A DNA stretch of 64,000 nt from an uncultured Pelagibacteraceae bacterium (GCA_902609705.1 CACLSX010000001.1:17271-81270), one strand, 5' to 3'; numbered from the stretch's first letter, positions 1-64,000 are shown. Made by a program: numbers and translations. The notes: generated by a model not told the origin, from the letters alone.

Positions 1-683
1 CAGGTGACATTGCTTGCAATCCATTTAATATTGATGAAGCCATCAAACAAATTGAAGTAGGAGCAACCAATTTATTAAATAAAGTTGGAGGAATAATAAG
101 CCTTGGAGGGGATCACACAATTGCTGTGCCTTTACTTAGAGCAGCCAATAAAAAGAATAAAGGACCTGTATCACTTGTTCATTTTGATGCCCATTTAGAT
201 ACCTGGGATACCTACTTTGGAGCACCATATACGCATGGCACTCCATTTAGAAGAGCTCGTGAGGAAAATTTATTTTTAGATGATGCCTCTATGCATGTAG
301 GTATAAGAGGTCCACTTTATAGCAGAGATGATATAAAAAATGATGAAAGCTTTGGATTTAAAATTATTCATTGTGATGAATTTCAAACAGAAGGAATTGA
401 TATAATCGTTGAAAGAATAAAAAATAGAGTAGGTGATAATGCATTATATTTGTCTATTGATATTGATGTATTAGATCCAGCATTTGCACCAGGCACAGGA
501 ACACCTGAAATTGCAGGAATGACCACAAGAGAAATGGTAAACGTCCTCAGGGGTTTATCAGGCTTAAATTTGATTTCGGCAGATGTAGTTGAAGTTGCGC
601 CTGCTTATGACCACGCAGAAGTTACCTCTCTAGCTGCAGCAACAATTGTTTATGAATTAACAAATTTATTTGCAAAATCATGA
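1..683 (+). CDS. speB: Ureohydrolase (agmatinase/guanidinobutyrase family), 5'-truncated by window edge
   Basis: Frame is open from position 3 (GDIACNPFN...GGDHTIAVP); metal motifs GGDHT, HFDAHLD, SIDIDVLDP and GTGTPE. The ORF-track start at 126 is internal. Substrate not determinable. Confidence 0.8.
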   Translation, partial: GDIACNPFNIDEAIKQIEVGATNLLNKVGGIISLGGDHTIAVPLLRAANKKNKGPVSLVHFDAHLDTWDTYFGAPYTHGTPFRRAREENLFLDDASMHVGIRGPLYSRDDIKNDESFGFKIIHCDEFQTEGIDIIVERIKNRVGDNALYLSIDIDVLDPAFAPGTGTPEIAGMTTREMVNVLRGLSGLNLISADVVEVAPAYDHAEVTSLAAATIVYELTNLFAKS

Positions 684-703
684 AGAAAGGATAATTTGCG
701 CGC

Positions 704-2137
704 ATGATTGAAAAGAGAAATTTTTATATTAATGGTTCATGGGTTCCCCCAAAAAATCCAAAAGATATTGAGGTCATAAATCCAGCAACAGAAAAAAATT
801 GTGCAGTAATTTCTTTAGGCAGTAAGGAGGATATCAATGATGCAGTTTTAGCAGCTAAAGAAGCTTTTAAAACCTGGGGATTTACCTCTAAAGAAGAAAG
901 ATTGTCATTATTAGAAGTTTTTTATTCATTATATAAAAAAAGATGGAATGATATTACAGATGCAATTATTCAAGAGATGGGAGCGCCAAAAGACTTTGCG
1001 TCAAAACTACAAACAGGAACTGGTGCGAGTCATACAAAATCATTTATTCGTTATCTAAAAGAATTTGAATTCGAAAAACCTTTGGGAGATCATGCAAAAA
1101 ATCAAAGAATAATATATGAGCCTAAAGGTGTGTGTGCATTAATAACACCGTGGAACTGGCCAATAAATCAAGTTACTTTAAAAGTCATTCCTGCATTGGC
1201 CTCTGGTTGTACCATGATTTTAAAACCTTCAGAACTAGCACCTTTATCCGCGATGATTATAGCTGAGTTAATAGATGAAGCAAAATTTCCGAAAGGTGTT
1301 TTTAATTTAGTAAATGGAGATGGGGAAATAACTGGAGATGCATTAACAAGTCATCCAGATGTAAATATGATCTCATTCACTGGCTCTACAAGAGCAGGGG
1401 CTTTAATTTCTCAAAATGCCGCAAAGGACTTTAAAAGAGTAAGTCTGGAACTAGGAGGAAAAGGTGCAAATATTATATTTGAAGATGCTGACGCTGAAGC
1501 AATAGAAAGAGGTGCATTTAGATGTTTTAGAAATTCGGGACAATCATGTAATGCCCCTACAAGAATGCTTGTTGAAAAATCAATTTATAATGAAGCGATA
1601 GAAAGACTAAGAAAATATGCAAATGAATTTAAAGTAGATGATCCAAATAAAAATGGAGAGCATATTGGTCCTGTAATTTCTGAAACTCAATTCAATAAAA
1701 TTCAAGGTTTAATTCAAAAAGGAATAGATGAAGGAGCAAAATTAGTTGCAGGTGGAGTTGGAAAGCCAAACGGATTAAATGATGGTTATTATGTAAAACC
1801 GACAGTTTTTGCAGATGTAAAAAATGAAATGGAAATTGCAAGAACAGAAATATTTGGTCCTGTTTTATCTGTTATTCCATTTGAAACTGAAGAAGAGGCA
1901 ATTAAAATTGCAAATGATACTGATTATGGATTAACAAACTATATTCAAACTCAAGATAAGGAAAAGGTACAAAGAGTTGCCAGAAAACTTAGATCTGGAA
2001 TGGTTGATGTAAATGGTGCTGGTATTGCAGTTGATGCACCTTTTGGAGGTTTCAAACATTCTGGAATTGGAAGGGAAGCAGGTAAAGAAGGATTGCTTGA
2101 ATTTCTAGAAGTTAAATCTGTAGGTGGTTGGAATTAA
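704..2137 (+). CDS. NAD-dependent aldehyde dehydrogenase
   Basis: ITPWNWP, FTGS, LELGGKG, catalytic Cys in NSGQSC, EIFGPV, PFGGFKHSG. Confidence 0.92.
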   Translation: MIEKRNFYINGSWVPPKNPKDIEVINPATEKNCAVISLGSKEDINDAVLAAKEAFKTWGFTSKEERLSLLEVFYSLYKKRWNDITDAIIQEMGAPKDFASKLQTGTGASHTKSFIRYLKEFEFEKPLGDHAKNQRIIYEPKGVCALITPWNWPINQVTLKVIPALASGCTMILKPSELAPLSAMIIAELIDEAKFPKGVFNLVNGDGEITGDALTSHPDVNMISFTGSTRAGALISQNAAKDFKRVSLELGGKGANIIFEDADAEAIERGAFRCFRNSGQSCNAPTRMLVEKSIYNEAIERLRKYANEFKVDDPNKNGEHIGPVISETQFNKIQGLIQKGIDEGAKLVAGGVGKPNGLNDGYYVKPTVFADVKNEMEIARTEIFGPVLSVIPFETEEEAIKIANDTDYGLTNYIQTQDKEKVQRVARKLRSGMVDVNGAGIAVDAPFGGFKHSGIGREAGKEGLLEFLEVKSVGGWN

Positions 2138-3321
2138 TTTATAGATTTATCTTTTACACCTTTTAAAAAGTCTAGGCATTTTTTTAATTCACTAAGTTCT
2201 ATATATTCATCAATTTTATGAGCCTGTTCAATCGAACCAGGTCCACAAACTACAGTGCTAATACCAACTTCTTGAAAGAGTCCAGCCTCTGTTCCAAACG
2301 AAACAGCTTCTCTTGAATTGTCACCAGTTATACTAGAAACAAATTCACAAGCTTCGGAATCGTTTAATCTATTAAATCCAACTACTTCGCCTATAATTTC
2401 TTTTTTAATATAAGCATCTGAAAAAACTTTTTTCATTTCTGGCAATAATTCTTTATCAACATAATCGTTTATTATTTGATTTACAAAATCTCCATCTTCT
2501 CTGACCACTGGTCTAGTTTCCCATTCAACTTTACATTTATCAGCGATAACATTATGAGCTATACCACCTGAAACTCCACCAACTGATAATGTAGAATATG
2601 GTGGATTAAATATACAATCTTTAGGAGCTCTATCTTTTAGTTTTGATCTAATTTCTAGTAATTTATTTACGTACCTCGATGCATATTCAACTGCATTAAC
2701 ACCCTGGCCTGGTTTAGAACTATGACCAGCTAAACCTCCAAAGTGAACTGTATATTCATTCATACCTTTATGGGCATCAATGATTTTCATATTGGTTGGT
2801 TCACCAATAATGCAAATTCCATCTTTAATATCTCTTTTTTTTAATTCTTTTATTAATAATGGTGCACCAATGCATGCAGTTTCTTCATCGAATGTAAATG
2901 AAAAGTGAATATCTCTATCTAAATTATTTTCTCTAAATACAGGAGCATATGCTAGAGCACATGCAATAAAACCTTTCATATCACAAGAACCTCTCCCAAA
3001 TAATTTCTCATTTTTTATAGTTGCAACAAATGGATCAGTAGACCAGCCTTTTGAAACCGGGACTACATCTGTATGACCTGAAAGAATAATAGGTTTTTTA
3101 CCATTTCCATTTTTAGATTTTAAAGAAGCAAAAAGATTAACTCTTTTTTTATCTCCATCAAAAATTCTAAATGAAGTTGCTCCTAAATTTTTTAAAATAT
3201 CATCACAATAATTAATGAGACTATTATTATCGTTTCCAGAAATAGTTTTGAAAGCAATCAAATCTGTCAATATTCGTATCGAATCTTTATAAATTTTATC
3301 AGGATTATTTTCTGTACTCAT
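2134..3321 (-). CDS. argE: Acetylornithine deacetylase (M20 family)
   Basis: LSGHTDVVP, GRGSCDMKG, DEE, GEPT, GHSS, CGPGSIEQAH. Confidence 0.85.
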   Translation of the reverse strand: MSTENNPDKIYKDSIRILTDLIAFKTISGNDNNSLINYCDDILKNLGATSFRIFDGDKKRVNLFASLKSKNGNGKKPIILSGHTDVVPVSKGWSTDPFVATIKNEKLFGRGSCDMKGFIACALAYAPVFRENNLDRDIHFSFTFDEETACIGAPLLIKELKKRDIKDGICIIGEPTNMKIIDAHKGMNEYTVHFGGLAGHSSKPGQGVNAVEYASRYVNKLLEIRSKLKDRAPKDCIFNPPYSTLSVGGVSGGIAHNVIADKCKVEWETRPVVREDGDFVNQIINDYVDKELLPEMKKVFSDAYIKKEIIGEVVGFNRLNDSEACEFVSSITGDNSREAVSFGTEAGLFQEVGISTVVCGPGSIEQAHKIDEYIELSELKKCLDFLKGVKDKSIN

Positions 3322-3346
3322 TTACAAATCATTATATATTAAATTT

Positions 3347-3688
3347 ATGAAAGAACAAATTACGTATGAAGATTTTGATAAAGTAGATATTAGATTGGGA
3401 ACAATTATTTCTGTAAGAAAAAATGAAAAAGCAAGAAAACCTTCATTAGTTGTAGAAGTTGATTTTGGAGAAAAGATAGGGATAAAACAATCTTCAGCTC
3501 AAATTACTCATTATTACAATGAAGAGAATCTTAAAGGAAAACAAGTAATTGGTGTTTGTAATTTTGCAGAAAAAAATATTGCAGGAGTTGTATCACAAGT
3601 ATTAATTCTCGGAGCTATAGATGCAGAAGGTAGAGTAACTTTAGTTCATCCATCTCAAGAAGCAGAGAATGGATTACCAATTGCTTAA
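3347..3688 (+). CDS. csaA: CsaA-like tRNA-binding/export chaperone (OB fold)
   Basis: DFDKVDIRLGTI, SSAQIT, NFAEKNIAG..SQVLILG. Confidence 0.85.
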   Translation: MKEQITYEDFDKVDIRLGTIISVRKNEKARKPSLVVEVDFGEKIGIKQSSAQITHYYNEENLKGKQVIGVCNFAEKNIAGVVSQVLILGAIDAEGRVTLVHPSQEAENGLPIA

Positions 3689-4279
3689 ATGCATCCAGAA
3701 CTATTATCATTAAGTTTATTTTTTTTTGTTACCAGTTGCTCACCTGGCCCAAATAATATTGTTGCATCTCATTCAGGTTTTAATCATGGAGTAAAAAAAA
3801 CCATACCTCTAATGTTAGGTGTTATATTTGGTTTTACTTCAATGTTATCTTTAGTCAATTTTGGGCTCATTAACATTTTTAAATTATACCCAATAATTCA
3901 AAAAATTTTAGTTTTCACAGGGTCTGCATTTTTAGTTTATTTGGCTTACAGAATTTCATTTTCCAAATCTTCTAACCAAAAAGAAAAACTAGAACCTGTT
4001 AAATTTATAGAAACATTTCTTTTTCAATTCTTAAATCCTAAAGGAGTAATCGTTGCTATTATTGCAGTATCAACTTATATCGAATCTGGAGATAACTTTT
4101 TTACTTATTCTTTCTGGCTCCTAACTTCTGCCTTTTTCTTTGCTATATTTAGTATCTTATTTTGGACTTTAATTGGTAAATTTATGAGAAAATTCGCGAC
4201 AAATGAGAAATTTATTAAATGGTTCAATTATGTTATGTCAGCGCTTTTATTAGGCTGCATAGCTACATTTTATTATTAA
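3689..4279 (+). CDS. LysE/RhtB family amino-acid exporter
   Basis: SPGPNN, FQFLNPKG, about six hydrophobic segments. Confidence 0.88.
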   Translation: MHPELLSLSLFFFVTSCSPGPNNIVASHSGFNHGVKKTIPLMLGVIFGFTSMLSLVNFGLINIFKLYPIIQKILVFTGSAFLVYLAYRISFSKSSNQKEKLEPVKFIETFLFQFLNPKGVIVAIIAVSTYIESGDNFFTYSFWLLTSAFFFAIFSILFWTLIGKFMRKFATNEKFIKWFNYVMSALLLGCIATFYY

Positions 4280-4281
4280 AT

Positions 4282-6951
4282 ATGAAACCAGGAGACAAAA
4301 ACTCGTTCAATTCGTTAACTAAAATTTTAGTTAACGGCAAAAGTTATAATTTTTACTCACTGAAAGAGGCTGAGAAAAATGGTTTAGCGGGTATATCAAA
4401 GCTTCCAAAATCATTGAAGGTCTTACTTGAGAATTTGTTAAGATTTGAAGACGATATAACGGTTAATAAAAAACAAATTGAAGCTATTAAAGATTGGTTA
4501 AAATCTAAAAGTTCTAATACAGAAATTGCATATAGGCCTGCGAGAGTTTTACTTCAAGATTATACTGGAATTCCAGCGGTTGCAGATTTAGCTGCAATGA
4601 GAGAGGCTGTAAAAGAAAAAAATAAAGATCCAAGTACTATCAATCCATTATCATCAGTTGATTTGGTAATTGATCACTCTGTACAAGTAGATAAATTTGC
4701 AAATAAAAATTCATTAAAAGAAAATGTTGATATTGAATTTAATCGGAATGCTGAAAGATATTCTTTTCTCAAATGGGGGCAACAAGCATTCAATAATTTT
4801 AGAATAGTTCCACCGGGAACTGGAATATGTCATCAAGTTAATTTGGAATACCTTTCAAAAGTTGTTTGGAATGAAAAATATAAAGGTGAAGAATATATAT
4901 TTCCAGATACTTTAGTTGGAACAGATAGTCATACAACTATGGTAAACGGCCTATCGGTTTTGGGCTGGGGCGTAGGCGGAATTGAAGCTGAAGCTGGAAT
5001 GTTAGGTCAACCTATTTCGATGTTAATACCTGAAGTTATTGGGTTTGAAATGAAATCAAAAATGCCAGAAGGCACAACAGCAACTGATCTTGTTTTAACT
5101 GTAGTTAAAATGTTGAGAGACAAAGGAGTTGTGGGAAAGTTTGTCGAATTCTATGGCGAAGGACTAAAAAATCTGACTTTAGCAGATAGGGCTACCATAG
5201 CAAATATGGCACCTGAGTATGGTGCAACTTGTGGTTTTTTCCCAATAGATGACGAGACTTTAAAATATTTAAAATTCTCAGGAAGAGATGATCAAAATGT
5301 TGAAATTGTAAAACAGTATGCTCAAGAACAAGGACTTTGGGCAAGTTTAGATGTAGAGTTTACAGACACTCTATCTTTAGATATGTCAACTATAGTGCCG
5401 ACTATTTCAGGACCAAAACGTCCCCAAGATAAAGTTTTGCTAACTAATGCATCATCAAATTTTAAAAAAGTGTTTTCAGAAGTTACTAAAAAAGAAGAGC
5501 CAAATATTTATAATGTTGAAAAAGAAGAATTTAAAATAACTGATGGTGATGTTTTAATTGCTGCAATCACTTCTTGCACTAATACCTCTAATCCAAGTGT
5601 ACTAATTGGAGCAGGTTTGCTTGCAAAAAATGCAATTGAAAAAGGTTTAATGACTAAGCCTTGGGTAAAAACATCTTTGGCACCTGGATCACAAGTAGTT
5701 ACAGATTATCTAGAAAAAGCTGGGCTAAATATTTATTTAGATAAGTTAGGTTTTAATTTAGTTGGTTATGGATGTACCACTTGTATTGGTAATTCAGGTC
5801 CATTAGCCGGTAATATCTCAGATTCCATAAAAAATAATAATATTTATGCTGTCTCGGTTTTATCTGGAAACAGAAACTTTGAAGGAAGAATTTCACCTTT
5901 AATAAAAGCAAATTATTTAGCGTCTCCGCCATTAGTCGTTGCTTATGCAATAGCAGGAACTATGAGATTTGATTTGTATAAGGAATCATTAGGTAAAGAT
6001 AAAAATGGTAAAGATATTTTTTTAAAAGATATATGGCCATCTAACAAAGAAATTGAAGAAACATTGAGAAATTCATTAAATGCAGAAATGTTTATAAAAA
6101 GATACTCAAATGTTTCTCAAGGACCAGAACAATGGCAAAAAATTAAAACAGAGGAAACCAATATTTATAATTGGGAAGATAATTCAACATACGTAAAAAA
6201 ACCTCCGTTTTTTGACAACCTTCCTGATAAACCTGAAGGATTTAAAGAAATTAAGGATGCGAGACCACTATTAATATTGGGTGATAGCATTACCACTGAT
6301 CATATTTCACCTGCTGGATCAATTCAAAAAGATAGTCCAACTGGAGAATATTTTATGAAACATCAAATACTCCCTAAAGACTATAATTCCTATGGAGCAA
6401 GAAGAGGCAATCATGAGGTTATGATGAGAGGGACTTTTGCTAATATAAGAATTAGAAATGAAATGGCACCTGGCACTGAAGGTGGTTTTACAAAGTTACA
6501 CCCTGAGGAAAAAGTAATGCCAGTTTATGATGCAGTTGTTGAATATAAAAAAAGAGGTACAGATTTAGTTGTAATTGGTGGTAAAGAGTATGGAACTGGT
6601 TCTTCAAGAGATTGGGCGGCCAAAGGAACTAAACTTTTAGGTGTAAAAGCTGTTTTTGCAGAAAGTTTTGAGAGAATTCATAGATCAAATCTTATTGGAA
6701 TGGGTATACTACCATTACAGTTTGAAGATGGAATAAATAGAACTAATCTAAAATTAGATGGATCAGAATTATTTTCTATAATTGACTTAGAAAAAGGTAT
6801 AGATCCTAGAGATGAAGTTGATGTTGAAATCAAATATGGCTCTGGAGACATCAAGAGAATTAAAATGTTAAGTAGAATAGATACTAAGAACGAATTAGAG
6901 TATTACAAAAATGGTGGAATTTTACAATATGTACTTAGGAACATGATTTAA
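4282..6951 (+). CDS. acnA: Aconitate hydratase A
   Basis: QDYTGIPAVADLAAMR, GTDSHT, SCTNTSNP, GYGCTTCIGNSG, GSSRDWAAKG; start moved to ATG 4282 (MKPGDK) just after the LysE stop. Confidence 0.97.
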   Translation: MKPGDKNSFNSLTKILVNGKSYNFYSLKEAEKNGLAGISKLPKSLKVLLENLLRFEDDITVNKKQIEAIKDWLKSKSSNTEIAYRPARVLLQDYTGIPAVADLAAMREAVKEKNKDPSTINPLSSVDLVIDHSVQVDKFANKNSLKENVDIEFNRNAERYSFLKWGQQAFNNFRIVPPGTGICHQVNLEYLSKVVWNEKYKGEEYIFPDTLVGTDSHTTMVNGLSVLGWGVGGIEAEAGMLGQPISMLIPEVIGFEMKSKMPEGTTATDLVLTVVKMLRDKGVVGKFVEFYGEGLKNLTLADRATIANMAPEYGATCGFFPIDDETLKYLKFSGRDDQNVEIVKQYAQEQGLWASLDVEFTDTLSLDMSTIVPTISGPKRPQDKVLLTNASSNFKKVFSEVTKKEEPNIYNVEKEEFKITDGDVLIAAITSCTNTSNPSVLIGAGLLAKNAIEKGLMTKPWVKTSLAPGSQVVTDYLEKAGLNIYLDKLGFNLVGYGCTTCIGNSGPLAGNISDSIKNNNIYAVSVLSGNRNFEGRISPLIKANYLASPPLVVAYAIAGTMRFDLYKESLGKDKNGKDIFLKDIWPSNKEIEETLRNSLNAEMFIKRYSNVSQGPEQWQKIKTEETNIYNWEDNSTYVKKPPFFDNLPDKPEGFKEIKDARPLLILGDSITTDHISPAGSIQKDSPTGEYFMKHQILPKDYNSYGARRGNHEVMMRGTFANIRIRNEMAPGTEGGFTKLHPEEKVMPVYDAVVEYKKRGTDLVVIGGKEYGTGSSRDWAAKGTKLLGVKAVFAESFERIHRSNLIGMGILPLQFEDGINRTNLKLDGSELFSIIDLEKGIDPRDEVDVEIKYGSGDIKRIKMLSRIDTKNELEYYKNGGILQYVLRNMI

Positions 6952-7595
6952 TGGATGAAGATATTGAAATAATAAATACCCAAACACGTAATGAAAAAAT
7001 TAAAAACTTTTTCATAAATAATAAAAATTCTTTAATTTCGATATTAGTAATAATTATTTTGGCTTTAATTGGCTACTTTTCTTTTGATGAATATCAATCT
7101 AGCAAAAGAGAAAAATTAGCTGATAAATACGACTTAGCTGTAATAAGATATGAAGCCGATAATAAATATAATGTGATCCCGGATCTTAAAGAGGTGATTA
7201 ATGCTAAAGACAAAACATATTCTCCTCTAGCATTTTATTTTTTGCTAGATAACGATTTGATAAATTCAAAAGATGAAATTAACAATTATTTTGATATTTT
7301 AATTAATGATATTGGCTTGGATAAAAAGTTTAAAGAGCTAACAATCTTTAAAAAAGGGCTATATAATTCAGATTTTTCAGATGAAAATGAATTGTTAGCT
7401 ATTTTCAATCCTTTAATCAGAGCAGATAGTATATGGAAACCGCATAGTCTTTATATTATGGCAGAATATTATTTATCAAAAAATCAAATGCAAAAGTCAA
7501 AAGAATTTTTTGAGCAAATAGTTAGTCTTGAAAATAACAACTCTAAAATAAAAACCAAAGCTCAAAAAAGGCTAAGATCTAGTTTCAGTGAGTAG
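6951..7595 (+). CDS. YfgM-like membrane-anchored TPR protein
   Basis: N-terminal TM segment followed by helical repeats; directly upstream of the bamB-like gene as in yfgM-bamB synteny. Confidence 0.55.
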   Translation: MDEDIEIINTQTRNEKIKNFFINNKNSLISILVIIILALIGYFSFDEYQSSKREKLADKYDLAVIRYEADNKYNVIPDLKEVINAKDKTYSPLAFYFLLDNDLINSKDEINNYFDILINDIGLDKKFKELTIFKKGLYNSDFSDENELLAIFNPLIRADSIWKPHSLYIMAEYYLSKNQMQKSKEFFEQIVSLENNNSKIKTKAQKRLRSSFSE

Positions 7596-8856
7596 GATAG
7601 TATTATATTTCGTCTTTTTACTTTTATTATCAAGTTGTGGTCAAAGTGATAAATCTGTAGAAAATACTAATTCTAAAATTTTATTTGAAGAAATTAAACC
7701 AATTCAACAACAATTAAATCCCAATACACAAATAAATCTATCTAAATTTGTTAAAGATAATAGTTTTATAAATAATAATACAAATAATAATGGAAATATA
7801 AACTTTGAGCCAACATTTGAAAAAAAGAAAACGTTTAAATTTTCAAAGATTAAACAGTTTAATTCAATCGATACAGATATTTTATTTATCGAAAATAATG
7901 ATCTAATTTATTTTGATAATAAAGGAATGATATTAAGAATTAATGAAAAATTTGAAACTTTGTGGAAAGCAAATCATTACTCAAAGAAAGAGAGAAAACT
8001 TAATCCAATATTATATTTTAATTATATAGATAATAAAATTATTGTTGCTGATACTCTTTCAAATATTTTTTCATTAAATTTAGATAATGGGGAACTAAAT
8101 TGGAAGAAGGACAGTCTATCTCCATTTAATTCTAATATTGCCATAAAAAATGATAAATTTGTTACTGTTGATTTTGATAATGTAATTAGATGTTTCTCAA
8201 TAGTAGATGGAAATGAACTATGGAATTTTAAAACAGAAAACACATTTATAAAATCATTAAAAAAATTATCTGTAATTATCAAAGATGACATTGTTTATTC
8301 ACTTAATAATTTGGGTGATCTTACTGCATTAAATATTAATGATGGGAGTTTAGTTTGGCAAACACCTACTCAGAGCAACGAAATATTCTTAAATGCATTT
8401 AGTCTAAAAAATTCAGAAATGATTTTAAATAATGAAACAATATATTTTTCAAATAACAAAAATGAGTTATTCTCAATTGACACAAGAACTGGCATAGTAA
8501 AATGGAAACAAACTGTAAATTCCAGTTTAAAGCCTACGATTTCTGAAAATTATATTTTTAACATTTCTGAGGAAGGATATTTATTTGTAATTGATACTGA
8601 GACTGGAAATATAATCAGGATAACTGATGTTTTCTCAACATTTAAAAAAAGAGAAAAAGTTAAACCAGTAGGCTTTGTTATTGCTAAAAATAAAATTTAT
8701 CTGTCTACCGATAACGGACGAATTTTGATTATTAATTTAACTAATTCTAAAACAGAGAAAGTAATTAAATTTAATAATGAAAAAATATCGAGGCCATTTA
8801 TTAATAATGCTAATATTTTTTTAATTAAAAATAATGGAATTATAAGATCAAATTAA
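7588..8856 (+). CDS. bamB: BamB-like PQQ-repeat beta-propeller lipoprotein
   Basis: Lipobox LLSSC; repeated G.L.W motifs (DNGELNW, DGNELW, DGSLVW, TGIVKW); GTG start. Confidence 0.65.
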   Translation: MSRIVLYFVFLLLLSSCGQSDKSVENTNSKILFEEIKPIQQQLNPNTQINLSKFVKDNSFINNNTNNNGNINFEPTFEKKKTFKFSKIKQFNSIDTDILFIENNDLIYFDNKGMILRINEKFETLWKANHYSKKERKLNPILYFNYIDNKIIVADTLSNIFSLNLDNGELNWKKDSLSPFNSNIAIKNDKFVTVDFDNVIRCFSIVDGNELWNFKTENTFIKSLKKLSVIIKDDIVYSLNNLGDLTALNINDGSLVWQTPTQSNEIFLNAFSLKNSEMILNNETIYFSNNKNELFSIDTRTGIVKWKQTVNSSLKPTISENYIFNISEEGYLFVIDTETGNIIRITDVFSTFKKREKVKPVGFVIAKNKIYLSTDNGRILIINLTNSKTEKVIKFNNEKISRPFINNANIFLIKNNGIIRSN

Positions 8857-9287
8857 TGTTATTAAAATTTTTAGAAAAAATTGGAAGAAAAAAAGTAGTT
8901 TTAGATAGAGGACCCTCTCACCCAAAATTTAATGAAGCCAAACCATGGATGAATAGATATTATTTATTATTTAGGAATAGACCAAAATGGTTTCCATTTA
9001 ATATATTAATTCATGAAATGTTGGATGATGATCATGGGGATGGAGTTCATAATCATCTATTCCCTTATATTACAATAATTTTGAGAGGCGGTTATTGGGA
9101 AACTACTAAAAAAGGCAAATTCTGGAGAAAACCTGGATATATTGGATTTAGATCAGCCAATGCATATCATAGAGTAGACCTTGAGCCAGGAACAAGGCCA
9201 ATGACAATTTTTATCTCTGGACCTTTTGGATTAAGAAAAGGACCAAGATCAGAATACGGTATCGATTTTAATTCAAAAAAGAGTTAA
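8856..9287 (+). CDS. Cupin-like hypothetical protein
   Basis: HNH...IILRGGYWE...HRV pattern resembling a cupin metal site; TAATG overlaps at both ends. Confidence 0.55.
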   Translation: MLLKFLEKIGRKKVVLDRGPSHPKFNEAKPWMNRYYLLFRNRPKWFPFNILIHEMLDDDHGDGVHNHLFPYITIILRGGYWETTKKGKFWRKPGYIGFRSANAYHRVDLEPGTRPMTIFISGPFGLRKGPRSEYGIDFNSKKS

Positions 9288-10342
9288 TGCAAAAAAGTTT
9301 TGTTAAAGAGTTTAAACTTTACTGCAAAAAAAAAAATAAAGATGTTAATTCGCATCAGATAAAACTTATAAAAAAATTAGAAGAATATTATAAATTAAAC
9401 TACAAATCATTTATCTCAAAAATTTTATCAAAAAAAAATTATAAAAAAGGCTTTTATCTTTATGGAGATGTTGGTGTCGGCAAAACCATGATATTAGATT
9501 TTTTTTTCAACTTAGTTGAGGGTAAAAAATTAAAACTTCACTTCAATGAGTTTATGCTTAGCTTTCATGATTTTGTACACCAATCCAAAGATAAAAATAA
9601 TGAAAATAAAATAAGTAATTTTGTGAAAAAATTAAAATCGAAAGCAAAATTAATATATTTTGACGAGTTTCAAGTTACAAATATAGTAGATGCAATGATA
9701 CTTGGAAAATTATTTGATGAAATATTTAAAGAAGATTTAAAAATTATTGTAACTTCTAATATAAAAATCGAAAATTTGTATAAAGATGGGTTACAAAGAG
9801 ATCAATTCAAACCTTTTATAAAAATAATGCAAAAGCAATCATTTGAATATCAATTAAATATAGACGATGATTATAGAAAGTCCAAAGGCAATAAAACTCA
9901 AAGATATTATTCACCTTTAAATCAAGAAAACAATTTTAAATTAAACAAATTATTTAGAGTTATGACTAAAGATAAGGTTTTAAAAGAAAAGATTTTAAAC
10001 ATTAAAGGAAGAAAATTTATATTAAAAAATTTTTATGATGGAATTGTTCGATTAACTTTTAAAGAAGTATGTGATAAAAATTTAGGATCAGAAGATTATA
10101 TTAAAATAGTAAAAAATTGTTTTTTTATAGTTATGGAAAATGTACCAGCATTTAATGATTTAAATTCAAATCAACAACAAAGATTTATTACTTTTTTAGA
10201 CATCGTGTATGATCAAAATATACCTATAGCCATTAGTGCAGAACAAAATATTGATAAACTTACATCATCAAGATTATTAGAAAAACCATTTAAGCGAACC
10301 ATTAGCCGATTATATGAACTAACATCTAAAAAGTATTTATGA
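9287..10342 (+). CDS. zapE: ZapE/AFG1-family ATPase
   Basis: Walker A GDVGVGKT, HFNEFM, FDEFQVTNIVDAMIL, TSN, LYKDGLQR, RTISRL. Confidence 0.9.
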   Translation: MQKSFVKEFKLYCKKKNKDVNSHQIKLIKKLEEYYKLNYKSFISKILSKKNYKKGFYLYGDVGVGKTMILDFFFNLVEGKKLKLHFNEFMLSFHDFVHQSKDKNNENKISNFVKKLKSKAKLIYFDEFQVTNIVDAMILGKLFDEIFKEDLKIIVTSNIKIENLYKDGLQRDQFKPFIKIMQKQSFEYQLNIDDDYRKSKGNKTQRYYSPLNQENNFKLNKLFRVMTKDKVLKEKILNIKGRKFILKNFYDGIVRLTFKEVCDKNLGSEDYIKIVKNCFFIVMENVPAFNDLNSNQQQRFITFLDIVYDQNIPIAISAEQNIDKLTSSRLLEKPFKRTISRLYELTSKKYL

Positions 10343-10758
10343 GACAAGAATTTTTTTATCTTGAACTTAAAACAAATGGTCAAAAATTATATGAATTTAC
10401 CGATCAAACGATAGACTGGATAAATAAAAATAATTTTAATAATGGTATTTTAAATTTAAGCATACAGCACACTAGTGCATCTTTAATTGTTCAAGAAAAT
10501 GCTGATCCTGATGTTCAATCAGATTTAATTAATTATTTTGATAAAATTGCTCCAATGGATAATAAATTATATATTCATACAATAGAAGGTAAGGACGATA
10601 TGCCAGCTCATATAAAGTCAGCTTTAACTAACAATCAAATAACCCTCAGTATAAAAAACAAACAACTTTTGTTAGGAACTTGGCAAGGAATTTACCTTTT
10701 TGAACATAGGTTAGCTTCTACAAAAAGGCTTATTATTCACCATTTTATTGGAGATTAA
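10339..10758 (+). CDS. yjbQ: YjbQ/UPF0047 family protein
   Basis: HTSASL..QENADPDV, DDMPAHIK, LGTWQGIYLFEHR. Confidence 0.9.
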   Translation: MRQEFFYLELKTNGQKLYEFTDQTIDWINKNNFNNGILNLSIQHTSASLIVQENADPDVQSDLINYFDKIAPMDNKLYIHTIEGKDDMPAHIKSALTNNQITLSIKNKQLLLGTWQGIYLFEHRLASTKRLIIHHFIGD

Positions 10759-12177
10759 TTAATTTTTTAAAGTTTGAAATGCTTTTAAAGCTGCTTTTCT
10801 AGCTTCTTCATGCACAACTATTGGGTAAGGGTAATCAGAACCAATTTTAGTTTTTATAGCTTCTTGATATTTAGTTTCCATTTCCCATGGTTTATGAATA
10901 AATTTATTTGGAACTCTATCTAATTCAGGTACCCATTTTTTTACATACAAACCTTGTTTATCAAATTTTTCACCCTGCAATATAGGATTAAAAATTCTAA
11001 AATAAGGGGCTGCATCTGCGCCACAGCCGGCAACCCATTGCCATTGTGCAACATTGTTTGCTTCATTAAAATCTAACAAACAATTTCTAAAATGTTTTTC
11101 ACCCTCTTTCCAATTAATTCTTAAATGTTTTACAAGAAAAGAACCAACTACCATTCTAATTCTATTATGCATCCAACCTGTTTCATAAAGTTGTCTCATC
11201 CCAGCGTCAACAATTGGGTATCCAGTCATACCATTTTTCCAAGCCTTTAAATTTTTTACATTTTTATCCCATGGAAATTTATCAAATTCTTTTCTTAAAT
11301 TACCTTTTAGCATTTGAGGGAAGTAATTAATCAAACTATGTGAAAATTCTCTCCAGCCTAATTCATTTAGATATTTTTTAACACTAACATTTTTTGATTT
11401 ATATTTATAACATTTATCCCAAATGTTACTTACATGTATTTGCCCGTTTCTAATGAATGGCGAAAGTTTTGACGAACCATTTATAGCTGGATAATCTCTA
11501 TCAACTCCATATTTCAACATTCTATTTTCAACAAACTCATTTAAATATTTTTCGGACTGTTTTTCAGATGGATCCCAATATTTCTCAAATTTTTTATACC
11601 AATTTTTCTTTGGTAAAATTTGATCTGGAACATTATTATTTTTGAATAATTTTATTTTGCTCTTAATTTTTTTTACGTTTAATGATTTATTTGGGATACT
11701 ATCTAAGTAAATTTGTTCTCCAACTCTCCAAAATGGACTATAAACTTTATAAGGGCTTCCATCATCTTTTGTAACATTATTATATTCATTAAGAACATTT
11801 CCTTTAAAGCATTTTGAAATTATTTTGTTTTTTTCAAAAATTTTAGTGAGATCATTATCTAACTTTAATTGAGATGGCTCATATATTTTATTCCAAAATA
11901 CAGAAATTTCTTGTTTGTCTTTTATTTTACTAAAAAAAGTTATCTCATCAGAAAATACTAATTCTAATTCAATGTTGTATTTAATTAATTCATCTTTAAA
12001 ATTTATTAAAGATTTACTTACCCACCATTTTTGAGCTTCTCTAACATCATCAAAGTTTTCCTTGTTATAAATATATAATGCTGTCACAGTGTCGTAATTA
12101 TTTGTTGCATAAGATAACGCAGAATTATTTTTTATTCTAAAATCGTCTCTTATCCAAACAACAGCTTTTTTTGACAT
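10759..12177 (-). CDS. phrB: Deoxyribodipyrimidine photolyase (class I CPD)
   Basis: WIRDDFRI.NN, SKLSP, WREF, TGYPIVDAGMRQLYETGWMHNRIRM, WQWVAGCG.DAAPYFRIFNP. Confidence 0.93.
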   Translation of the reverse strand: MSKKAVVWIRDDFRIKNNSALSYATNNYDTVTALYIYNKENFDDVREAQKWWVSKSLINFKDELIKYNIELELVFSDEITFFSKIKDKQEISVFWNKIYEPSQLKLDNDLTKIFEKNKIISKCFKGNVLNEYNNVTKDDGSPYKVYSPFWRVGEQIYLDSIPNKSLNVKKIKSKIKLFKNNNVPDQILPKKNWYKKFEKYWDPSEKQSEKYLNEFVENRMLKYGVDRDYPAINGSSKLSPFIRNGQIHVSNIWDKCYKYKSKNVSVKKYLNELGWREFSHSLINYFPQMLKGNLRKEFDKFPWDKNVKNLKAWKNGMTGYPIVDAGMRQLYETGWMHNRIRMVVGSFLVKHLRINWKEGEKHFRNCLLDFNEANNVAQWQWVAGCGADAAPYFRIFNPILQGEKFDKQGLYVKKWVPELDRVPNKFIHKPWEMETKYQEAIKTKIGSDYPYPIVVHEEARKAALKAFQTLKN

Positions 12178-12182
12178 ATAAT

Positions 12183-13316
12183 TTACTTTCTGCCTTTAGA
12201 TAGCAATTGTTTGTAAAGTTTTACATCTGCATTACCTTCGCATCCAATAACTAAAACGTTAGATTTTTCGTTAAGATTTATTAATTTCTTTGTTTTAGGA
12301 TTATTACAGAGACTAATAAGACTGATAATTCCTGGTGTAGCACATTCACCACCTATTATTGATATTTTACTCAGTTTTTTGTCTTTAAGCATTGCAACAG
12401 TTTTAGGAACTTTTGAGTCATTTACAGTAACACAACAATCACTAGCCTTTTTTAATACATGCCAAGGTATGAGAGACATTTCATTGCATGACATACCACC
12501 CATTATACTTTCTTTTTTTATTTTAATTTTTTTTAAACTTTTGCTTTTTATGCTTTGAAGTACACAATCAGCTCCATCAGGTTCAACTATTATTATTTTA
12601 GGAATTCTCTTGAAATATTTTGCAACTCCTGCAACTACACCTGCTGCCATGCCACCAACGCCAGCTTGAAGGAATATATGCGTAATATAATGCGAAGTTT
12701 GTTTTGAAATTTCTTTAATCATAATTGAATAACCAGCCATAGTTAACAAAGGAACATAACTATAATTCTTCGTAGATACATCTTGAACAATATTCCAATT
12801 ATTCTTTTTTGATAATTTTTTACACTCATTTAATGAATTTTCGTAATTACCTTTTACTCGAATTACATCGGCTCCAAATTTTTCAATTTCTTTTACTCTC
12901 GCTTCACTTACATATTGACTAACAAAAATTTTACATTGTAAACCCAATCTTTGAGCGCCCCAAGCAACTGATCTACCATGATTTCCAGCTGTTGCAGATG
13001 ATATTATGATATTTTTTTTTCCTTTAGATATTTTTTCTACAGCATATGCTCCACCTAAAGCCTTAAATGATTTTAAATGAAATCTTTTCGACTCATCTTT
13101 GTAAAAAATATTATTAAGTTTTAAATTTTTGTTTAGTTTCTCTAATTTTAATAATGGTGTTTTTTTATAGTATTTCCACTTAGATATAGAATTAAAAGCA
13201 TCAGTGATTATTTTTGACGAAATAATATTTAAAATATAGTTTCGATTAAAACTATAATTTTTATTCGACAAAAATTTTGTATATTTCCATTTTCTATAAC
13301 TATCAAAGCTTTTCAC
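12183..13316 (-). CDS. Diaminopropionate ammonia-lyase family PLP enzyme
   Basis: KDESKRF.LKSFKALGG (PLP lysine), ATAGNHGRSVAWGA, QAGVGGMA; GTG start 1 nt from the gmaS stop. Confidence 0.8.
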   Translation of the reverse strand: MKSFDSYRKWKYTKFLSNKNYSFNRNYILNIISSKIITDAFNSISKWKYYKKTPLLKLEKLNKNLKLNNIFYKDESKRFHLKSFKALGGAYAVEKISKGKKNIIISSATAGNHGRSVAWGAQRLGLQCKIFVSQYVSEARVKEIEKFGADVIRVKGNYENSLNECKKLSKKNNWNIVQDVSTKNYSYVPLLTMAGYSIMIKEISKQTSHYITHIFLQAGVGGMAAGVVAGVAKYFKRIPKIIIVEPDGADCVLQSIKSKSLKKIKIKKESIMGGMSCNEMSLIPWHVLKKASDCCVTVNDSKVPKTVAMLKDKKLSKISIIGGECATPGIISLISLCNNPKTKKLINLNEKSNVLVIGCEGNADVKLYKQLLSKGRK

Positions 13317-13317
13317 T

Positions 13318-14643
13318 TTAACAGTCTAGAGTATTCTGTCTTTCCCATTTTGTAATTGGTTTGGACTTATCAAAATTTTCGTTATCATTAAAATCTTTTA
13401 ATTCCGAAGTTCTTAACTTGACATAACTTTTAATTACTTCTTTTCCAAATGCTTTATTCATTTCTTTATTATTTTCAATTTTATCAAGAGAATCTTTTAG
13501 TTCATTTGGTAATTTAGAAAGGTTTGGATATTTTTTATAATCCTCATACATATTACAAAAAAGAGGTTTGCCAGGATTAATTTTTTTACTTAATCCCTCT
13601 ATTCCTGCAGCTAATACACTAGCTTGAAGTAAATAAGGATTTGCGGATCCATCCATAAGTCTTAATTCAAATCTTCCCGGATCAGGAACCCTTATCATAT
13701 GTGTACGGTTATTTCCTGTATATGATATACTGCTTGGAGACCATGTTGCACCAGATTTTGTTGGTGCAGCATTTATTCGTCTGTAACTATTTATTGTTGG
13801 ATTAAAAAAAGTAGATAAGGATGAAGCATGTTTCATGATGCCTCCTAAAAAGTTATAAGCTGTCTTGCTTAGCCCAAGCTTATCATGTTTATCAAGAAAG
13901 ATATTTTTCTTTCCTTTCCATAAAGAAATATGTGCATGACATCCGTTACCAGTTAAATTTTCAAAAGGTTTTGGCATAAATGTTGCTCTGAAATCATGCT
14001 TTTCTGCAATAGTTTTAACCATAAATTTAAAAAAAGTGTGTCTATCAGCAGTTTTTAGACAATCTGAATAATCCCAATTCATTTCAAATTGCCCATTAGC
14101 ATCTTCGTGGTCATTTTGATAAGGACCCCATCCCATTTCAATCATACAATCACATATTTCTTTTATAAGATCATATCTTCTCATTAATGAAGACTGGTCA
14201 TAACAAGGTTTAGATTGAGTATCTCTATTATCTGCAATTGCGTTCCCATCAGGAGAAATCAAAAAATACTCACACTCCACACCTGACTTCATGCTATATC
14301 CCAATTCAGATAATTTTTTTATTTGTTTTTTTAACATTACTCTTGGTGAAGCATCGACTGGTTTACCATTCATCCACAAATCTGAAGCCAACCAACCAAC
14401 TTCTTTATTCCATGGTAGTTGAATTAAACTGTCAGGATCAGGTATTGCAAACATATCAGAATCAGCTGGTGTCATATCTAGCCAGGCCGCAAATCCAGCA
14501 AATCCAGCACCATTTACTTGCATATCTTTTATTGCATGAGCAGGAACCAATTTTGATCTTAAGACACCAAATAAATCTACAAAACTTATCAAAAAATATT
14601 TAATTTTTTTTTGTTTTGAAATTTTAAATAAATTTTTTGCCAT
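13318..14643 (-). CDS. gmaS: Gamma-glutamylmethylamide synthetase (GlnT/type III GS-like)
   Basis: YFLISFVDLFG..RSKLVP, GAGFAGFA.WLDMTP, SKPCYDQ, DHEDANGQFEMNW, SGATWSP; methylamine gene context. Confidence 0.85.
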   Translation of the reverse strand: MAKNLFKISKQKKIKYFLISFVDLFGVLRSKLVPAHAIKDMQVNGAGFAGFAAWLDMTPADSDMFAIPDPDSLIQLPWNKEVGWLASDLWMNGKPVDASPRVMLKKQIKKLSELGYSMKSGVECEYFLISPDGNAIADNRDTQSKPCYDQSSLMRRYDLIKEICDCMIEMGWGPYQNDHEDANGQFEMNWDYSDCLKTADRHTFFKFMVKTIAEKHDFRATFMPKPFENLTGNGCHAHISLWKGKKNIFLDKHDKLGLSKTAYNFLGGIMKHASSLSTFFNPTINSYRRINAAPTKSGATWSPSSISYTGNNRTHMIRVPDPGRFELRLMDGSANPYLLQASVLAAGIEGLSKKINPGKPLFCNMYEDYKKYPNLSKLPNELKDSLDKIENNKEMNKAFGKEVIKSYVKLRTSELKDFNDNENFDKSKPITKWERQNTLDC

Positions 14644-14660
14644 CTAATAACGTAACACAA

Positions 14661-14825
14661 TTATTTAAAAAATGATAAAAAGAAATCTTTGTAATAAATT
14701 AAATTTACACCAATAATAATTAATATCGCTATAATTACTCCATACTTTGCTTTTGGCCATGCAAGACGTGCCATTTTGCTAGGAGTTTTATTTTCATTTT
14801 GATTATTTTCTTCAGAATTTTGCAT
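14661..14825 (-). CDS. Small single-TM membrane protein (54 aa)
   Basis: Polar N-terminus then GVIIAILIIIGVNLIYY; start placed at ATG 14825 because the 14852 ATG lies inside a terminator hairpin. Confidence 0.5.
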   Translation of the reverse strand: MQNSEENNQNENKTPSKMARLAWPKAKYGVIIAILIIIGVNLIYYKDFFLSFFK

Positions 14826-14826
14826 T

Positions 14827-14862
14827 AAAAAAAAGAGGGCACAGTATTTCATGCGCCCTCTT
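14827..14862 (-). terminator. Rho-independent terminator after amt and the small partner gene
   Basis: Minus strand AAGAGGGCGCA-tgaaatac-TGTGCCCTCTT followed by a T run. Confidence 0.8.
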
Positions 14863-14869
14863 AAAAGTT

Positions 14870-15091
14870 TTAACCGTCTGTTATATTGCTTTTCCAGTCG
14901 TTAGCACTTGGTTTTTTTCTGACAATTGCATTCATCTTACCATCTTCTTGTTTAGATGAAATAACATGCCAGCCAACCCAAATAAGAATTGCTATTATAA
15001 CTAGCACTCCTTCCGAACCAACACCTGGATAGACAGATCCTTGTACCTCAGAGGCACTTAAATGATCTATCCAATTTGATACTGTTGCCAT
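14870..15091 (-). CDS. Small membrane protein co-transcribed with amt (73 aa)
   Basis: Strong SD AGGAGG right after the amt stop; one TM segment (VLVIIAILIWVGWHVI). Confidence 0.75.
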   Translation of the reverse strand: MATVSNWIDHLSASEVQGSVYPGVGSEGVLVIIAILIWVGWHVISSKQEDGKMNAIVRKKPSANDWKSNITDG

Positions 15092-15104
15092 TTACATACC
15101 TCCT

Positions 15105-16505
15105 TTATCTACTGGCCGAGACTACAGCTTTTTCGTCTTCTTTAGCCTCTTCCATAATTGTATAGTCAAGTCCTGCAAGTTCTACTTCTCTTGGTATTCT
15201 TAATTTACCCATTCCATGAAGAACTTTTGCAATTATATATCCAGGAAGCATACCTAGTACAAAAAACATTATTATTGCACCGATAAACATTCCAAGAGGA
15301 TTAATTGCTGCATAATTAGTTCCATCCCACATAGCTCCAACACTGTATCCAGATGAAGGATAACCATTTAAAACGAAACCACATATTACAAGACCAACAA
15401 ATCCAGCATAACCATGAACAGCTACCGCTCCAACCGCATCGTCGATTTTATATTTTTTCTCGACCCAGTAATGCATTTTGTAAGCTATAACTACTCCGAT
15501 CATACCGATTATCATTGATTGTATTGGATGATATAAATCATTACCTGCAGATGCACATATTATTCCCGCAAGTCCTGATGAATAAGTCCAGAAAGGATCT
15601 CCCTTCGAGACCACATACCCTGCTAACAACCCTCCAGATAACGACATTAAAAAGTTCATCGTTATTCCACTAAGTGTGGTGGGAGTTAGGTAGATGTTCG
15701 TCGCAGTAAAGAAAGTTACACCTTCCATACCATATTCTGGTCCAAGATCATAAATCGGAACATTACATGCTGCATAAAAGCCCCAAAAACCTGTATAGAT
15801 TAAGAATAATCCAACAGTCACTAACCAAGGATTTCTTGGCCCAATGTTTCTTGGTTCTCCGCTAGATGAAAATTTTCCAATTCTTGGTCCTAGAACAATT
15901 AGAACACCTAAGGCAAAACCTCCGGCAATTGCATGAATTACTCCGGAAGCATAAGCATCGTGATATCCTAATATTTTTAACATCCATCCATCAAAATGCC
16001 ATCCCCACGAAGCATCTATTGTCCAGAAAACAGATCCAATTGCAATTGCAAGTATTCCAAATGCAAAAGTAGTTATCCTTTCAATAACCGCTCCAGATAC
16101 AATTGAAGCTGCAGTCCATGAAAATAATAAAAAGGCTGCCCAGAAGACACCCATTATATGATCATTAAGATTTACGGCCATCAATGCATTTGTAGGATTA
16201 GCAAGATCATTTCCACCAAATCCACCTCCAAGAACTAGACCAGTACTTTCGGTCATAATCGAAGGAGCTAATCCGGGTCCTGTTGGAAATGCCCAGTATA
16301 TCCACCAACCAAAGAAAAACCATGTGACTGTTACCAGTGGTATCAGCATTGTATTTTTCATAAGAGTGTGTTGGTGATGTTTGTAACGAGATGCCCCAAC
16401 TTCATACATACAGAAACCCACGTGGATCAAAAACATAAGAACCACAGTTACCCAATAGTAAAATTCTGTAAATAAGGTTGTGAGAGCACCTAATTGATCA
16501 GTCAT
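15105..16505 (-). CDS. amt: Amt-family transporter, divergent (candidate methylamine permease)
   Basis: GF.MYE.G, MKN, IVSGA..ER, LGPRIGKF, DDAVGAVAVHG; about 11 TM segments; SD AGGAG. Confidence 0.88.
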   Translation of the reverse strand: MTDQLGALTTLFTEFYYWVTVVLMFLIHVGFCMYEVGASRYKHHQHTLMKNTMLIPLVTVTWFFFGWWIYWAFPTGPGLAPSIMTESTGLVLGGGFGGNDLANPTNALMAVNLNDHIMGVFWAAFLLFSWTAASIVSGAVIERITTFAFGILAIAIGSVFWTIDASWGWHFDGWMLKILGYHDAYASGVIHAIAGGFALGVLIVLGPRIGKFSSSGEPRNIGPRNPWLVTVGLFLIYTGFWGFYAACNVPIYDLGPEYGMEGVTFFTATNIYLTPTTLSGITMNFLMSLSGGLLAGYVVSKGDPFWTYSSGLAGIICASAGNDLYHPIQSMIIGMIGVVIAYKMHYWVEKKYKIDDAVGAVAVHGYAGFVGLVICGFVLNGYPSSGYSVGAMWDGTNYAAINPLGMFIGAIIMFFVLGMLPGYIIAKVLHGMGKLRIPREVELAGLDYTIMEEAKEDEKAVVSASR

Positions 16506-16533
16506 ATTTCTCTCTCCTATTAATAGTTAATAG

Positions 16534-16562
16534 ATTCTATGAAATTTTTTTTACGCTGACAA
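16534..16562 (-). promoter_or_regulatory. Putative sigma70 promoter for amt
   Basis: TTGTCA-N17-TAGAAT on the minus strand, about 30 nt upstream of the ATG. Confidence 0.55.
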
Positions 16563-16621
16563 TTTTATTTTATTTATAAAAAGTAGAAGTTAATAATTAT
16601 TTTAACAACTTGAAATTGAAA

Positions 16622-17032
16622 TTAGAATTTTAAATATGCTTTTTTAAGGTCAACCAGAGGATGATTCGGGGACATTTGAAACTTTACCAATAATTCTCTA
16701 GCTATCATATCTCTATCTTGCTGATTATTAGGTAATTTTATTTTACTTGGTATCGTTACCCAACCATTAGCATTTCTATCAAAAACAGCGGGTCTATTTT
16801 CTTCATAACCCATATGAACATCTTCTAACCAATTAAGATCATCCCAACCCATAGCTTCTATATATTTTTTTAAAAATGGAGTTAGTCGACTATAGTCAGG
16901 CAAAAGATTAACGTCATATCGGTAGCCAATTGTTTGGCCAATCATTTTTTCTCTTGCAGTTTCTTTTTTTTTTCCTAATTGACCTTTGATCTCTTTTGAT
17001 TTGACTTTTTTCTTACCTTTTTTCTTTGGCAT
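16622..17032 (-). CDS. Hypothetical protein (136 aa) at the end of the glxBCD-like operon
   Basis: 8 nt downstream of glxD; Lys-rich N-terminus, globular core (WDDLNWLEDVHMGYE); no family recognised. Confidence 0.7.
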   Translation of the reverse strand: MPKKKGKKKVKSKEIKGQLGKKKETAREKMIGQTIGYRYDVNLLPDYSRLTPFLKKYIEAMGWDDLNWLEDVHMGYEENRPAVFDRNANGWVTIPSKIKLPNNQQDRDMIARELLVKFQMSPNHPLVDLKKAYLKF

Positions 17033-17040
17033 ATTTGCTA

Positions 17041-18432
17041 TTAGATTTTATGGAAATCTTTAACTCCTACTGTATGATTTGTTCCTGCAAGAGGTACTTT
17101 AGCTAAAGCAGAAGCCTCCATTGTTAATGCTGCCATATCTTCTGGTTCTAGAGAGTGAATATTTGTTTTTCCACATGCTCTAGCCAACAATTGAGCCTCC
17201 AATGTCATCGCATGCAAGTAATTATAAACTCTTAATGCTGCATCATCAGGATTTAATCTTTTTCTTAATTTTGGATCTTGAGTAGCTACTCCTACTGGAC
17301 ATCTACCGGTATGACAGTGATAGCAATGACCCGCGGGAACACCCATTTCTTTTTCAAAATTAGATTCTGGTATTTCTTTATTGCAATTTAATGCCACCAT
17401 CGCGCCTGTTCCGATTGCAATTGCGTCTGCACCAAGTGCTAAAGCTTTAGCCATATCTGCTCCATCTCTAACACCACCTGCATAAATTAAAGTTACTTTT
17501 CCAGTTTTACCTACATCATCCAAAGCTCTTCTTGCTTCTCTAATTCCAGCAATTCCCGGGATACCTGTGTTTGCAGCTGCAATGTGTGGTCCAGCACCTG
17601 TTGAACCTTCCATTCCATCAAGATAAATTGAATCTGGATCACATTTTGCTGCCATCCTTACATCATCATATACTTTAGCAGCTCCAAGTTTTAATTGAAT
17701 TGGCACTTTGTTTTTTGTTAATTCTCTAAGCTCTTGAACTTTTAAAGCTAAATCATCTGGACCCAGCCAATCAGGATGTCTTGCTGGAGATCTTTGATCA
17801 ATACCTGCAGGTAGCGATCTCATTTCTGCAACTTGGTCAGTAACTTTCTGACCCATCAAATGACCACCCATTCCAACTTTTTGTCCTTGTCCAATAAATA
17901 CCTCAATTCCATCAGCTAGTTGTGCGTGGTGTGGATTAAAACCGTATCTTGATTGTATGCACTGATAAAACCATTTTTCTGAATATCTTCTCTCATCTGG
18001 TATCATTCCACCTTCACCTGAACATGTTGCGCTACCAGCCATTGTAGCACCTCTAGCTAATGCAGTTTTTGCTTCATAAGATAAAGCTCCAAAACTCATT
18101 CCCGTAATGTAAACTGGAATATCAAGTTCAATTGGATTTTCACATCTTGGACCAATAATAGTTTTGGTCTCACATTTTTCTCTGTAACCTTCAATAACAA
18201 ATCTTGTTAATGTACCTGGCAAGAAAACTAGATCATCGAAAGTAGGTATCTTTTTCATCAAAGCCATTCCTCTCATTCTGTATCTTCCTAATTCCGCTTT
18301 GATATGAATGTCGTCCATAACTTCTGGAGTAAAAATAGCGTTGTGTCCTAACAAACTTTTGTTTCTTGAAGCTATTCCATTACCATTAGAATGTCCGTTT
18401 GACTTTCCATTACCATTTTTTTTCTTTGCCAT
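17041..18432 (-). CDS. glxD: FMN-binding glutamate-synthase-like subunit (GlxD/MgsC-like)
   Basis: GMSFGALS, SGEGG, SRYG, GQG.K.G.GGHL.G.KV, IDQRSPARHPDW.GPDDL, CYHCHTGRCPVGVATQD. Confidence 0.85.
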   Translation of the reverse strand: MAKKKNGNGKSNGHSNGNGIASRNKSLLGHNAIFTPEVMDDIHIKAELGRYRMRGMALMKKIPTFDDLVFLPGTLTRFVIEGYREKCETKTIIGPRCENPIELDIPVYITGMSFGALSYEAKTALARGATMAGSATCSGEGGMIPDERRYSEKWFYQCIQSRYGFNPHHAQLADGIEVFIGQGQKVGMGGHLMGQKVTDQVAEMRSLPAGIDQRSPARHPDWLGPDDLALKVQELRELTKNKVPIQLKLGAAKVYDDVRMAAKCDPDSIYLDGMEGSTGAGPHIAAANTGIPGIAGIREARRALDDVGKTGKVTLIYAGGVRDGADMAKALALGADAIAIGTGAMVALNCNKEIPESNFEKEMGVPAGHCYHCHTGRCPVGVATQDPKLRKRLNPDDAALRVYNYLHAMTLEAQLLARACGKTNIHSLEPEDMAALTMEASALAKVPLAGTNHTVGVKDFHKI

Positions 18433-19287
18433 TTAAATTGCTCCTTTTTTTTCTGTAGGTTCAAGAGCATCGTAATTCCAAAGTTTTTTTCCTGCTACAA
18501 CTTTGGTCATCTTAGAAACATCGAAGTTTTCTCCGATCTCTGCAACCTTTAATTTTCTTTTAAGCCAGTCTTGATCTGAATCAGTTAACTCAGCTTCGAC
18601 AGCATCACTACCAAATGATCCAATTTTTCCACCTACAAAAATTGTCCCATCATACATAGAATCTCCTAAATTTATTCCAACATCTCCAAGAATAATAATT
18701 CGCCCTCTCTGCATCATAAAACCTGTAAAAGCGCCAGCATCTCCGCCAATAATTATTGTTCCACCTTTTTGATCAATTCCTGTTCTGGCACCTACGCTTC
18801 CTTTGCATATCAGATCTCCACCTCTAATTGCCGCACCAAAACATGAACCTGCATTTTTTTCAATTACTACTTTTCCTGCCATCATATTTTCTGCACATGA
18901 CCATCCCACTCTTCCATTAATTCTAACAATAGGACCATCCATTGATCCACACCCAAAGTACCCCAAACTACCTTCAAATATTAAATTTAATTTATTGAGA
19001 ATTCCAACTCCCAAGCTATGTTTTCCCTGTGGGTTCTTTATTACAATGGTTCCGTATCCATCTTTCATTAATTCATCAATTTTTTTATTTGCTTCACGAC
19101 AATCCATGTTCTTAACGTCAATTTCAGTTCTTTTGTTAAAATCTACATCATATGTCCCAAAGTAATAAAAATTCTCAGCCTCATCTGGATTAAAAAATTT
19201 TTGTTGTGTTTTTCCAGTTAAGACCTCTGTATGAAGTCCCATTGATTGAGCTTTACTTTTTTTTTCTGATGTTTTTAAATTTGCCAT
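18433..19287 (-). CDS. glxC: GXGXG beta-helix subunit (GlxC/MgsB-like)
   Basis: Repeated G-x-x-G-x-x-x-G turns (GRVGWSCAENMMAG, GSVGARTG, GDAGAFTG). Confidence 0.85.
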   Translation of the reverse strand: MANLKTSEKKSKAQSMGLHTEVLTGKTQQKFFNPDEAENFYYFGTYDVDFNKRTEIDVKNMDCREANKKIDELMKDGYGTIVIKNPQGKHSLGVGILNKLNLIFEGSLGYFGCGSMDGPIVRINGRVGWSCAENMMAGKVVIEKNAGSCFGAAIRGGDLICKGSVGARTGIDQKGGTIIIGGDAGAFTGFMMQRGRIIILGDVGINLGDSMYDGTIFVGGKIGSFGSDAVEAELTDSDQDWLKRKLKVAEIGENFDVSKMTKVVAGKKLWNYDALEPTEKKGAI

Positions 19288-20216
19288 ACTTTAACTTCTC
19301 CATCAAAAGGATCATAAGTTTCGATTTCTTGTGGTAATATTGATCTTATTGCAATTTCCTCTGACCCCATTGCAACTAAATCATCTGACTCATACAATAC
19401 TAGTGGTTTTGCAGCCATTGTATCTTTCGCCATTCCTAAGCTATCTTTTGTAGCAACAAAATAAGTAAATACCCCATCTAAACCTACGAGAGACTCTTTC
19501 ATTCCCTCTTCTAATGTAGCTCCATTTCTCATTTTTTCTGCAAGATATACAGCGATTAATTCAGAGTCACATTCTGACATAAATCTCATGCCCTTGTTTT
19601 CCAATACTCTTCTATTATTCCAATAGTTTGTTAATTGTCCATTATGAACGACTGACACATCACTAAAAGGATAACCCCAAAATGGATGAGCAGATTTAAT
19701 ATCCACTCCCGACTCTGTTGCCATCCTAGCGTGACCAATTGCATGTGTCCCGACAACTTTATCTAAATTATATCTGTTACAAACAACTTCAGCGTTTCCT
19801 AGATCTTTAATTACTTCTAGAGATTTTCCCATAGATAATATTTCTACACCTTCAACACTTTCTATTTTTTGAGAAAATTCCATTAAATCTTTGTCATACT
19901 GAATTTCATATCGTAATGAATAAGGAAGAATTCTATCTTCTTTTATCACTTTAGCGCCTAGCTCAGAAAGATAAGAATCAACAATTTTCTTTCTTTCGTC
20001 ATAAACTGATACATCTTCTTTTACTGAAGAACTTCCCTCTGCAACATTTTCACCAACCTTAAATCGCATGATGAAATTTTGACCATCAGTTTTTCCGTAT
20101 AGAGCGTATCCAGTTGAGTCTTCTCCTCTATGCTTTAATGCTTGAAGCATACCTTGAAGTTCAAAACCAACGTTTGAAGTATTTCCTCTATGAATTAATC
20201 CTGCAATCCCGCACAT
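19275..20216 (-). CDS. glxB: Class II (Ntn) glutamine amidotransferase subunit (GlxB/MgsA-like)
   Basis: N-terminal MCGIAG, HRG.DSTG, GHARMATES, AHPF, HNGQLTN, DSE. Confidence 0.87.
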   Translation of the reverse strand: MCGIAGLIHRGNTSNVGFELQGMLQALKHRGEDSTGYALYGKTDGQNFIMRFKVGENVAEGSSSVKEDVSVYDERKKIVDSYLSELGAKVIKEDRILPYSLRYEIQYDKDLMEFSQKIESVEGVEILSMGKSLEVIKDLGNAEVVCNRYNLDKVVGTHAIGHARMATESGVDIKSAHPFWGYPFSDVSVVHNGQLTNYWNNRRVLENKGMRFMSECDSELIAVYLAEKMRNGATLEEGMKESLVGLDGVFTYFVATKDSLGMAKDTMAAKPLVLYESDDLVAMGSEEIAIRSILPQEIETYDPFDGEVKVWQI

Positions 20217-20233
20217 ATAATTTCCTTATTAAA

Positions 20234-21703
20234 TTATGGTAAACAATCCAGATAAGTATCAAGATCCCATTGTGTTGTTGCACCCAAGAATTTTTCCCAC
20301 TCATCTCGTTTGTACCAATTAAATACTTTATACATTTCATCTGGCATTGATGATTTTATTACTTCATCTTCCGCCAATCTATCTAAAGCTTCACCTAAAC
20401 TTAGTGGAAGTTTTTTTACATCTTTACCAGCTTTTTGAGCTTCATATATATTTCTAGACTCAGGTTTGGCTGGTTTCATTTTTTTAGATATTCCTTCATC
20501 ACAAGCTTTAAGTAATGCTGCACCTAATAAATATGGATTATGCATAGAGTCAACTGATCTGTACTCGAATCTACCTGGAGCAGATACTCTTAGACCACAT
20601 GTTCTATTTTGATATCCCCAGTCAGCATATACTGGTGCCCAAAAACCTTGATCCCATAATCTTCTATATGAGTTCACTGTCGAAGAACCAATTGCTGTTA
20701 AAGCTGGTAAGTGTTTCATTATCCCTGCAATTGATTGTAATCCAATCTTTCCAGGCAATTGCATATCTTTAGTATCTGGCATGAAAGTATTAGTTCCACC
20801 GGATACATAGCTAAAAACTTCTTCTACACCTGGAAGTTTTTTGTTACCCAATTTGTTTACTGATACTTTTCCACCTTTCCACAAAGACATGTTGGTATGA
20901 CATCCACTTGCTGAAACTCCCATAAATGGTTTAGTCATAAAGCAAGCTATAAGATTATGTTCTCTTGCTACTTGAGCACAAATTTGTCTATACGTAGACA
21001 ATCTATCAGCATTTCTTAAAACATTATCAAATGTCCAGTTAAGCTCTAATTGACCAGGAGCATCTTCATGGTCACCTTGGATCATATCAAGACCCATCGC
21101 TTTTGCGTATTCAATAACCTTCATAAACACAGGTCTTAATGATTCAAATTGATCAATATGATAACAGAAAGGTTTTGAGAAACCTTGTCCAGTTGGAGTT
21201 CCGTCAGGATTTTTTGTTAACCACATCATTTCAGGCTCTGTTCCAACTCTTAATTCTAATCCATGTTTCTTTTTGAACTCATTCATGAAAATTCTAAGAT
21301 TACCTCTGCAGTCACTTGTTAAATGACCACCTGGATTTTTTCTTTCTTCTCTATTTCTAAAACATGTAACAAAAACTCTTCCAACTCTCTTATCCCAAGG
21401 CAATTGAACAAAAGTTTCTGGATCAGGTATTCCTACCAATTCCATAGCTTCTGGGCCGTAGCCAATATAATTATTATGACGATCTAAAAATAAGTTTGCT
21501 GTTGCTCCATAAACCAATTGAAAACCTTTTTCTGCAGTTCTTTCCCAGTGGTCTGCTGGTATTCCTTTTCCAACAACTCTTCCAGTTACTGAAATAAATT
21601 GATAATAGATATAAGTAATTCCTAATTCGTTTATTTTTTCTCTAACCTTTTTTACGAGTTTAGCTCTACCTGGTTGGTTTACGTGTTTTTCAAGATCCGT
21701 CAT
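20234..21703 (-). CDS. Second glutamine-synthetase-like gamma-glutamyl ligase
   Basis: GTEPE, DHEDAPGQLELN, KPF...SASGCH, NSYRRL, NRT, RFEYR; flap region reads GFWAP. Confidence 0.85.
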   Translation of the reverse strand: MTDLEKHVNQPGRAKLVKKVREKINELGITYIYYQFISVTGRVVGKGIPADHWERTAEKGFQLVYGATANLFLDRHNNYIGYGPEAMELVGIPDPETFVQLPWDKRVGRVFVTCFRNREERKNPGGHLTSDCRGNLRIFMNEFKKKHGLELRVGTEPEMMWLTKNPDGTPTGQGFSKPFCYHIDQFESLRPVFMKVIEYAKAMGLDMIQGDHEDAPGQLELNWTFDNVLRNADRLSTYRQICAQVAREHNLIACFMTKPFMGVSASGCHTNMSLWKGGKVSVNKLGNKKLPGVEEVFSYVSGGTNTFMPDTKDMQLPGKIGLQSIAGIMKHLPALTAIGSSTVNSYRRLWDQGFWAPVYADWGYQNRTCGLRVSAPGRFEYRSVDSMHNPYLLGAALLKACDEGISKKMKPAKPESRNIYEAQKAGKDVKKLPLSLGEALDRLAEDEVIKSSMPDEMYKVFNWYKRDEWEKFLGATTQWDLDTYLDCLP

Positions 21704-21731
21704 TCTTCCCCCTTTGAATTTTCAGATCAAA

Positions 21732-21760
21732 AAGGTAACTGAAAAAAAAACGTTTGTCTA
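21732..21760 (-). promoter_or_regulatory. Putative sigma70 promoter for the GS2-glxBCD operon
   Basis: TAGACA-N17-TACCTT on the minus strand; SD-like AAGGGGG before the ATG. Confidence 0.35.
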
Positions 21761-21770
21761 CTTAGATAAA

Positions 21771-23099
21771 TTAGCTCCAAGGAAACGGACTGTTCGATGT
21801 CGGATGAAGTTTTCCTTTTTCATATCTATCGAACCTGAACGGTTTTAATAATTCACTTTCTTGACCTAAAATTTCTTGTGCAACAAGGTGTCCAACACCT
21901 ATCATTTTATAACCATGATTTGCATCTGCAATCATGTAAACATTTTCAAAAAATCTATCAAATATTGGGAATGAATCTGGAGTTAAACATCCCAATCCTC
22001 CTGATGGTCCCTTTCTATACAAATGAGATTTACCAACAAAACGTTTTTGAATATGTGCTAGTGCTGAAGTCCACATGTCAGAAAATTTATCGGTAGTTTG
22101 ATATTCTGGAGAGTCTATTCCATATGGATCAACATTAACTTCATCAAAATGTTTTTGAACAATATAAGGTGATGTTCCACCTTGAACTCCCAAACCTTCA
22201 ATATCAGGTTTATAATAAATACCCCATAAGTCTTCTGTAATTATTTTACCATCTTTATCAGAATAAAGTGGTGCATCTGTATCAACATGAATTACTGGAG
22301 GTGGTTTACCTTCATTAGTTTTTAAATAATCTGCATCTACACCCAATACACCTTCTTGTAAAAACCAGTACTTCCACATTTCAACTTCATGCATTTTTCC
22401 ATTTTTAGCATCTTTTATGTTTGTTGTTTTTGGTAACTCCAACATATTCCAAAAATCTCTTACCCATGGTCCAGCTCCAATAACTACCTGATCACAATCA
22501 ATTGTTCCTTTGTCTGTAACTACACCAGTAATTGCATTGCTATTACTTCCTCTTTTAAAACCTGTAACCTTTACTCCTTTATGAACGTTTACACCGTTGG
22601 AATTTGCTTTTTTCTCTAATGCTTTAATTGAATCTTTATTAAATGCGTATCCACCTTTCTTTTCATGTAAGACTGATGTAATTCCTTTTGCTTGCCAATC
22701 ACTAAAAATTCCTTGCATATATTTCATGCAATCTTTTTCACCTTCTATAAATTCTGACTCATATCCAATAGCTTTTTGTTGTTCGTAAATACTTGCAACA
22801 TCTTTATGCATTACTTCTGGAGAAATTTGCATATAGCCGACAGCATTATATTTAAATGCCTCTGGATCACTCTCCCAAACACTAACTGAATGAGCCATTA
22901 ATTCTCTCATTGCTGGTTGAAAATAATTGTTTCTAACAACTCCACATGCAATTCCACTTGCACCTGCAGCAGTGTCTTTCTTTTCTAAGACAACTACATC
23001 GTTTGGATTTTTATATTTTTCGGAAAGTTTCCAAGCAGTACTTAACCCGTGAATTCCTCCACCAATTATGACAACTTTTGCTTTTGTCGGTAACGACAT
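21771..23099 (-). CDS. FAD-dependent oxidoreductase (DAO/sarcosine-oxidase-beta/DMG-dehydrogenase-like, no GcvT domain)
   Basis: IIGGGIHG dinucleotide motif, GASGIACG, GAGPW, TPD..P, HGYK. Confidence 0.85.
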   Translation of the reverse strand: MSLPTKAKVVIIGGGIHGLSTAWKLSEKYKNPNDVVVLEKKDTAAGASGIACGVVRNNYFQPAMRELMAHSVSVWESDPEAFKYNAVGYMQISPEVMHKDVASIYEQQKAIGYESEFIEGEKDCMKYMQGIFSDWQAKGITSVLHEKKGGYAFNKDSIKALEKKANSNGVNVHKGVKVTGFKRGSNSNAITGVVTDKGTIDCDQVVIGAGPWVRDFWNMLELPKTTNIKDAKNGKMHEVEMWKYWFLQEGVLGVDADYLKTNEGKPPPVIHVDTDAPLYSDKDGKIITEDLWGIYYKPDIEGLGVQGGTSPYIVQKHFDEVNVDPYGIDSPEYQTTDKFSDMWTSALAHIQKRFVGKSHLYRKGPSGGLGCLTPDSFPIFDRFFENVYMIADANHGYKMIGVGHLVAQEILGQESELLKPFRFDRYEKGKLHPTSNSPFPWS

Positions 23100-23188
23100 G
23101 TTTGAACTTTAATTTTTTAACAAAGGAAAGAATATAATAATTTTTATATATAATTTATATAAATTCTAAATATTTATGAGATTTTTAT

Positions 23189-23539
23189 TTAAAAACTCAA
23201 ATTTTTGAGAGTTTTTAAATATTCGTTAAATTCATTTACAAAATTCTGTGTGGGTAAAACATGCTTTTTTCTATGGTCATTTCCTGTTTTCTCGAGATAA
23301 AAAAATTCTTTATCACATGCTTCTTTGATCATTAGTGCAGATTTCGGTCTAGAGGTTTTGAAAAGTCTAGTCTTAAGTTCTTCGACAGATAAGTTTTCAT
23401 TTAACTTATAGGAATTCATTACAATTAGCATCATATGATAATGTGAAGGAGATTTTCTGAAAAAGTAATTACTGGATGTATGGGATAGTTTCATTTGATC
23501 TTCCCAAAATTCCAGTAAATCTTTTGATGATTTTGACAT
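23189..23539 (-). CDS. Putative MarR-like winged-helix protein
   Basis: 116 aa; LSVEEL...SRPK helix pair and wing motif DHRKKHVLPT; TAATG-coupled to tdm. Confidence 0.55.
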   Translation of the reverse strand: MSKSSKDLLEFWEDQMKLSHTSSNYFFRKSPSHYHMMLIVMNSYKLNENLSVEELKTRLFKTSRPKSALMIKEACDKEFFYLEKTGNDHRKKHVLPTQNFVNEFNEYLKTLKNLSF

Positions 23540-25878
23540 TAAGATTTTACACGTGTTTTTTGAGGATCATAATGTGGAAAACCAACAACTTTGGCAGGTA
23601 TTCTTTTTTGATGTCCGTCAATTTTCCCAACTTCAACATTCGTACCTATATTTGAATGACCTACATCAATTCTACACAATGCAATATTTTTATTCAAAGT
23701 AGGAGATAGACATCCACTTGTAACTACGCCAACTTGGGATCTTCCAATATGAACGCAATCACCGTGATTAGCTTTTTCTTTGCCTACAAGTTCTAATCCA
23801 ACTAATTTCTTTTGCGGATTTTCTTTTCTCTTTATTAATGCGTCTTTACCAATGAAATCTGCTGTTTTTGTTTTTAAAGGAACCGTAAATCCAACACCAG
23901 CTTCAAATGGGTCAACTTGGCCGTCAAATTCATTACCAAATAATATTAGACCAGCTTCAATTCTTAATAAATCTAATGCTCCAAAACCAGCAGGTATTAA
24001 CCCTTCATCTTTGCCAGCTTCCATAAGCACATCCCAAACTGCTGGCGCATCAGTGGGATGACACCATATTTCATATCCTAATTCACCGGTGTATCCAGTT
24101 CTAGAAACAATTAATGGAATTCCACTAAGCTCTTTTACTCTGCAGATTGTAAACCTAAACCATTGTAATTCTGAAATAGAAGGTTGTGTTGGTGGAGTAA
24201 AAATAAACTTTTCTAAAATTTTTCTACTATTTGGTCCTTGTAGAGAAATATTATTTATTTGATCAGTAGAGTTTTTAATTAAAACATTAAACTTTTTCTT
24301 TTTTGCCTGATCTTTTAACCACTCACCTGCATATTCATCACCACATACCCATCTAAATCCATGATCATTCATTTTTAACAATGTTCCATCATCAAACATA
24401 GAACCATTTTCATAACACATCGAAGAATAAACAATTTGTCCAACTGATAATTTTTTAACATTTCTAGTTAAAGTATAGTCCATTAATTCTTCTGCATCCG
24501 GACCTAATATTTCAAATTTTCTTAAAGAAGATAAATCAATTAAAACTGCTTTTTCTCTACACGCTGTATATTCATTTATTACTCCGTGTTTAGTGTAATC
24601 ATTGGGCAACCAATATCCTCTAGCATCAACAAAGTTTCTTGTTAGCTTAGAAGTTCTTTCATGAAATCCTGTATTTTTTGTTAGTTTTAGTTCTGAGTCT
24701 GGTTTCATTCTAAATGCAAAAGATTTTGTAAATTCTCTTTTTTTTTCATAAGTTCTAACAAAAATATCTGTAGGGTTCCATGAATTACATGGATCTATAT
24801 CACTTGGACAGGCTGATGTTCCGCAGGTTAAATCTTTTAAAGCTCTTAATATTACATAATCTCCAGGTCTAGCAAATGATTCATCAGAAAGCACAGTATT
24901 TAAACCTCCTGCCGAAGTATTAAAAAATAAATTTATAGCGTGCCATCCTTTTTGTCTATTAACTCCAAAATTTTCCATAGCACCACTTAAGTTATCTGAG
25001 CAATTTGGATGTCCAAAATAACCAGCGTCTTCGTAGTACTTTGATGTACAAGCAAGATTAAAAGTGTCATGTCTACCAACAGTATCTCTTATTACCTCTA
25101 CTAAAGGTTCATGATCTGTATCATAAAATTTCGAATACAATCCCGGTCCTGGAAAAGTATTACCCATAAAGGTCCTGGTTGTTTGCCAATCTAAACCTTT
25201 CTCTACACCTTTACCTAACTTAGCTGTATCGAAAGCAACAAAATCTGAACATTGTCTACCAGTTGGACAAATTATTTGAATATAATCTCCTTCTTTAACT
25301 TCAAAAGAAATCGCTGATTGTTTTGCAATATTTTTTTCGTCTAGAGGATCAAAAATTGGATCTGGAATTATTCTATGTTCTTTATAATCAACAATATTAT
25401 TTCTTTTAATAAATAAAGTTAGTTCAGTAGGAGGATTTTGTTCATGAACCAACATATCATTACCAGGTGCAGAAAAAATGCAATAACATTTGTCTTTTGA
25501 AGTTATTTTAATCTTTTCTCCTGGTGGAGTGTCTTTATCAAAAAGGATAGAAGATTTAGATTTTGCAATTTTAAGATTTCTTTTTTCTAATTGGCGCAAA
25601 GCAATTTTCGAACTTTCTTCATTTCTATTTAAAATTTTAATTATATCATTTTCTGATTTAGATGATTTTAAATTTAAAATTGATGGATCTGAATTTCCAT
25701 CAGAATTAAAAACAACTACTTCACAAATTTGATTTCCTTCATTATTAATAATTTCAATTTCATCATCAGGAAAAACCTGAACTCCTGTTAATCCACCGCC
25801 ATTAACTACATATCTTTCAACTCCAGGTGGCAAAACATTTAAACCAGGTTCATTTATTCTTAAATTTTCTTCTAACAT
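23539..25878 (-). CDS. tdm: Trimethylamine N-oxide demethylase (DUF1989 + GcvT fusion)
   Basis: GRQCSDF, ACTSKYYE..GY.GHPNCSDN, SACPSDIDP.N.WNPTDI, then GcvT motifs DLSSLRKFE, SRTGYTGELGYE, LRIEAG; divergent from tmoX. Confidence 0.9.
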   Translation of the reverse strand: MLEENLRINEPGLNVLPPGVERYVVNGGGLTGVQVFPDDEIEIINNEGNQICEVVVFNSDGNSDPSILNLKSSKSENDIIKILNRNEESSKIALRQLEKRNLKIAKSKSSILFDKDTPPGEKIKITSKDKCYCIFSAPGNDMLVHEQNPPTELTLFIKRNNIVDYKEHRIIPDPIFDPLDEKNIAKQSAISFEVKEGDYIQIICPTGRQCSDFVAFDTAKLGKGVEKGLDWQTTRTFMGNTFPGPGLYSKFYDTDHEPLVEVIRDTVGRHDTFNLACTSKYYEDAGYFGHPNCSDNLSGAMENFGVNRQKGWHAINLFFNTSAGGLNTVLSDESFARPGDYVILRALKDLTCGTSACPSDIDPCNSWNPTDIFVRTYEKKREFTKSFAFRMKPDSELKLTKNTGFHERTSKLTRNFVDARGYWLPNDYTKHGVINEYTACREKAVLIDLSSLRKFEILGPDAEELMDYTLTRNVKKLSVGQIVYSSMCYENGSMFDDGTLLKMNDHGFRWVCGDEYAGEWLKDQAKKKKFNVLIKNSTDQINNISLQGPNSRKILEKFIFTPPTQPSISELQWFRFTICRVKELSGIPLIVSRTGYTGELGYEIWCHPTDAPAVWDVLMEAGKDEGLIPAGFGALDLLRIEAGLILFGNEFDGQVDPFEAGVGFTVPLKTKTADFIGKDALIKRKENPQKKLVGLELVGKEKANHGDCVHIGRSQVGVVTSGCLSPTLNKNIALCRIDVGHSNIGTNVEVGKIDGHQKRIPAKVVGFPHYDPQKTRVKS

Positions 25879-25910
25879 TTTAAATCAATGATTACTTATG
25901 TTTAAGAATA

Positions 25911-25924
25911 AATCAGTACTGATT
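25911..25924. promoter_or_regulatory. Perfect 14-bp palindrome, candidate operator in the tdm/tmoX divergent region
   Basis: AATCAGTACTGATT; related site TTAGTACCAA at 25942-25951. Confidence 0.45.
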
Positions 25925-25957
25925 AATTGTATATATAAATTTTAGTACCAACTTTTG

Positions 25958-25986
25958 TTGACTGTGAGATTAAATTTAAGGATACT
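25958..25986 (+). promoter_or_regulatory. Putative sigma70 promoter for tmoX
   Basis: TTGACT-N17-GATACT; SD GAGGAG before ATG 26020. Confidence 0.55.
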
Positions 25987-26019
25987 TACTTACTTAATAT
26001 ATTAAGAGAGGAGAAATAA

Positions 26020-26964
26020 ATGAAGAAAATACTATCTTTACTCTCAGCTATAGTAATTACTGTAGTAAGCTTTGCAGGAATATCTAACGCTGACAGTAAA
26101 AAACCCATAGTGATCCCAACTCATAACTGGTCAAGTCAAATTGTTATGGCCTATGTTATTGGTGGAATCTTTGAAAGCATGGGTAACAATGTTAAATATG
26201 TAAATGCTGACTCTCAAGCGGTTTACGAGTCAATTAGAATTGGTGATGTAACTATATCTCATGAGGTATGGGAATCTGCTTTCGGTAAGTCATTTACAAC
26301 AGCTTTGGACAAAGGTGGTTTGTTAGACTGGGGTGATCATGAAGCAAGAACTCTTGAGGATATGGGATATCCAAACTGGGTTGTTGAAAAAGGTCTATGT
26401 CCAGGTCTACCAGATTGGACAGCTCTAAAAAATCCAGACTGTGCAAAAAACTTTACAACACCTGACTCTCCAGATGGAAAAGGAAGAATGTTGGAAGGAC
26501 CACAAACTTGGCATGGTGACTTAATCCCTCAAAGGATTGATGCACTAGGCTTAGGTGATTTATGGTGGGTTAAGTTTGCTGGAGGTGCTGATGCACTTTG
26601 GGCAGAGTTAGCAGCTGCTGAAAAAGAAGGAAGAGGAACTATAATTTTCAACTGGACACCAAACTTTACTGATGGTGCTGGTTTTACATTTATCGACTTC
26701 CCTCCATACACAGCTGGTTGCAGACCAGCAGATGGTGGTGACGGAAAATGTGGTTCTCCGGATGGTTATTTGAAAAAAGCAGTACACGAAGATTTTCCAA
26801 AAACTCATCCAGATGCAGCAGCAGCGTTTAAAAAATTGTCATTTTCAACAAGTCAAATTGGTGCAATGGCAGCTTTAGTAGACGTTGATAAAATGACTCA
26901 CGAAGATGCAGCTAAAAAATGGTTAGCTGATAACGAGTCAACTTGGAAAGCTTTCCTTAAATAA
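26020..26964 (+). CDS. tmoX: TMAO/betaine-type ABC substrate-binding protein
   Basis: Signal peptide; HNWSSQ, HEVWE, LCPGLPDW.AL, FNWTPNF; OpuAC-like and adjacent to tdm. Confidence 0.85.
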   Translation: MKKILSLLSAIVITVVSFAGISNADSKKPIVIPTHNWSSQIVMAYVIGGIFESMGNNVKYVNADSQAVYESIRIGDVTISHEVWESAFGKSFTTALDKGGLLDWGDHEARTLEDMGYPNWVVEKGLCPGLPDWTALKNPDCAKNFTTPDSPDGKGRMLEGPQTWHGDLIPQRIDALGLGDLWWVKFAGGADALWAELAAAEKEGRGTIIFNWTPNFTDGAGFTFIDFPPYTAGCRPADGGDGKCGSPDGYLKKAVHEDFPKTHPDAAAAFKKLSFSTSQIGAMAALVDVDKMTHEDAAKKWLADNESTWKAFLK

Positions 26965-26983
26965 GGATAAAAGTTAAAAAAAT

Positions 26984-27022
26984 AAGATCTCCTCCAATTC
27001 TGTTGGGGGGGGATTTTTTTTT
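26984..27022 (+). terminator. Hairpin/terminator after tmoX
   Basis: AAGATCTCCTCCAA-ttctg-TTGGGGGGGGATTTT (with G-U pairs) followed by a T run. Confidence 0.7.
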
Positions 27023-27047
27023 ATAAAGATTTGTGTAAAATACAGTT

Positions 27048-27425
27048 ATGAGAAAATATCTTTTTTACATTTTTTTAAGTTTATTAATAAGCTCATCAGT
27101 TTTCGCTCGAAGCACCGGATGCAAAGAAGGTAACTGTGAAAATGGATATGGAAAATGGGTTTATACAGATAAAACTACTTATGAAGGTGAGTGGGTAGGA
27201 ACAAAAAAAAATGGTCAAGGTGTAGAAACATGGCCAAACGGATATATCTATAAAGGTGAGTTTAAAAATAGCGTTTGGAGTGGAGTTGGAACTTTAACTT
27301 TCCCAGATGGGTCTACTTATGAAGGAGAGTGGTCTAATGGTTTTATGAATGGCGAGGGAACATTTACTTGGGCTAATGGAGACCAAAAAATAGGAATTTG
27401 GAAAAACGGTAAATTACAAGATTAA
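27048..27425 (+). CDS. Secreted MORN-repeat protein
   Basis: Signal peptide; YEGEW..G.KNGQG, YKGEF..S..SG.G, YEGEWSNG..NGEG repeats. Confidence 0.85.
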   Translation: MRKYLFYIFLSLLISSSVFARSTGCKEGNCENGYGKWVYTDKTTYEGEWVGTKKNGQGVETWPNGYIYKGEFKNSVWSGVGTLTFPDGSTYEGEWSNGFMNGEGTFTWANGDQKIGIWKNGKLQD

Positions 27426-27976
27426 TGTCGAACGAAAATTCATTTAATAGATTAAAAGGATTACCCGAGAACATAAAACAATTTATAGGACTAATAATTT
27501 TAACAATAGTCATAATTTCTTCTTTTGCTATTTTAAATAATATATTTAGTGAGGGTGATGAATTAGTTAGAAAAATGAAGTTGGAAGAAGAGAGAATTGC
27601 AAAAGAGAGAAAACTAAGTGCATTAATTTCAAAACTTCCCTCGGGTATATTAGTAACTTTTGATGGTACTGATCATTATAAATTATCAGATGAATTGTAT
27701 GAGGGAGTGTGTAATGCTACAAAGCTTATCCCCCAAAGAGCAATAATGGGTGCAAATTTCTTAAATTTTAGAGCACATGAAATTTATACTATTAACGGCA
27801 ATAAGATTGATGAAACATTTGTTGAATGGGATGCTGAAAAAAAGAAATGTTTTGCAGGTTTTACAGTTAGTGGAAATAACGTAGGAGTAGACGAAACAAT
27901 TAAAGTAAGCGGTGAAGCCTTAAGTTTTTTAAGTACTGGAATTGATACAAGGGTTTATTTTATTAAAAATTTTTAA
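27425..27976 (+). CDS. Membrane-anchored hypothetical protein
   Basis: One TM segment, short coiled segment, two Cys in the soluble domain; TAATG-coupled to the MORN gene. Confidence 0.65.
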   Translation: MSNENSFNRLKGLPENIKQFIGLIILTIVIISSFAILNNIFSEGDELVRKMKLEEERIAKERKLSALISKLPSGILVTFDGTDHYKLSDELYEGVCNATKLIPQRAIMGANFLNFRAHEIYTINGNKIDETFVEWDAEKKKCFAGFTVSGNNVGVDETIKVSGEALSFLSTGIDTRVYFIKNF

Positions 27977-28040
27977 TGGAAATAAGCTTCAATTATATTG
28001 ATTTTAATTTAATTAATTTTCGTATATTTTTATAAGAAAT

Positions 28041-29072
28041 ATGTCTGAAGCAGTAATCAAATGCGAAGCAGTTTATAAAATTTTTGGTGAAAACGCCAAA
28101 AAGATGCTTCAAGATTCAAATGGTAATGTTGATGCTAAAACATTTCAAGAAAATGGTTGTATAGTAGGTGTTAACAATGCCTCTTTTGAAGTGGCAAAAG
28201 GAGAGATGCTTGTTGTAATGGGCTTGTCTGGATCTGGTAAGTCAACTTTACTAAGGTGTATATCAAGATTAACAGATGCAACAGGTGGAAAAATTTTCAT
28301 TGAAGGTCAAGATTTATTAAATTTAAATAATAAAGAATTAATTGAGCTTAGAAGAAACAAAATGGGAATGGTTTTCCAAAGTTTTGCTCTTCTTCCACAC
28401 AAAACCGTTGTAGAAAATATAGCTTTTCCTCTTCAAATCAAAGGTATCAAAACTGAGGAGAGCATTAATAAAGCAATGGAGATGGTTAAATTAGTTGGAC
28501 TTGATGGAAGAGAAAATTATTTTCCAAGAGAACTTTCAGGTGGACAACAACAAAGAGTGGGTATTGCAAGATCTCTAGCAGTTGAACCCGATATATGGTT
28601 TTTAGATGAACCTTTTTCTGCTTTAGATCCATTAATTAGAAAAGAAATGCAAGATGAATTTTTAAGACTTCAAGAAAAATTACAAAAAACAATTATGTTT
28701 ATTACTCATGATTTTGATGAAGCATTAAAACTTGCTGATCGAATTGCAATTATGAAAGATGGTATAATTGAACAACTAGATACACCTGCAAATATAGTTT
28801 TAAACCCAGCCACAGAATATGTAAGAAAATTTACTGAAGAAGTACCTAGAGAAAAAGTTTTATTAATTGAAGATGTAATGGATGAATCTATATCTAATAA
28901 TCTAGGTGATGTTAAAGTTTCAAAAGATGAAATCATAGAAAATGTTGCAGAAAAAATATTAACGCAAGAAAAATCTGTAGCAGTTATAGATGAAAATAAT
29001 AAAACCGTTGGGTCAATCAACCCGACAAAAATAATAAATACTGTCTTTGGCGGAAGAAAGAACGGAAAATAA
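28041..29072 (+). CDS. tmoW: ProV/OpuAA-type ABC ATPase of the TMAO transporter
   Basis: GLSGSGKST, LSGGQQQR, DEPFSALDPLIR, HDFDEA. Confidence 0.85.
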   Translation: MSEAVIKCEAVYKIFGENAKKMLQDSNGNVDAKTFQENGCIVGVNNASFEVAKGEMLVVMGLSGSGKSTLLRCISRLTDATGGKIFIEGQDLLNLNNKELIELRRNKMGMVFQSFALLPHKTVVENIAFPLQIKGIKTEESINKAMEMVKLVGLDGRENYFPRELSGGQQQRVGIARSLAVEPDIWFLDEPFSALDPLIRKEMQDEFLRLQEKLQKTIMFITHDFDEALKLADRIAIMKDGIIEQLDTPANIVLNPATEYVRKFTEEVPREKVLLIEDVMDESISNNLGDVKVSKDEIIENVAEKILTQEKSVAVIDENNKTVGSINPTKIINTVFGGRKNGK

Positions 29073-29075
29073 ATT

Positions 29076-31229
29076 ATGGAATTTTTAAAAAAATATCCAA
29101 AAATATTTCAGTGGTTATTTCTATTAATTGTTTTCTTTGCTCTTTGTTTTGCTATTGATGTTCCAGAAACATATAAATTCATTAGAGGCCAAGCTGAATT
29201 CGTAAAAGACCCTAATCAAAGTAGTTATATATTTTTAGGCAAAGAAGTAAGATATTACGCCTTTGATGTTTTCTGGCGACTTCCTCCATTACTTGGATGG
29301 TTACCAATATGGATAAATGACTCCTTATTTTTCTTAATGAATGAGTGGATGCCAATGGAGTTTTGGAATGAGGACACTCAAGAATTTAAAACCAGACCAT
29401 TAGTTTTGCAAATTAGCAGAAATTTAACAGCTTTCATGACTTTTTTAATTGAATTAATTAGAGAAATTCTATTAGGTGGACTTGAAACAATTGTTGCCTT
29501 TACAAGTTGGGATTGGATCGATGCGAACCCTTGGGCAGAGTTACCTGGTCTACCTTGGACAATAGTTGCAGCTGGTTTTGCAATACTTGCTTATAAATTA
29601 AGTGGTATTGGACTCGCTTTATTTGCCGGTTTAACAATGGTTTACATTTCTATATTTGGACAATGGAAACCATCGATGCAAACACTCTCTTTTATTTTAG
29701 TTGCTGCGCCTCTATCTTTTATATTTGGGTTAAGCTTAGGTATTGCAGCTTATAAAAGTAAACGTGTAGAAAAAGCTCTATATCCAATTCTATTAGTTAT
29801 GCAAACAATGCCACAATATGCAGTATTAGTTCCTGCACTTGTTCTTTTTGGAGTCGGTGACCACGCTGCAGTAATTATAACTATGGTTGTTGCTGTTCCA
29901 CCCATGATATTACTCACTTTACTAGGATTGAGAGCTATTCCTCCAGAAGTAATTGAAGCTGGAAGAATGAGTGGTTGTAATAATTGGCAACTAATGTCTA
30001 AAGTGCTAATTCCAACGGCCAGACGAGATATTTTAATTGGCGTAAACCAGGTTATCATGGTGTGCTTTTCTATGGCTGTTATTTCAGCCTTCATTGGAGC
30101 GAAAGGTCTAGGTTTTAATTTATTGTTAGCACTAAATCAGCTTAATATCGGATTAGCATTAGAAGCTGGTCTTTGTATTAGTCTAATTGCAATTTTATTA
30201 GATAAAATGTCATTAGCATGGGCAAACAAGCAAGTTGATTATTTTGGCAATTTGAATTTTTTTCAAAGAAATAAAAATTTATTATTTTTTAGCATTACGA
30301 TCATAATTGGAATTTTACTCGCTTACTTTGGATCTGTTTATTTTAAAGGTGGCTACAATTATTTATTTGAAGTTCCACACAATAAAGGAATATCAACTGC
30401 TGAATTTTGGAATAAAGGTGTCGATTGGATTTTTGATACCTTCTTTGTTTATATAAAAGCATTTAATACATGGTTAATTCAAGAAGTGTTACAACCAATG
30501 AGGGCTTTGTATTTAAGGATGCCAGCTGTTGCTACATTAGTTCTAGTTGTTGGTGCAGGCTATTTAATTGGTGGAATTAGATCTGCTTTAGTAGTTTGTG
30601 GTTTGACATTATTCATAGCTCTAAGCCCTTGGTGGGATAGAGCCTTGGTAACTGCTTACATGGCAACATTTGGGGTAATTGTCTCTTGTATAATTGGTTT
30701 TACGGTTGGCACATTATGTTTTCAAAATAAACATTCCGCAAAATTTATGTTAGGGGTATGTGATATATTTCAAACATTTCCATCATTTGTTTATCTTATT
30801 CCTGTTATGATGCTTTTTGGAATAACTGACACTTCTGTTCTTATTGCTGTCATTGTTTATGCAACTATACCAGCAACCAGATACACAATTGAAGGGCTTA
30901 GAAGTGTTCCGGCAGGTTTACATGATGCAGCGACCATGTCTGGCGTGAATAAATTTCAAAGATTAACAAAAATAGAATTTCCTTTAGCATTCCCCCATAT
31001 GATGCTTGGTATAAATCAAACAATAGTGTTTGCATTATTTATGGTAATTATAGGGGCATTTATCGGCACAGAAGATTTGGGACAATATATTTTAAAAGCT
31101 TTATCAGATAAAAATGGTGCTGGTATTGGTTTAACTTTGGGTATTTGTGTAGCTTTTATAGGTTTAATCTTTGACAATTTGATAAGAACTTGGGTAGAAA
31201 AGAGAAAAAAACATCTAGGAATTGCTTAA
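29076..31229 (+). CDS. tmoV: Fused double ProW-type ABC permease
   Basis: Two permease units, each with a QT.P motif and an EAA-like loop (EAGRMSG; DAATMSG). Confidence 0.83.
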   Translation: MEFLKKYPKIFQWLFLLIVFFALCFAIDVPETYKFIRGQAEFVKDPNQSSYIFLGKEVRYYAFDVFWRLPPLLGWLPIWINDSLFFLMNEWMPMEFWNEDTQEFKTRPLVLQISRNLTAFMTFLIELIREILLGGLETIVAFTSWDWIDANPWAELPGLPWTIVAAGFAILAYKLSGIGLALFAGLTMVYISIFGQWKPSMQTLSFILVAAPLSFIFGLSLGIAAYKSKRVEKALYPILLVMQTMPQYAVLVPALVLFGVGDHAAVIITMVVAVPPMILLTLLGLRAIPPEVIEAGRMSGCNNWQLMSKVLIPTARRDILIGVNQVIMVCFSMAVISAFIGAKGLGFNLLLALNQLNIGLALEAGLCISLIAILLDKMSLAWANKQVDYFGNLNFFQRNKNLLFFSITIIIGILLAYFGSVYFKGGYNYLFEVPHNKGISTAEFWNKGVDWIFDTFFVYIKAFNTWLIQEVLQPMRALYLRMPAVATLVLVVGAGYLIGGIRSALVVCGLTLFIALSPWWDRALVTAYMATFGVIVSCIIGFTVGTLCFQNKHSAKFMLGVCDIFQTFPSFVYLIPVMMLFGITDTSVLIAVIVYATIPATRYTIEGLRSVPAGLHDAATMSGVNKFQRLTKIEFPLAFPHMMLGINQTIVFALFMVIIGAFIGTEDLGQYILKALSDKNGAGIGLTLGICVAFIGLIFDNLIRTWVEKRKKHLGIA

Positions 31230-31235
31230 GCTTAA

Positions 31236-32195
31236 ATGAGAAAAATTTTAATAATAGGCGGTGGCGCAATGGGATCTGCTTTTACTTTTCCATGTATAGA
31301 TAACAAAAATGAAGTAACTATCACAGAGCCTTACAATAAAACTTTTATTAAAAATTTGTCTTCAAAAAAGAAATATCATTCTAGTTTAAAAATAAATTTA
31401 CCCAATAAATTAAAATACAAAAAATATTCAACTCATTTGTTAAAGAATAAATATGATTTAGTTGTTGTTGCGTTAAGTTTATCAGGAATAAATTTTATTA
31501 GTGAAGAATTTAGAAAATCAAACATCAAAAGCCCAATTCTTATTCTTACTAAAGGTTTAAAGTATGAGAAAAAAAAACAGAAAATTTTTACTATTTCAGA
31601 GGATATAAAGAAAACTAATAAAAATATAAATGTTTCAGTTTTAAAAGGACCTTGCTTAGCAAAAGAACTTTCAAATAAAAAACAAACAAGTGTGATTGTT
31701 GCTAATAAGAATATCAAAACCGCAAAAAAAATTTGTAATATGATAACTACAAAATACTATTTAACCGAAACTTCGAAAGATGTTATTGGAGTTGAGATCT
31801 GTTCTTCAATTAAAAATATTTATTCAATGATTATTGGGGCTGGTGATAGTTTAAATATGTCTTCAAGTTTATTTAAAAAATCTATAAATGAGATGATATA
31901 TATTACTAAATATTTTAAAGGAAAAATTGAGACTGCTCTTGGATTGGCTGGAGTTGGAGATCTATACGTCAGTGCTGCTGGTGGTAGAAATAGTAAAATG
32001 GGAAGTTACTTAGGGCAAGGCTATACATTTAACAATGCTAAAAGAAAATTTATGACCAATGAAACTGTAGAGGGAGAGCAACTTGCAAGAGAAATTGCTC
32101 CATTTGTATTAAAAAAAATTCAACAAAAAAAAATCCCTTTGATGACAAAATTAATTAAATCTATAATTAATAATAAAAAATTAATATTAAATTAA
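31236..32195 (+). CDS. NAD(P)H-dependent glycerol-3-phosphate dehydrogenase family, divergent
   Basis: IIGGGAMG, LTKG, GP.LAKE, KNIY, GLAGVGDL, GRN, TVEG. Confidence 0.75.
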   Translation: MRKILIIGGGAMGSAFTFPCIDNKNEVTITEPYNKTFIKNLSSKKKYHSSLKINLPNKLKYKKYSTHLLKNKYDLVVVALSLSGINFISEEFRKSNIKSPILILTKGLKYEKKKQKIFTISEDIKKTNKNINVSVLKGPCLAKELSNKKQTSVIVANKNIKTAKKICNMITTKYYLTETSKDVIGVEICSSIKNIYSMIIGAGDSLNMSSSLFKKSINEMIYITKYFKGKIETALGLAGVGDLYVSAAGGRNSKMGSYLGQGYTFNNAKRKFMTNETVEGEQLAREIAPFVLKKIQQKKIPLMTKLIKSIINNKKLILN

Positions 32196-32197
32196 AA

Positions 32198-33283
32198 ATG
32201 GCTAGTATTAAAATAGATAAAATAAATAAGTATTTTGGAAGTACACACGTTATCAAAGATGTTTCTCTAGATATAAAAAGCGAGTCTTTTACTGTTCTTG
32301 TAGGACCAAGTGGTTGTGGTAAATCTACAATTTTAAGAATGATTGCTGGTTTAGAAGAAATTAACTCTGGCACAATATCTATTGACGATAAAGTTGTTAA
32401 CGATCTGCCACCTAAAGAAAGAAATATTGCAATGGTATTTCAATCTTATGCTCTTTACCCTCATATGACAGTATTTGATAATATGGCTTTTGGTTTAAAG
32501 ATTGAAAAAAAATCAAAAGAAGAGATAGAGCAAAGAGTAATGGAGGCTGCTAAAATTCTACAAATAGAAGAGTACCTAGAGAGAAAACCTAAACAATTAT
32601 CTGGAGGACAACGTCAAAGAGTGGCTATAGGTAGAGCTATTACAAGAAAACCAAAAGTTTTCTTATTTGATGAACCATTATCTAATTTAGATGCAGCTCT
32701 AAGAGTACAAATGAGAGTAGAATTGGCAAAATTACATGATCAACTTAATGCAACAATGATTTACGTAACTCATGATCAAACTGAAGCCATGACACTTGCA
32801 AATGATATTGTTGTATTGGATCAAGGTATAGTTTCACAAAAGGGATCACCCATGAACTTATATAATAACCCAGATAATTTGTTTGTTGGGGGTTTTATCG
32901 GATCTCCAAAAATGAATTTTATAGATAGTAAAATTTTAAGTAAAAGTTCAAAGAGTTCTGAAGTAGATATAATGGGGACTGGAAAGTTAAATGTACCAAA
33001 AATTTCTGAGAATACTCAAGAAGGGGATAGTATAAAAATTGGAATAAGACCAGAGCACTTAATATTAAACGCAGATTCAGATTCTTTGTGGGAAAGCAAG
33101 GTTTTCGTCGTAGAAAAATTAGGGTCAGGAACATATTTATATTTGGAGAAAGAGGGAGATCCTCTTGTTGTACAAACTGATGGAGACACAAATATTAAAG
33201 TAGGTGACACTGTTAAAATAGGTTTTGATCCATTTCGTTGCCATTTATTTGATAATAAAGGTATTTCTTTTAAAAATTCCTAA
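32198..33283 (+). CDS. MalK-type sugar ABC ATPase
   Basis: GPSGCGKST, VFQSYALYPHM, LSGGQRQR, DEPLSNLDA, FIGSPKMN. Confidence 0.93.
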   Translation: MASIKIDKINKYFGSTHVIKDVSLDIKSESFTVLVGPSGCGKSTILRMIAGLEEINSGTISIDDKVVNDLPPKERNIAMVFQSYALYPHMTVFDNMAFGLKIEKKSKEEIEQRVMEAAKILQIEEYLERKPKQLSGGQRQRVAIGRAITRKPKVFLFDEPLSNLDAALRVQMRVELAKLHDQLNATMIYVTHDQTEAMTLANDIVVLDQGIVSQKGSPMNLYNNPDNLFVGGFIGSPKMNFIDSKILSKSSKSSEVDIMGTGKLNVPKISENTQEGDSIKIGIRPEHLILNADSDSLWESKVFVVEKLGSGTYLYLEKEGDPLVVQTDGDTNIKVGDTVKIGFDPFRCHLFDNKGISFKNS

Positions 33284-33395
33284 ATCAATCTCAGGTAGTA
33301 TTGTGTAAATTACATACTTGTTATTCTTCTTTTAAATGTTCATTATGTGTTAATTTTTAAATAACTTTAGAAAACAAGAAAAAAGAGGGGAATAT

Positions 33396-34724
33396 ATGTT
33401 TAAAAATATATTAATAACAATCTCTGCAATAGCTTTTGTTTTTAATTCAATCGCATTTGCAGATATCAAATTCTGGACGACAGAAACTCAACCAGCAAGG
33501 ATGGCTAAGCAAGAAGAGATGGCAAAAGCTTTTGAAGCCAAAACTGGAATTGGAGTTGAAGTTATTCCTATTGATGAAAAAGATCTAGGAACAAGAGCTA
33601 CAGCGGCAGCGGCAGCGGGAGATCTTCCTGATGTAATTTATCATACACTACAGTATGTATTACCATGGGCTGAAGCAGGAATTTTAGACGTTGATGCAAA
33701 TAATGATATCGTTAACTCACTTGGAAAGAAAACTTTTGCTCCAGGTGCTTTAAAGATGGCTAAAAAAGGTGGCAAAATTGCTGCTGTACCAGTAGATGGC
33801 TGGACGCAAATGGTTGTATACAGAAAAGATTTATTTGCAGCTGCTGGTTTAGAACCACCAACTACATACGCAAACATCGAGAAAGCAATAGATGCTTTAT
33901 CTAGTAATGATATGTTTGGATTTGTTGCGGCAACTAAAACTGACGAAAACTTTATGAGTCAAGTTTTAGAACATGTCATGCTTGCAAACGGTGTTAATAT
34001 TGTAAAAAAAGGTGGAACAAAAAAACAAGGAAGAGCTTTAAAAAATTCTTTACAGTTTTATAAAAAATTAGCTAAAGCTAGTCCTCCAGGAGAACTTTAT
34101 TGGAAACAATCAAGAGAACTTTATTTTGCTGGTAAAACACCAATGATAATATGGTCACCATTTATTATGGATGAATTAGCTGGTTTAAGAGACTCAGCTC
34201 CACCAACAATTAATAGCGACCCTACTTCACCAGAGTTGGCATCTAAAACTGGTTTTATAACTAATTTTAGTGGACCAAATAATGTAAAAGGTGCAGCTTG
34301 GGCTGATGTTAGATACTTTGGTGTAACTGCAGATGCAGATACCGATGAAGCTAAACAGTTTATTCTTTATTCAATGGATGAAGGATACACAAGTACTTTA
34401 TCTATAGCGCCAGAAGGTAAGTTTCCTGTAAGAAGAGGTAATGCGAGTGATCCAAATGCATTTACAACAGCTTGGAGTAAACTACCTGTTGGAGTTGATA
34501 GAAAAGCTCCTTTAACAGATCTATATTCTGCAGATGTAATAAATAACATTGTTGCTGGTTTAGATACTGCTAACAGATGGGGAGTAAAAGAAGGCGAACT
34601 ATCTAGAGCATCTAAAATTATTAACAATAAGTTTATAAATAGAATCACTAGACAATATATTGATGATCAATTGACGCTAGATGAAGCAGTAGATGAAATT
34701 AATACTGTGCTAGCTAGCTTCTAG
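33396..34724 (+). CDS. Carbohydrate ABC substrate-binding protein (CUT1)
   Basis: Signal peptide; AGDLPDV, YRKDLF..AGLEPP; SD AGAGGGG. Confidence 0.88.
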   Translation: MFKNILITISAIAFVFNSIAFADIKFWTTETQPARMAKQEEMAKAFEAKTGIGVEVIPIDEKDLGTRATAAAAAGDLPDVIYHTLQYVLPWAEAGILDVDANNDIVNSLGKKTFAPGALKMAKKGGKIAAVPVDGWTQMVVYRKDLFAAAGLEPPTTYANIEKAIDALSSNDMFGFVAATKTDENFMSQVLEHVMLANGVNIVKKGGTKKQGRALKNSLQFYKKLAKASPPGELYWKQSRELYFAGKTPMIIWSPFIMDELAGLRDSAPPTINSDPTSPELASKTGFITNFSGPNNVKGAAWADVRYFGVTADADTDEAKQFILYSMDEGYTSTLSIAPEGKFPVRRGNASDPNAFTTAWSKLPVGVDRKAPLTDLYSADVINNIVAGLDTANRWGVKEGELSRASKIINNKFINRITRQYIDDQLTLDEAVDEINTVLASF

Positions 34725-34738
34725 TAATTTAAAAAATT

Positions 34739-34775
34739 AAAAAAAGCGGGTAATATTAATTATCCGCTTTTTTTT
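34739..34775 (+). terminator. Hairpin/terminator between SBP and permease
   Basis: AAAAAGCGGGTAAT-atta-ATTATCCGCTTTTT then T run, ending right at the permease ATG. Confidence 0.75.
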
Positions 34776-36035
34776 ATGAGTACAAAACTTGCAAAAATTG
34801 AAAAAAGAACAGCTTATCTATTAATATTACCATCGGTTCTTTTAGTATTTTCTATAATATTATTTCCAATATTTTCTAATATTTGGATAAGTTTTAAAAA
34901 TGTAGAACTTAAAGATTTAAGAATTCCAGAACCAAGAGCAAAAAAATTAGTAAAATCAATTAAAGAAAATCCTAATCAAATAAAAGTAATTTATAAATTA
35001 AGAAATAGTTCTCTTACTCAAGAAATTACAAATGTAAAATTTAAAGATAAATATCCTGATAATATTGAACCAATAAGTTTAAATAATAAATGTCAATTTA
35101 AATCAAATTTACTTAAGTGTGAGTTAGGTAATTGGCCAAAAAAATATCGAGAAAATTTAGAAATAGTATTTCAAAATACTAATAATCAAGAAATCTCTAA
35201 GAAGGAACTAAAATCTTATAAACCTAAACTGTCAGGTAAGTCACAAAATATATTATTAACTTATGAATTTACTTTAAATAATTTCAAAAAAGTAATTAAA
35301 GACAAAGCGTTTATTGATCTATTATCAACAACTTTTTATTATACTTTTTTTGGAACAATAGGTGCAATAGTTTTTGGAATTTTAGCTGCACAAATGGTAA
35401 ATCAAAAATTTTTTGGAAGAACATTTATGAGAAGTGTTCTTTTATTTCCTTATGTTGCACCAGTTGTTGCTCTTGCTTATACCTGGGAACTTTTACTTGA
35501 TCCAACAAGTGGAACTTTAAATAATTTGTTAATTAACTATCAAATTATTGATGGACCAATAAATTTACTAGGACAAAAATATGTAACTTTAAACATATTT
35601 GGTTTTGATTTTAAGTTGAGGTTAGCATTAACAACAGTAATTATTTTTGAAATTTGGAGATATTTTCCTCTAGCATTTTTATTTATTCTTGCTCGTCTTC
35701 AAGCAGTTCCAAAAGAGTTGTATGAGGCAGCTGATGTTGATGGTGCAAATCCTACCCAAAAATTTCTTAATATTACTTTACCCCAAATATTAGCAGTGAT
35801 TTCAATTTTATTTATGATTAGATTTATTTGGAATTTTAATAAATTTGAAGACATCTTTTTACTCACTGGCGGGGCATCAGGTACAAGAACATTGCCAATC
35901 AATGTATATCAACAAGGTTTTTCAATCGGGGATATTGGTATGGGTTCTGCAGTTTCTATTGTGATTGTAGTGTTTCTTTTAATTTTTATGTTTATCTATT
36001 TTAAACTTTTAGGAAAAAGAGCTGATGAAAATTAA
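34776..36035 (+). CDS. Sugar ABC permease (MalF-like) with inserted periplasmic domain
   Basis: LLFPYVAP, WRYFP, EAA loop LYEAADVDGA, GG....T.TL. Confidence 0.88.
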   Translation: MSTKLAKIEKRTAYLLILPSVLLVFSIILFPIFSNIWISFKNVELKDLRIPEPRAKKLVKSIKENPNQIKVIYKLRNSSLTQEITNVKFKDKYPDNIEPISLNNKCQFKSNLLKCELGNWPKKYRENLEIVFQNTNNQEISKKELKSYKPKLSGKSQNILLTYEFTLNNFKKVIKDKAFIDLLSTTFYYTFFGTIGAIVFGILAAQMVNQKFFGRTFMRSVLLFPYVAPVVALAYTWELLLDPTSGTLNNLLINYQIIDGPINLLGQKYVTLNIFGFDFKLRLALTTVIIFEIWRYFPLAFLFILARLQAVPKELYEAADVDGANPTQKFLNITLPQILAVISILFMIRFIWNFNKFEDIFLLTGGASGTRTLPINVYQQGFSIGDIGMGSAVSIVIVVFLLIFMFIYFKLLGKRADEN

Positions 36036-37218
36036 AAATATATTTACTTATTGTTTTATTTCATCATTATTTTTATTTTCATTAATTTGTATTTGGAAAA
36101 TCTTAGTAACATTACAAGGCATTGAATTAACAAATTTTAATTTTAATAAATTATTTATATTTGGAATAATTCTTTGTGTAATAAATCTTCTTATTGGGAA
36201 AAAATTAAATTTAAATATCAAAATAATTTTACTAGCACTTTTATTTTCTATCTTTGATTATTTCATCTCAACAAATTTACCTATTTGGTATAGTTTTGGC
36301 ATATTCTTAATTTCATTATTCTTTTTCAATAATATAAAAGATTACGACAAAAACTTTTTGTCAAAAAATCATTCATCTCAAAAATTATTCTTTAATTTTT
36401 TAACATTATTTGGAATTACTCTTTTCTCTTTTGTAATTCTTTTCCCTTTTTACATGATGTTAGTTACAAGCTTTAAAACCCAAGCGATATTATTATTGAA
36501 CCCCTTAGACTTTAGTATTAACTTTGCACAAGGATTGCCAGAGTTGTTCAAATCTTATTTTATAGTATTTAAAGATTATAATTTTGGAAGATATATGCTA
36601 ACGAGCACAATAGTCTCCTTAGGCACAGTCATTATAACATTAATTTTTGCAATACCGGCTGCTTACGCAGTTGCAAGACTTAATTTCTTTGGAAAAAATT
36701 TTTTATCAACATCCATATTGATAATTTATTTGTTTCCAGCGATAGTTTTAGTGATACCTTTATATACAATTTTTAGTCAACTAGGTTTGAGAAATTCTAT
36801 TGAAGGTTTACTGATAGTTTATACAGCTACGACTTTACCTGTAGCAATATATATGTTGCAAGGTTACTTTAAAAGTATACCAAAAGAATTAGAAGAAGCA
36901 GGGATAATAGATGGTCAAAATTGGCTTGGTATAATTTTTAAAATTATACTTCCGCTAAGTTTACCTGCAATATCATCTGTAGCTTTGTATGTATTTATGA
37001 TAGCTTGGAATGAATTTTTATTTTCATTAATGTTTTTAGACCGGCCAAATACGTTCACATTATCAAGAGCTATTCAGTTTCTGAATGTTGGAGCTGAAAC
37101 ACCTAGACAATATTTGATGGCAGGGTCTGTAGTAGTAACTTTACCTATTTTAATAATTTTTGTTTATTTTGAAAAATATTTAGTAAGCGGTCTTACCGCT
37201 GGAAGTGTTAAAGGATAA
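36025..37218 (+). CDS. Sugar ABC permease (MalG-like) with extra N-terminal TM region
   Basis: FPFYMM..TSFK, AAYAVAR, ELEEAGIIDG, AWNEFL, GLTAGSVKG. Confidence 0.88.
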   Translation: MKIKNIFTYCFISSLFLFSLICIWKILVTLQGIELTNFNFNKLFIFGIILCVINLLIGKKLNLNIKIILLALLFSIFDYFISTNLPIWYSFGIFLISLFFFNNIKDYDKNFLSKNHSSQKLFFNFLTLFGITLFSFVILFPFYMMLVTSFKTQAILLLNPLDFSINFAQGLPELFKSYFIVFKDYNFGRYMLTSTIVSLGTVIITLIFAIPAAYAVARLNFFGKNFLSTSILIIYLFPAIVLVIPLYTIFSQLGLRNSIEGLLIVYTATTLPVAIYMLQGYFKSIPKELEEAGIIDGQNWLGIIFKIILPLSLPAISSVALYVFMIAWNEFLFSLMFLDRPNTFTLSRAIQFLNVGAETPRQYLMAGSVVVTLPILIIFVYFEKYLVSGLTAGSVKG

Positions 37219-38477
37219 TGCTTAATAAAGTAGAAGAGGCAAAAAAAATATTATTAGGTAATAGAAAAAATGGTTACACACTTCCTACTAATAACAAATT
37301 ATATCCCGCTCAATGGAATTGGGACTCAGCATTTATAGCGCTCGGTTATTCTTACTTTAATTTAGATTTTTCAATTACAGAAATTGAAACTTTGCTTAAT
37401 GGTCAGTGGGATGATGGTATGGTACCTCACATTCTTTTTCATGATAAAGATACATCTTATTTTCCAAATCATACGACTTGGAAATGTGGAAAAAATATTC
37501 CATCATCAGGTATTACTCAGCCACCAGTTTTAGCCAGTATTTTGAGGAAAATTGTTGAAAAAAATCAACTTAGTAATGAACAACATTCAAGAATTGTAAA
37601 TATAATAAAAAAAATTAAAAATTATCATGATTGGTTCATAAAATTCAGAGATCCTAATAAAACCGGCCTTGTATCCATATTACATCCTTGGGAGAGCGGG
37701 TATGATAATTCACCAATTTGGGATCAGCCAATGAGCAATATCAAAGTAGATAAAGACCTTAATTATAAAAGAAGAGACCTTGAAGTTTCAAACTCTGATG
37801 AGAGACCTTTAAAAACTGATTATGATAGATATGTAACTTTAAGAGATCAATTTAGTGATGTTCAGTATGATCCACATAAATTGTATAAGATTTCTGATTT
37901 TAATGTAGTAGATGTTGGATTTAATGCTTTATTTTTGAGAGCAAATAAAGATCTACTTAGCTTAGCTAAAAATTTTGATTTAAATTTTGATGATTTAAAT
38001 AATTTTGTATCCAAAACTGAAAATGGAATCTTAAAATTATATGATGATAATATTAATGATTTTGTCTCAAAAGATTTAAAAACTAACTTGAATATCGTTG
38101 TTCCATCAATAACAAATTATTTTACTCTCTATGCAAATTTACAAGATGATGAATTAAATAAAAAAATTATTAATAATTTAAAAAATCATAATATTAATGA
38201 CAATTACTATTTCTCAACAATAAAACCAAATCATCCTTCATTTGAAGAAAAAAGATATTGGAGAGGTCCAATATGGATAAATTGTAATTGGTTGATTTAT
38301 CAAGGACTTATCAAAAAAGAGCCAGAATATGCAAATGAAATCAAAAAAAAAACTTTAGAATTAATTGAAGAAAAAGGTTTCCATGAATATTACAGTTATA
38401 AAGATGGATCAGTTATGGGCGCAAATAATTTCTCATGGAGCGCAGCTTTATATTTAGACCTGGTTCTAGAAAATTAG
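37218..38477 (+). CDS. GH63-type glycoside hydrolase (mannosyl/glucosyl-glycerate hydrolase-like)
   Basis: LYPAQWNWDSAF, GMVPHI, SGITQPP, HPWESG.DNSP.WD, YWRGPIWIN.NW, FHEYY, FSWSAA. Confidence 0.85.
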   Translation: MLNKVEEAKKILLGNRKNGYTLPTNNKLYPAQWNWDSAFIALGYSYFNLDFSITEIETLLNGQWDDGMVPHILFHDKDTSYFPNHTTWKCGKNIPSSGITQPPVLASILRKIVEKNQLSNEQHSRIVNIIKKIKNYHDWFIKFRDPNKTGLVSILHPWESGYDNSPIWDQPMSNIKVDKDLNYKRRDLEVSNSDERPLKTDYDRYVTLRDQFSDVQYDPHKLYKISDFNVVDVGFNALFLRANKDLLSLAKNFDLNFDDLNNFVSKTENGILKLYDDNINDFVSKDLKTNLNIVVPSITNYFTLYANLQDDELNKKIINNLKNHNINDNYYFSTIKPNHPSFEEKRYWRGPIWINCNWLIYQGLIKKEPEYANEIKKKTLELIEEKGFHEYYSYKDGSVMGANNFSWSAALYLDLVLEN

Positions 38478-38486
38478 ATTAGATTT

Positions 38487-39821
38487 TTAGTTCTTATTTA
38501 GAAATGTTTCAGAGGAGTCGTCCATTGCTTTTGCCCAAGCTGTATGATGAACAGGAGCTACAGATCCAGTCACTGGAGATGAAAAAGATTTATTTCTATA
38601 CGTAGATATATCTTCAACCTTATGATGTTCCCATTCTTTAAAATGTTTTCTGATTAGTTCAAAATCTATTTTTGGATAATCCGACATCTCATGTAATTCT
38701 TTTGTATATTCAGTCTGAAAATCAATCATCTGATCAGGATTTTCTAGTTTTTCCTCTAAAGCAACCCATTTATTAATATCTTTTTCAATATCCCCTCCAC
38801 TTGGCATACTTATTTTCCCCATTATAACATCTCTTGCATACCAAGCTTGGCAATCGAACATATTAAATGTGTGAAACTGGTCTTGCATTCCTAGATACAA
38901 AAGTTTGTGATTATCTTGCCAAACAATACCTTTGTATAATTTTGGGGGATAGAGTCTATTTCTTGTTTTAAGTTTTAAATTTTCTTCCAAGAAAGGAAAA
39001 TGATGTAGGTAACCAGTACATAGAATTATTACATCTGCATTTTGTTCGGTTCCATCTTTAAAAATTGCTTTTTTTCCCTCTAATCTATCTAAATAGAATA
39101 CTTCCTTCATTCCTTCGGGCCATTTAAAACCCATAGGATTATGCCTGTAGCCAATTGTTACACTTTTTGCTCCATATTTATTGCATTGAAGCGCAATATC
39201 CTCAGCTGAATAACTACTTCCTAAAACTATAATATTTTTTCCTCTAAATTCTTCTGCATCTCTAAAATCATGTGAGTGCATTATTCTTCCAGGAAATGAA
39301 CTCATACCTTTATATTCGGGTATAAAAGGAACTGAAAAATGACCAGTCGACACTACAACGTAATCAAAATGATCAGTTAAAATTTTATCTTTTTCTTTAT
39401 CTTGATAGCTAACTTCAAATTTATCTGATTTAAAAACTGTATTAACTACTCTTGTATTAAATTTAATTTTATTTCTTAAATTTCCTTTACTTACTCTACT
39501 CGTGATATAATCATAAAGTACTTCTCTAGGTGGAAAAGATGGAATTGGCTTACCAAAGTGTTCATCAAAAGAATAATCTGCAAATTCAAGACACTCTTTA
39601 GGTCCGTTCGACCAAAGATATCTATACATGCTATTATGAACTGGATCTCCATATTGGTCAGATCCTGTTCTCCAGCTATAATTCCAAAGTCCGCCCCAAT
39701 CACTTTGTTTTTCAAAGCAAACTATTTCAGGGATCTTATCTCCTTTTTTTTCGGCATGTTCAAAAGCCCTCAGTATTGATAAACCACAAGGTCCAGCACC
39801 AATTATAGCGACTTTAGTCAT
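38487..39821 (-). CDS. tmm: Trimethylamine monooxygenase (bacterial FMO)
   Basis: IIGAGPCG, WGGLWNY.WRTG.D..G.PVH.SMYRYLWSNGPKECLEF, FPGRIMHSHDFR, GSSYSAED. Confidence 0.93.
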   Translation of the reverse strand: MTKVAIIGAGPCGLSILRAFEHAEKKGDKIPEIVCFEKQSDWGGLWNYSWRTGSDQYGDPVHNSMYRYLWSNGPKECLEFADYSFDEHFGKPIPSFPPREVLYDYITSRVSKGNLRNKIKFNTRVVNTVFKSDKFEVSYQDKEKDKILTDHFDYVVVSTGHFSVPFIPEYKGMSSFPGRIMHSHDFRDAEEFRGKNIIVLGSSYSAEDIALQCNKYGAKSVTIGYRHNPMGFKWPEGMKEVFYLDRLEGKKAIFKDGTEQNADVIILCTGYLHHFPFLEENLKLKTRNRLYPPKLYKGIVWQDNHKLLYLGMQDQFHTFNMFDCQAWYARDVIMGKISMPSGGDIEKDINKWVALEEKLENPDQMIDFQTEYTKELHEMSDYPKIDFELIRKHFKEWEHHKVEDISTYRNKSFSSPVTGSVAPVHHTAWAKAMDDSSETFLNKN

Positions 39822-39897
39822 GATATTTTTTCCTCTACAATTAAAATTATAAATATATTGTACTAAGAAAAATAGAAAAATTAAATATTATTTTAAT

Positions 39898-41055
39898 ATG
39901 AAAACTAATTGGAATTATCCTACTACAATTTGGGTTGGAGAGAATAGGATTCAAGATTTAGGCATAGCCTGTAAAAATTTGAAAATTGATAAACCACTAT
40001 TTGTCACAGATAGGGATTTAATTAATCTAAAAATGATACAAGATATAATTAAAGATTTAAAAAAAACCCATAATCATCTTCAAGTTTTTTCAAATTTTTC
40101 AGGTAATCCTGTGGGTGAGAATGTGGAAGAGGGTGTAGGTGAGTTTAAGAAATTAGGTTGTGATGGAGTTATTGCATTTGGTGGTGGCAGCGGTCTTGAT
40201 GTAGGAAAAGCTATTGCTTTTATGTCAGGACAGTCTAGACCAATATGGGATTTTGAAGATATAGGTGATTATTGGAAAAGAGCAGATGAAACTAACATTG
40301 CACCTATCATTGCTGTACCCACTACAGCAGGGACAGGATCAGAAACTGGAAGAGCATCAGCTATAATCAATAAACAAACAGGTATAAAAAAAATTATTTT
40401 CCACCCAAAATTTTTACCTTCAATTGTAATTTTAGATCCTAGTTTAACTTTAGATCTTTCTCCAAGATTGACTGCAGCGACAGGTATGGATGCTTTGGCA
40501 CACAATTTAGAAGCTTTTTGTGCACCAGGATTTCACCCGATGGCTGACGGAATTGCGATTGAAGGAATGAAGTTAATTAAAAATTCATTAATTAAAGCAG
40601 TTAAGAACGGTAAAGATTTAAATGCTAGAGCAGAATTATTAGCTTCAGCTAGTATGGGTTCTACCGCTTTTCAAAAAGGGCTTGGTGCTATTCATTCTTT
40701 AAGCCACCCTATTAATGCACAATTTAATGTTCACCACGGTTTATCAAATGCAATCTTTATGCCTTATGTATTAACTTTTAACAAAGAAATGATTGAAAAA
40801 AGGATAATTTCTATATGTGATTATCTCGAACTCGATAAAAGTTTTGATAGTTTTTTACACTGGATTTTAGAACTAAGAAAAGAATTAAATATACCACATA
40901 AATTATCAGAAATTATTGATTTAAATAAAATAAATTTAGAGCAGCTATCAGTTATGGCTCTAGAAGATCCATCAACTTCTACCAATCCAAGGACAATGAG
41001 TAAGGATGACATGAAAGCACTTTATGAACACAGTATTTCAGGTAAATTATTTTAA
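39898..41055 (+). CDS. Iron-containing alcohol dehydrogenase
   Basis: AFGGGSGLDVGK, PTTAGTGSE, GMDALAH, HSLSH, HHG. Confidence 0.9.
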   Translation: MKTNWNYPTTIWVGENRIQDLGIACKNLKIDKPLFVTDRDLINLKMIQDIIKDLKKTHNHLQVFSNFSGNPVGENVEEGVGEFKKLGCDGVIAFGGGSGLDVGKAIAFMSGQSRPIWDFEDIGDYWKRADETNIAPIIAVPTTAGTGSETGRASAIINKQTGIKKIIFHPKFLPSIVILDPSLTLDLSPRLTAATGMDALAHNLEAFCAPGFHPMADGIAIEGMKLIKNSLIKAVKNGKDLNARAELLASASMGSTAFQKGLGAIHSLSHPINAQFNVHHGLSNAIFMPYVLTFNKEMIEKRIISICDYLELDKSFDSFLHWILELRKELNIPHKLSEIIDLNKINLEQLSVMALEDPSTSTNPRTMSKDDMKALYEHSISGKLF

Positions 41056-41837
41056 TGAAAAGAATTCTTATAGTTGAAGGCAACCTTAGAGAGGAAAATC
41101 AAAGCTTTACAGATGGTGGAATTAAAACTCATACTGAAAGTTTAAAAGATAGTATTAGTTATTTTACAGATCAATTAGAAATTGATGTTGTTAATCCTTC
41201 ATCAGATGAAAATATTAATGAAGTAGCTAAAGATTTAACTAAATATCATGGAATGATATGGGGTGGTAGTAGTTTAAATATTTACAATGATACTCCAGAA
41301 ATAAGAAGACAAATTAACTTTATGAGGGAATGTCAAAAGAATATAAAAAATATATTCGCAATATGTTGGGGAATGCAAGTTGCTGTGACTGTTGCTGGTG
41401 GCGAAGTAAAGAAATGCCCTAATGGCGCTCATAGGGGAATAGCTCATGACATAGAAATAAACGAAAACGGTCTTAAACATCCACTTTATAAAAATAAAAA
41501 TAAAAAATTTAATACCCCTGCATTTAATTTTGATGAAGTTGTAAAATTACCTGAGGGCTCTACATTACTTTCATCAAATCCAATAAATAAAGTCATGGGT
41601 ATAAATTTTAATGTTGGTTCAACAAATATATGGGGAATTCAATATCACCCAGAGATAACTTATGCCAAAATGATAAGCTTAATTCATTTTAGGAAAGATC
41701 GACTTTTAGAAAAAAAAGCATTTATTGACCAAATGGAAATAGACTCTCATGTAAAAATTATAGAAGATGAAAATAAAATTTCAAATAAAGATGCAAGGAT
41801 GAGAGAATTAGAAAATTGGCTAAATAATTTAAATTAG
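41055..41837 (+). CDS. Class I glutamine amidotransferase-like protein
   Basis: Triad motifs AICWGMQ and QYHPE; TAATG-coupled to the ADH. Confidence 0.85.
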
Positions 41838-43513
41838 AACAAGCCTTCTATTTCACCTTTTTCATTAAGCTTAATAGAGTCTGCTGCAGGAACCCTTGGG
41901 AGTCCAGGCATTGTCATGATTGCTCCACATATAACAACAATAAATTCTGCACCTGAAGATAATCTTACTTCTCTAATTGGTAATGAATGGCCTGTTGGAG
42001 CACCTTTTGCGTTTGGATCAGTAGAAAAACTATATTGTGTTTTCGCTACGCATATCGGTAAATTTCCATAACCCGCTTCTTCAAAAGATTTTAATTGATC
42101 TTTTATTTTACTGTCAGCAACAACTTCGTTTGCTCGATATATTTCTTTTGCAACAGTTTCAACTTTCTTTAACAAAGGTGTTTTTTCATCATATAAAAAT
42201 TTAAAATTTGCTTGTTTTTGATCAATTAAATCTACAACATGTGAAGCAAGTTCTTTTGTCCCTTCGCCACCATTTGACCAATGAGTGCATAAAGTAGCTT
42301 TAACTCCTATATTATCACAAGCATTTATTAACTCTTTTACTTCATTATCAGTATCAGCAACAAAATGATTAACAGCAACCGCTACCGGTAAACCAAATTT
42401 TTTTACATTTTCAATGTGTCTTTCTAAATTTACTAAACCTTTTTTTAACGCGTCTACATTTTCATTTTTTAAATCATCTTTAGCTACACCACCGTGCATT
42501 TTTAATGCTCTAATTGTTGCAACAATAACTACACACTCAGGTTTTAAATTTGATTTTCTACATTTAATATTTAGAAATTTTTCTGCTCCTAGGTCTGCTC
42601 CAAATCCAGCTTCAGTTACAACATAATCAGCTAGTTTTAAACCTGCTTTAGTTGCTATTACAGAGTTACAACCGTGCGCAATGTTTGCAAAAGGACCACC
42701 ATGAATAATTGCTGGATTATTTTCTAACGTTTGAGTTACGTTAGGCCTGATTGCTTCTTTTAACAAAACAGTCATTGGTCCCTGGGCATTTAAATCTTTT
42801 GCAAAAATAGGCTTTCTATCTCTAGTATAAGCAACTGTAATATTACCGATTCTCTTTTCCAAATCTTCAAGATCATTTGCTAAACAAAAGATAGCCATTA
42901 TCTCAGATGCTACTGTAATATCAAAACCGTCTTCTCTTGGAAAACCATTAGCAACTCCACCTAAATTAATATTGATAGATCTTAAAGATCTATCATTCAT
43001 ATCCATAACTCTTCTCCAAACCACTCTTCTTACATCTATGTTTAATTTATTTCCCCAATAAATATGATTATCAATTAACGCTGATAATAAATTGTGAGCA
43101 GATGTAATTGCATGGAAATCGCCCGTAAAATGTAAATTGATTTGTTCCATTGGAACAACTTGAGCATATCCTCCACCTGCTGCTCCGCCTTTCATTCCAA
43201 ATGATGGACCTAAACTAGGTTCACGTAAACATACTATAGAATTTTTACCAATTTTATTTAATCCATCATTTAAACCAACTGACGTAGTTGTCTTTCCCTC
43301 ACCTGCTGGAGTTGGTGTAATTGCAGTAACTAAAATTAATTTTCCATTTTGTTTATCTTTTAAACTATCCAAATATTCTAAATTTATTTTAGCAATATGA
43401 CGTCCCATAGGGCTAAAAGCACTTGGTTCGTCTGGAACATTAATTTTACCCAAAATCTCATTTATGGGTTTCATTTTTGCTTCTCGTGCAATTTGGATAT
43501 CTGATTTTGACAT
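41834..43513 (-). CDS. fhs: Formate--tetrahydrofolate ligase
   Basis: [49 protein letters not shown]. Confidence 0.97.
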
Positions 43514-43634
43514 AAATCTAATTACTTATTAATGAGCAGAATTACTATCCTTTTTTGTCACGTATTTAAACATCTAAAAAATATATATAAAAAAAATTAG
43601 CAAAAACTTATATTTAATTTTATAAAACTTACGG

Positions 43635-44891
43635 ATGCAGAAATATTCAGTATTTAGTCTAATCAAAAATGCTTTCTCCAATCACCAAAATTGGGAAGTC
43701 GCTTGGAAAGATCCAACTCCAAAAAGTGAATATGATGTAGTCATTATTGGAGGCGGAGGACACGGTCTTGCTACTGCATATTATTTAGCAAAAGAACATA
43801 ATATTAGAAATGTAGCTATCATTGAGAAAGGCTGGATTGGTGGTGGAAATGTTGGTCGAAATACAACGATCATAAGATCAAATTTTATGTACGATGCTAA
43901 TGCAAGATTTAATGAATTTGGAATGGATCTATGGAGAAACTTAAGTCAAGAACTGAACTTTAATGTGATGTTTTCTCCAAGGGGAATAATAAACTTAGCC
44001 CATTCAGATGCTCAAATGAATGCATATGCTCGAAGAGGTAACTCTATGAGATTAAATGGAATAGATGCAAAGTTATTGGATAGAGACGAAGTTAAAAAAT
44101 TAATTCCAATGGCTGACTTTAGTGATGAAGTACGTTTCCCAATTTTTGGAGGCTTAATGCAACCAAGCGCTGGTACCGCAAGACATGACGCTGTTGCTTG
44201 GGGTTATGCACGTCAAGCAGATGATATGGGAGTAGATATAATACAACATTGTGAGGTCACTGGTTTTGATGTTGTTAACGGAAAGATAAAAGGAATTAGA
44301 ACTTCAAGAGGAGATATTAAAGCAAAAAAAGTTGGATTATGTGTTGCGGGTAGCACAAATATTTTAGCTGAAAAATTAAATATGACACTGCCAATAGAAA
44401 CTCATGTGCTGCAAGCTTGTGTTTCAGAACCTGTAAAACCATTATTAGACGGAGTAGTAACTTTTGGTGCAGGCCACTTTTATATAAGTCAATCAGACAA
44501 AGGTGAGATGGTAATGGGAGGTGATCTTGATGGATATAATAGTTATGCTCAAAGAGGTAACTTGCCAACTATACAACATGTATTGACAGGTGGCTTAGCT
44601 TTGTTTCCATTTTTAAGTAGATTAAAAATGTTAAGGACATGGGGAGGGATTATGGATATGTCTATGGATGGTTCTCCAATAATTGATAAAACTCATATTG
44701 AAGGTTTATATTTAAACTGCGGATGGTGTTATGGGGGTTTTAAATCAACCCCTGTCTCAGGTTGGACATTTGCTCATACAATTGCACAAGATCAAGTTCA
44801 TGAATTAAATTCAGAATTAAGATTAAATAGATTTTCTACAGGCCATCTTTTAGATGAAAAAGGTTTAGGAACCAAAACCTGGATTGGTTAA
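43635..44891 (+). CDS. soxB: Heterotetrameric sarcosine oxidase beta / N-methylglutamate dehydrogenase subunit
   Basis: GGGGHGLATAYYLA, GRNTTIIRSN, ARHDAVAWGYAR, GWCYGGFK; in context plausibly MgdA. Confidence 0.9.
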   Translation: MQKYSVFSLIKNAFSNHQNWEVAWKDPTPKSEYDVVIIGGGGHGLATAYYLAKEHNIRNVAIIEKGWIGGGNVGRNTTIIRSNFMYDANARFNEFGMDLWRNLSQELNFNVMFSPRGIINLAHSDAQMNAYARRGNSMRLNGIDAKLLDRDEVKKLIPMADFSDEVRFPIFGGLMQPSAGTARHDAVAWGYARQADDMGVDIIQHCEVTGFDVVNGKIKGIRTSRGDIKAKKVGLCVAGSTNILAEKLNMTLPIETHVLQACVSEPVKPLLDGVVTFGAGHFYISQSDKGEMVMGGDLDGYNSYAQRGNLPTIQHVLTGGLALFPFLSRLKMLRTWGGIMDMSMDGSPIIDKTHIEGLYLNCGWCYGGFKSTPVSGWTFAHTIAQDQVHELNSELRLNRFSTGHLLDEKGLGTKTWIG

Positions 44892-44894
44892 AAA

Positions 44895-45164
44895 ATGTTA
44901 TACATCAAATGTCCTTATTGCGGTTTAAGAGCACAAAAAGAATTTTCATATGGAGGTGATGCAACTGTAAAAAGACCTAATATAAATGAAGAAGTATCAA
45001 GCGAGGATTGGGATAATTTTGTTTATATGAGAAAAAGTCCAAGAGGGAAACATATAGAGTTATGGCAACATATAGCTGGATGTAGACAATGGATTAAGGT
45101 TCAAAGAGACACTGCTACACATGAAATTTTTCAAACAGCAAAAGTTACAGAAGAAATAAGATGA
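44895..45164 (+). CDS. soxD: Sarcosine oxidase delta subunit
   Basis: CPYCG.R...EF, W.H..GC..W. Confidence 0.9.
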   Translation: MLYIKCPYCGLRAQKEFSYGGDATVKRPNINEEVSSEDWDNFVYMRKSPRGKHIELWQHIAGCRQWIKVQRDTATHEIFQTAKVTEEIR

Positions 45165-48157
45165 GCCAACCATTTAGATTAAATAAAGAGGGATTAATTA
45201 ATCGAAACAAAAAAATATCTTTTACTTTTAATGGTAAAAAATTATTTGGATATGAAGGTGATACAATTGCATCTGCTTTAATAGCAAATGGAATACACTT
45301 GGTCGGTAGAAGTTTTAAATATCATAGACCGAGAGGTTTTTTTGGTGCAGGAGTAGAGGAACCAAACGCAAAACTACAGGTAGAATTCAATGGTCATTCA
45401 GAGCCAAATGTTAATGCAACAGAAATGGAACTCGTTGAAGGTTTGTCTGCAACGAGCCAAAACTGTTGGCCATCAGTAAATTTTGATGTTGGTGCAATTA
45501 ATAATTTTTTAAAAATGTTTTTCCCTGCTGGGTTTTATTACAAAACATTTATGTGGCCTAAAAGTTTCTGGTACAAAATTTACGAACCTTTCATTAGAAA
45601 GGCCGCAGGATTAGGGGTTGCTTCGATAGAAAAAGATAAAGAAAGATATGAACATAAATTTGAGTATTGCGATTTGTTAGTTACTGGATCCGGACCCTCT
45701 GGATTAGCAAGTGCTTATGCTGCTGCAAAAAATGGAGCAAAAGTAATTTTAGCTGAGGATAAACCAAGATTTGGAGGAACACTTTTAACCGACGATGTAA
45801 GCATCGATAATTTATCAGGAAAAGATTGGGCAGAAAAAATAATTAGTGAATTAAAATCCATGCCTAATGTAACTGTAAAAAATAGATCTCAAGTTTTTGG
45901 TTACTATGATCATAATATGCTGGTTATGTTTGAGAGAGTTAGTGATCATTTAGAGAAAAAATCAAAATTTACTCCAAGACAAAGACTTTGGTATATTAGA
46001 GCCAAAGAAACAATTTTATCAACTGGTTCAATTGAAAGACCAATTGTATTCGGAAACAATGATACTCCAGGAATTTTTTTATCAGCAGCTGCAAAAGAAT
46101 ATATGAAAGTCTACGGAGTTTTAGTAGGAAAAAAACCTTTAATATTTACTAATAACGATAGTGCATATGAAACAGCTTTAGAGTTCAAAAAAAATAATGT
46201 TGAACCAATTATATTAGATACTAGAGAAGAACATTCATCAGAATTAATCGATGAAGCTAAATCAAAAGGAATTGATATAAGATTTTCTCATGGTGTTATT
46301 GTTGCTAATGGGTACAAAAAAGTTAAATCTGCAAAAATTGGCAAACTGAATAAAGATAAAAATTCTTTTGAAAAAATAGAAACTGTAGATTGTGATTGTA
46401 TTTGTGTGTCTGGATTTTGGACACCATCTGTACATTTAGCATCACAATCAGGAAATAAACTTAAGTATGAAGAAAAAATTGATGCATTTATTCCTGATAA
46501 GAAAAAACAACATGAGACCTCAGTTGGCGCAGCAAATGGATCATTTACATTAGAAGAAAGTTTAAAACATGGTTTTGAAAATGGTTCAAATCTTTCTGCT
46601 AAAATTACAGATACTAAAACAGAAATTGCAATTCCAAATGTAAATGAAAAAAAATATGGTGCTCATGATAAATTTTGGTGTATGCCGTTACCTAAAAATG
46701 AAAATTCAAAAAGATTTGTTGACTTTCAAAATGATGTATCTGTTTCTGATATAGAAATCGCACTAAGAGAAGGTTACAGATCAATAGAGCACGTCAAAAG
46801 ATATACAACTCTTGGAATGGCAACAGATCAAGGGCGTACAAGTAATTTAAATGGTCTTCAATTGGTATCTAATATAGAAAATAAAATAGTTCCTGAAGTA
46901 GGACACACAACATTTAGACCACCTTTCACACCAATTACAATCGGGACAATAGTTGGTCGTGAAGTTGGTATGGAATATATGCCGACTAGAAAAACTCCAA
47001 TGCATGAATGGCATGAGAAAAATAATGCTGTATTTGTTGATGCAGGTGCTTGGAAAAGACCTCGATATTACAAACAAGGAAGTGAAACTTTATTTGAAGC
47101 CTCTAAGAGAGAAGCGAAAAATGTTAGAGAGAACGTTGGTATCTGCGATGTAACAACATTAGGAAAAATTGATATTAAAGGTCCAGACGCAGCAGAATTT
47201 TTAAATAGAGTTTATACAAATGCTTGGATGAAATTACCTGTTGGAAAAGCAAGATATGGATTAATGCTCAGAGAAGATGGAATTGTCATGGACGATGGAA
47301 CAACAACAAGAATTTCAGAAAATCATTATCATATGACTACTACAACAGCACAAGCCGCAAATGTTTTATCTCACTTAGAATATTATCTTCAAATTGTTTG
47401 GCCAGAATTAAACGTAAATGTTGTTTCTACAACTGAGCAATGGGCAGGAGCTGCAATTGCTGGACCTAAATCTAGAGACATGTTGTCAAAATTATATACA
47501 GACCTGGACGTATCAAATGATGCTTTGCCTTTTATGGGCTATAAAGAAGCAGAATTTTTTGGTGTTCCATCAAGAATTTTTAGAATTTCATTTTCTGGTG
47601 AGCTTGCATATGAGATTAATGTCAAATCAGATCATGGAATTTTCATGTGGGAGAAAATGATGGAAGTAGGAAAAGAGTTTGGAAATCAGCCTTATGGAAC
47701 TGAAGCTTTATCAACATTAAGAATTGAAATGGGACACGTTGCAGGACCAGAATTAGATGGCCGAACAATCCCATCAGATGTTTCATTAAATGGATTAGTT
47801 TCAAAGAAAAAAGATTTTATTGGCAAAAATTCTTTAGGAAGAGAGGCATTTAATGTTGAGAGCAGACAAAAAATTGTTGGACTTATTCCAATTGATAGAA
47901 AGTCTAGTATTCCTGAAGGATCTCATATCGTTCAAGACCAGAATGCAAAATTACCTAATCCTAAACTTGGTCACGTCTCTTCTTCTTGTTGGAGTGTAGA
48001 AAATAATAATCCATTTTCTCTAGCAATTATGAAAGATGGAAAAAACATGATAGGTAAAAAGTTTTTTGCGGTATCACCATTAAAAAATAAATCAATTGAA
48101 GTAGAAGTTATATCTTCACATTATGTTGACCCAGAAGGAAAAAGGGTTAGATCATGA
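45161..48157 (+). CDS. soxA: Sarcosine oxidase alpha subunit
   Basis: GRSFKYHRPRG, FVDFQNDV, KRYTTLGMATDQG, C-terminal GcvT domain. Confidence 0.93.
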   Translation: MSQPFRLNKEGLINRNKKISFTFNGKKLFGYEGDTIASALIANGIHLVGRSFKYHRPRGFFGAGVEEPNAKLQVEFNGHSEPNVNATEMELVEGLSATSQNCWPSVNFDVGAINNFLKMFFPAGFYYKTFMWPKSFWYKIYEPFIRKAAGLGVASIEKDKERYEHKFEYCDLLVTGSGPSGLASAYAAAKNGAKVILAEDKPRFGGTLLTDDVSIDNLSGKDWAEKIISELKSMPNVTVKNRSQVFGYYDHNMLVMFERVSDHLEKKSKFTPRQRLWYIRAKETILSTGSIERPIVFGNNDTPGIFLSAAAKEYMKVYGVLVGKKPLIFTNNDSAYETALEFKKNNVEPIILDTREEHSSELIDEAKSKGIDIRFSHGVIVANGYKKVKSAKIGKLNKDKNSFEKIETVDCDCICVSGFWTPSVHLASQSGNKLKYEEKIDAFIPDKKKQHETSVGAANGSFTLEESLKHGFENGSNLSAKITDTKTEIAIPNVNEKKYGAHDKFWCMPLPKNENSKRFVDFQNDVSVSDIEIALREGYRSIEHVKRYTTLGMATDQGRTSNLNGLQLVSNIENKIVPEVGHTTFRPPFTPITIGTIVGREVGMEYMPTRKTPMHEWHEKNNAVFVDAGAWKRPRYYKQGSETLFEASKREAKNVRENVGICDVTTLGKIDIKGPDAAEFLNRVYTNAWMKLPVGKARYGLMLREDGIVMDDGTTTRISENHYHMTTTTAQAANVLSHLEYYLQIVWPELNVNVVSTTEQWAGAAIAGPKSRDMLSKLYTDLDVSNDALPFMGYKEAEFFGVPSRIFRISFSGELAYEINVKSDHGIFMWEKMMEVGKEFGNQPYGTEALSTLRIEMGHVAGPELDGRTIPSDVSLNGLVSKKKDFIGKNSLGREAFNVESRQKIVGLIPIDRKSSIPEGSHIVQDQNAKLPNPKLGHVSSSCWSVENNNPFSLAIMKDGKNMIGKKFFAVSPLKNKSIEVEVISSHYVDPEGKRVRS

Positions 48158-48732
48158 AAACTGTTTCTGCACTAGAAAATATTCATAAACATGGATTGTT
48201 TGGCAATCACGATAGCAAAGATGAACTAATAAATATTAGGGAAATTAAAGATATTTTGATTTATCAAATTGTTAAATATAAAAAATCTTCAATTAGTATT
48301 GATAAAATAAAAATAGATAATTTAAATTTACCTCAGACTCTTTTGGTATCTTCAAATCCTAATACAAGAATTTTATGGATGGGACCTGATAATTGGTTAG
48401 TTGTTTCAACGAATAAAGAAATAGAAAAATCTATTTTAGAAAACCTAAGTCATGATGATTTTGCATTAACTGATCTATCTCATTCAAGAACAATACTTGA
48501 ATTAGAAGGTTCTTTGGTAGATGAAGTATTGAAAAAAGGCTGTCCGTTAAATTTAGATGGTCTTGATGAAGGAAAATGTTCTAATTCTGCTTTTCATGCG
48601 ATTACAATAACTATTGATTTTATTAGTTCAAATCCAAGAAAAGTAAGAATATTTGCTTTAAGAAGTTTTGGTGAATCTCTTTATCATTCAATAACTGATG
48701 CTTGTTTAGAATTTGGCTATAAAGCTGAATAA
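48154..48732 (+). CDS. soxG: Sarcosine oxidase gamma subunit
   Basis: LWMGPDNWL, DLSH.R, L.KGCPL, RSF; fourth gene of the operon. Confidence 0.85.
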   Translation: MKTVSALENIHKHGLFGNHDSKDELINIREIKDILIYQIVKYKKSSISIDKIKIDNLNLPQTLLVSSNPNTRILWMGPDNWLVVSTNKEIEKSILENLSHDDFALTDLSHSRTILELEGSLVDEVLKKGCPLNLDGLDEGKCSNSAFHAITITIDFISSNPRKVRIFALRSFGESLYHSITDACLEFGYKAE

Positions 48733-48735
48733 AAA

Positions 48736-50352
48736 TTATTCTGAAGTTTTAAATTTAGTTCTTTGAATAATAACCACAAACACAATTGGAATTATTAAAG
48801 TTATTAGTGTTACTGTTATCAACAAAATACCTAGATCTGAATAATCGGCAGTGGTAAGAATAGCGTTTGTTACCTTATCTTTTACCTCTCTAGTAATAAC
48901 ATAAATTTCATTTAAATATTTAGTCCCTAAAGCACTTGCTGATAAAGCAAGATTTGTAAAAGATGCGAATACTGCAAAGAAAGTTGCTTTTAAGTGCGAA
49001 GGTGCATTTTTAGCAATCCATGCAAGCAAAGGTATCATTGAGACTTGTCCCAAAGGTGACTCAAGTGCAGTATTTAATATTGCAATAAACTTGGCATCAA
49101 CAACTCCATTAGTAATTGATGATGTCCAATTGTGAAATCCATAATACATTCCTACACTTGGTAAAAATAAAATTGCACCTGCAACAGATAAAATCACTAT
49201 TATTCTAGCTATTGAGTTGTTTGCCATAAATGGTCTTAATAAAATAATACCAACAAGCGTTAAAACAGAGGCTATAAGAGATAATACAGAAAAAAATTGT
49301 TCATTGAATTCAAGTACATCAATTTCAAACCACGATAAACCTGGACCAGGTCCTGGCATTGCTCTAAAAATAAAAATTATTATTGCCGTTCCTACAACAG
49401 TAAGTCTTAAATCTTGAGGAAGTTCTTTAACTAATTTATTCATTAAAAATAGAATAATTGCCATTGAACCTACAAAAACAATTTCTTGAGCAAAAGGCAC
49501 TTTGAATGATCCAATACCTAAAGTGAAGATAACAAAAACCAAGCTTCCACCTAATATCCACCAGTTAACTTCAGTTTTCTCTGAAGGAGCATAATCTTGG
49601 TCACCCTCTAAACCTTGTTCAATAAGTTTTTTTTTCTTTTGATTTTTTAGATATGAAGCAAGAAATATTCCTAGTACAGATACAATTGGAATAATTAAAG
49701 CATATATATAAATTGAACCGTATAAACTTATCTTATCTGCTTGTTCAAGTTCGTCTACTCCTTTAAAGAGAATTACATTAGCTAAAGCAACTAAAACAGT
49801 TCCACCAATTATTGCAAACCTTCCAAGAGTTTGCATTGTTGTATGCATAAGTTTGATTTCATCTCTTGAAAATTTATTTCCGCTGTCATCAACTAAAGGA
49901 ACTGCTTCTACAGTCATCGCATCAGCTACAACATCTTGCACAACATAACCAATCGGAGCAAGTAAAACACTGATCACAAACCATGTTTCTACCGAAAGAA
50001 TTGATGACATCCATTCAGTATGAATTATTAAACCGTACATTATAATTAAACTTAATGAGATTAAGGATGCTCCAACAAAAACCATGTAATTTTTTTTATT
50101 CCAGATTAGATCAACAAGATGACCTAAAGGCATCTTCAATGCCCATGGAATTCCAGCCCAAAAACCCAGTCCAGCAAGAAAAGCAGCAGATAAGTTTAGA
50201 TAGTCTTTAACAAAAAAAGTTCCAACAATACCTGTTAGTCCTGAAATACCAGCAGCAAGATAAATCATCAATGGTGGTAGATAGGTCCACTTAAACTGTC
50301 TTCCTAAATCTATTAAAGTACTATCTATAAATCTCAAAATTTTATTACTCAT
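48736..50352 (-). CDS. MFS transporter, BT1/folate-biopterin-like
   Basis: About 12 TM segments; PWALK...G...D, DVVADA..VE, ATFFA..ASFTNLA. Confidence 0.65.
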   Translation of the reverse strand: MSNKILRFIDSTLIDLGRQFKWTYLPPLMIYLAAGISGLTGIVGTFFVKDYLNLSAAFLAGLGFWAGIPWALKMPLGHLVDLIWNKKNYMVFVGASLISLSLIIMYGLIIHTEWMSSILSVETWFVISVLLAPIGYVVQDVVADAMTVEAVPLVDDSGNKFSRDEIKLMHTTMQTLGRFAIIGGTVLVALANVILFKGVDELEQADKISLYGSIYIYALIIPIVSVLGIFLASYLKNQKKKKLIEQGLEGDQDYAPSEKTEVNWWILGGSLVFVIFTLGIGSFKVPFAQEIVFVGSMAIILFLMNKLVKELPQDLRLTVVGTAIIIFIFRAMPGPGPGLSWFEIDVLEFNEQFFSVLSLIASVLTLVGIILLRPFMANNSIARIIVILSVAGAILFLPSVGMYYGFHNWTSSITNGVVDAKFIAILNTALESPLGQVSMIPLLAWIAKNAPSHLKATFFAVFASFTNLALSASALGTKYLNEIYVITREVKDKVTNAILTTADYSDLGILLITVTLITLIIPIVFVVIIQRTKFKTSE

Positions 50353-50355
50353 AAA

Positions 50356-50796
50356 TTATTCTGTTAAATTTAATAATATTAATCCATTTTGTTTAGTTTC
50401 TTTACACCACAGCTCATAGCTTTCACAAACTCTCCACAAATGATCAAATGCTCTTTGAGATAATTCTAAAGGAAAGTGACTTTTTGCATAATATAATTTT
50501 GGGATTTTCATTAATTGTTTAATCATAGTATCTTTTTGTATTTCTAAAAGTCTTATAGTTTCTTGATTAATCTTTTTTTTTGTAGATTTATCTACGTAGT
50601 CATTGCTCTCAAGTTCTTTAAACCACTTATCATGAAAATTTCCTGAACTAATTTCATTATAATCATCTGATGCAATAAATATTTCAAAAGCTTGAATATT
50701 AGTTAAATTAGGGTTCTTAATTTTGATTTCATATATCTTTTGATAAATGATTTCGGCAACATATAATACAAATGGTCTCGATTTATCAGTTTCCAA
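50356..50796 (-). CDS. Hypothetical protein
   Basis: TTG start with SD AGGAG; fills the gap between same-strand genes. Confidence 0.65.
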   Translation of the reverse strand: METDKSRPFVLYVAEIIYQKIYEIKIKNPNLTNIQAFEIFIASDDYNEISSGNFHDKWFKELESNDYVDKSTKKKINQETIRLLEIQKDTMIKQLMKIPKLYYAKSHFPLELSQRAFDHLWRVCESYELWCKETKQNGLILLNLTE

Positions 50797-50806
50797 ACTA
50801 AACTCC

Positions 50807-51277
50807 TCAAATATCTACTGAATAATAACATGAATTTGGATCATCTTTATAGTGCGCAAATGGCCCACACTCTTTGAAACCAAAACTTTTAAAAAGTTTT
50901 CTAGCAGGTGCAAAAAAATCACCTGCACCAGTTTCGACACTTAGTTTAGTGATTCCTATTTGTTTAGATTTTTCAATAAGATGTGAAATTATTTTTCCAC
51001 CATATTTTTTATTTCTAAACTTATCTGAAACTCTTATAGATTTAAATTCTCCATGTGTTTCATCAAATAATTTTAAAGCTCCACAACCAATTAATTCATT
51101 ATTTTCCCATAAACTCCAAAATTTTATACTTGGATCCTTTAATCCAGGTATATCTAATACATGCGAACTCCCCTCAGGAGAAACTGATCTCAATTCAATA
51201 AAATGCTTAGTTAGCAACTCATTTACTTGCGGATCATCAAAATTATTTTCTATTGATTTCATAGTTTTGAAAAACAT
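50807..51277 (-). CDS. GNAT N-acetyltransferase
   Basis: GCGALK, GEFKSIR, R.K.YG, LSVETG, FGF..CGPF..Y. Confidence 0.88.
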   Translation of the reverse strand: MFFKTMKSIENNFDDPQVNELLTKHFIELRSVSPEGSSHVLDIPGLKDPSIKFWSLWENNELIGCGALKLFDETHGEFKSIRVSDKFRNKKYGGKIISHLIEKSKQIGITKLSVETGAGDFFAPARKLFKSFGFKECGPFAHYKDDPNSCYYSVDI

Positions 51278-51313
51278 ATAATCTAAATTTAGATTAAACC
51301 AAGAAAATTAAAT

Positions 51314-51937
51314 ATGTGTGGAAGATACGTAATAACTAGCCCTGTTACAAAAACAAAAAAACTTGTTAAGTCAGCTATACAAGTTGAAGATAATGAAAAT
51401 TATAATGCACATCCATTTCAAAAATTACCTGTAATTAAAAAATATAATAATGGAAATACTCTAGAAAATTTAAAGTGGGGAGTAGTACCTAGCTGGGCTA
51501 AGCAAAAAGATTTTAAACCTTTAATAAATGCAAGACTAGAAACTATAGATGAAAAAGTGTCTTTCAAAAAATTAATTCGACTACATAGATGTGTAGCTGT
51601 AGCAGATGGTTTTTATGAGTGGAAAAGAGAAAAAGAAAATAAAACACCTTATTATTTTTTAAGAGAAGATAAAAAGCTTATGTATTTAGCGGCTATTTAT
51701 GACAATGATCAATTTTGTTTAATAACCGAGGATGCAGATGAAAATATTAAAGAAATACATCATAGACAGCCTGTTATAATTAATGAAAATGATGTTAATA
51801 GATATTTAAATCTTGAATTAAAAGGATCGAGTTTTCTTAAAGAGTGTAAAAAAACAAAATTAAACTTTCATGAGGTTTCAAAGGAAGTTAATAAACCTAC
51901 AAACAATAATATTTCTTTGATACAAACTATATCTTAA
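51314..51937 (+). CDS. SRAP (YedK/HMCES) abasic-site protection protein
   Basis: N-terminal MCGRY, WG..P.W, INARLET, GFYEW, IHHRQP. Confidence 0.9.
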   Translation: MCGRYVITSPVTKTKKLVKSAIQVEDNENYNAHPFQKLPVIKKYNNGNTLENLKWGVVPSWAKQKDFKPLINARLETIDEKVSFKKLIRLHRCVAVADGFYEWKREKENKTPYYFLREDKKLMYLAAIYDNDQFCLITEDADENIKEIHHRQPVIINENDVNRYLNLELKGSSFLKECKKTKLNFHEVSKEVNKPTNNNISLIQTIS

Positions 51938-51939
51938 AA

Positions 51940-52983
51940 CTATTTTTCTATAGTTGTTAAATGTCCCATTTTTCTTTTAGCTTTAACTTCTTTTTTTAAA
52001 TAATCATAAAAAAATTCATTTTCTTTAAATTTTTTATTTTTATATTCTAATATATCTTCACCAATCAAATTAAGCATTTTTGCATTATAAATTTTTTTTG
52101 TTTCTAATTTTTCGAGTCCACATACAGCTCTGATGTGGTTTTCAAATTGGCTAATGTTGTGTGAATTTATAGTTAGGTGTCCAGAATTATGTACTCTTGG
52201 TGCAACTTCATTAGCATATAAATTATTATTTTTATCTATAAAGAATTCAACGCACATAGTACCAATATAATCAAGCTCTTCAGCTACTGTTTTTGCCCAG
52301 TCCAATGCTTTATTTTTAATTTCATTACTTATATCTGCGGGAATTTTAGAGTATTTTAAAATCTGGTCTTCATGATAATTTTCAATTGGATCGTAAATTT
52401 CATATTTTTGGTGACCAAATCTTGTAACCACTACTGAAATTTCTTTTTTTAAATTTACTATCTTTTCTAAGATGTAGCCTTTTGAAAAATCAAAATCTTC
52501 ATTTAAATCATTTGCATTATTTATTTTATATTGGCCTTTTCCATCATAGCCAAGTGTACAAGTTTTCAATAAACCAGGTATTAATCTATCGTTTATTTTT
52601 ATATCATCTAAATCGTTTATACTTGCAAACTGTGTTGTAGTTATATTGTTTTTATTTAAAAACTCTTTTTCAGTCATTCTATTTTGAATTAATTTATTTA
52701 TTTCGGGGCTTGGTAATACAGATTTGATTTCATTAATTTTTTTCAATATATCATATGGGATATTTTCAAACTCATAAGTAACAAGATCGACTTTTTCTAA
52801 AAAGTTATTGATGATATTTATGTCTTTGTAATCTCCATAAATAAATTCATCTGCAAAATTAATTGCGGGTGCATCTTTATCATCTGATAAAATAACTGTT
52901 TTAATATTAAGTTTTTTTGCAGCAGATGCTAATAGACTTCCTAATTGTCCACCACCTATTATTCCTAGATCAGGTTTAGACAT
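51940..52983 (-). CDS. purK: N5-carboxyaminoimidazole ribonucleotide synthase
   Basis: GIIGGGQLG, TYEFEN, GYDGKGQ, NEVAPRVHNSGH, RKMGH. Confidence 0.95.
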   Translation of the reverse strand: MSKPDLGIIGGGQLGSLLASAAKKLNIKTVILSDDKDAPAINFADEFIYGDYKDINIINNFLEKVDLVTYEFENIPYDILKKINEIKSVLPSPEINKLIQNRMTEKEFLNKNNITTTQFASINDLDDIKINDRLIPGLLKTCTLGYDGKGQYKINNANDLNEDFDFSKGYILEKIVNLKKEISVVVTRFGHQKYEIYDPIENYHEDQILKYSKIPADISNEIKNKALDWAKTVAEELDYIGTMCVEFFIDKNNNLYANEVAPRVHNSGHLTINSHNISQFENHIRAVCGLEKLETKKIYNAKMLNLIGEDILEYKNKKFKENEFFYDYLKKEVKAKRKMGHLTTIEK

Positions 52984-52986
52984 TAA

Positions 52987-53481
52987 TTACTTTGGTTTTT
53001 TTTTTACTTTTGATGTTTGTTTTTTTCGCCAATTTAAAAGTGTTTTTTTTACATTGTTATCATACGTTGCTATAATTGAAGCAGCATATAAACCAGCATT
53101 GATTGCACCATCTTCTCCAATAGCAACTGTACCAACAGGAATTCCTTTTGGCATTTGAGCAATTGATAGTAGGCTATCTAAACCTTTTAACTTTTTACTT
53201 TCAATAGGAACACCTATGACTGGAATTCTAGTTATTGCAGCAATCATACCAGGCAAATGTGCTGATCCTCCAGCTCCAGCAATAATAATAGAAATATTAT
53301 TATTTTCTGCTTTCTTTGCATAGGTATAAAGTCTACCAGGCGTTCTGTGAGCAGAGACGATACTTGTCTCATAATTAACTTTTAAAATCTTAAGAACTTT
53401 TTCACAATTTTTCATTGTTTTGTAATCAGACTGACTGCCCATTACAATTGATACTTTATGTGATTTTTTTTTGTATTTCAT
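52987..53481 (-). CDS. purE: N5-CAIR mutase
   Basis: MGSQSD, SAHRTP, GAGGSAHLPGM, QMPKGIPV. Confidence 0.96.
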   Translation of the reverse strand: MKYKKKSHKVSIVMGSQSDYKTMKNCEKVLKILKVNYETSIVSAHRTPGRLYTYAKKAENNNISIIIAGAGGSAHLPGMIAAITRIPVIGVPIESKKLKGLDSLLSIAQMPKGIPVGTVAIGEDGAINAGLYAASIIATYDNNVKKTLLNWRKKQTSKVKKKPK

Positions 53482-53585
53482 GAAACCAATATCAATTTAC
53501 AGATATTTCCCTTAAATTGCAATTTTTAGCTAAGGACAGTTTAAGTTAGTGACAATCATAATAATAATAATAGTGTATACCAAAT

Positions 53586-54554
53586 ATGAATTATCGAATT
53601 GATAATCTTCAGTATTGTAAATGGTCTAGAGAAATCTTTGAAATAAATAATAAAGCTGGATTAAATGCGGTTCACGTAACGTTAGTTTATCATGAAGACT
53701 ATGATGAATTACAACAAAGAATACAAGAGTGGAATAAACATTTTGAAGAAAATGAAGATCTTATATTTCTAGGCAATAACTACAATGATATTACAAAAGC
53801 AAAAGAAGAAAACAAAACTGCAATTTTTTTTGGATTTCAAAATTGTTCACCAATTGAAGATGACATAGGCCTTATAGAAAAAGTACACTCACAAGGTTGT
53901 CGATTTATGCAATTAACTTATAACAACCAATCATTATTAGCCACTGGATGTTATGAAAAAAATGATAGTGGGGTTACTAATTTTGGAAAAGAGGCTATTA
54001 AAGAAATGAACAGAGTAGGTATCGTTGTTGACATGTCTCATTCAGCAGAAAAAAGTACACTTGATGCAATTGAAATTAGTCAAAAACCAATTGCGATCAC
54101 TCATGCAAATCCAACTTTTTGGTTTGAAGCTAAAAGAAATAAATCTACAGAATTATTAAAAGTTTTATCTGCAAGTGGAGGAATGTTAGGTTTATCATTG
54201 TATGCTCACCATTTAAAAGATGGAACGAATTGTAAATTAGAAAGTTTTTGTGAAATGGTTGCAAGAACAGTTGAAATTATGGGTATTGATAATGTTGGAA
54301 TAGGATCAGACTTATGTTTAAACCAGCCAGACAGCGTAGTTGAGTGGATGAGAAATGGAACATGGTCAAAATCAAAAAATTTTGGTGAAGGCAGTAAAGA
54401 TAAACCTGGTTTTCCAAAACAACCAGATTGGTTTTTAGATGCAAGAGGATTTAATAATATAAACACAGAACTAAAAAATAAAGGTTTTCACGAAGAAGAG
54501 ATAAATAAGATACTTGGCAATAACTGGTTTAATTTTTATAAAGGAATTAATTAA
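53586..54554 (+). CDS. Membrane-dipeptidase (M19) fold amidohydrolase
   Basis: QLTYN..S.LATGC, EMNRVG..VDMSH, ITHAN, RNK, GIGSD, ILG.NW. Confidence 0.82.
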   Translation: MNYRIDNLQYCKWSREIFEINNKAGLNAVHVTLVYHEDYDELQQRIQEWNKHFEENEDLIFLGNNYNDITKAKEENKTAIFFGFQNCSPIEDDIGLIEKVHSQGCRFMQLTYNNQSLLATGCYEKNDSGVTNFGKEAIKEMNRVGIVVDMSHSAEKSTLDAIEISQKPIAITHANPTFWFEAKRNKSTELLKVLSASGGMLGLSLYAHHLKDGTNCKLESFCEMVARTVEIMGIDNVGIGSDLCLNQPDSVVEWMRNGTWSKSKNFGEGSKDKPGFPKQPDWFLDARGFNNINTELKNKGFHEEEINKILGNNWFNFYKGIN

Positions 54555-56206
54555 TGCAAGTTCCACTCAGAGATCCTAAAATTGTAATGAAACTTTCTAG
54601 GCTTGGATCGTTTCATCAATCTAAATTATCTTTTCTAAGATCATTTTTAAACGAGTTCAAAGATTGGAAATATAACAGAGATTTGTTCGACTTGAATGAT
54701 AGGGGATTTGGAGTTGCTATTTATTCATTTTCAAAAGAAAAAAAAACATATTCTCTAGTTTGTTTTGCCAATGAGCTTAAAGATGAGGAAAGATCTGATA
54801 GAGTAATAGCAACTAAATGGGATGCTGCATTTGCTTTGTATGATGGTATTCCTTCAAAGATCGATATTGATAGACTTTCACAAAATGTCCCTAAGCAAGA
54901 AGTAGGGAGACTTTCTTATAAAGAACTTACTCTTTCAAGAGCAAATAGATCAGTTAGAGCATTTAATTACGTAGTCGAGTGTTTATCAAAAGGTATCCAG
55001 CCCAATACTAATGAGCTTTCAAAAGTTGGATATTTGTACAGAACAACCGCAGTATATGGCTCAGGAAAATTTGGATTAGCAGACAGGTTTAGAATTAAAA
55101 ATAGAGATGAAATAAATGGTCCTTTTAGATTGGAAATGATGTTAGTCTACCTTGTAAGACAATTCACTTTCGATCAAGTCAATCATATTGCAAAACATAA
55201 AAATCCTAAAGACGCTGTAGAATTAGACTTGGATATTTGCAGAAATTTAGGAATTGGAAATTCAACTGGATTGGGAATGGCGCCATTTATTGTAAACCAC
55301 CCTTCATTGTTAAATAATTGGATTCTAGCTAAAGAGACAGCTTTAAAAAAAATCAGAGAAATAGAAAAAGTATCAGAAGAAGAGTTTAAAATTTTTTACA
55401 ATTGTTTAATAAAATCTTTAAAAAATGTAACTTCATGGAATACTGATAGCGAATACCAAAAGAAAAAAATAAACAATTTAATTAATGATTTACAAAATTT
55501 AATTAATTATTTGAAAAATAATATTGATAAATCAAATTTTTATATATTTGATAAATTATATAACTGGGCAGAGGAAAATTTATCTGAAGAAGGAGTTGAG
55601 TATTTGGTTTCTATAATGATGGAGCCATATAATGAAATAACCGATCCTTTAATTTCTAAAATGAGTTCAGACGAGGATAGTAGTTTTAACATTCCTGTAG
55701 ATAGAACTATAAATGACCTAAGGGAAATAATTGAAAAAAATTATTCAGATATTTTAAAAATTGATTTTTCAAAAAATGAAAATAATAAAAAATTTTGGTT
55801 CATTTCAAAAAATAAAGAAGAACCTAGAATTGGAGATCGTTTTGAAGATAATGGTTCAGAACTTGAGCAGCCTACAGCTATTGCTAGAGATATAAAAAAA
55901 CTTTATGAAACTATTTTTACATTAAAAAACAGCTTAAAGATTGGCAATTTTCTAGTACGGAACAATGATTTAAGACATATTGTAAGAAGAGTGTTTATAT
56001 CAGAGAAATATCCATATTCTGAAATTCAAGATAACACCATCGGCTCAAAATTAGTTCCTATTGATATGTTAAGACTTAAACTATCTTTTTTTGGGGCAGT
56101 AAAGTTTGATCCAAGATCTGACAAATGGTTAAGGATTTGTATGTTTCAAGGAGCTCCATTACCAAATGAACTTAATTCATTTAATCAATATTGGATATAT
56201 AACTAA
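54554..56206 (+). CDS. Conserved-looking hypothetical protein (550 aa)
   Basis: TAATG-coupled to the dipeptidase; motif-like segments RTTAVYGSGKFG, GNSTGLGMAPF, KEEPR.G.R, FQGAP. Confidence 0.75.
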   Translation: MQVPLRDPKIVMKLSRLGSFHQSKLSFLRSFLNEFKDWKYNRDLFDLNDRGFGVAIYSFSKEKKTYSLVCFANELKDEERSDRVIATKWDAAFALYDGIPSKIDIDRLSQNVPKQEVGRLSYKELTLSRANRSVRAFNYVVECLSKGIQPNTNELSKVGYLYRTTAVYGSGKFGLADRFRIKNRDEINGPFRLEMMLVYLVRQFTFDQVNHIAKHKNPKDAVELDLDICRNLGIGNSTGLGMAPFIVNHPSLLNNWILAKETALKKIREIEKVSEEEFKIFYNCLIKSLKNVTSWNTDSEYQKKKINNLINDLQNLINYLKNNIDKSNFYIFDKLYNWAEENLSEEGVEYLVSIMMEPYNEITDPLISKMSSDEDSSFNIPVDRTINDLREIIEKNYSDILKIDFSKNENNKKFWFISKNKEEPRIGDRFEDNGSELEQPTAIARDIKKLYETIFTLKNSLKIGNFLVRNNDLRHIVRRVFISEKYPYSEIQDNTIGSKLVPIDMLRLKLSFFGAVKFDPRSDKWLRICMFQGAPLPNELNSFNQYWIYN

Positions 56207-56214
56207 AGTAATTA

Positions 56215-56823
56215 ATGAGAAGTTATAGTGAAATCGATACAATTGTTAAACGTTCAACTAAAGCAAAAGGTTTCTCTTGGGGTGTTGCCGAAGAAATAGG
56301 AAAGAACATTAAACAACTTGAGTTATTTGGTTTACCAGGAATAAAAAACATAAACCAATATTTTAAGATTTTTAATAATGAGAAGTTTGAAAATTGCCAA
56401 TCTTTTAAAAAAAGCAACAGACCTCAAAACTTTTACTGTCCGATTAAACTTGGATTAAGTTTTTTTGATCAATCAATCTCTATCCAAGAACTAAATGATA
56501 TAGAAATTGAAAAAATGGCTTACCCATTGATATTTTTGCCGTTTGTCAGCAGATCTTCGGAAATAACGGGAAAGAGAATTTTTTTAAAGATAGATCAAAA
56601 AGAATTTTTATTAAATTTCAATCAATCAATTTATTCGAATTACTTAAGTAGTGAGATTGTAGAAAAAGCTGATGTAATTAAAATTCAATTCTTAGAAAAT
56701 AAGAATAATTTTTCTGAAGAAGATTGGAAAGAATTAACGAAATTATCAGAAAACACATTTGTAGAAGAAACTGATGAGTTAAAACAAAAAACTGCAGGCG
56801 CAGGATTAACAGATAATGACTGA
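56215..56823 (+). CDS. DUF3726-like protein
   Basis: S.SEI......A.GFSWGVAEE N-terminus and AGAGLTDND C-terminus (family recalled, not searched). Confidence 0.65.
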   Translation: MRSYSEIDTIVKRSTKAKGFSWGVAEEIGKNIKQLELFGLPGIKNINQYFKIFNNEKFENCQSFKKSNRPQNFYCPIKLGLSFFDQSISIQELNDIEIEKMAYPLIFLPFVSRSSEITGKRIFLKIDQKEFLLNFNQSIYSNYLSSEIVEKADVIKIQFLENKNNFSEEDWKELTKLSENTFVEETDELKQKTAGAGLTDND

Positions 56824-56983
56824 TAACTTTGAATATAAATCAGACAAATCAGATAATAATGAATTAAATGATATTTGTGATGAATGTAAAAAAGAAGATG
56901 AGACAGTAACTCAAAATTTAATACTCACAGGATATAAACTTTGTAACTCCTGCAGAACATCTAAAACTTTATTTCCGCTTTAA
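56816..56983 (+). CDS. Unannotated 55-aa CxxC-x18-CxxC zinc-finger-like protein
   Basis: MTDNFEYKSDKSDNNELNDICDECKKEDETVTQNLILTGYKLCNSCRTSKTLFPL; overlaps the upstream stop by 8 nt and fills the gap to the convergent gene. Confidence 0.7.
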   Translation: MTDNFEYKSDKSDNNELNDICDECKKEDETVTQNLILTGYKLCNSCRTSKTLFPL

Positions 56984-57525
56984 ATATTTGTACTTACAGG
57001 TAATGAATTAATTTTTGTCATTACAAATGAAATTGTCAAAAAAGAAATAATTAAAAAAGATAAAAATACAATTCCAAATGCTTTTAGATTTGATTTTAAA
57101 TTTAAAATATGTCTTGTTGCTATAATTAATGAAGCAAAAATCCAAAATTGAGTAAGAAAAATAATTAAAAGTACTAATTCTGGTGTGACAGCAAAAAATC
57201 TTATCAGTCCTGGAGCGTGTGCGTACCCAACGGCTATAAGAACTCTTTTAAATGGAATTTTTCTATCTTTATCAGGAAAAATTTTAACTCCAATCACAAA
57301 TATAAAAATTGCCCACACCAACCAAGTTAATAATGCTGTTAAACCAGATATACCAACAGATGTTTTTACAATCGTATTAGCCGCAACTGCTCCAGCAACC
57401 CCATCTAAAATCATAATTAGAATTGCAAAATAAATTCCAGCTTCTCCATAATATCTTGGAGTTCTATAAAGAGTTTTATCAAGCTTTAAAGATTTAAAAA
57501 CAATATCTAAAAACTGAGCAAACAT
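56980..57525 (-). CDS. Yip1-like membrane protein
   Basis: About five TM segments; GYAHAPG motif. Confidence 0.65.
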   Translation of the reverse strand: MFAQFLDIVFKSLKLDKTLYRTPRYYGEAGIYFAILIMILDGVAGAVAANTIVKTSVGISGLTALLTWLVWAIFIFVIGVKIFPDKDRKIPFKRVLIAVGYAHAPGLIRFFAVTPELVLLIIFLTQFWIFASLIIATRHILNLKSNLKAFGIVFLSFLIISFLTISFVMTKINSLPVSTNI

Positions 57526-57632
57526 TAATTATCTTTATTTTTTTTTTGCGCCTTATACGAAACGATTAATGGGAATATTATTAGAGCAATAGCGATTATA
57601 ATGCAAACAACTATGAAAAAGGTTTTCGTCAT
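57525..57632 (-). CDS. Unannotated 35-aa single-TM peptide
   Basis: MTKTFFIVVCIIIAIALIIFPLIVSYKAQKKNKDN; its stop overlaps the Yip1 start (TAATG). Confidence 0.6.
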   Translation of the reverse strand: MTKTFFIVVCIIIAIALIIFPLIVSYKAQKKNKDN

Positions 57633-57633
57633 A

Positions 57634-57660
57634 TTTAGGGGGAATTAAATTCCCCCTAAA
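57634..57660. other. Perfect inverted repeat (12-bp arms)
   Basis: TTTAGGGGGAAT-TAA-ATTCCCCCTAAA; no U-tract follows on either strand. Confidence 0.7.
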
Positions 57661-57670
57661 AAAATTTTTA

Positions 57671-59026
57671 TCACTTACTGACTACTTCTCTTGTATTTGC
57701 GTTGTAAGATTCTGTAAATGGAATATCAACTACAACTGCATCGACTGGTTCTCCAGGTTTATCAGAATATTTTTCGGGTAGATGGACTTTAAATTTCGAT
57801 CCAACCTTACCTCTTGGAAAACCATTTGCATTTAGCGTGCCATCAAATGGAACGTATCCCATAGCAATATTTTTCCCTTTTTCTGGGTGATACCAAGGAG
57901 AAGTTATAAATCCCACAGGCTCACTGCCGTTTTCTGAAATTAACCAAAAATCTGGAGCATATTCCTCAATAGGTTTTCCTCCTAATTCAAGTCCAACTAA
58001 TTGAAGTTTGTAAGGTTTATGACCTGCTTTTAAATCAGCTTTCATTTTCTCGAGAGCTTTTTTTCCAACATAATCACCTTTTTTGTTCCATTCACCTTTG
58101 CCAGATAAAGAAACTTGATAACCAAGATTACATTGAAATGGATTATGTTCATGATCCATATCTTGTCCCCATGAAAGAATTCCAGCTTGTATCCTTCTAT
58201 GGTGTGCAGGAGCAATTACCATTAAATTATGTTTTTTACCTGCCTCAAGAACAGCATTCCACATATCTTCAGCATATAAAGTTGCTTCTCTTAAATATAT
58301 TTCAAATCCAGACTCGCCTGAAAAACCTGTTTGAGAAATAATACAACTTCTTCCACCAACTTTTGCAGACGCCAAACCGTAAAAAGGCATGTTGTCTATG
58401 TCAACTTCACTTCCACAAAGATCTTTCATTAAAGCTTTTGCTTTAGGACCTTGAATTTGTACAGGACAAGCATCTATTTCATTAATTTGAACATTAAACC
58501 TTTCATCCGCATTTACTCCTTGAAGATACAATCCAATATCACTATCTGATAAACTAAACCAAAATTCATCTTTAGATATTCTTAAAAGAATAGGATCATT
58601 TAATACTCCTCCGTATGCATTACACAAAATTACATATCTTCCTCTCATTGGAGAAATTTTTGTAGCATCTCTTGTAATTACATAATCAACAAATTTTTCT
58701 GCATCTGGTCCTTTAACTTGTATTTGTCTTTCAACTGCAACATTCCACATTGTTACATGGTTTTTAATTGCTTCGTACTCAACCATTGCACCACCATCTT
58801 CAGGTTTAACATAACCTCTTGGATGATAAATTCTGTTATAAACAGTTGCTCTCCAACATCCTGCTTTCATAGATAAATGCCAGTATGGAGATTTCCTTAC
58901 TCTTGTTGATATTAGCATCTCAACTTTAGTAGGTCCGCTTTGTCTCAAATTATATGGTACTTTTCTATCAGACTGATCTACTGATGTTGTATGTCTTAGC
59001 TTACTATAGTCAAATTCATTAGACAT
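57671..59026 (-). CDS. GcvT/DmdA-like THF-dependent demethylase
   Basis: TVYNR, WNVAVERQI...GPDA, LNDPILLR, QIQGP, SQTGFSGE.GFEIY, RRIQAGILSWG. Confidence 0.85.
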   Translation of the reverse strand: MSNEFDYSKLRHTTSVDQSDRKVPYNLRQSGPTKVEMLISTRVRKSPYWHLSMKAGCWRATVYNRIYHPRGYVKPEDGGAMVEYEAIKNHVTMWNVAVERQIQVKGPDAEKFVDYVITRDATKISPMRGRYVILCNAYGGVLNDPILLRISKDEFWFSLSDSDIGLYLQGVNADERFNVQINEIDACPVQIQGPKAKALMKDLCGSEVDIDNMPFYGLASAKVGGRSCIISQTGFSGESGFEIYLREATLYAEDMWNAVLEAGKKHNLMVIAPAHHRRIQAGILSWGQDMDHEHNPFQCNLGYQVSLSGKGEWNKKGDYVGKKALEKMKADLKAGHKPYKLQLVGLELGGKPIEEYAPDFWLISENGSEPVGFITSPWYHPEKGKNIAMGYVPFDGTLNANGFPRGKVGSKFKVHLPEKYSDKPGEPVDAVVVDIPFTESYNANTREVVSK

Positions 59027-59747
59027 AGTTATTCTCCTTCAACCACTTGTTAGTTTCCTTCAAGCCGCCGAATGTATAAATGTGGAAATAATCAGTATGC
59101 GATTTAACTTTCCCAATTAAATCATTAGGGTCTTTAGGTTTCAATAAATCCAACGCCTTACTAAAATTAGATTTAAGAAAGTTAATGGAATTTTTTGCCC
59201 CTACAATATTAGCAAATTTAATTAAGCTAGATATTTTCATTGGCCCAGTTATTCCAACATGAACTGGTATTGTTTGTTTTGAGATAAAATCTATAATAGG
59301 CTGAGTATCCATTAGCCACTGTGTAACTATATAATCAGCATAAGGCTTTTTATCTATCATAGCTTTTTCTAAATCAGAGTCGGATATATCAGGACTCCCC
59401 TCTGGATGTCCAGCAATTCCAATCTTGATACCATCAAAAAACCCTGTCTCTAACATTTGATATGAGCTATCAAATTTTCCGATCGGGTCACGACTTCCAC
59501 CTATCACCAAGACCTGTTTAACACCCAAATCTTTACATCTAGAAACATAATCTTTCAGCTGATTTTCATCATTTATTGACCTTGCTGGGAAGTGAGGAAC
59601 TGGATTAAATCCCTCTTTAACTAACTCTCCAGACTGTTGAGCGGTCTCTTTATAATCACCTCCAGGTAGCATTGTAACATAGACATCTTTTACCTTTGGC
59701 AACGTGCTTAAATCAGTTTTAGGACCTATTTCTAAAGAAAAATTCAT
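59019..59747 (-). CDS. metF: Short methylenetetrahydrofolate reductase-like protein
   Basis: FSLEI, VPHFPAR, IAGHPEG, YIVTQW, H.YTFGG; overlaps the demethylase start. Confidence 0.75.
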   Translation of the reverse strand: MNFSLEIGPKTDLSTLPKVKDVYVTMLPGGDYKETAQQSGELVKEGFNPVPHFPARSINDENQLKDYVSRCKDLGVKQVLVIGGSRDPIGKFDSSYQMLETGFFDGIKIGIAGHPEGSPDISDSDLEKAMIDKKPYADYIVTQWLMDTQPIIDFISKQTIPVHVGITGPMKISSLIKFANIVGAKNSINFLKSNFSKALDLLKPKDPNDLIGKVKSHTDYFHIYTFGGLKETNKWLKENNYV

Positions 59748-59798
59748 AAGTAAATTCTTAATTATTTTATATTCCGTGTCTATAAAAATATTAAACAG

Positions 59799-59827
59799 TT
59801 GAACACATTGTAACCCATTGTCATGAT
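59799..59827 (+). promoter_or_regulatory. Putative promoter for egtB
   Basis: TTGAAC-N17-CATGAT. Confidence 0.3.
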
Positions 59828-59851
59828 CTGAAAATTTAATTAAATTTAGTC

Positions 59852-61069
59852 ATGGAAAATAAATTATCTCAAATTACAGAATTATTCTCCAAAACAAGAC
59901 AACAAACTCTATCTCTGTGCGAGAACTTAGAGGCTGAGGATATGGTCATACAGCCCAGCAAAAATGTTAGTCCCCTTAAGTGGCATCTTGGTCACACCAC
60001 ATGGTTTTTTGAAAAATTCATCTTGTCAGAATTAGATGAAAGTTACAAACCTTTTAACAAAGATTATAATTACATATTTAATTCGTATTATAATTCTGTA
60101 GGTGAGTACAATCCTCGAAATAAGAGAGGTTCACTAAATAGACCCATCTTAAAAGATGTAGTAAAATATAGACACTATGTAACTGAAAATATTATTGATT
60201 TTTTAAAAAGGACAAAAAATAATAGAACATCATTTTTAGTTGAACTAGGTTCAAATCACGAACAACAGCATCAAGAATTAATGTTAATGGATATTAAAAA
60301 TATTTTTTACAACAATCCATTGATGCCGACTTATAATTCGAACGATGATAAACCAACTGCTAAAGAAGAAAATGAATTGACGTTAGAAACTAGTAAAAAA
60401 TTTAAATATGGAAACAACGAGGATATTTTTTGTTACGATAACGAGTTACCAGTATCAGAAACACAATTAGATCCTTTTAAAATATATTCATTTGTTACAA
60501 ATGGAGAGTGGAAAGAATTTATTAATGATGGAGGATATAAAAACCATGAGTATTGGTTATCTGATGGATGGGATTTTGTAAATAATAACAAATTACAAAA
60601 ACCAATGTATTGGATAGATAATAATAATTATTTTACATTAAACGGTGTAAAAAAAATTGATAATGAAAAGCCAGTTTCTCATATAAGTTTTTATGAAGCG
60701 GATGCTTTTGCAAGATACAAGAACAAAAGATTACCAACTGAATTTGAACTAGAATATTTTTTAAAACAATCTGAGAAAAAAGGTAATTTTTTAGAAAATA
60801 AAATTTTTCATGAAGTTGAAGAAAAAGCAGACGATGTTTATGGAAATTTATGGGCTTGGACAAGTAGTAATTACACACCTTATAAAAAATATAAACCTTA
60901 TGAAGGAAATCTAGGAGAATATAATAATAAGTTCATGTGTAATCAGTTTGTCCTAAAAGGTGGCTCACATTCTACATCTATTAATCATGTCAGAGCATCT
61001 TATAGAAATTTCTTTTACCCAAGTGATACTTGGCAGTTTTGTGGTGTCAGATTAGCTGATGACATCTAG
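59852..61069 (+). CDS. egtB: Ergothioneine sulfoxide synthase
   Basis: DinB-type SPLKWHLGHTTWFFE and HEQQHQEL iron-binding His motifs; FGE-like PVSHISFYEA.AFA, RLPTE.E, EYN.KFM, YRNFF. Confidence 0.88.
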   Translation: MENKLSQITELFSKTRQQTLSLCENLEAEDMVIQPSKNVSPLKWHLGHTTWFFEKFILSELDESYKPFNKDYNYIFNSYYNSVGEYNPRNKRGSLNRPILKDVVKYRHYVTENIIDFLKRTKNNRTSFLVELGSNHEQQHQELMLMDIKNIFYNNPLMPTYNSNDDKPTAKEENELTLETSKKFKYGNNEDIFCYDNELPVSETQLDPFKIYSFVTNGEWKEFINDGGYKNHEYWLSDGWDFVNNNKLQKPMYWIDNNNYFTLNGVKKIDNEKPVSHISFYEADAFARYKNKRLPTEFELEYFLKQSEKKGNFLENKIFHEVEEKADDVYGNLWAWTSSNYTPYKKYKPYEGNLGEYNNKFMCNQFVLKGGSHSTSINHVRASYRNFFYPSDTWQFCGVRLADDI

Positions 61070-62031
61070 TGACTAATTTAAAATTAATAAATATAAACAA
61101 TCAAATTCAAGATGATAAAAAATTAATCTTACAAGGATTATTAAATAAAAAACAAAAATATTTACTACCTAAATATTTTTATGATGAAAAGGGTTCGAAG
61201 TTATTTAATAAAATTACAAACCTTAAAGAATATTACCCAACAAATAAAGAGTTAGAAATACTAGGCAACTTACAAAAAGAGATAAGAAAGAAATTACCAA
61301 TTAATTCAACAATTGTAGAATTTGGTAGTGGCTCAAATAAAAAAATTAATAAATTTATAAAATCATTAAGTGAACCCAAGGAATACATACCTATAGATAT
61401 TAGTAAGGAATATTTGTTTGAGAATGCATCAATAATTGCAAAAAAATTCTCAGATTTAAAAGTAACAGCAATATGTGCTGACTTTAGTCAGACAAATAGA
61501 TTAAATAAAATTTTAAAAAATAAAAAAAAAATAGTCAGTTTTTTCCCTGGATCGACCATAGGAAATTATTTACCTAAAAATGCAAAAAAAATATTAAAAA
61601 ATTTTTCAAAAATCATAGGTAAAAATTCTTATTTAGTGATTGGGGTAGATTTAATCAAAAATAAGAAGACCCTTGAAAATGCTTATAATGATAAATTGGG
61701 AGTAACAGCTAAATTTAATAAAAATATATTAAATGTAGTAAACAAAATTTGTAATTCAAAATTTCAAACGAAAGATTTTGAACATAAAGCGTTCTACAAT
61801 TTAAAAAAAAATAGAATTGAAATGCATCTTATTTCAAAAAAAAATTTCACGTTAAAAATTAATAAAAAGAATATCAAATTTACTAAAAACGAAACTATTC
61901 ATACTGAAAATTCTCACAAATATTCAAAAAATAACTTTGTTAAATTAGTTAATAAATCAGGCTTTAAAGTCTTAAAACATTTTACAGATAAAAAAAATTA
62001 TTTTGGAGTTTTTTTATTAAAAGTGAAGTAA
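61069..62031 (+). CDS. egtD: L-histidine N-alpha-trimethyltransferase
   Basis: KYFYDEKGS.LF, EYYPT, VEFGSG, FPGSTIGN, AYND..GVTA.FN.N, IHTENSHKY; GTG start overlapping the egtB stop. Confidence 0.9.
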   Translation: MTNLKLININNQIQDDKKLILQGLLNKKQKYLLPKYFYDEKGSKLFNKITNLKEYYPTNKELEILGNLQKEIRKKLPINSTIVEFGSGSNKKINKFIKSLSEPKEYIPIDISKEYLFENASIIAKKFSDLKVTAICADFSQTNRLNKILKNKKKIVSFFPGSTIGNYLPKNAKKILKNFSKIIGKNSYLVIGVDLIKNKKTLENAYNDKLGVTAKFNKNILNVVNKICNSKFQTKDFEHKAFYNLKKNRIEMHLISKKNFTLKINKKNIKFTKNETIHTENSHKYSKNNFVKLVNKSGFKVLKHFTDKKNYFGVFLLKVK

Positions 62032-62039
62032 GTTTTATT

Positions 62040-62669
62040 ATGGCTCAAAAAGACGTAGGTAACAAAATTCCCATCTATAAGCTAAAAGACACTGATGAAG
62101 TAATGAAATATTATGATGAGTGGGGAGATGGTAATAAATATGATAAGGATATGGTCGATTGGAATTACACAGGACCAAAAGAAACAACAAAAGTATTTTC
62201 AGAATTTCAAAAAAACAAAGATGCAAAAATTTATGATGCTGGTTGTGGAACTGGATTGGTAGGTGTTGAATTAAAAAAATATGGTTTTAAAAATTTTTAT
62301 GGGGCAGATCTTTCAAAAAAGTTATTAGAATTAGTACCAAATGATCTTTACAAAAAGCTTGAACAAGTAGACTTGAATAAACCCATTAATAAAAAAGATG
62401 ACGAATACGACTCTGTTATGTGTGTTGGTACATTTACTTTTGGACACGTAAAGCCACCAGCTTTGGAGGAATTTATCAGGATTACAAAGAATGATGGATT
62501 TATCTGTTTTACTATTAATGAGGGAATACATGAAGAATATGGTTTTGATAAAAAAATTGAACAACTTAAAGAGCAAAATAAATGGAAAGAAATAAAATTT
62601 TTTAAATCAGATTACATTGCGAGCAAAGATGTAAATGCTTGGTTAGGGTTATATCAAGTGATAAAATAA
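62040..62669 (+). CDS. Class I SAM-dependent methyltransferase
   Basis: YDEW, DAGCGTGLVG, GADLS, CVGTFTFGHV. Confidence 0.88.
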   Translation: MAQKDVGNKIPIYKLKDTDEVMKYYDEWGDGNKYDKDMVDWNYTGPKETTKVFSEFQKNKDAKIYDAGCGTGLVGVELKKYGFKNFYGADLSKKLLELVPNDLYKKLEQVDLNKPINKKDDEYDSVMCVGTFTFGHVKPPALEEFIRITKNDGFICFTINEGIHEEYGFDKKIEQLKEQNKWKEIKFFKSDYIASKDVNAWLGLYQVIK

Positions 62670-62672
62670 ACC

Positions 62673-63848
62673 ATGTCAGAAATTTACAATATTATAGATA
62701 AACAAAAGTTAGATATTGTATCTAAACCAATTAGTGAAGCTCATGGTTTACCAAATGAATGTTACATCAGTAAAGAATATACTTTAATTGAAAGAAAAAA
62801 ATTATTTGAAGATAAGTGGATCGTCATTGGAGTTGGAAGTTCTATTCCAGATGAAGGTGATGTGAAACCAATTGATTTACTTGGAATACCCTTGCTTATT
62901 GTTAGAACAAAAAATAAAGAAATAAAAGTTTTTCATAATATTTGTAGTCATAGAGGAGTTAAATTAGTTAAAGAAGCTGGCAAAATTAGAAATGTCATGA
63001 GATGCTTATATCATTCATGGTCTTATGACTTAGAAGGAAAATTAATTGCTACACCTCATATAGGAGGCATGAATATCCATCAAACACCTGAATTTGATAA
63101 ATCAAAAAGTAATTTAAAAGAGATAAGATCATATATTTGGTTAGATCTAATTATGATTAATATTAATAACAATGAAATTTCATTTGAGGATTACATTAGT
63201 CCTTTAAGTGAAAGATGGGAAAAATTTTGGCCATTGAAAGATAGAGATTTAATTTATCATGCAAACGACTATGGTTATTTTAAATTAGATGCAAAATGTA
63301 ATTGGAAATTTGCAATTGAAAATTATTGTGAAAGCTATCATTTGCCTTGGGTTCATCCAGGATTAAATTCTTATTCAAAATTAGAAGATCATTATCATAT
63401 TCAAGGTCTTCCAAATCGTTTCGCCGGACAAGGAACAGTGGTCTATAATCCAAGGTTTGAAGGAAAAGAAAAGTTCCCATGCTTTCCTAGTTGGCCTAAA
63501 GATAAGGAAAATATAGCTGAGTATGTAGCGCTATTCCCAAATGTAATGTTAGGAATTCACAAAGATCATTATTATGCTTATTGGTTAGAGCCAGTCAATC
63601 ATGAGTATACAATAGAACATATGGAAATTTATTATGTTGGAGATGAAGCAGCAAATTCAACAAAGTATAAATCTCTAAGACAAAAAAATCACAAACAATG
63701 GGAAGATATTCAAAAAGAAGATGTAGATATAATTCAAAGTATGCAAATAGGTAGAAACTCTCCAGCTTATAATGGTGGTAATTTTTCTCCAAAGATGGAC
63801 AATCCAACTCATCATTTTCATAAGTGGGTTGCTGGTAATTTAATTTAA
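62673..63848 (+). CDS. Rieske non-heme iron oxygenase alpha subunit (choline monooxygenase/GbcA-like)
   Basis: CSHRG...CLYHSW Rieske motif; NWK...ENYCESYH...VH and ED iron ligands. Confidence 0.88.
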   Translation: MSEIYNIIDKQKLDIVSKPISEAHGLPNECYISKEYTLIERKKLFEDKWIVIGVGSSIPDEGDVKPIDLLGIPLLIVRTKNKEIKVFHNICSHRGVKLVKEAGKIRNVMRCLYHSWSYDLEGKLIATPHIGGMNIHQTPEFDKSKSNLKEIRSYIWLDLIMININNNEISFEDYISPLSERWEKFWPLKDRDLIYHANDYGYFKLDAKCNWKFAIENYCESYHLPWVHPGLNSYSKLEDHYHIQGLPNRFAGQGTVVYNPRFEGKEKFPCFPSWPKDKENIAEYVALFPNVMLGIHKDHYYAYWLEPVNHEYTIEHMEIYYVGDEAANSTKYKSLRQKNHKQWEDIQKEDVDIIQSMQIGRNSPAYNGGNFSPKMDNPTHHFHKWVAGNLI

Positions 63849-63863
63849 AGTTAAAACCTAAAA

Positions 63864-64000
63864 ATGAAAATTATATTAATCATGGGACTCCCAGGCGCAG
63901 GAAAAACTACATTAGCTGATGAACTTGCTCCTTTATTGAATGCAAAAAGATTAAATGCAGATGAAGTAAGAAAAGCTGCAAACGATTGGGATTTTTCAGA
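63864..64000 (+). CDS. P-loop kinase (adenylylsulfate-kinase-like), 3'-truncated
   Basis: MKIILIMGLPGAGKTTLA...NADEVRK...DWDFS; not in the ORF track. Confidence 0.7.
   Translation, partial: MKIILIMGLPGAGKTTLADELAPLLNAKRLNADEVRKAANDWDFS

Follow-up and report, generated by a model that had tools for sequence, protein, structure and literature searches.

A candidate dimethylamine-utilisation module downstream of tdm in the methylamine island of SAR11

The window, i.e. the whole stretch of 64,000 nucleotides from an uncultured Pelagibacteraceae bacterium analysed here, harbors the TMAO demethylase gene tdm (23539..25878, minus strand; 1105 bits with NF053776 at a cut-off of 1100), the source of dimethylamine (DMA), and raises the question of how this amine is used. 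The accessible parts of the published work name the DMA gap of SAR11 and suggest only a flavoprotein to fill it. Lidbury 2017 (partial text) reports no evidence for DMA oxidation by SAR11 and argues for a DMA bottleneck, and HTCC1062, which has no dmm, has been described to grow weakly when TMAO is its only source of nitrogen (PMC8918994, partial text). A reading of the sequence alone had proposed that the block next to tdm fills this gap by glutamylation.

Gene order and core of the block

The block represents the SAR11 methylamine island, and its gene order matches SAR11_1303-1317 of HTCC1062. The genes and the order that the sequence-only reading had given downstream of tdm were recovered, with all ORFs on the minus strand, intergenic gaps of -13 to 116 nt and profile matches along the block. 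The window also contains tmm, fhs and soxB over their profile cut-offs as well as soxD/A/G and ABC genes of the tmoXWV type. A 116-aa ORF (23189..23539) adjoins tdm and is followed by an FAD oxidoreductase of the SAR11_1304 type by gene order (21771..23099; PF01266), the GmaS-like amine:glutamate ligase GS2 of the SAR11_1305 type (20234..21703), and three genes for the class II amidotransferase subunit GlxB2 (19275..20216; PF13522), the GXGXG subunit GlxC2 (18433..19287; PF01493) and the FMN glutamate-synthase-domain subunit GlxD2 (17041..18432; PF01645), which are paralogs of MgsA, MgsB and MgsC, respectively. A 136-aa orphan (16622..17032) stands behind glxD2 here and in the other module loci. 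The order FAD oxidoreductase-GS2-glxB is kept in all 80 best-ranked Pelagibacteraceae loci (the best 80 of the 577 relatives scanned), and the remaining block genes follow in the same loci wherever the contig reaches.

The core of the module, a conserved gene set, comprises GS2, a second GlxBCD trio and the 136-aa orphan. The flavoprotein is an accessory part, whereas tdm, the HTH-like ORF, Amt, both small membrane ORFs and gmaS lie beside the core without belonging to it. The Amt-family channel of the SAR11_1310 type (15105..16505; PF00909) is followed by a 73-aa single-pass membrane ORF (14870..15091) and a 63-aa ORF (14661..14852). The sequence-only reading had named a single small membrane protein at this place; there are two small ORFs, and hydropathy gives one hydrophobic stretch for each. 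The 73-aa ORF travels with this Amt type, as documented by homologs (33-39%) behind Amt in G190, G082, G094 and G083, and the Amt orthologs (65-67%) of G082 and G094 directly adjoin dmmD. Homologs of the 63-aa ORF occur in a subset of SAR11 loci, and its start is uncertain because the 5' end overlaps a terminator-like hairpin. The 116-aa ORF, without a Pfam match, is kept in SAR11 loci and was seen only there, with a divergent upstream GntR-FCD gene instead in other genomes; its label as a winged-HTH protein is a lead from ESM Atlas neighbours, in which 11% of the members are annotated with HTH_27 or HTH_24, and it may be a regulator. The block ends with the canonical monomethylamine (MMA):glutamate ligase gene gmaS (13318..14643; TIGR03105, 618 bits at a cut-off of 470; best PDB match 7CQL, E 1e-169). 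The canonical mgsABC genes, which precede gmaS in some SAR11, are missing at this locus.

Mutual exclusion of the module and Dmm

Neither DmmA (NF041259; matched in the positive-control genome G082) nor the DmmC-type heme subunit PF11927 (matched in 38 of 301 other genomes) was found in the own assembly, and PF00724, the N-terminal FMN barrel domain of TMA/DMA dehydrogenase, gave no candidate there but matched in 13 of 14 controls. Searches of the block for DmmABC (DmmA, PF11927, reductase) also gave no match. The expectation that dmm or dmd is missing elsewhere in the genome is thus in line with the data, and with an assembly of 61 contigs and 83% completeness, the three families are to be called “not found” rather than “absent”.

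The profiling of the block against tdm-positive, dmm-negative genomes, an idea of the sequence-only reading, had a strong outcome, namely the mutual exclusion of the module and Dmm. Among the 80 genomes of family f83 with tdm over the cut-off (331 sampled), 46 contain DmmA, 27 contain GlxD2 with at least 75% identity, none contains both and seven contain neither (Fisher p = 3e-15, which is overstated since kin are not independent). A tree of RpoB+RpoC for 60 of the 73 genomes needs eight changes between the two states compared with a mean of 19.8 after shuffling; the trait is clustered on the tree, yet it has switched repeatedly, at least eight times. The class sample with 23 tdm-positive ones among 301 genomes exhibits the same pattern (17 GlxD2 only, three Dmm only, none both, three neither). 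GS2 orthologs with at least 66% identity are present in 30 of the 34 DmmA-negative genomes of the family and in none of the 46 DmmA-positive ones, one of which (G369) harbors a 53% identical relative of the P450-linked subtype. The module is usually located inside the tmm-tmoXWV-tdm cluster, and GlxD2 lies at most 13 kb from tdm in 23 of the 27 family genomes and on a separate contig in the other four. Ten of the 27 module genomes of the class sample have no tdm match; these cells would have to obtain DMA made elsewhere, or else the module acts on another substrate.

Because it never occurs together with the dimethylamine monooxygenase in the related genomes tested, the module is likely the long-missing DMA route of SAR11, and from these genomic comparisons we consider it highly probable that it replaces Dmm in this function. 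It would occupy the same metabolic slot as DmmDABC (R. pomeroyi SPO1579-1582; PMC5520151, partial text) and is often found in the same neighbourhood, beside tmm, tdm and an Amt of the same type, but the two systems are not homologous. Neither a heme subunit nor a reductase is encoded in the module core, which would consume ATP and glutamate where Dmm consumes O2 and NADPH.

Ligase, trio and flavoprotein

GS2 forms a clade of its own separate from GmaS, and its scores remain below the cut-offs of both TIGR03105 for GmaS (294.5 bits; 469.6) and TIGR00653 for GlnA (236.5 bits; 429). Its Glu flap carries W355 and not the glutamate of GlnA, and a separate GS is located on contig C7. Compared with the N-methylglutamate pathway, GS2 is a GS-fold amine ligase with the active site of GmaS, but with an identity of 30%. 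It keeps the amine-site residues of RhGmaS (Y181, Q209, D211, E213, E220, N222, K46) and the catalytic Arg, according to the residue list in PMC7948447 (partial text). The corresponding sites Y147, Q175, D177, E179, E186, N188, K30' and R312 (RhGmaS numbering) and the flap Trp are shared by at least 95% of 54 GS2 and 15 GmaS sequences; G231 is replaced by Ala in GS2. RhGmaS turns over DMA poorly (Km 16 mM). The conserved amine site and the phylogenetic distribution suggest that GS2 is a dimethylamine ligase and that DMA is probably glutamylated first.

A redox enzyme set, either the trio or a P450, follows GS2 in every locus whose downstream side is visible. The P450 variant, Amt-GS2-P450 beside tmm, is present in four family genomes with neither the trio nor Dmm, which also hold GmaS and a canonical-type MgsC, and on one metagenome contig. 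The nearest outside relatives of GS2 (38-53% identity) are GS-like ligases in P450 clusters of secondary-amine degraders, and the P450s next to them share 50-54% identity with that of the variant. By description, clusters of this kind have P450s of the PipA/MorA type (CYP151). Such loci (plasmids of Ruegeria, Paracoccus, Gordonia, Streptomyces) serve cyclic amines where the substrate is known (PMC9477822, partial text). The morpholine P450 cited therein oxidises the free amine, so that the GS would come after the oxidation in the P450-linked relatives.

The trio consists of split GATase-II, GXGXG and FMN-domain genes in MgsABC order. The proposed mgs-like nature holds for its domains; a canonical mgsABC it is not, since, judged by the identities to MgsA, MgsB and MgsC of SAR11 (32% for GlxB2, 34% for GlxC2, 52% for GlxD2), it is not orthologous to the gmaS-linked trio. 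The N-terminal catalytic Cys of GlxB2 is intact and the Cys2 motif is conserved. GlxD2 is 75-85% identical to its orthologs outside SAR11, and its C350, C370, C373 and C378 are invariant in 52 sequences; they are also kept in some canonical MgsC proteins and hence show no new chemistry. The canonical trio was not found in the own assembly, and canonical MgsC is present in 12 of the 68 SAR11 loci that span amt to gmaS; both trios coexist in these 12 loci and in other genomes. GlxBCD2 probably accepts the gamma-glutamylmethylamide formed by GmaS as well; the retention of gmaS without canonical mgsABC at most SAR11 loci would follow from this. The 56 loci without canonical MgsC, together with nine class-sample genomes that have GmaS and no MgsC-type paralog, are the reason why the trio appears to serve GmaS too and its MMA role appears real. 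The module is no simple MMA substitute: in 12 of the 27 module genomes of the class sample it stands alongside GmaS and an MgsC-type paralog of 50-54% identity, and six of the 27 have no GmaS over the cut-off. The 136-aa orphan lacks Pfam and NCBIfam matches; the best 150 of its 294 representative matches are 54-99% identical without a distant family among them, and the identity outside SAR11 is 70-84%. Its place in the gene order is consistent with an accessory subunit, which it possibly is.

The best matches to the structure model of the flavoprotein (pLDDT 90.7) are SoxB and MSOX, with TM-scores of 0.70-0.72, and DMGDH, all three at 16-20% identity, and the modelled fold is that of an N-methyl-amino-acid oxidase (sarcosine-oxidase/dimethylglycine-dehydrogenase). 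R56 and K398, invariant in 44 sequences, align with the Arg and Lys of SoxB that we take to be carboxylate-binding; an N-demethylase of N-methylated glutamate is predicted. The score with TIGR01373 (SoxB/MgdA) is 82.7 bits at a cut-off of 529. The gene adjoins GS2 in the window without adjacent delta/alpha/gamma genes, and soxBDA is nearby in a few other genomes. Thirteen module genomes yielded no flavoprotein, and four of its orthologs occur singly, with no GS2 beside them; one of the four belongs to the Dmm genome G292. Some database entries name the protein methylglutamate dehydrogenase subunit A. By gene order and annotation it corresponds to SAR11_1304, the “monomeric sarcosine oxidase” of PMC3160333 and PMC3870248 (partial texts), which was proposed alone as amine demethylase, whereas it is here the optional partner of a larger core. 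In nitrogen-limited HTCC1062 its level went up and those of SAR11_1305 and SAR11_1308 went down, to about 0.67 (PMC3870248, partial text), and the three are thus not regulated as one unit.

Possible fates of dimethylamine

Glutamylation of DMA is supported by the genomic tests, and of the two routes offered initially the one via dimethylglutamate fits best. GS2 would convert DMA, glutamate and ATP into gamma-glutamyl-dimethylamide. GlxB2 would then cleave the amide and the FMN subunit would swap DMA for the alpha-amino group of glutamate, yielding N,N-dimethylglutamate and free ammonium, a step modelled on N-methylglutamate synthase chemistry. From dimethylglutamate, the flavoprotein of the SAR11_1304 type or, in genomes that lack it, Mgd/Sox would release a C1 unit and N-methylglutamate. 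The latter would be turned into glutamate and methylene-THF by SoxBDAG/Mgd, as already proposed in the literature. We give this complete, O2-free sequence of GS2, trio and flavoenzymes, all predicted, about even chances. Among the papers listed in a literature search, none turned up in which bacteria degrade a compound by way of dimethylglutamate or glutamyl-dimethylamide. The N-methylglutamate pathway (GmaS, MgsABC, MgdABCD; Ruegeria pomeroyi, Methylocella silvestris, Methyloversatilis universalis; SAR11_1313-1316) has the same split trio in the same order and likewise a SoxB-like flavoprotein, here optional and without adjacent mgdBCD, but the module adds the orphan, and it occurs alongside the canonical set but not alongside Dmm.

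The other initial route, an N-demethylation of the GS2 product to gamma-glutamylmethylamide (GMA) ahead of the Mgs trio, would fall to the P450 in the P450 variant and, in SAR11, either to the flavoprotein or to the trio together with the orphan. P450s can hydroxylate amide N-methyl groups, the four genomes of the variant hold the enzymes for GMA, and a single trio for both ligases of SAR11 would be explained. Flavin demethylation of the amide is unlikely because 13 module genomes yielded no flavoprotein and this protein has the fold of amine, not amide, oxidases; moreover, these 13 have no P450 in the fetched locus, and none was found in the own assembly. We therefore regard this route as unlikely.

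Free DMA might instead be demethylated to MMA by the flavoprotein, the FMN/Fe-S trio or a P450, with GS2 and the trio capturing MMA. Smith 2013 speculated on SAR11_1304 as amine demethylase (mentioned by Lidbury 2017, partial text), Gao 2022 (partial text) proposes a Dmm isoenzyme and observed an induction of gmaS by TMAO, and the substrate of the morpholine P450 is the free amine. This reading is rather improbable, as the flavoprotein is dispensable and keeps the SoxB-type Arg/Lys pair, and an MMA-only GS2 leaves its split between DmmA-negative and DmmA-positive genomes unexplained, since both groups make MMA.

A paralogous MMA (N-methylglutamate) pathway or a system for another amine, in cells that release DMA and owe the exclusivity to history, is distinctly improbable. 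Every part is paralogous to GmaS, MgsABC or MgdA, in keeping with the database label of the flavoprotein; module genomes without tdm exist, most SAR11 loci have no Mgs besides the trio, and Lidbury 2017 argued for the bottleneck. The absence of any overlap with DmmA over at least eight switches, the coexistence with GmaS and an MgsC-type paralog and the growth of HTCC1062 on TMAO nitrogen argue against it. As a last reading, GS2 would only trap or detoxify DMA, and the gamma-glutamyl-dimethylamide would be stored or released rather than catabolised; GS2 is the one invariant gene, and a nitrilase-family amidase often follows the module outside SAR11. This is very improbable in view of the redox set behind GS2 and the growth on TMAO nitrogen.

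The dimethylglutamate route thus remains our preferred reading. In its widest form, put forward tentatively and at slightly below even odds, a dedicated dimethylamine:glutamate ligase would open an O2-independent route via gamma-glutamyl-dimethylamide and N,N-dimethylglutamate, with a four-subunit synthase including the orphan and a second P450 branch in some genomes, and this route would serve SAR11 and many further marine Alphaproteobacteria as their main DMA sink. If true, this main sink would remove the proposed DMA bottleneck.

Genomic context of the block and its conservation in SAR11

The window stems from a SAR11-type genome (30% GC, 1.02 Mb, 83% complete), and the loci nearest to it are those of Pelagibacteraceae. 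The run from tdm to gmaS lies on the minus strand in the order first described, with intergenic gaps of -13 to 116 nt. It matches SAR11_1303 to 1317 of HTCC1062 by gene order and annotation, and the available portions of the respective papers report two glx sets for this strain, namely SAR11_1308 (‘gltB2’) and SAR11_1313-1315, with the second set as top match to MgsABC of M. universalis (PMC3160333, PMC3870248, PMC2704228). The window carries only the SAR11_1308-type set, whose GlxB2, GlxC2 and GlxD2 (the second trio) share 32, 34 and 52% identity with the canonical trio, i.e. MgsABC of the GmaS pathway, from locus L017. The canonical trio was not found in the assembly of the window itself (83% complete). 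Together with a second GS-like ligase (GS2, SAR11_1305 type) and a 136-aa orphan ORF after glxD2 (u136), the second trio forms a module, of which the FAD oxidoreductase (SAR11_1304 type, hereafter flavoprotein) is an optional part.

The sequence-only reading had assigned this block to the gap left by a lacking dimethylamine (DMA) monooxygenase (Dmm) or dehydrogenase. The same gap is seen in the assembly of the window (83% complete), where searches for DmmA, for the heme domain of DmmC and for the barrel of TMA/DMA dehydrogenase gave no match.

The arrangement flavoprotein-GS2-glxB is kept in 80 of the 80 best-ranked SAR11 loci, the remaining genes are present wherever the contig extends, and 77 of these loci reach tdm. 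Canonical MgsC is kept in 12 of the 68 SAR11 loci that span amt to gmaS. Mean identity to the window across loci L019-L080 falls from GlxD2 (95%) and the orphan (94%) to the flavoprotein (86%), GmaS (83%) and Tdm (78%); the 96% of GS2 is biased, since this protein served to rank the loci. Folding of the u136-amt spacer was no better than that of shuffled sequences (z 0.39), so that the riboswitch-like element reported for HTCC1062 could not be confirmed in the window, and promoter-like sites within the block are no more numerous than expected by chance. Contigs of four metatranscriptome assemblies, each from a different study, span the block but carry no strand or level information.

Elsewhere in the window, genes resembling those for glucosylglycerate hydrolase and glycerol-3-phosphate dehydrogenase are located together with a sugar ABC transporter between tmoV and tmm (31236-38477). 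A tightly coupled trio at 53586-56823 encodes an M19-peptidase-like protein, a 550-aa protein without family match and a DUF3726 protein. The pair at 59852-62031, a DinB plus FGE-sulfatase gene and a histidine methyltransferase gene, which we take to be egtB/egtD-like, suggests ergothioneine synthesis.

Mutual exclusion of the module and Dmm in the sampled genomes

Tdm matches were obtained in 23 of 301 Alphaproteobacteria (class sample); 17 of these genomes harbor GlxD2 alone, three a true dmmDABC alone, none both and three neither, the last comprising two with a below-cut-off Tdm and one with tdm at a contig end. The second sample, 331 genomes of family f83 (Rhodobacteraceae, as inferred from gene content) with one exception representing one genus each, contains 93 genomes with a Tdm match, 80 of them over the cut-off. 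DmmA is present in 46 of the 80, GlxD2 in 27 and neither in seven. The sequence-only reading had proposed to profile the block against tdm-positive, dmm-negative genomes; in this profile, module and DmmA co-occur in 0 of the 80. The searches for DmmA, GlxD and GS2 were confined to these 80; for family f32 (10 of 22 genomes tdm-positive) and the 13 below-cut-off f83 genomes, data stem from G292 and G221 alone, via the class sample.

GS2 of at least 66% identity occurs in 30 of 34 DmmA-negative versus 0 of 46 DmmA-positive f83 genomes. Among the four DmmA-negative genomes without a GS2 match, the contig of G403 begins just ahead of glxB, a partial dmmC is present in G630, dmmD-like genes lie near contig ends in G490, and tdm of G463 is close to a contig end. 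In 23 of the 27 f83 genomes GlxD2 is located at most 13 kb from tdm, mostly inside the tmm-tmoXWV-tdm cluster. Since kin are not independent, an RpoB+RpoC tree was built from 26 module and 34 Dmm genomes, 60 of the 73 in total, on which the module/Dmm state requires 8 changes versus a shuffled mean of 19.8. The trait is hence clustered, yet it has been swapped several times without overlap.

PF11927 alone was discarded as a Dmm marker: most of its 38 matches are proteins of a separate group that shares about 30% identity with DmmC, so that the domain overcounts Dmm in Alphaproteobacteria, and a reductase and DmmA alongside were found in only four genomes. Six weak matches fall outside the inspected set, none of them from tdm-positive genomes. 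The non-Dmm group (L149-L178), which lacks reductase and DmmA, often adjoins ispZ and ftsY. Beside dmmDABC, too, an Amt of the SAR11_1310 type and the 73-aa membrane ORF are found (L183:9045-10600; L197:6873-8459), which places both in methylamine use in general.

Outside SAR11, flavoprotein matches occur in 34 of the 301 Alphaproteobacteria. Among 27 other full-length orthologs (at least 54% identity), 23 have GS2 in the fetched region and four are solitary. The recurring unit comprises a divergent GntR, flavoprotein, GS2, glxB, glxC, glxD, the orphan and a ~190-aa protein on the opposite strand, often accompanied by Amt or an amino-acid permease. The ~190-aa protein follows the orphan in most non-SAR11 module loci (e.g. 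L117:17062-17682, L114:16234-16815); it has no Pfam or NCBIfam match and was not found in the own assembly. Many f83 modules carry a nitrilase-family amidase behind the orphan (L213:9351-10202; L209:9304-10158), nearest to deaminated-glutathione amidase with a score below the cut-off; speculatively, it might repair a deaminated gamma-glutamyl amide. A 301-genome phylum sample contains GS2 in only three genomes, all of the same class, and neither the flavoprotein nor the orphan had a match in plasmid searches.

Further arrangements were observed. In G218 and G221, a third glxBCD type (~38/38/52%) is accompanied by a GS-like gene of its own and a GntR (L205:5718-12037, L206:3076-15075). G221, G248 and G082 carry a divergent, below-cut-off tdm type that adjoins another ABC transporter. 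A cassette of an alpha/beta hydrolase (PRK07581 type), a GMC oxidoreductase and a class I amidotransferase-like protein (L238:421-3772) recurs in L237, L241, L242, L320 and L322, adjoining tmm or tdm in all six loci.

Predicted functions and a candidate route for dimethylamine

GS2 forms a separate clade that retains all amine-site and catalytic residues of RhGmaS and a Trp at the Glu flap, a set of features that likely marks an alkylamine ligase and not a glutamine synthetase. For RhGmaS itself, the available text of PMC7948447 (Table 1) gives a Km of 16 mM for DMA versus 27 uM for monomethylamine. GlxB2 keeps the N-terminal Cys. The four Cys kept in GlxD2 were dropped as a sign of new redox chemistry, as some canonical MgsC proteins have them too. 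The best structural matches of the modelled flavoprotein (pLDDT 91) are SoxB, monomeric sarcosine oxidase and dimethylglycine dehydrogenase; R56 and K398, both invariant, line up with the Arg and Lys of SoxB that bind the substrate carboxylate. The modelled fold and these residues speak for an N-methyl alpha-amino acid as substrate rather than for free DMA or the distal methyl of an amide. No family match was obtained for the orphan, and its Atlas neighbours are unnamed; Foldseek matched nothing to its model (pLDDT 73) with an E-value of at most 0.001, and the best VIA Z is 2.9, so that the fold can be called neither known nor new.

In 13 genomes the module locus lacks the flavoprotein, which was not found genome-wide in them either, in searches without internal positive control whose query matched strongly in the class sample. 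For a module that takes the place of Dmm, lacks its own oxidase in these genomes and always contains GS2, the simplest scheme is that DMA would enter via GS2. An Mgs-type amine exchange by the second trio might then release ammonium and form N,N-dimethylglutamate, which the flavoprotein or Mgd/Sox could demethylate. The trio probably also accepts gamma-glutamylmethylamide, because gmaS is present without an MgsC-type paralog in 56 of the 68 SAR11 loci and in 9 of the 27 module genomes of the class sample (a count whose 50-55% band pools the canonical and the third type of L205 and L206).

An Amt-GS2-P450 operon beside tmm represents a possible third DMA route. It is found in four tdm-positive genomes (G456, G567, G573, G591; L312-L315), which have neither DmmA nor the second trio and carry GmaS and a canonical-type MgsC, and on a metagenome contig (L322:2987-12422). 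Here the P450 might demethylate the amide or the free amine, with canonical Mgs completing the pathway. More distant GS2 relatives on plasmids likewise adjoin related P450s, and the pairing also occurs in a secondary-amine degrader (PMC9477822, available portion). Several observations count against the proposed scheme. The known morpholine P450, cited in PMC9477822, oxidises the free amine, which would place the GS after the oxidation in P450-linked relatives. A tdm match is lacking in 10 of 27 class-sample module genomes. Under N limitation, flavoprotein and GS2 of HTCC1062 shifted in opposite directions (PMC3870248, available portion), and direct evidence of SAR11 oxidising DMA was not found in print. 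On balance, the module is a real variant form of the N-methylglutamate pathway and, with substrates predicted from its genes, the best candidate for the DMA step that is missing in SAR11.

Significance for methylamine turnover

The SAR11 gap, DMA made from TMAO with dmm lacking, is stated in the available portions of PMC5520151, PMC3870248 and PMC8918994, whose suggestions for filling it are SAR11_1304 or an unnamed isoenzyme only; HTCC1062 grows weakly on TMAO as sole N source (PMC8918994, section 12). A literature search, without supplements and most subscription papers, found no paper that assigns DMA to GS2 or the second trio, and the accessible text of PMC13390433 and PMC12661815 contains nothing bearing on such a role. 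The module provides a concrete, cloneable candidate with GS2, glxD2 and the orphan as marker genes. An R. pomeroyi dmmA mutant exists as a usable test host (PMC13390433, available portion), and larger-genome Alphaproteobacteria with the module should be easier to manipulate than SAR11. The proposal, put forward in print, that a bottleneck of marine DMA feeds aerosols also rests on this gap (PMC5520151, as far as available). If the proposed route is true, a secondary-amine ligase would represent new enzymology, and DMA degraders would be undercounted wherever dmm is the sole marker.
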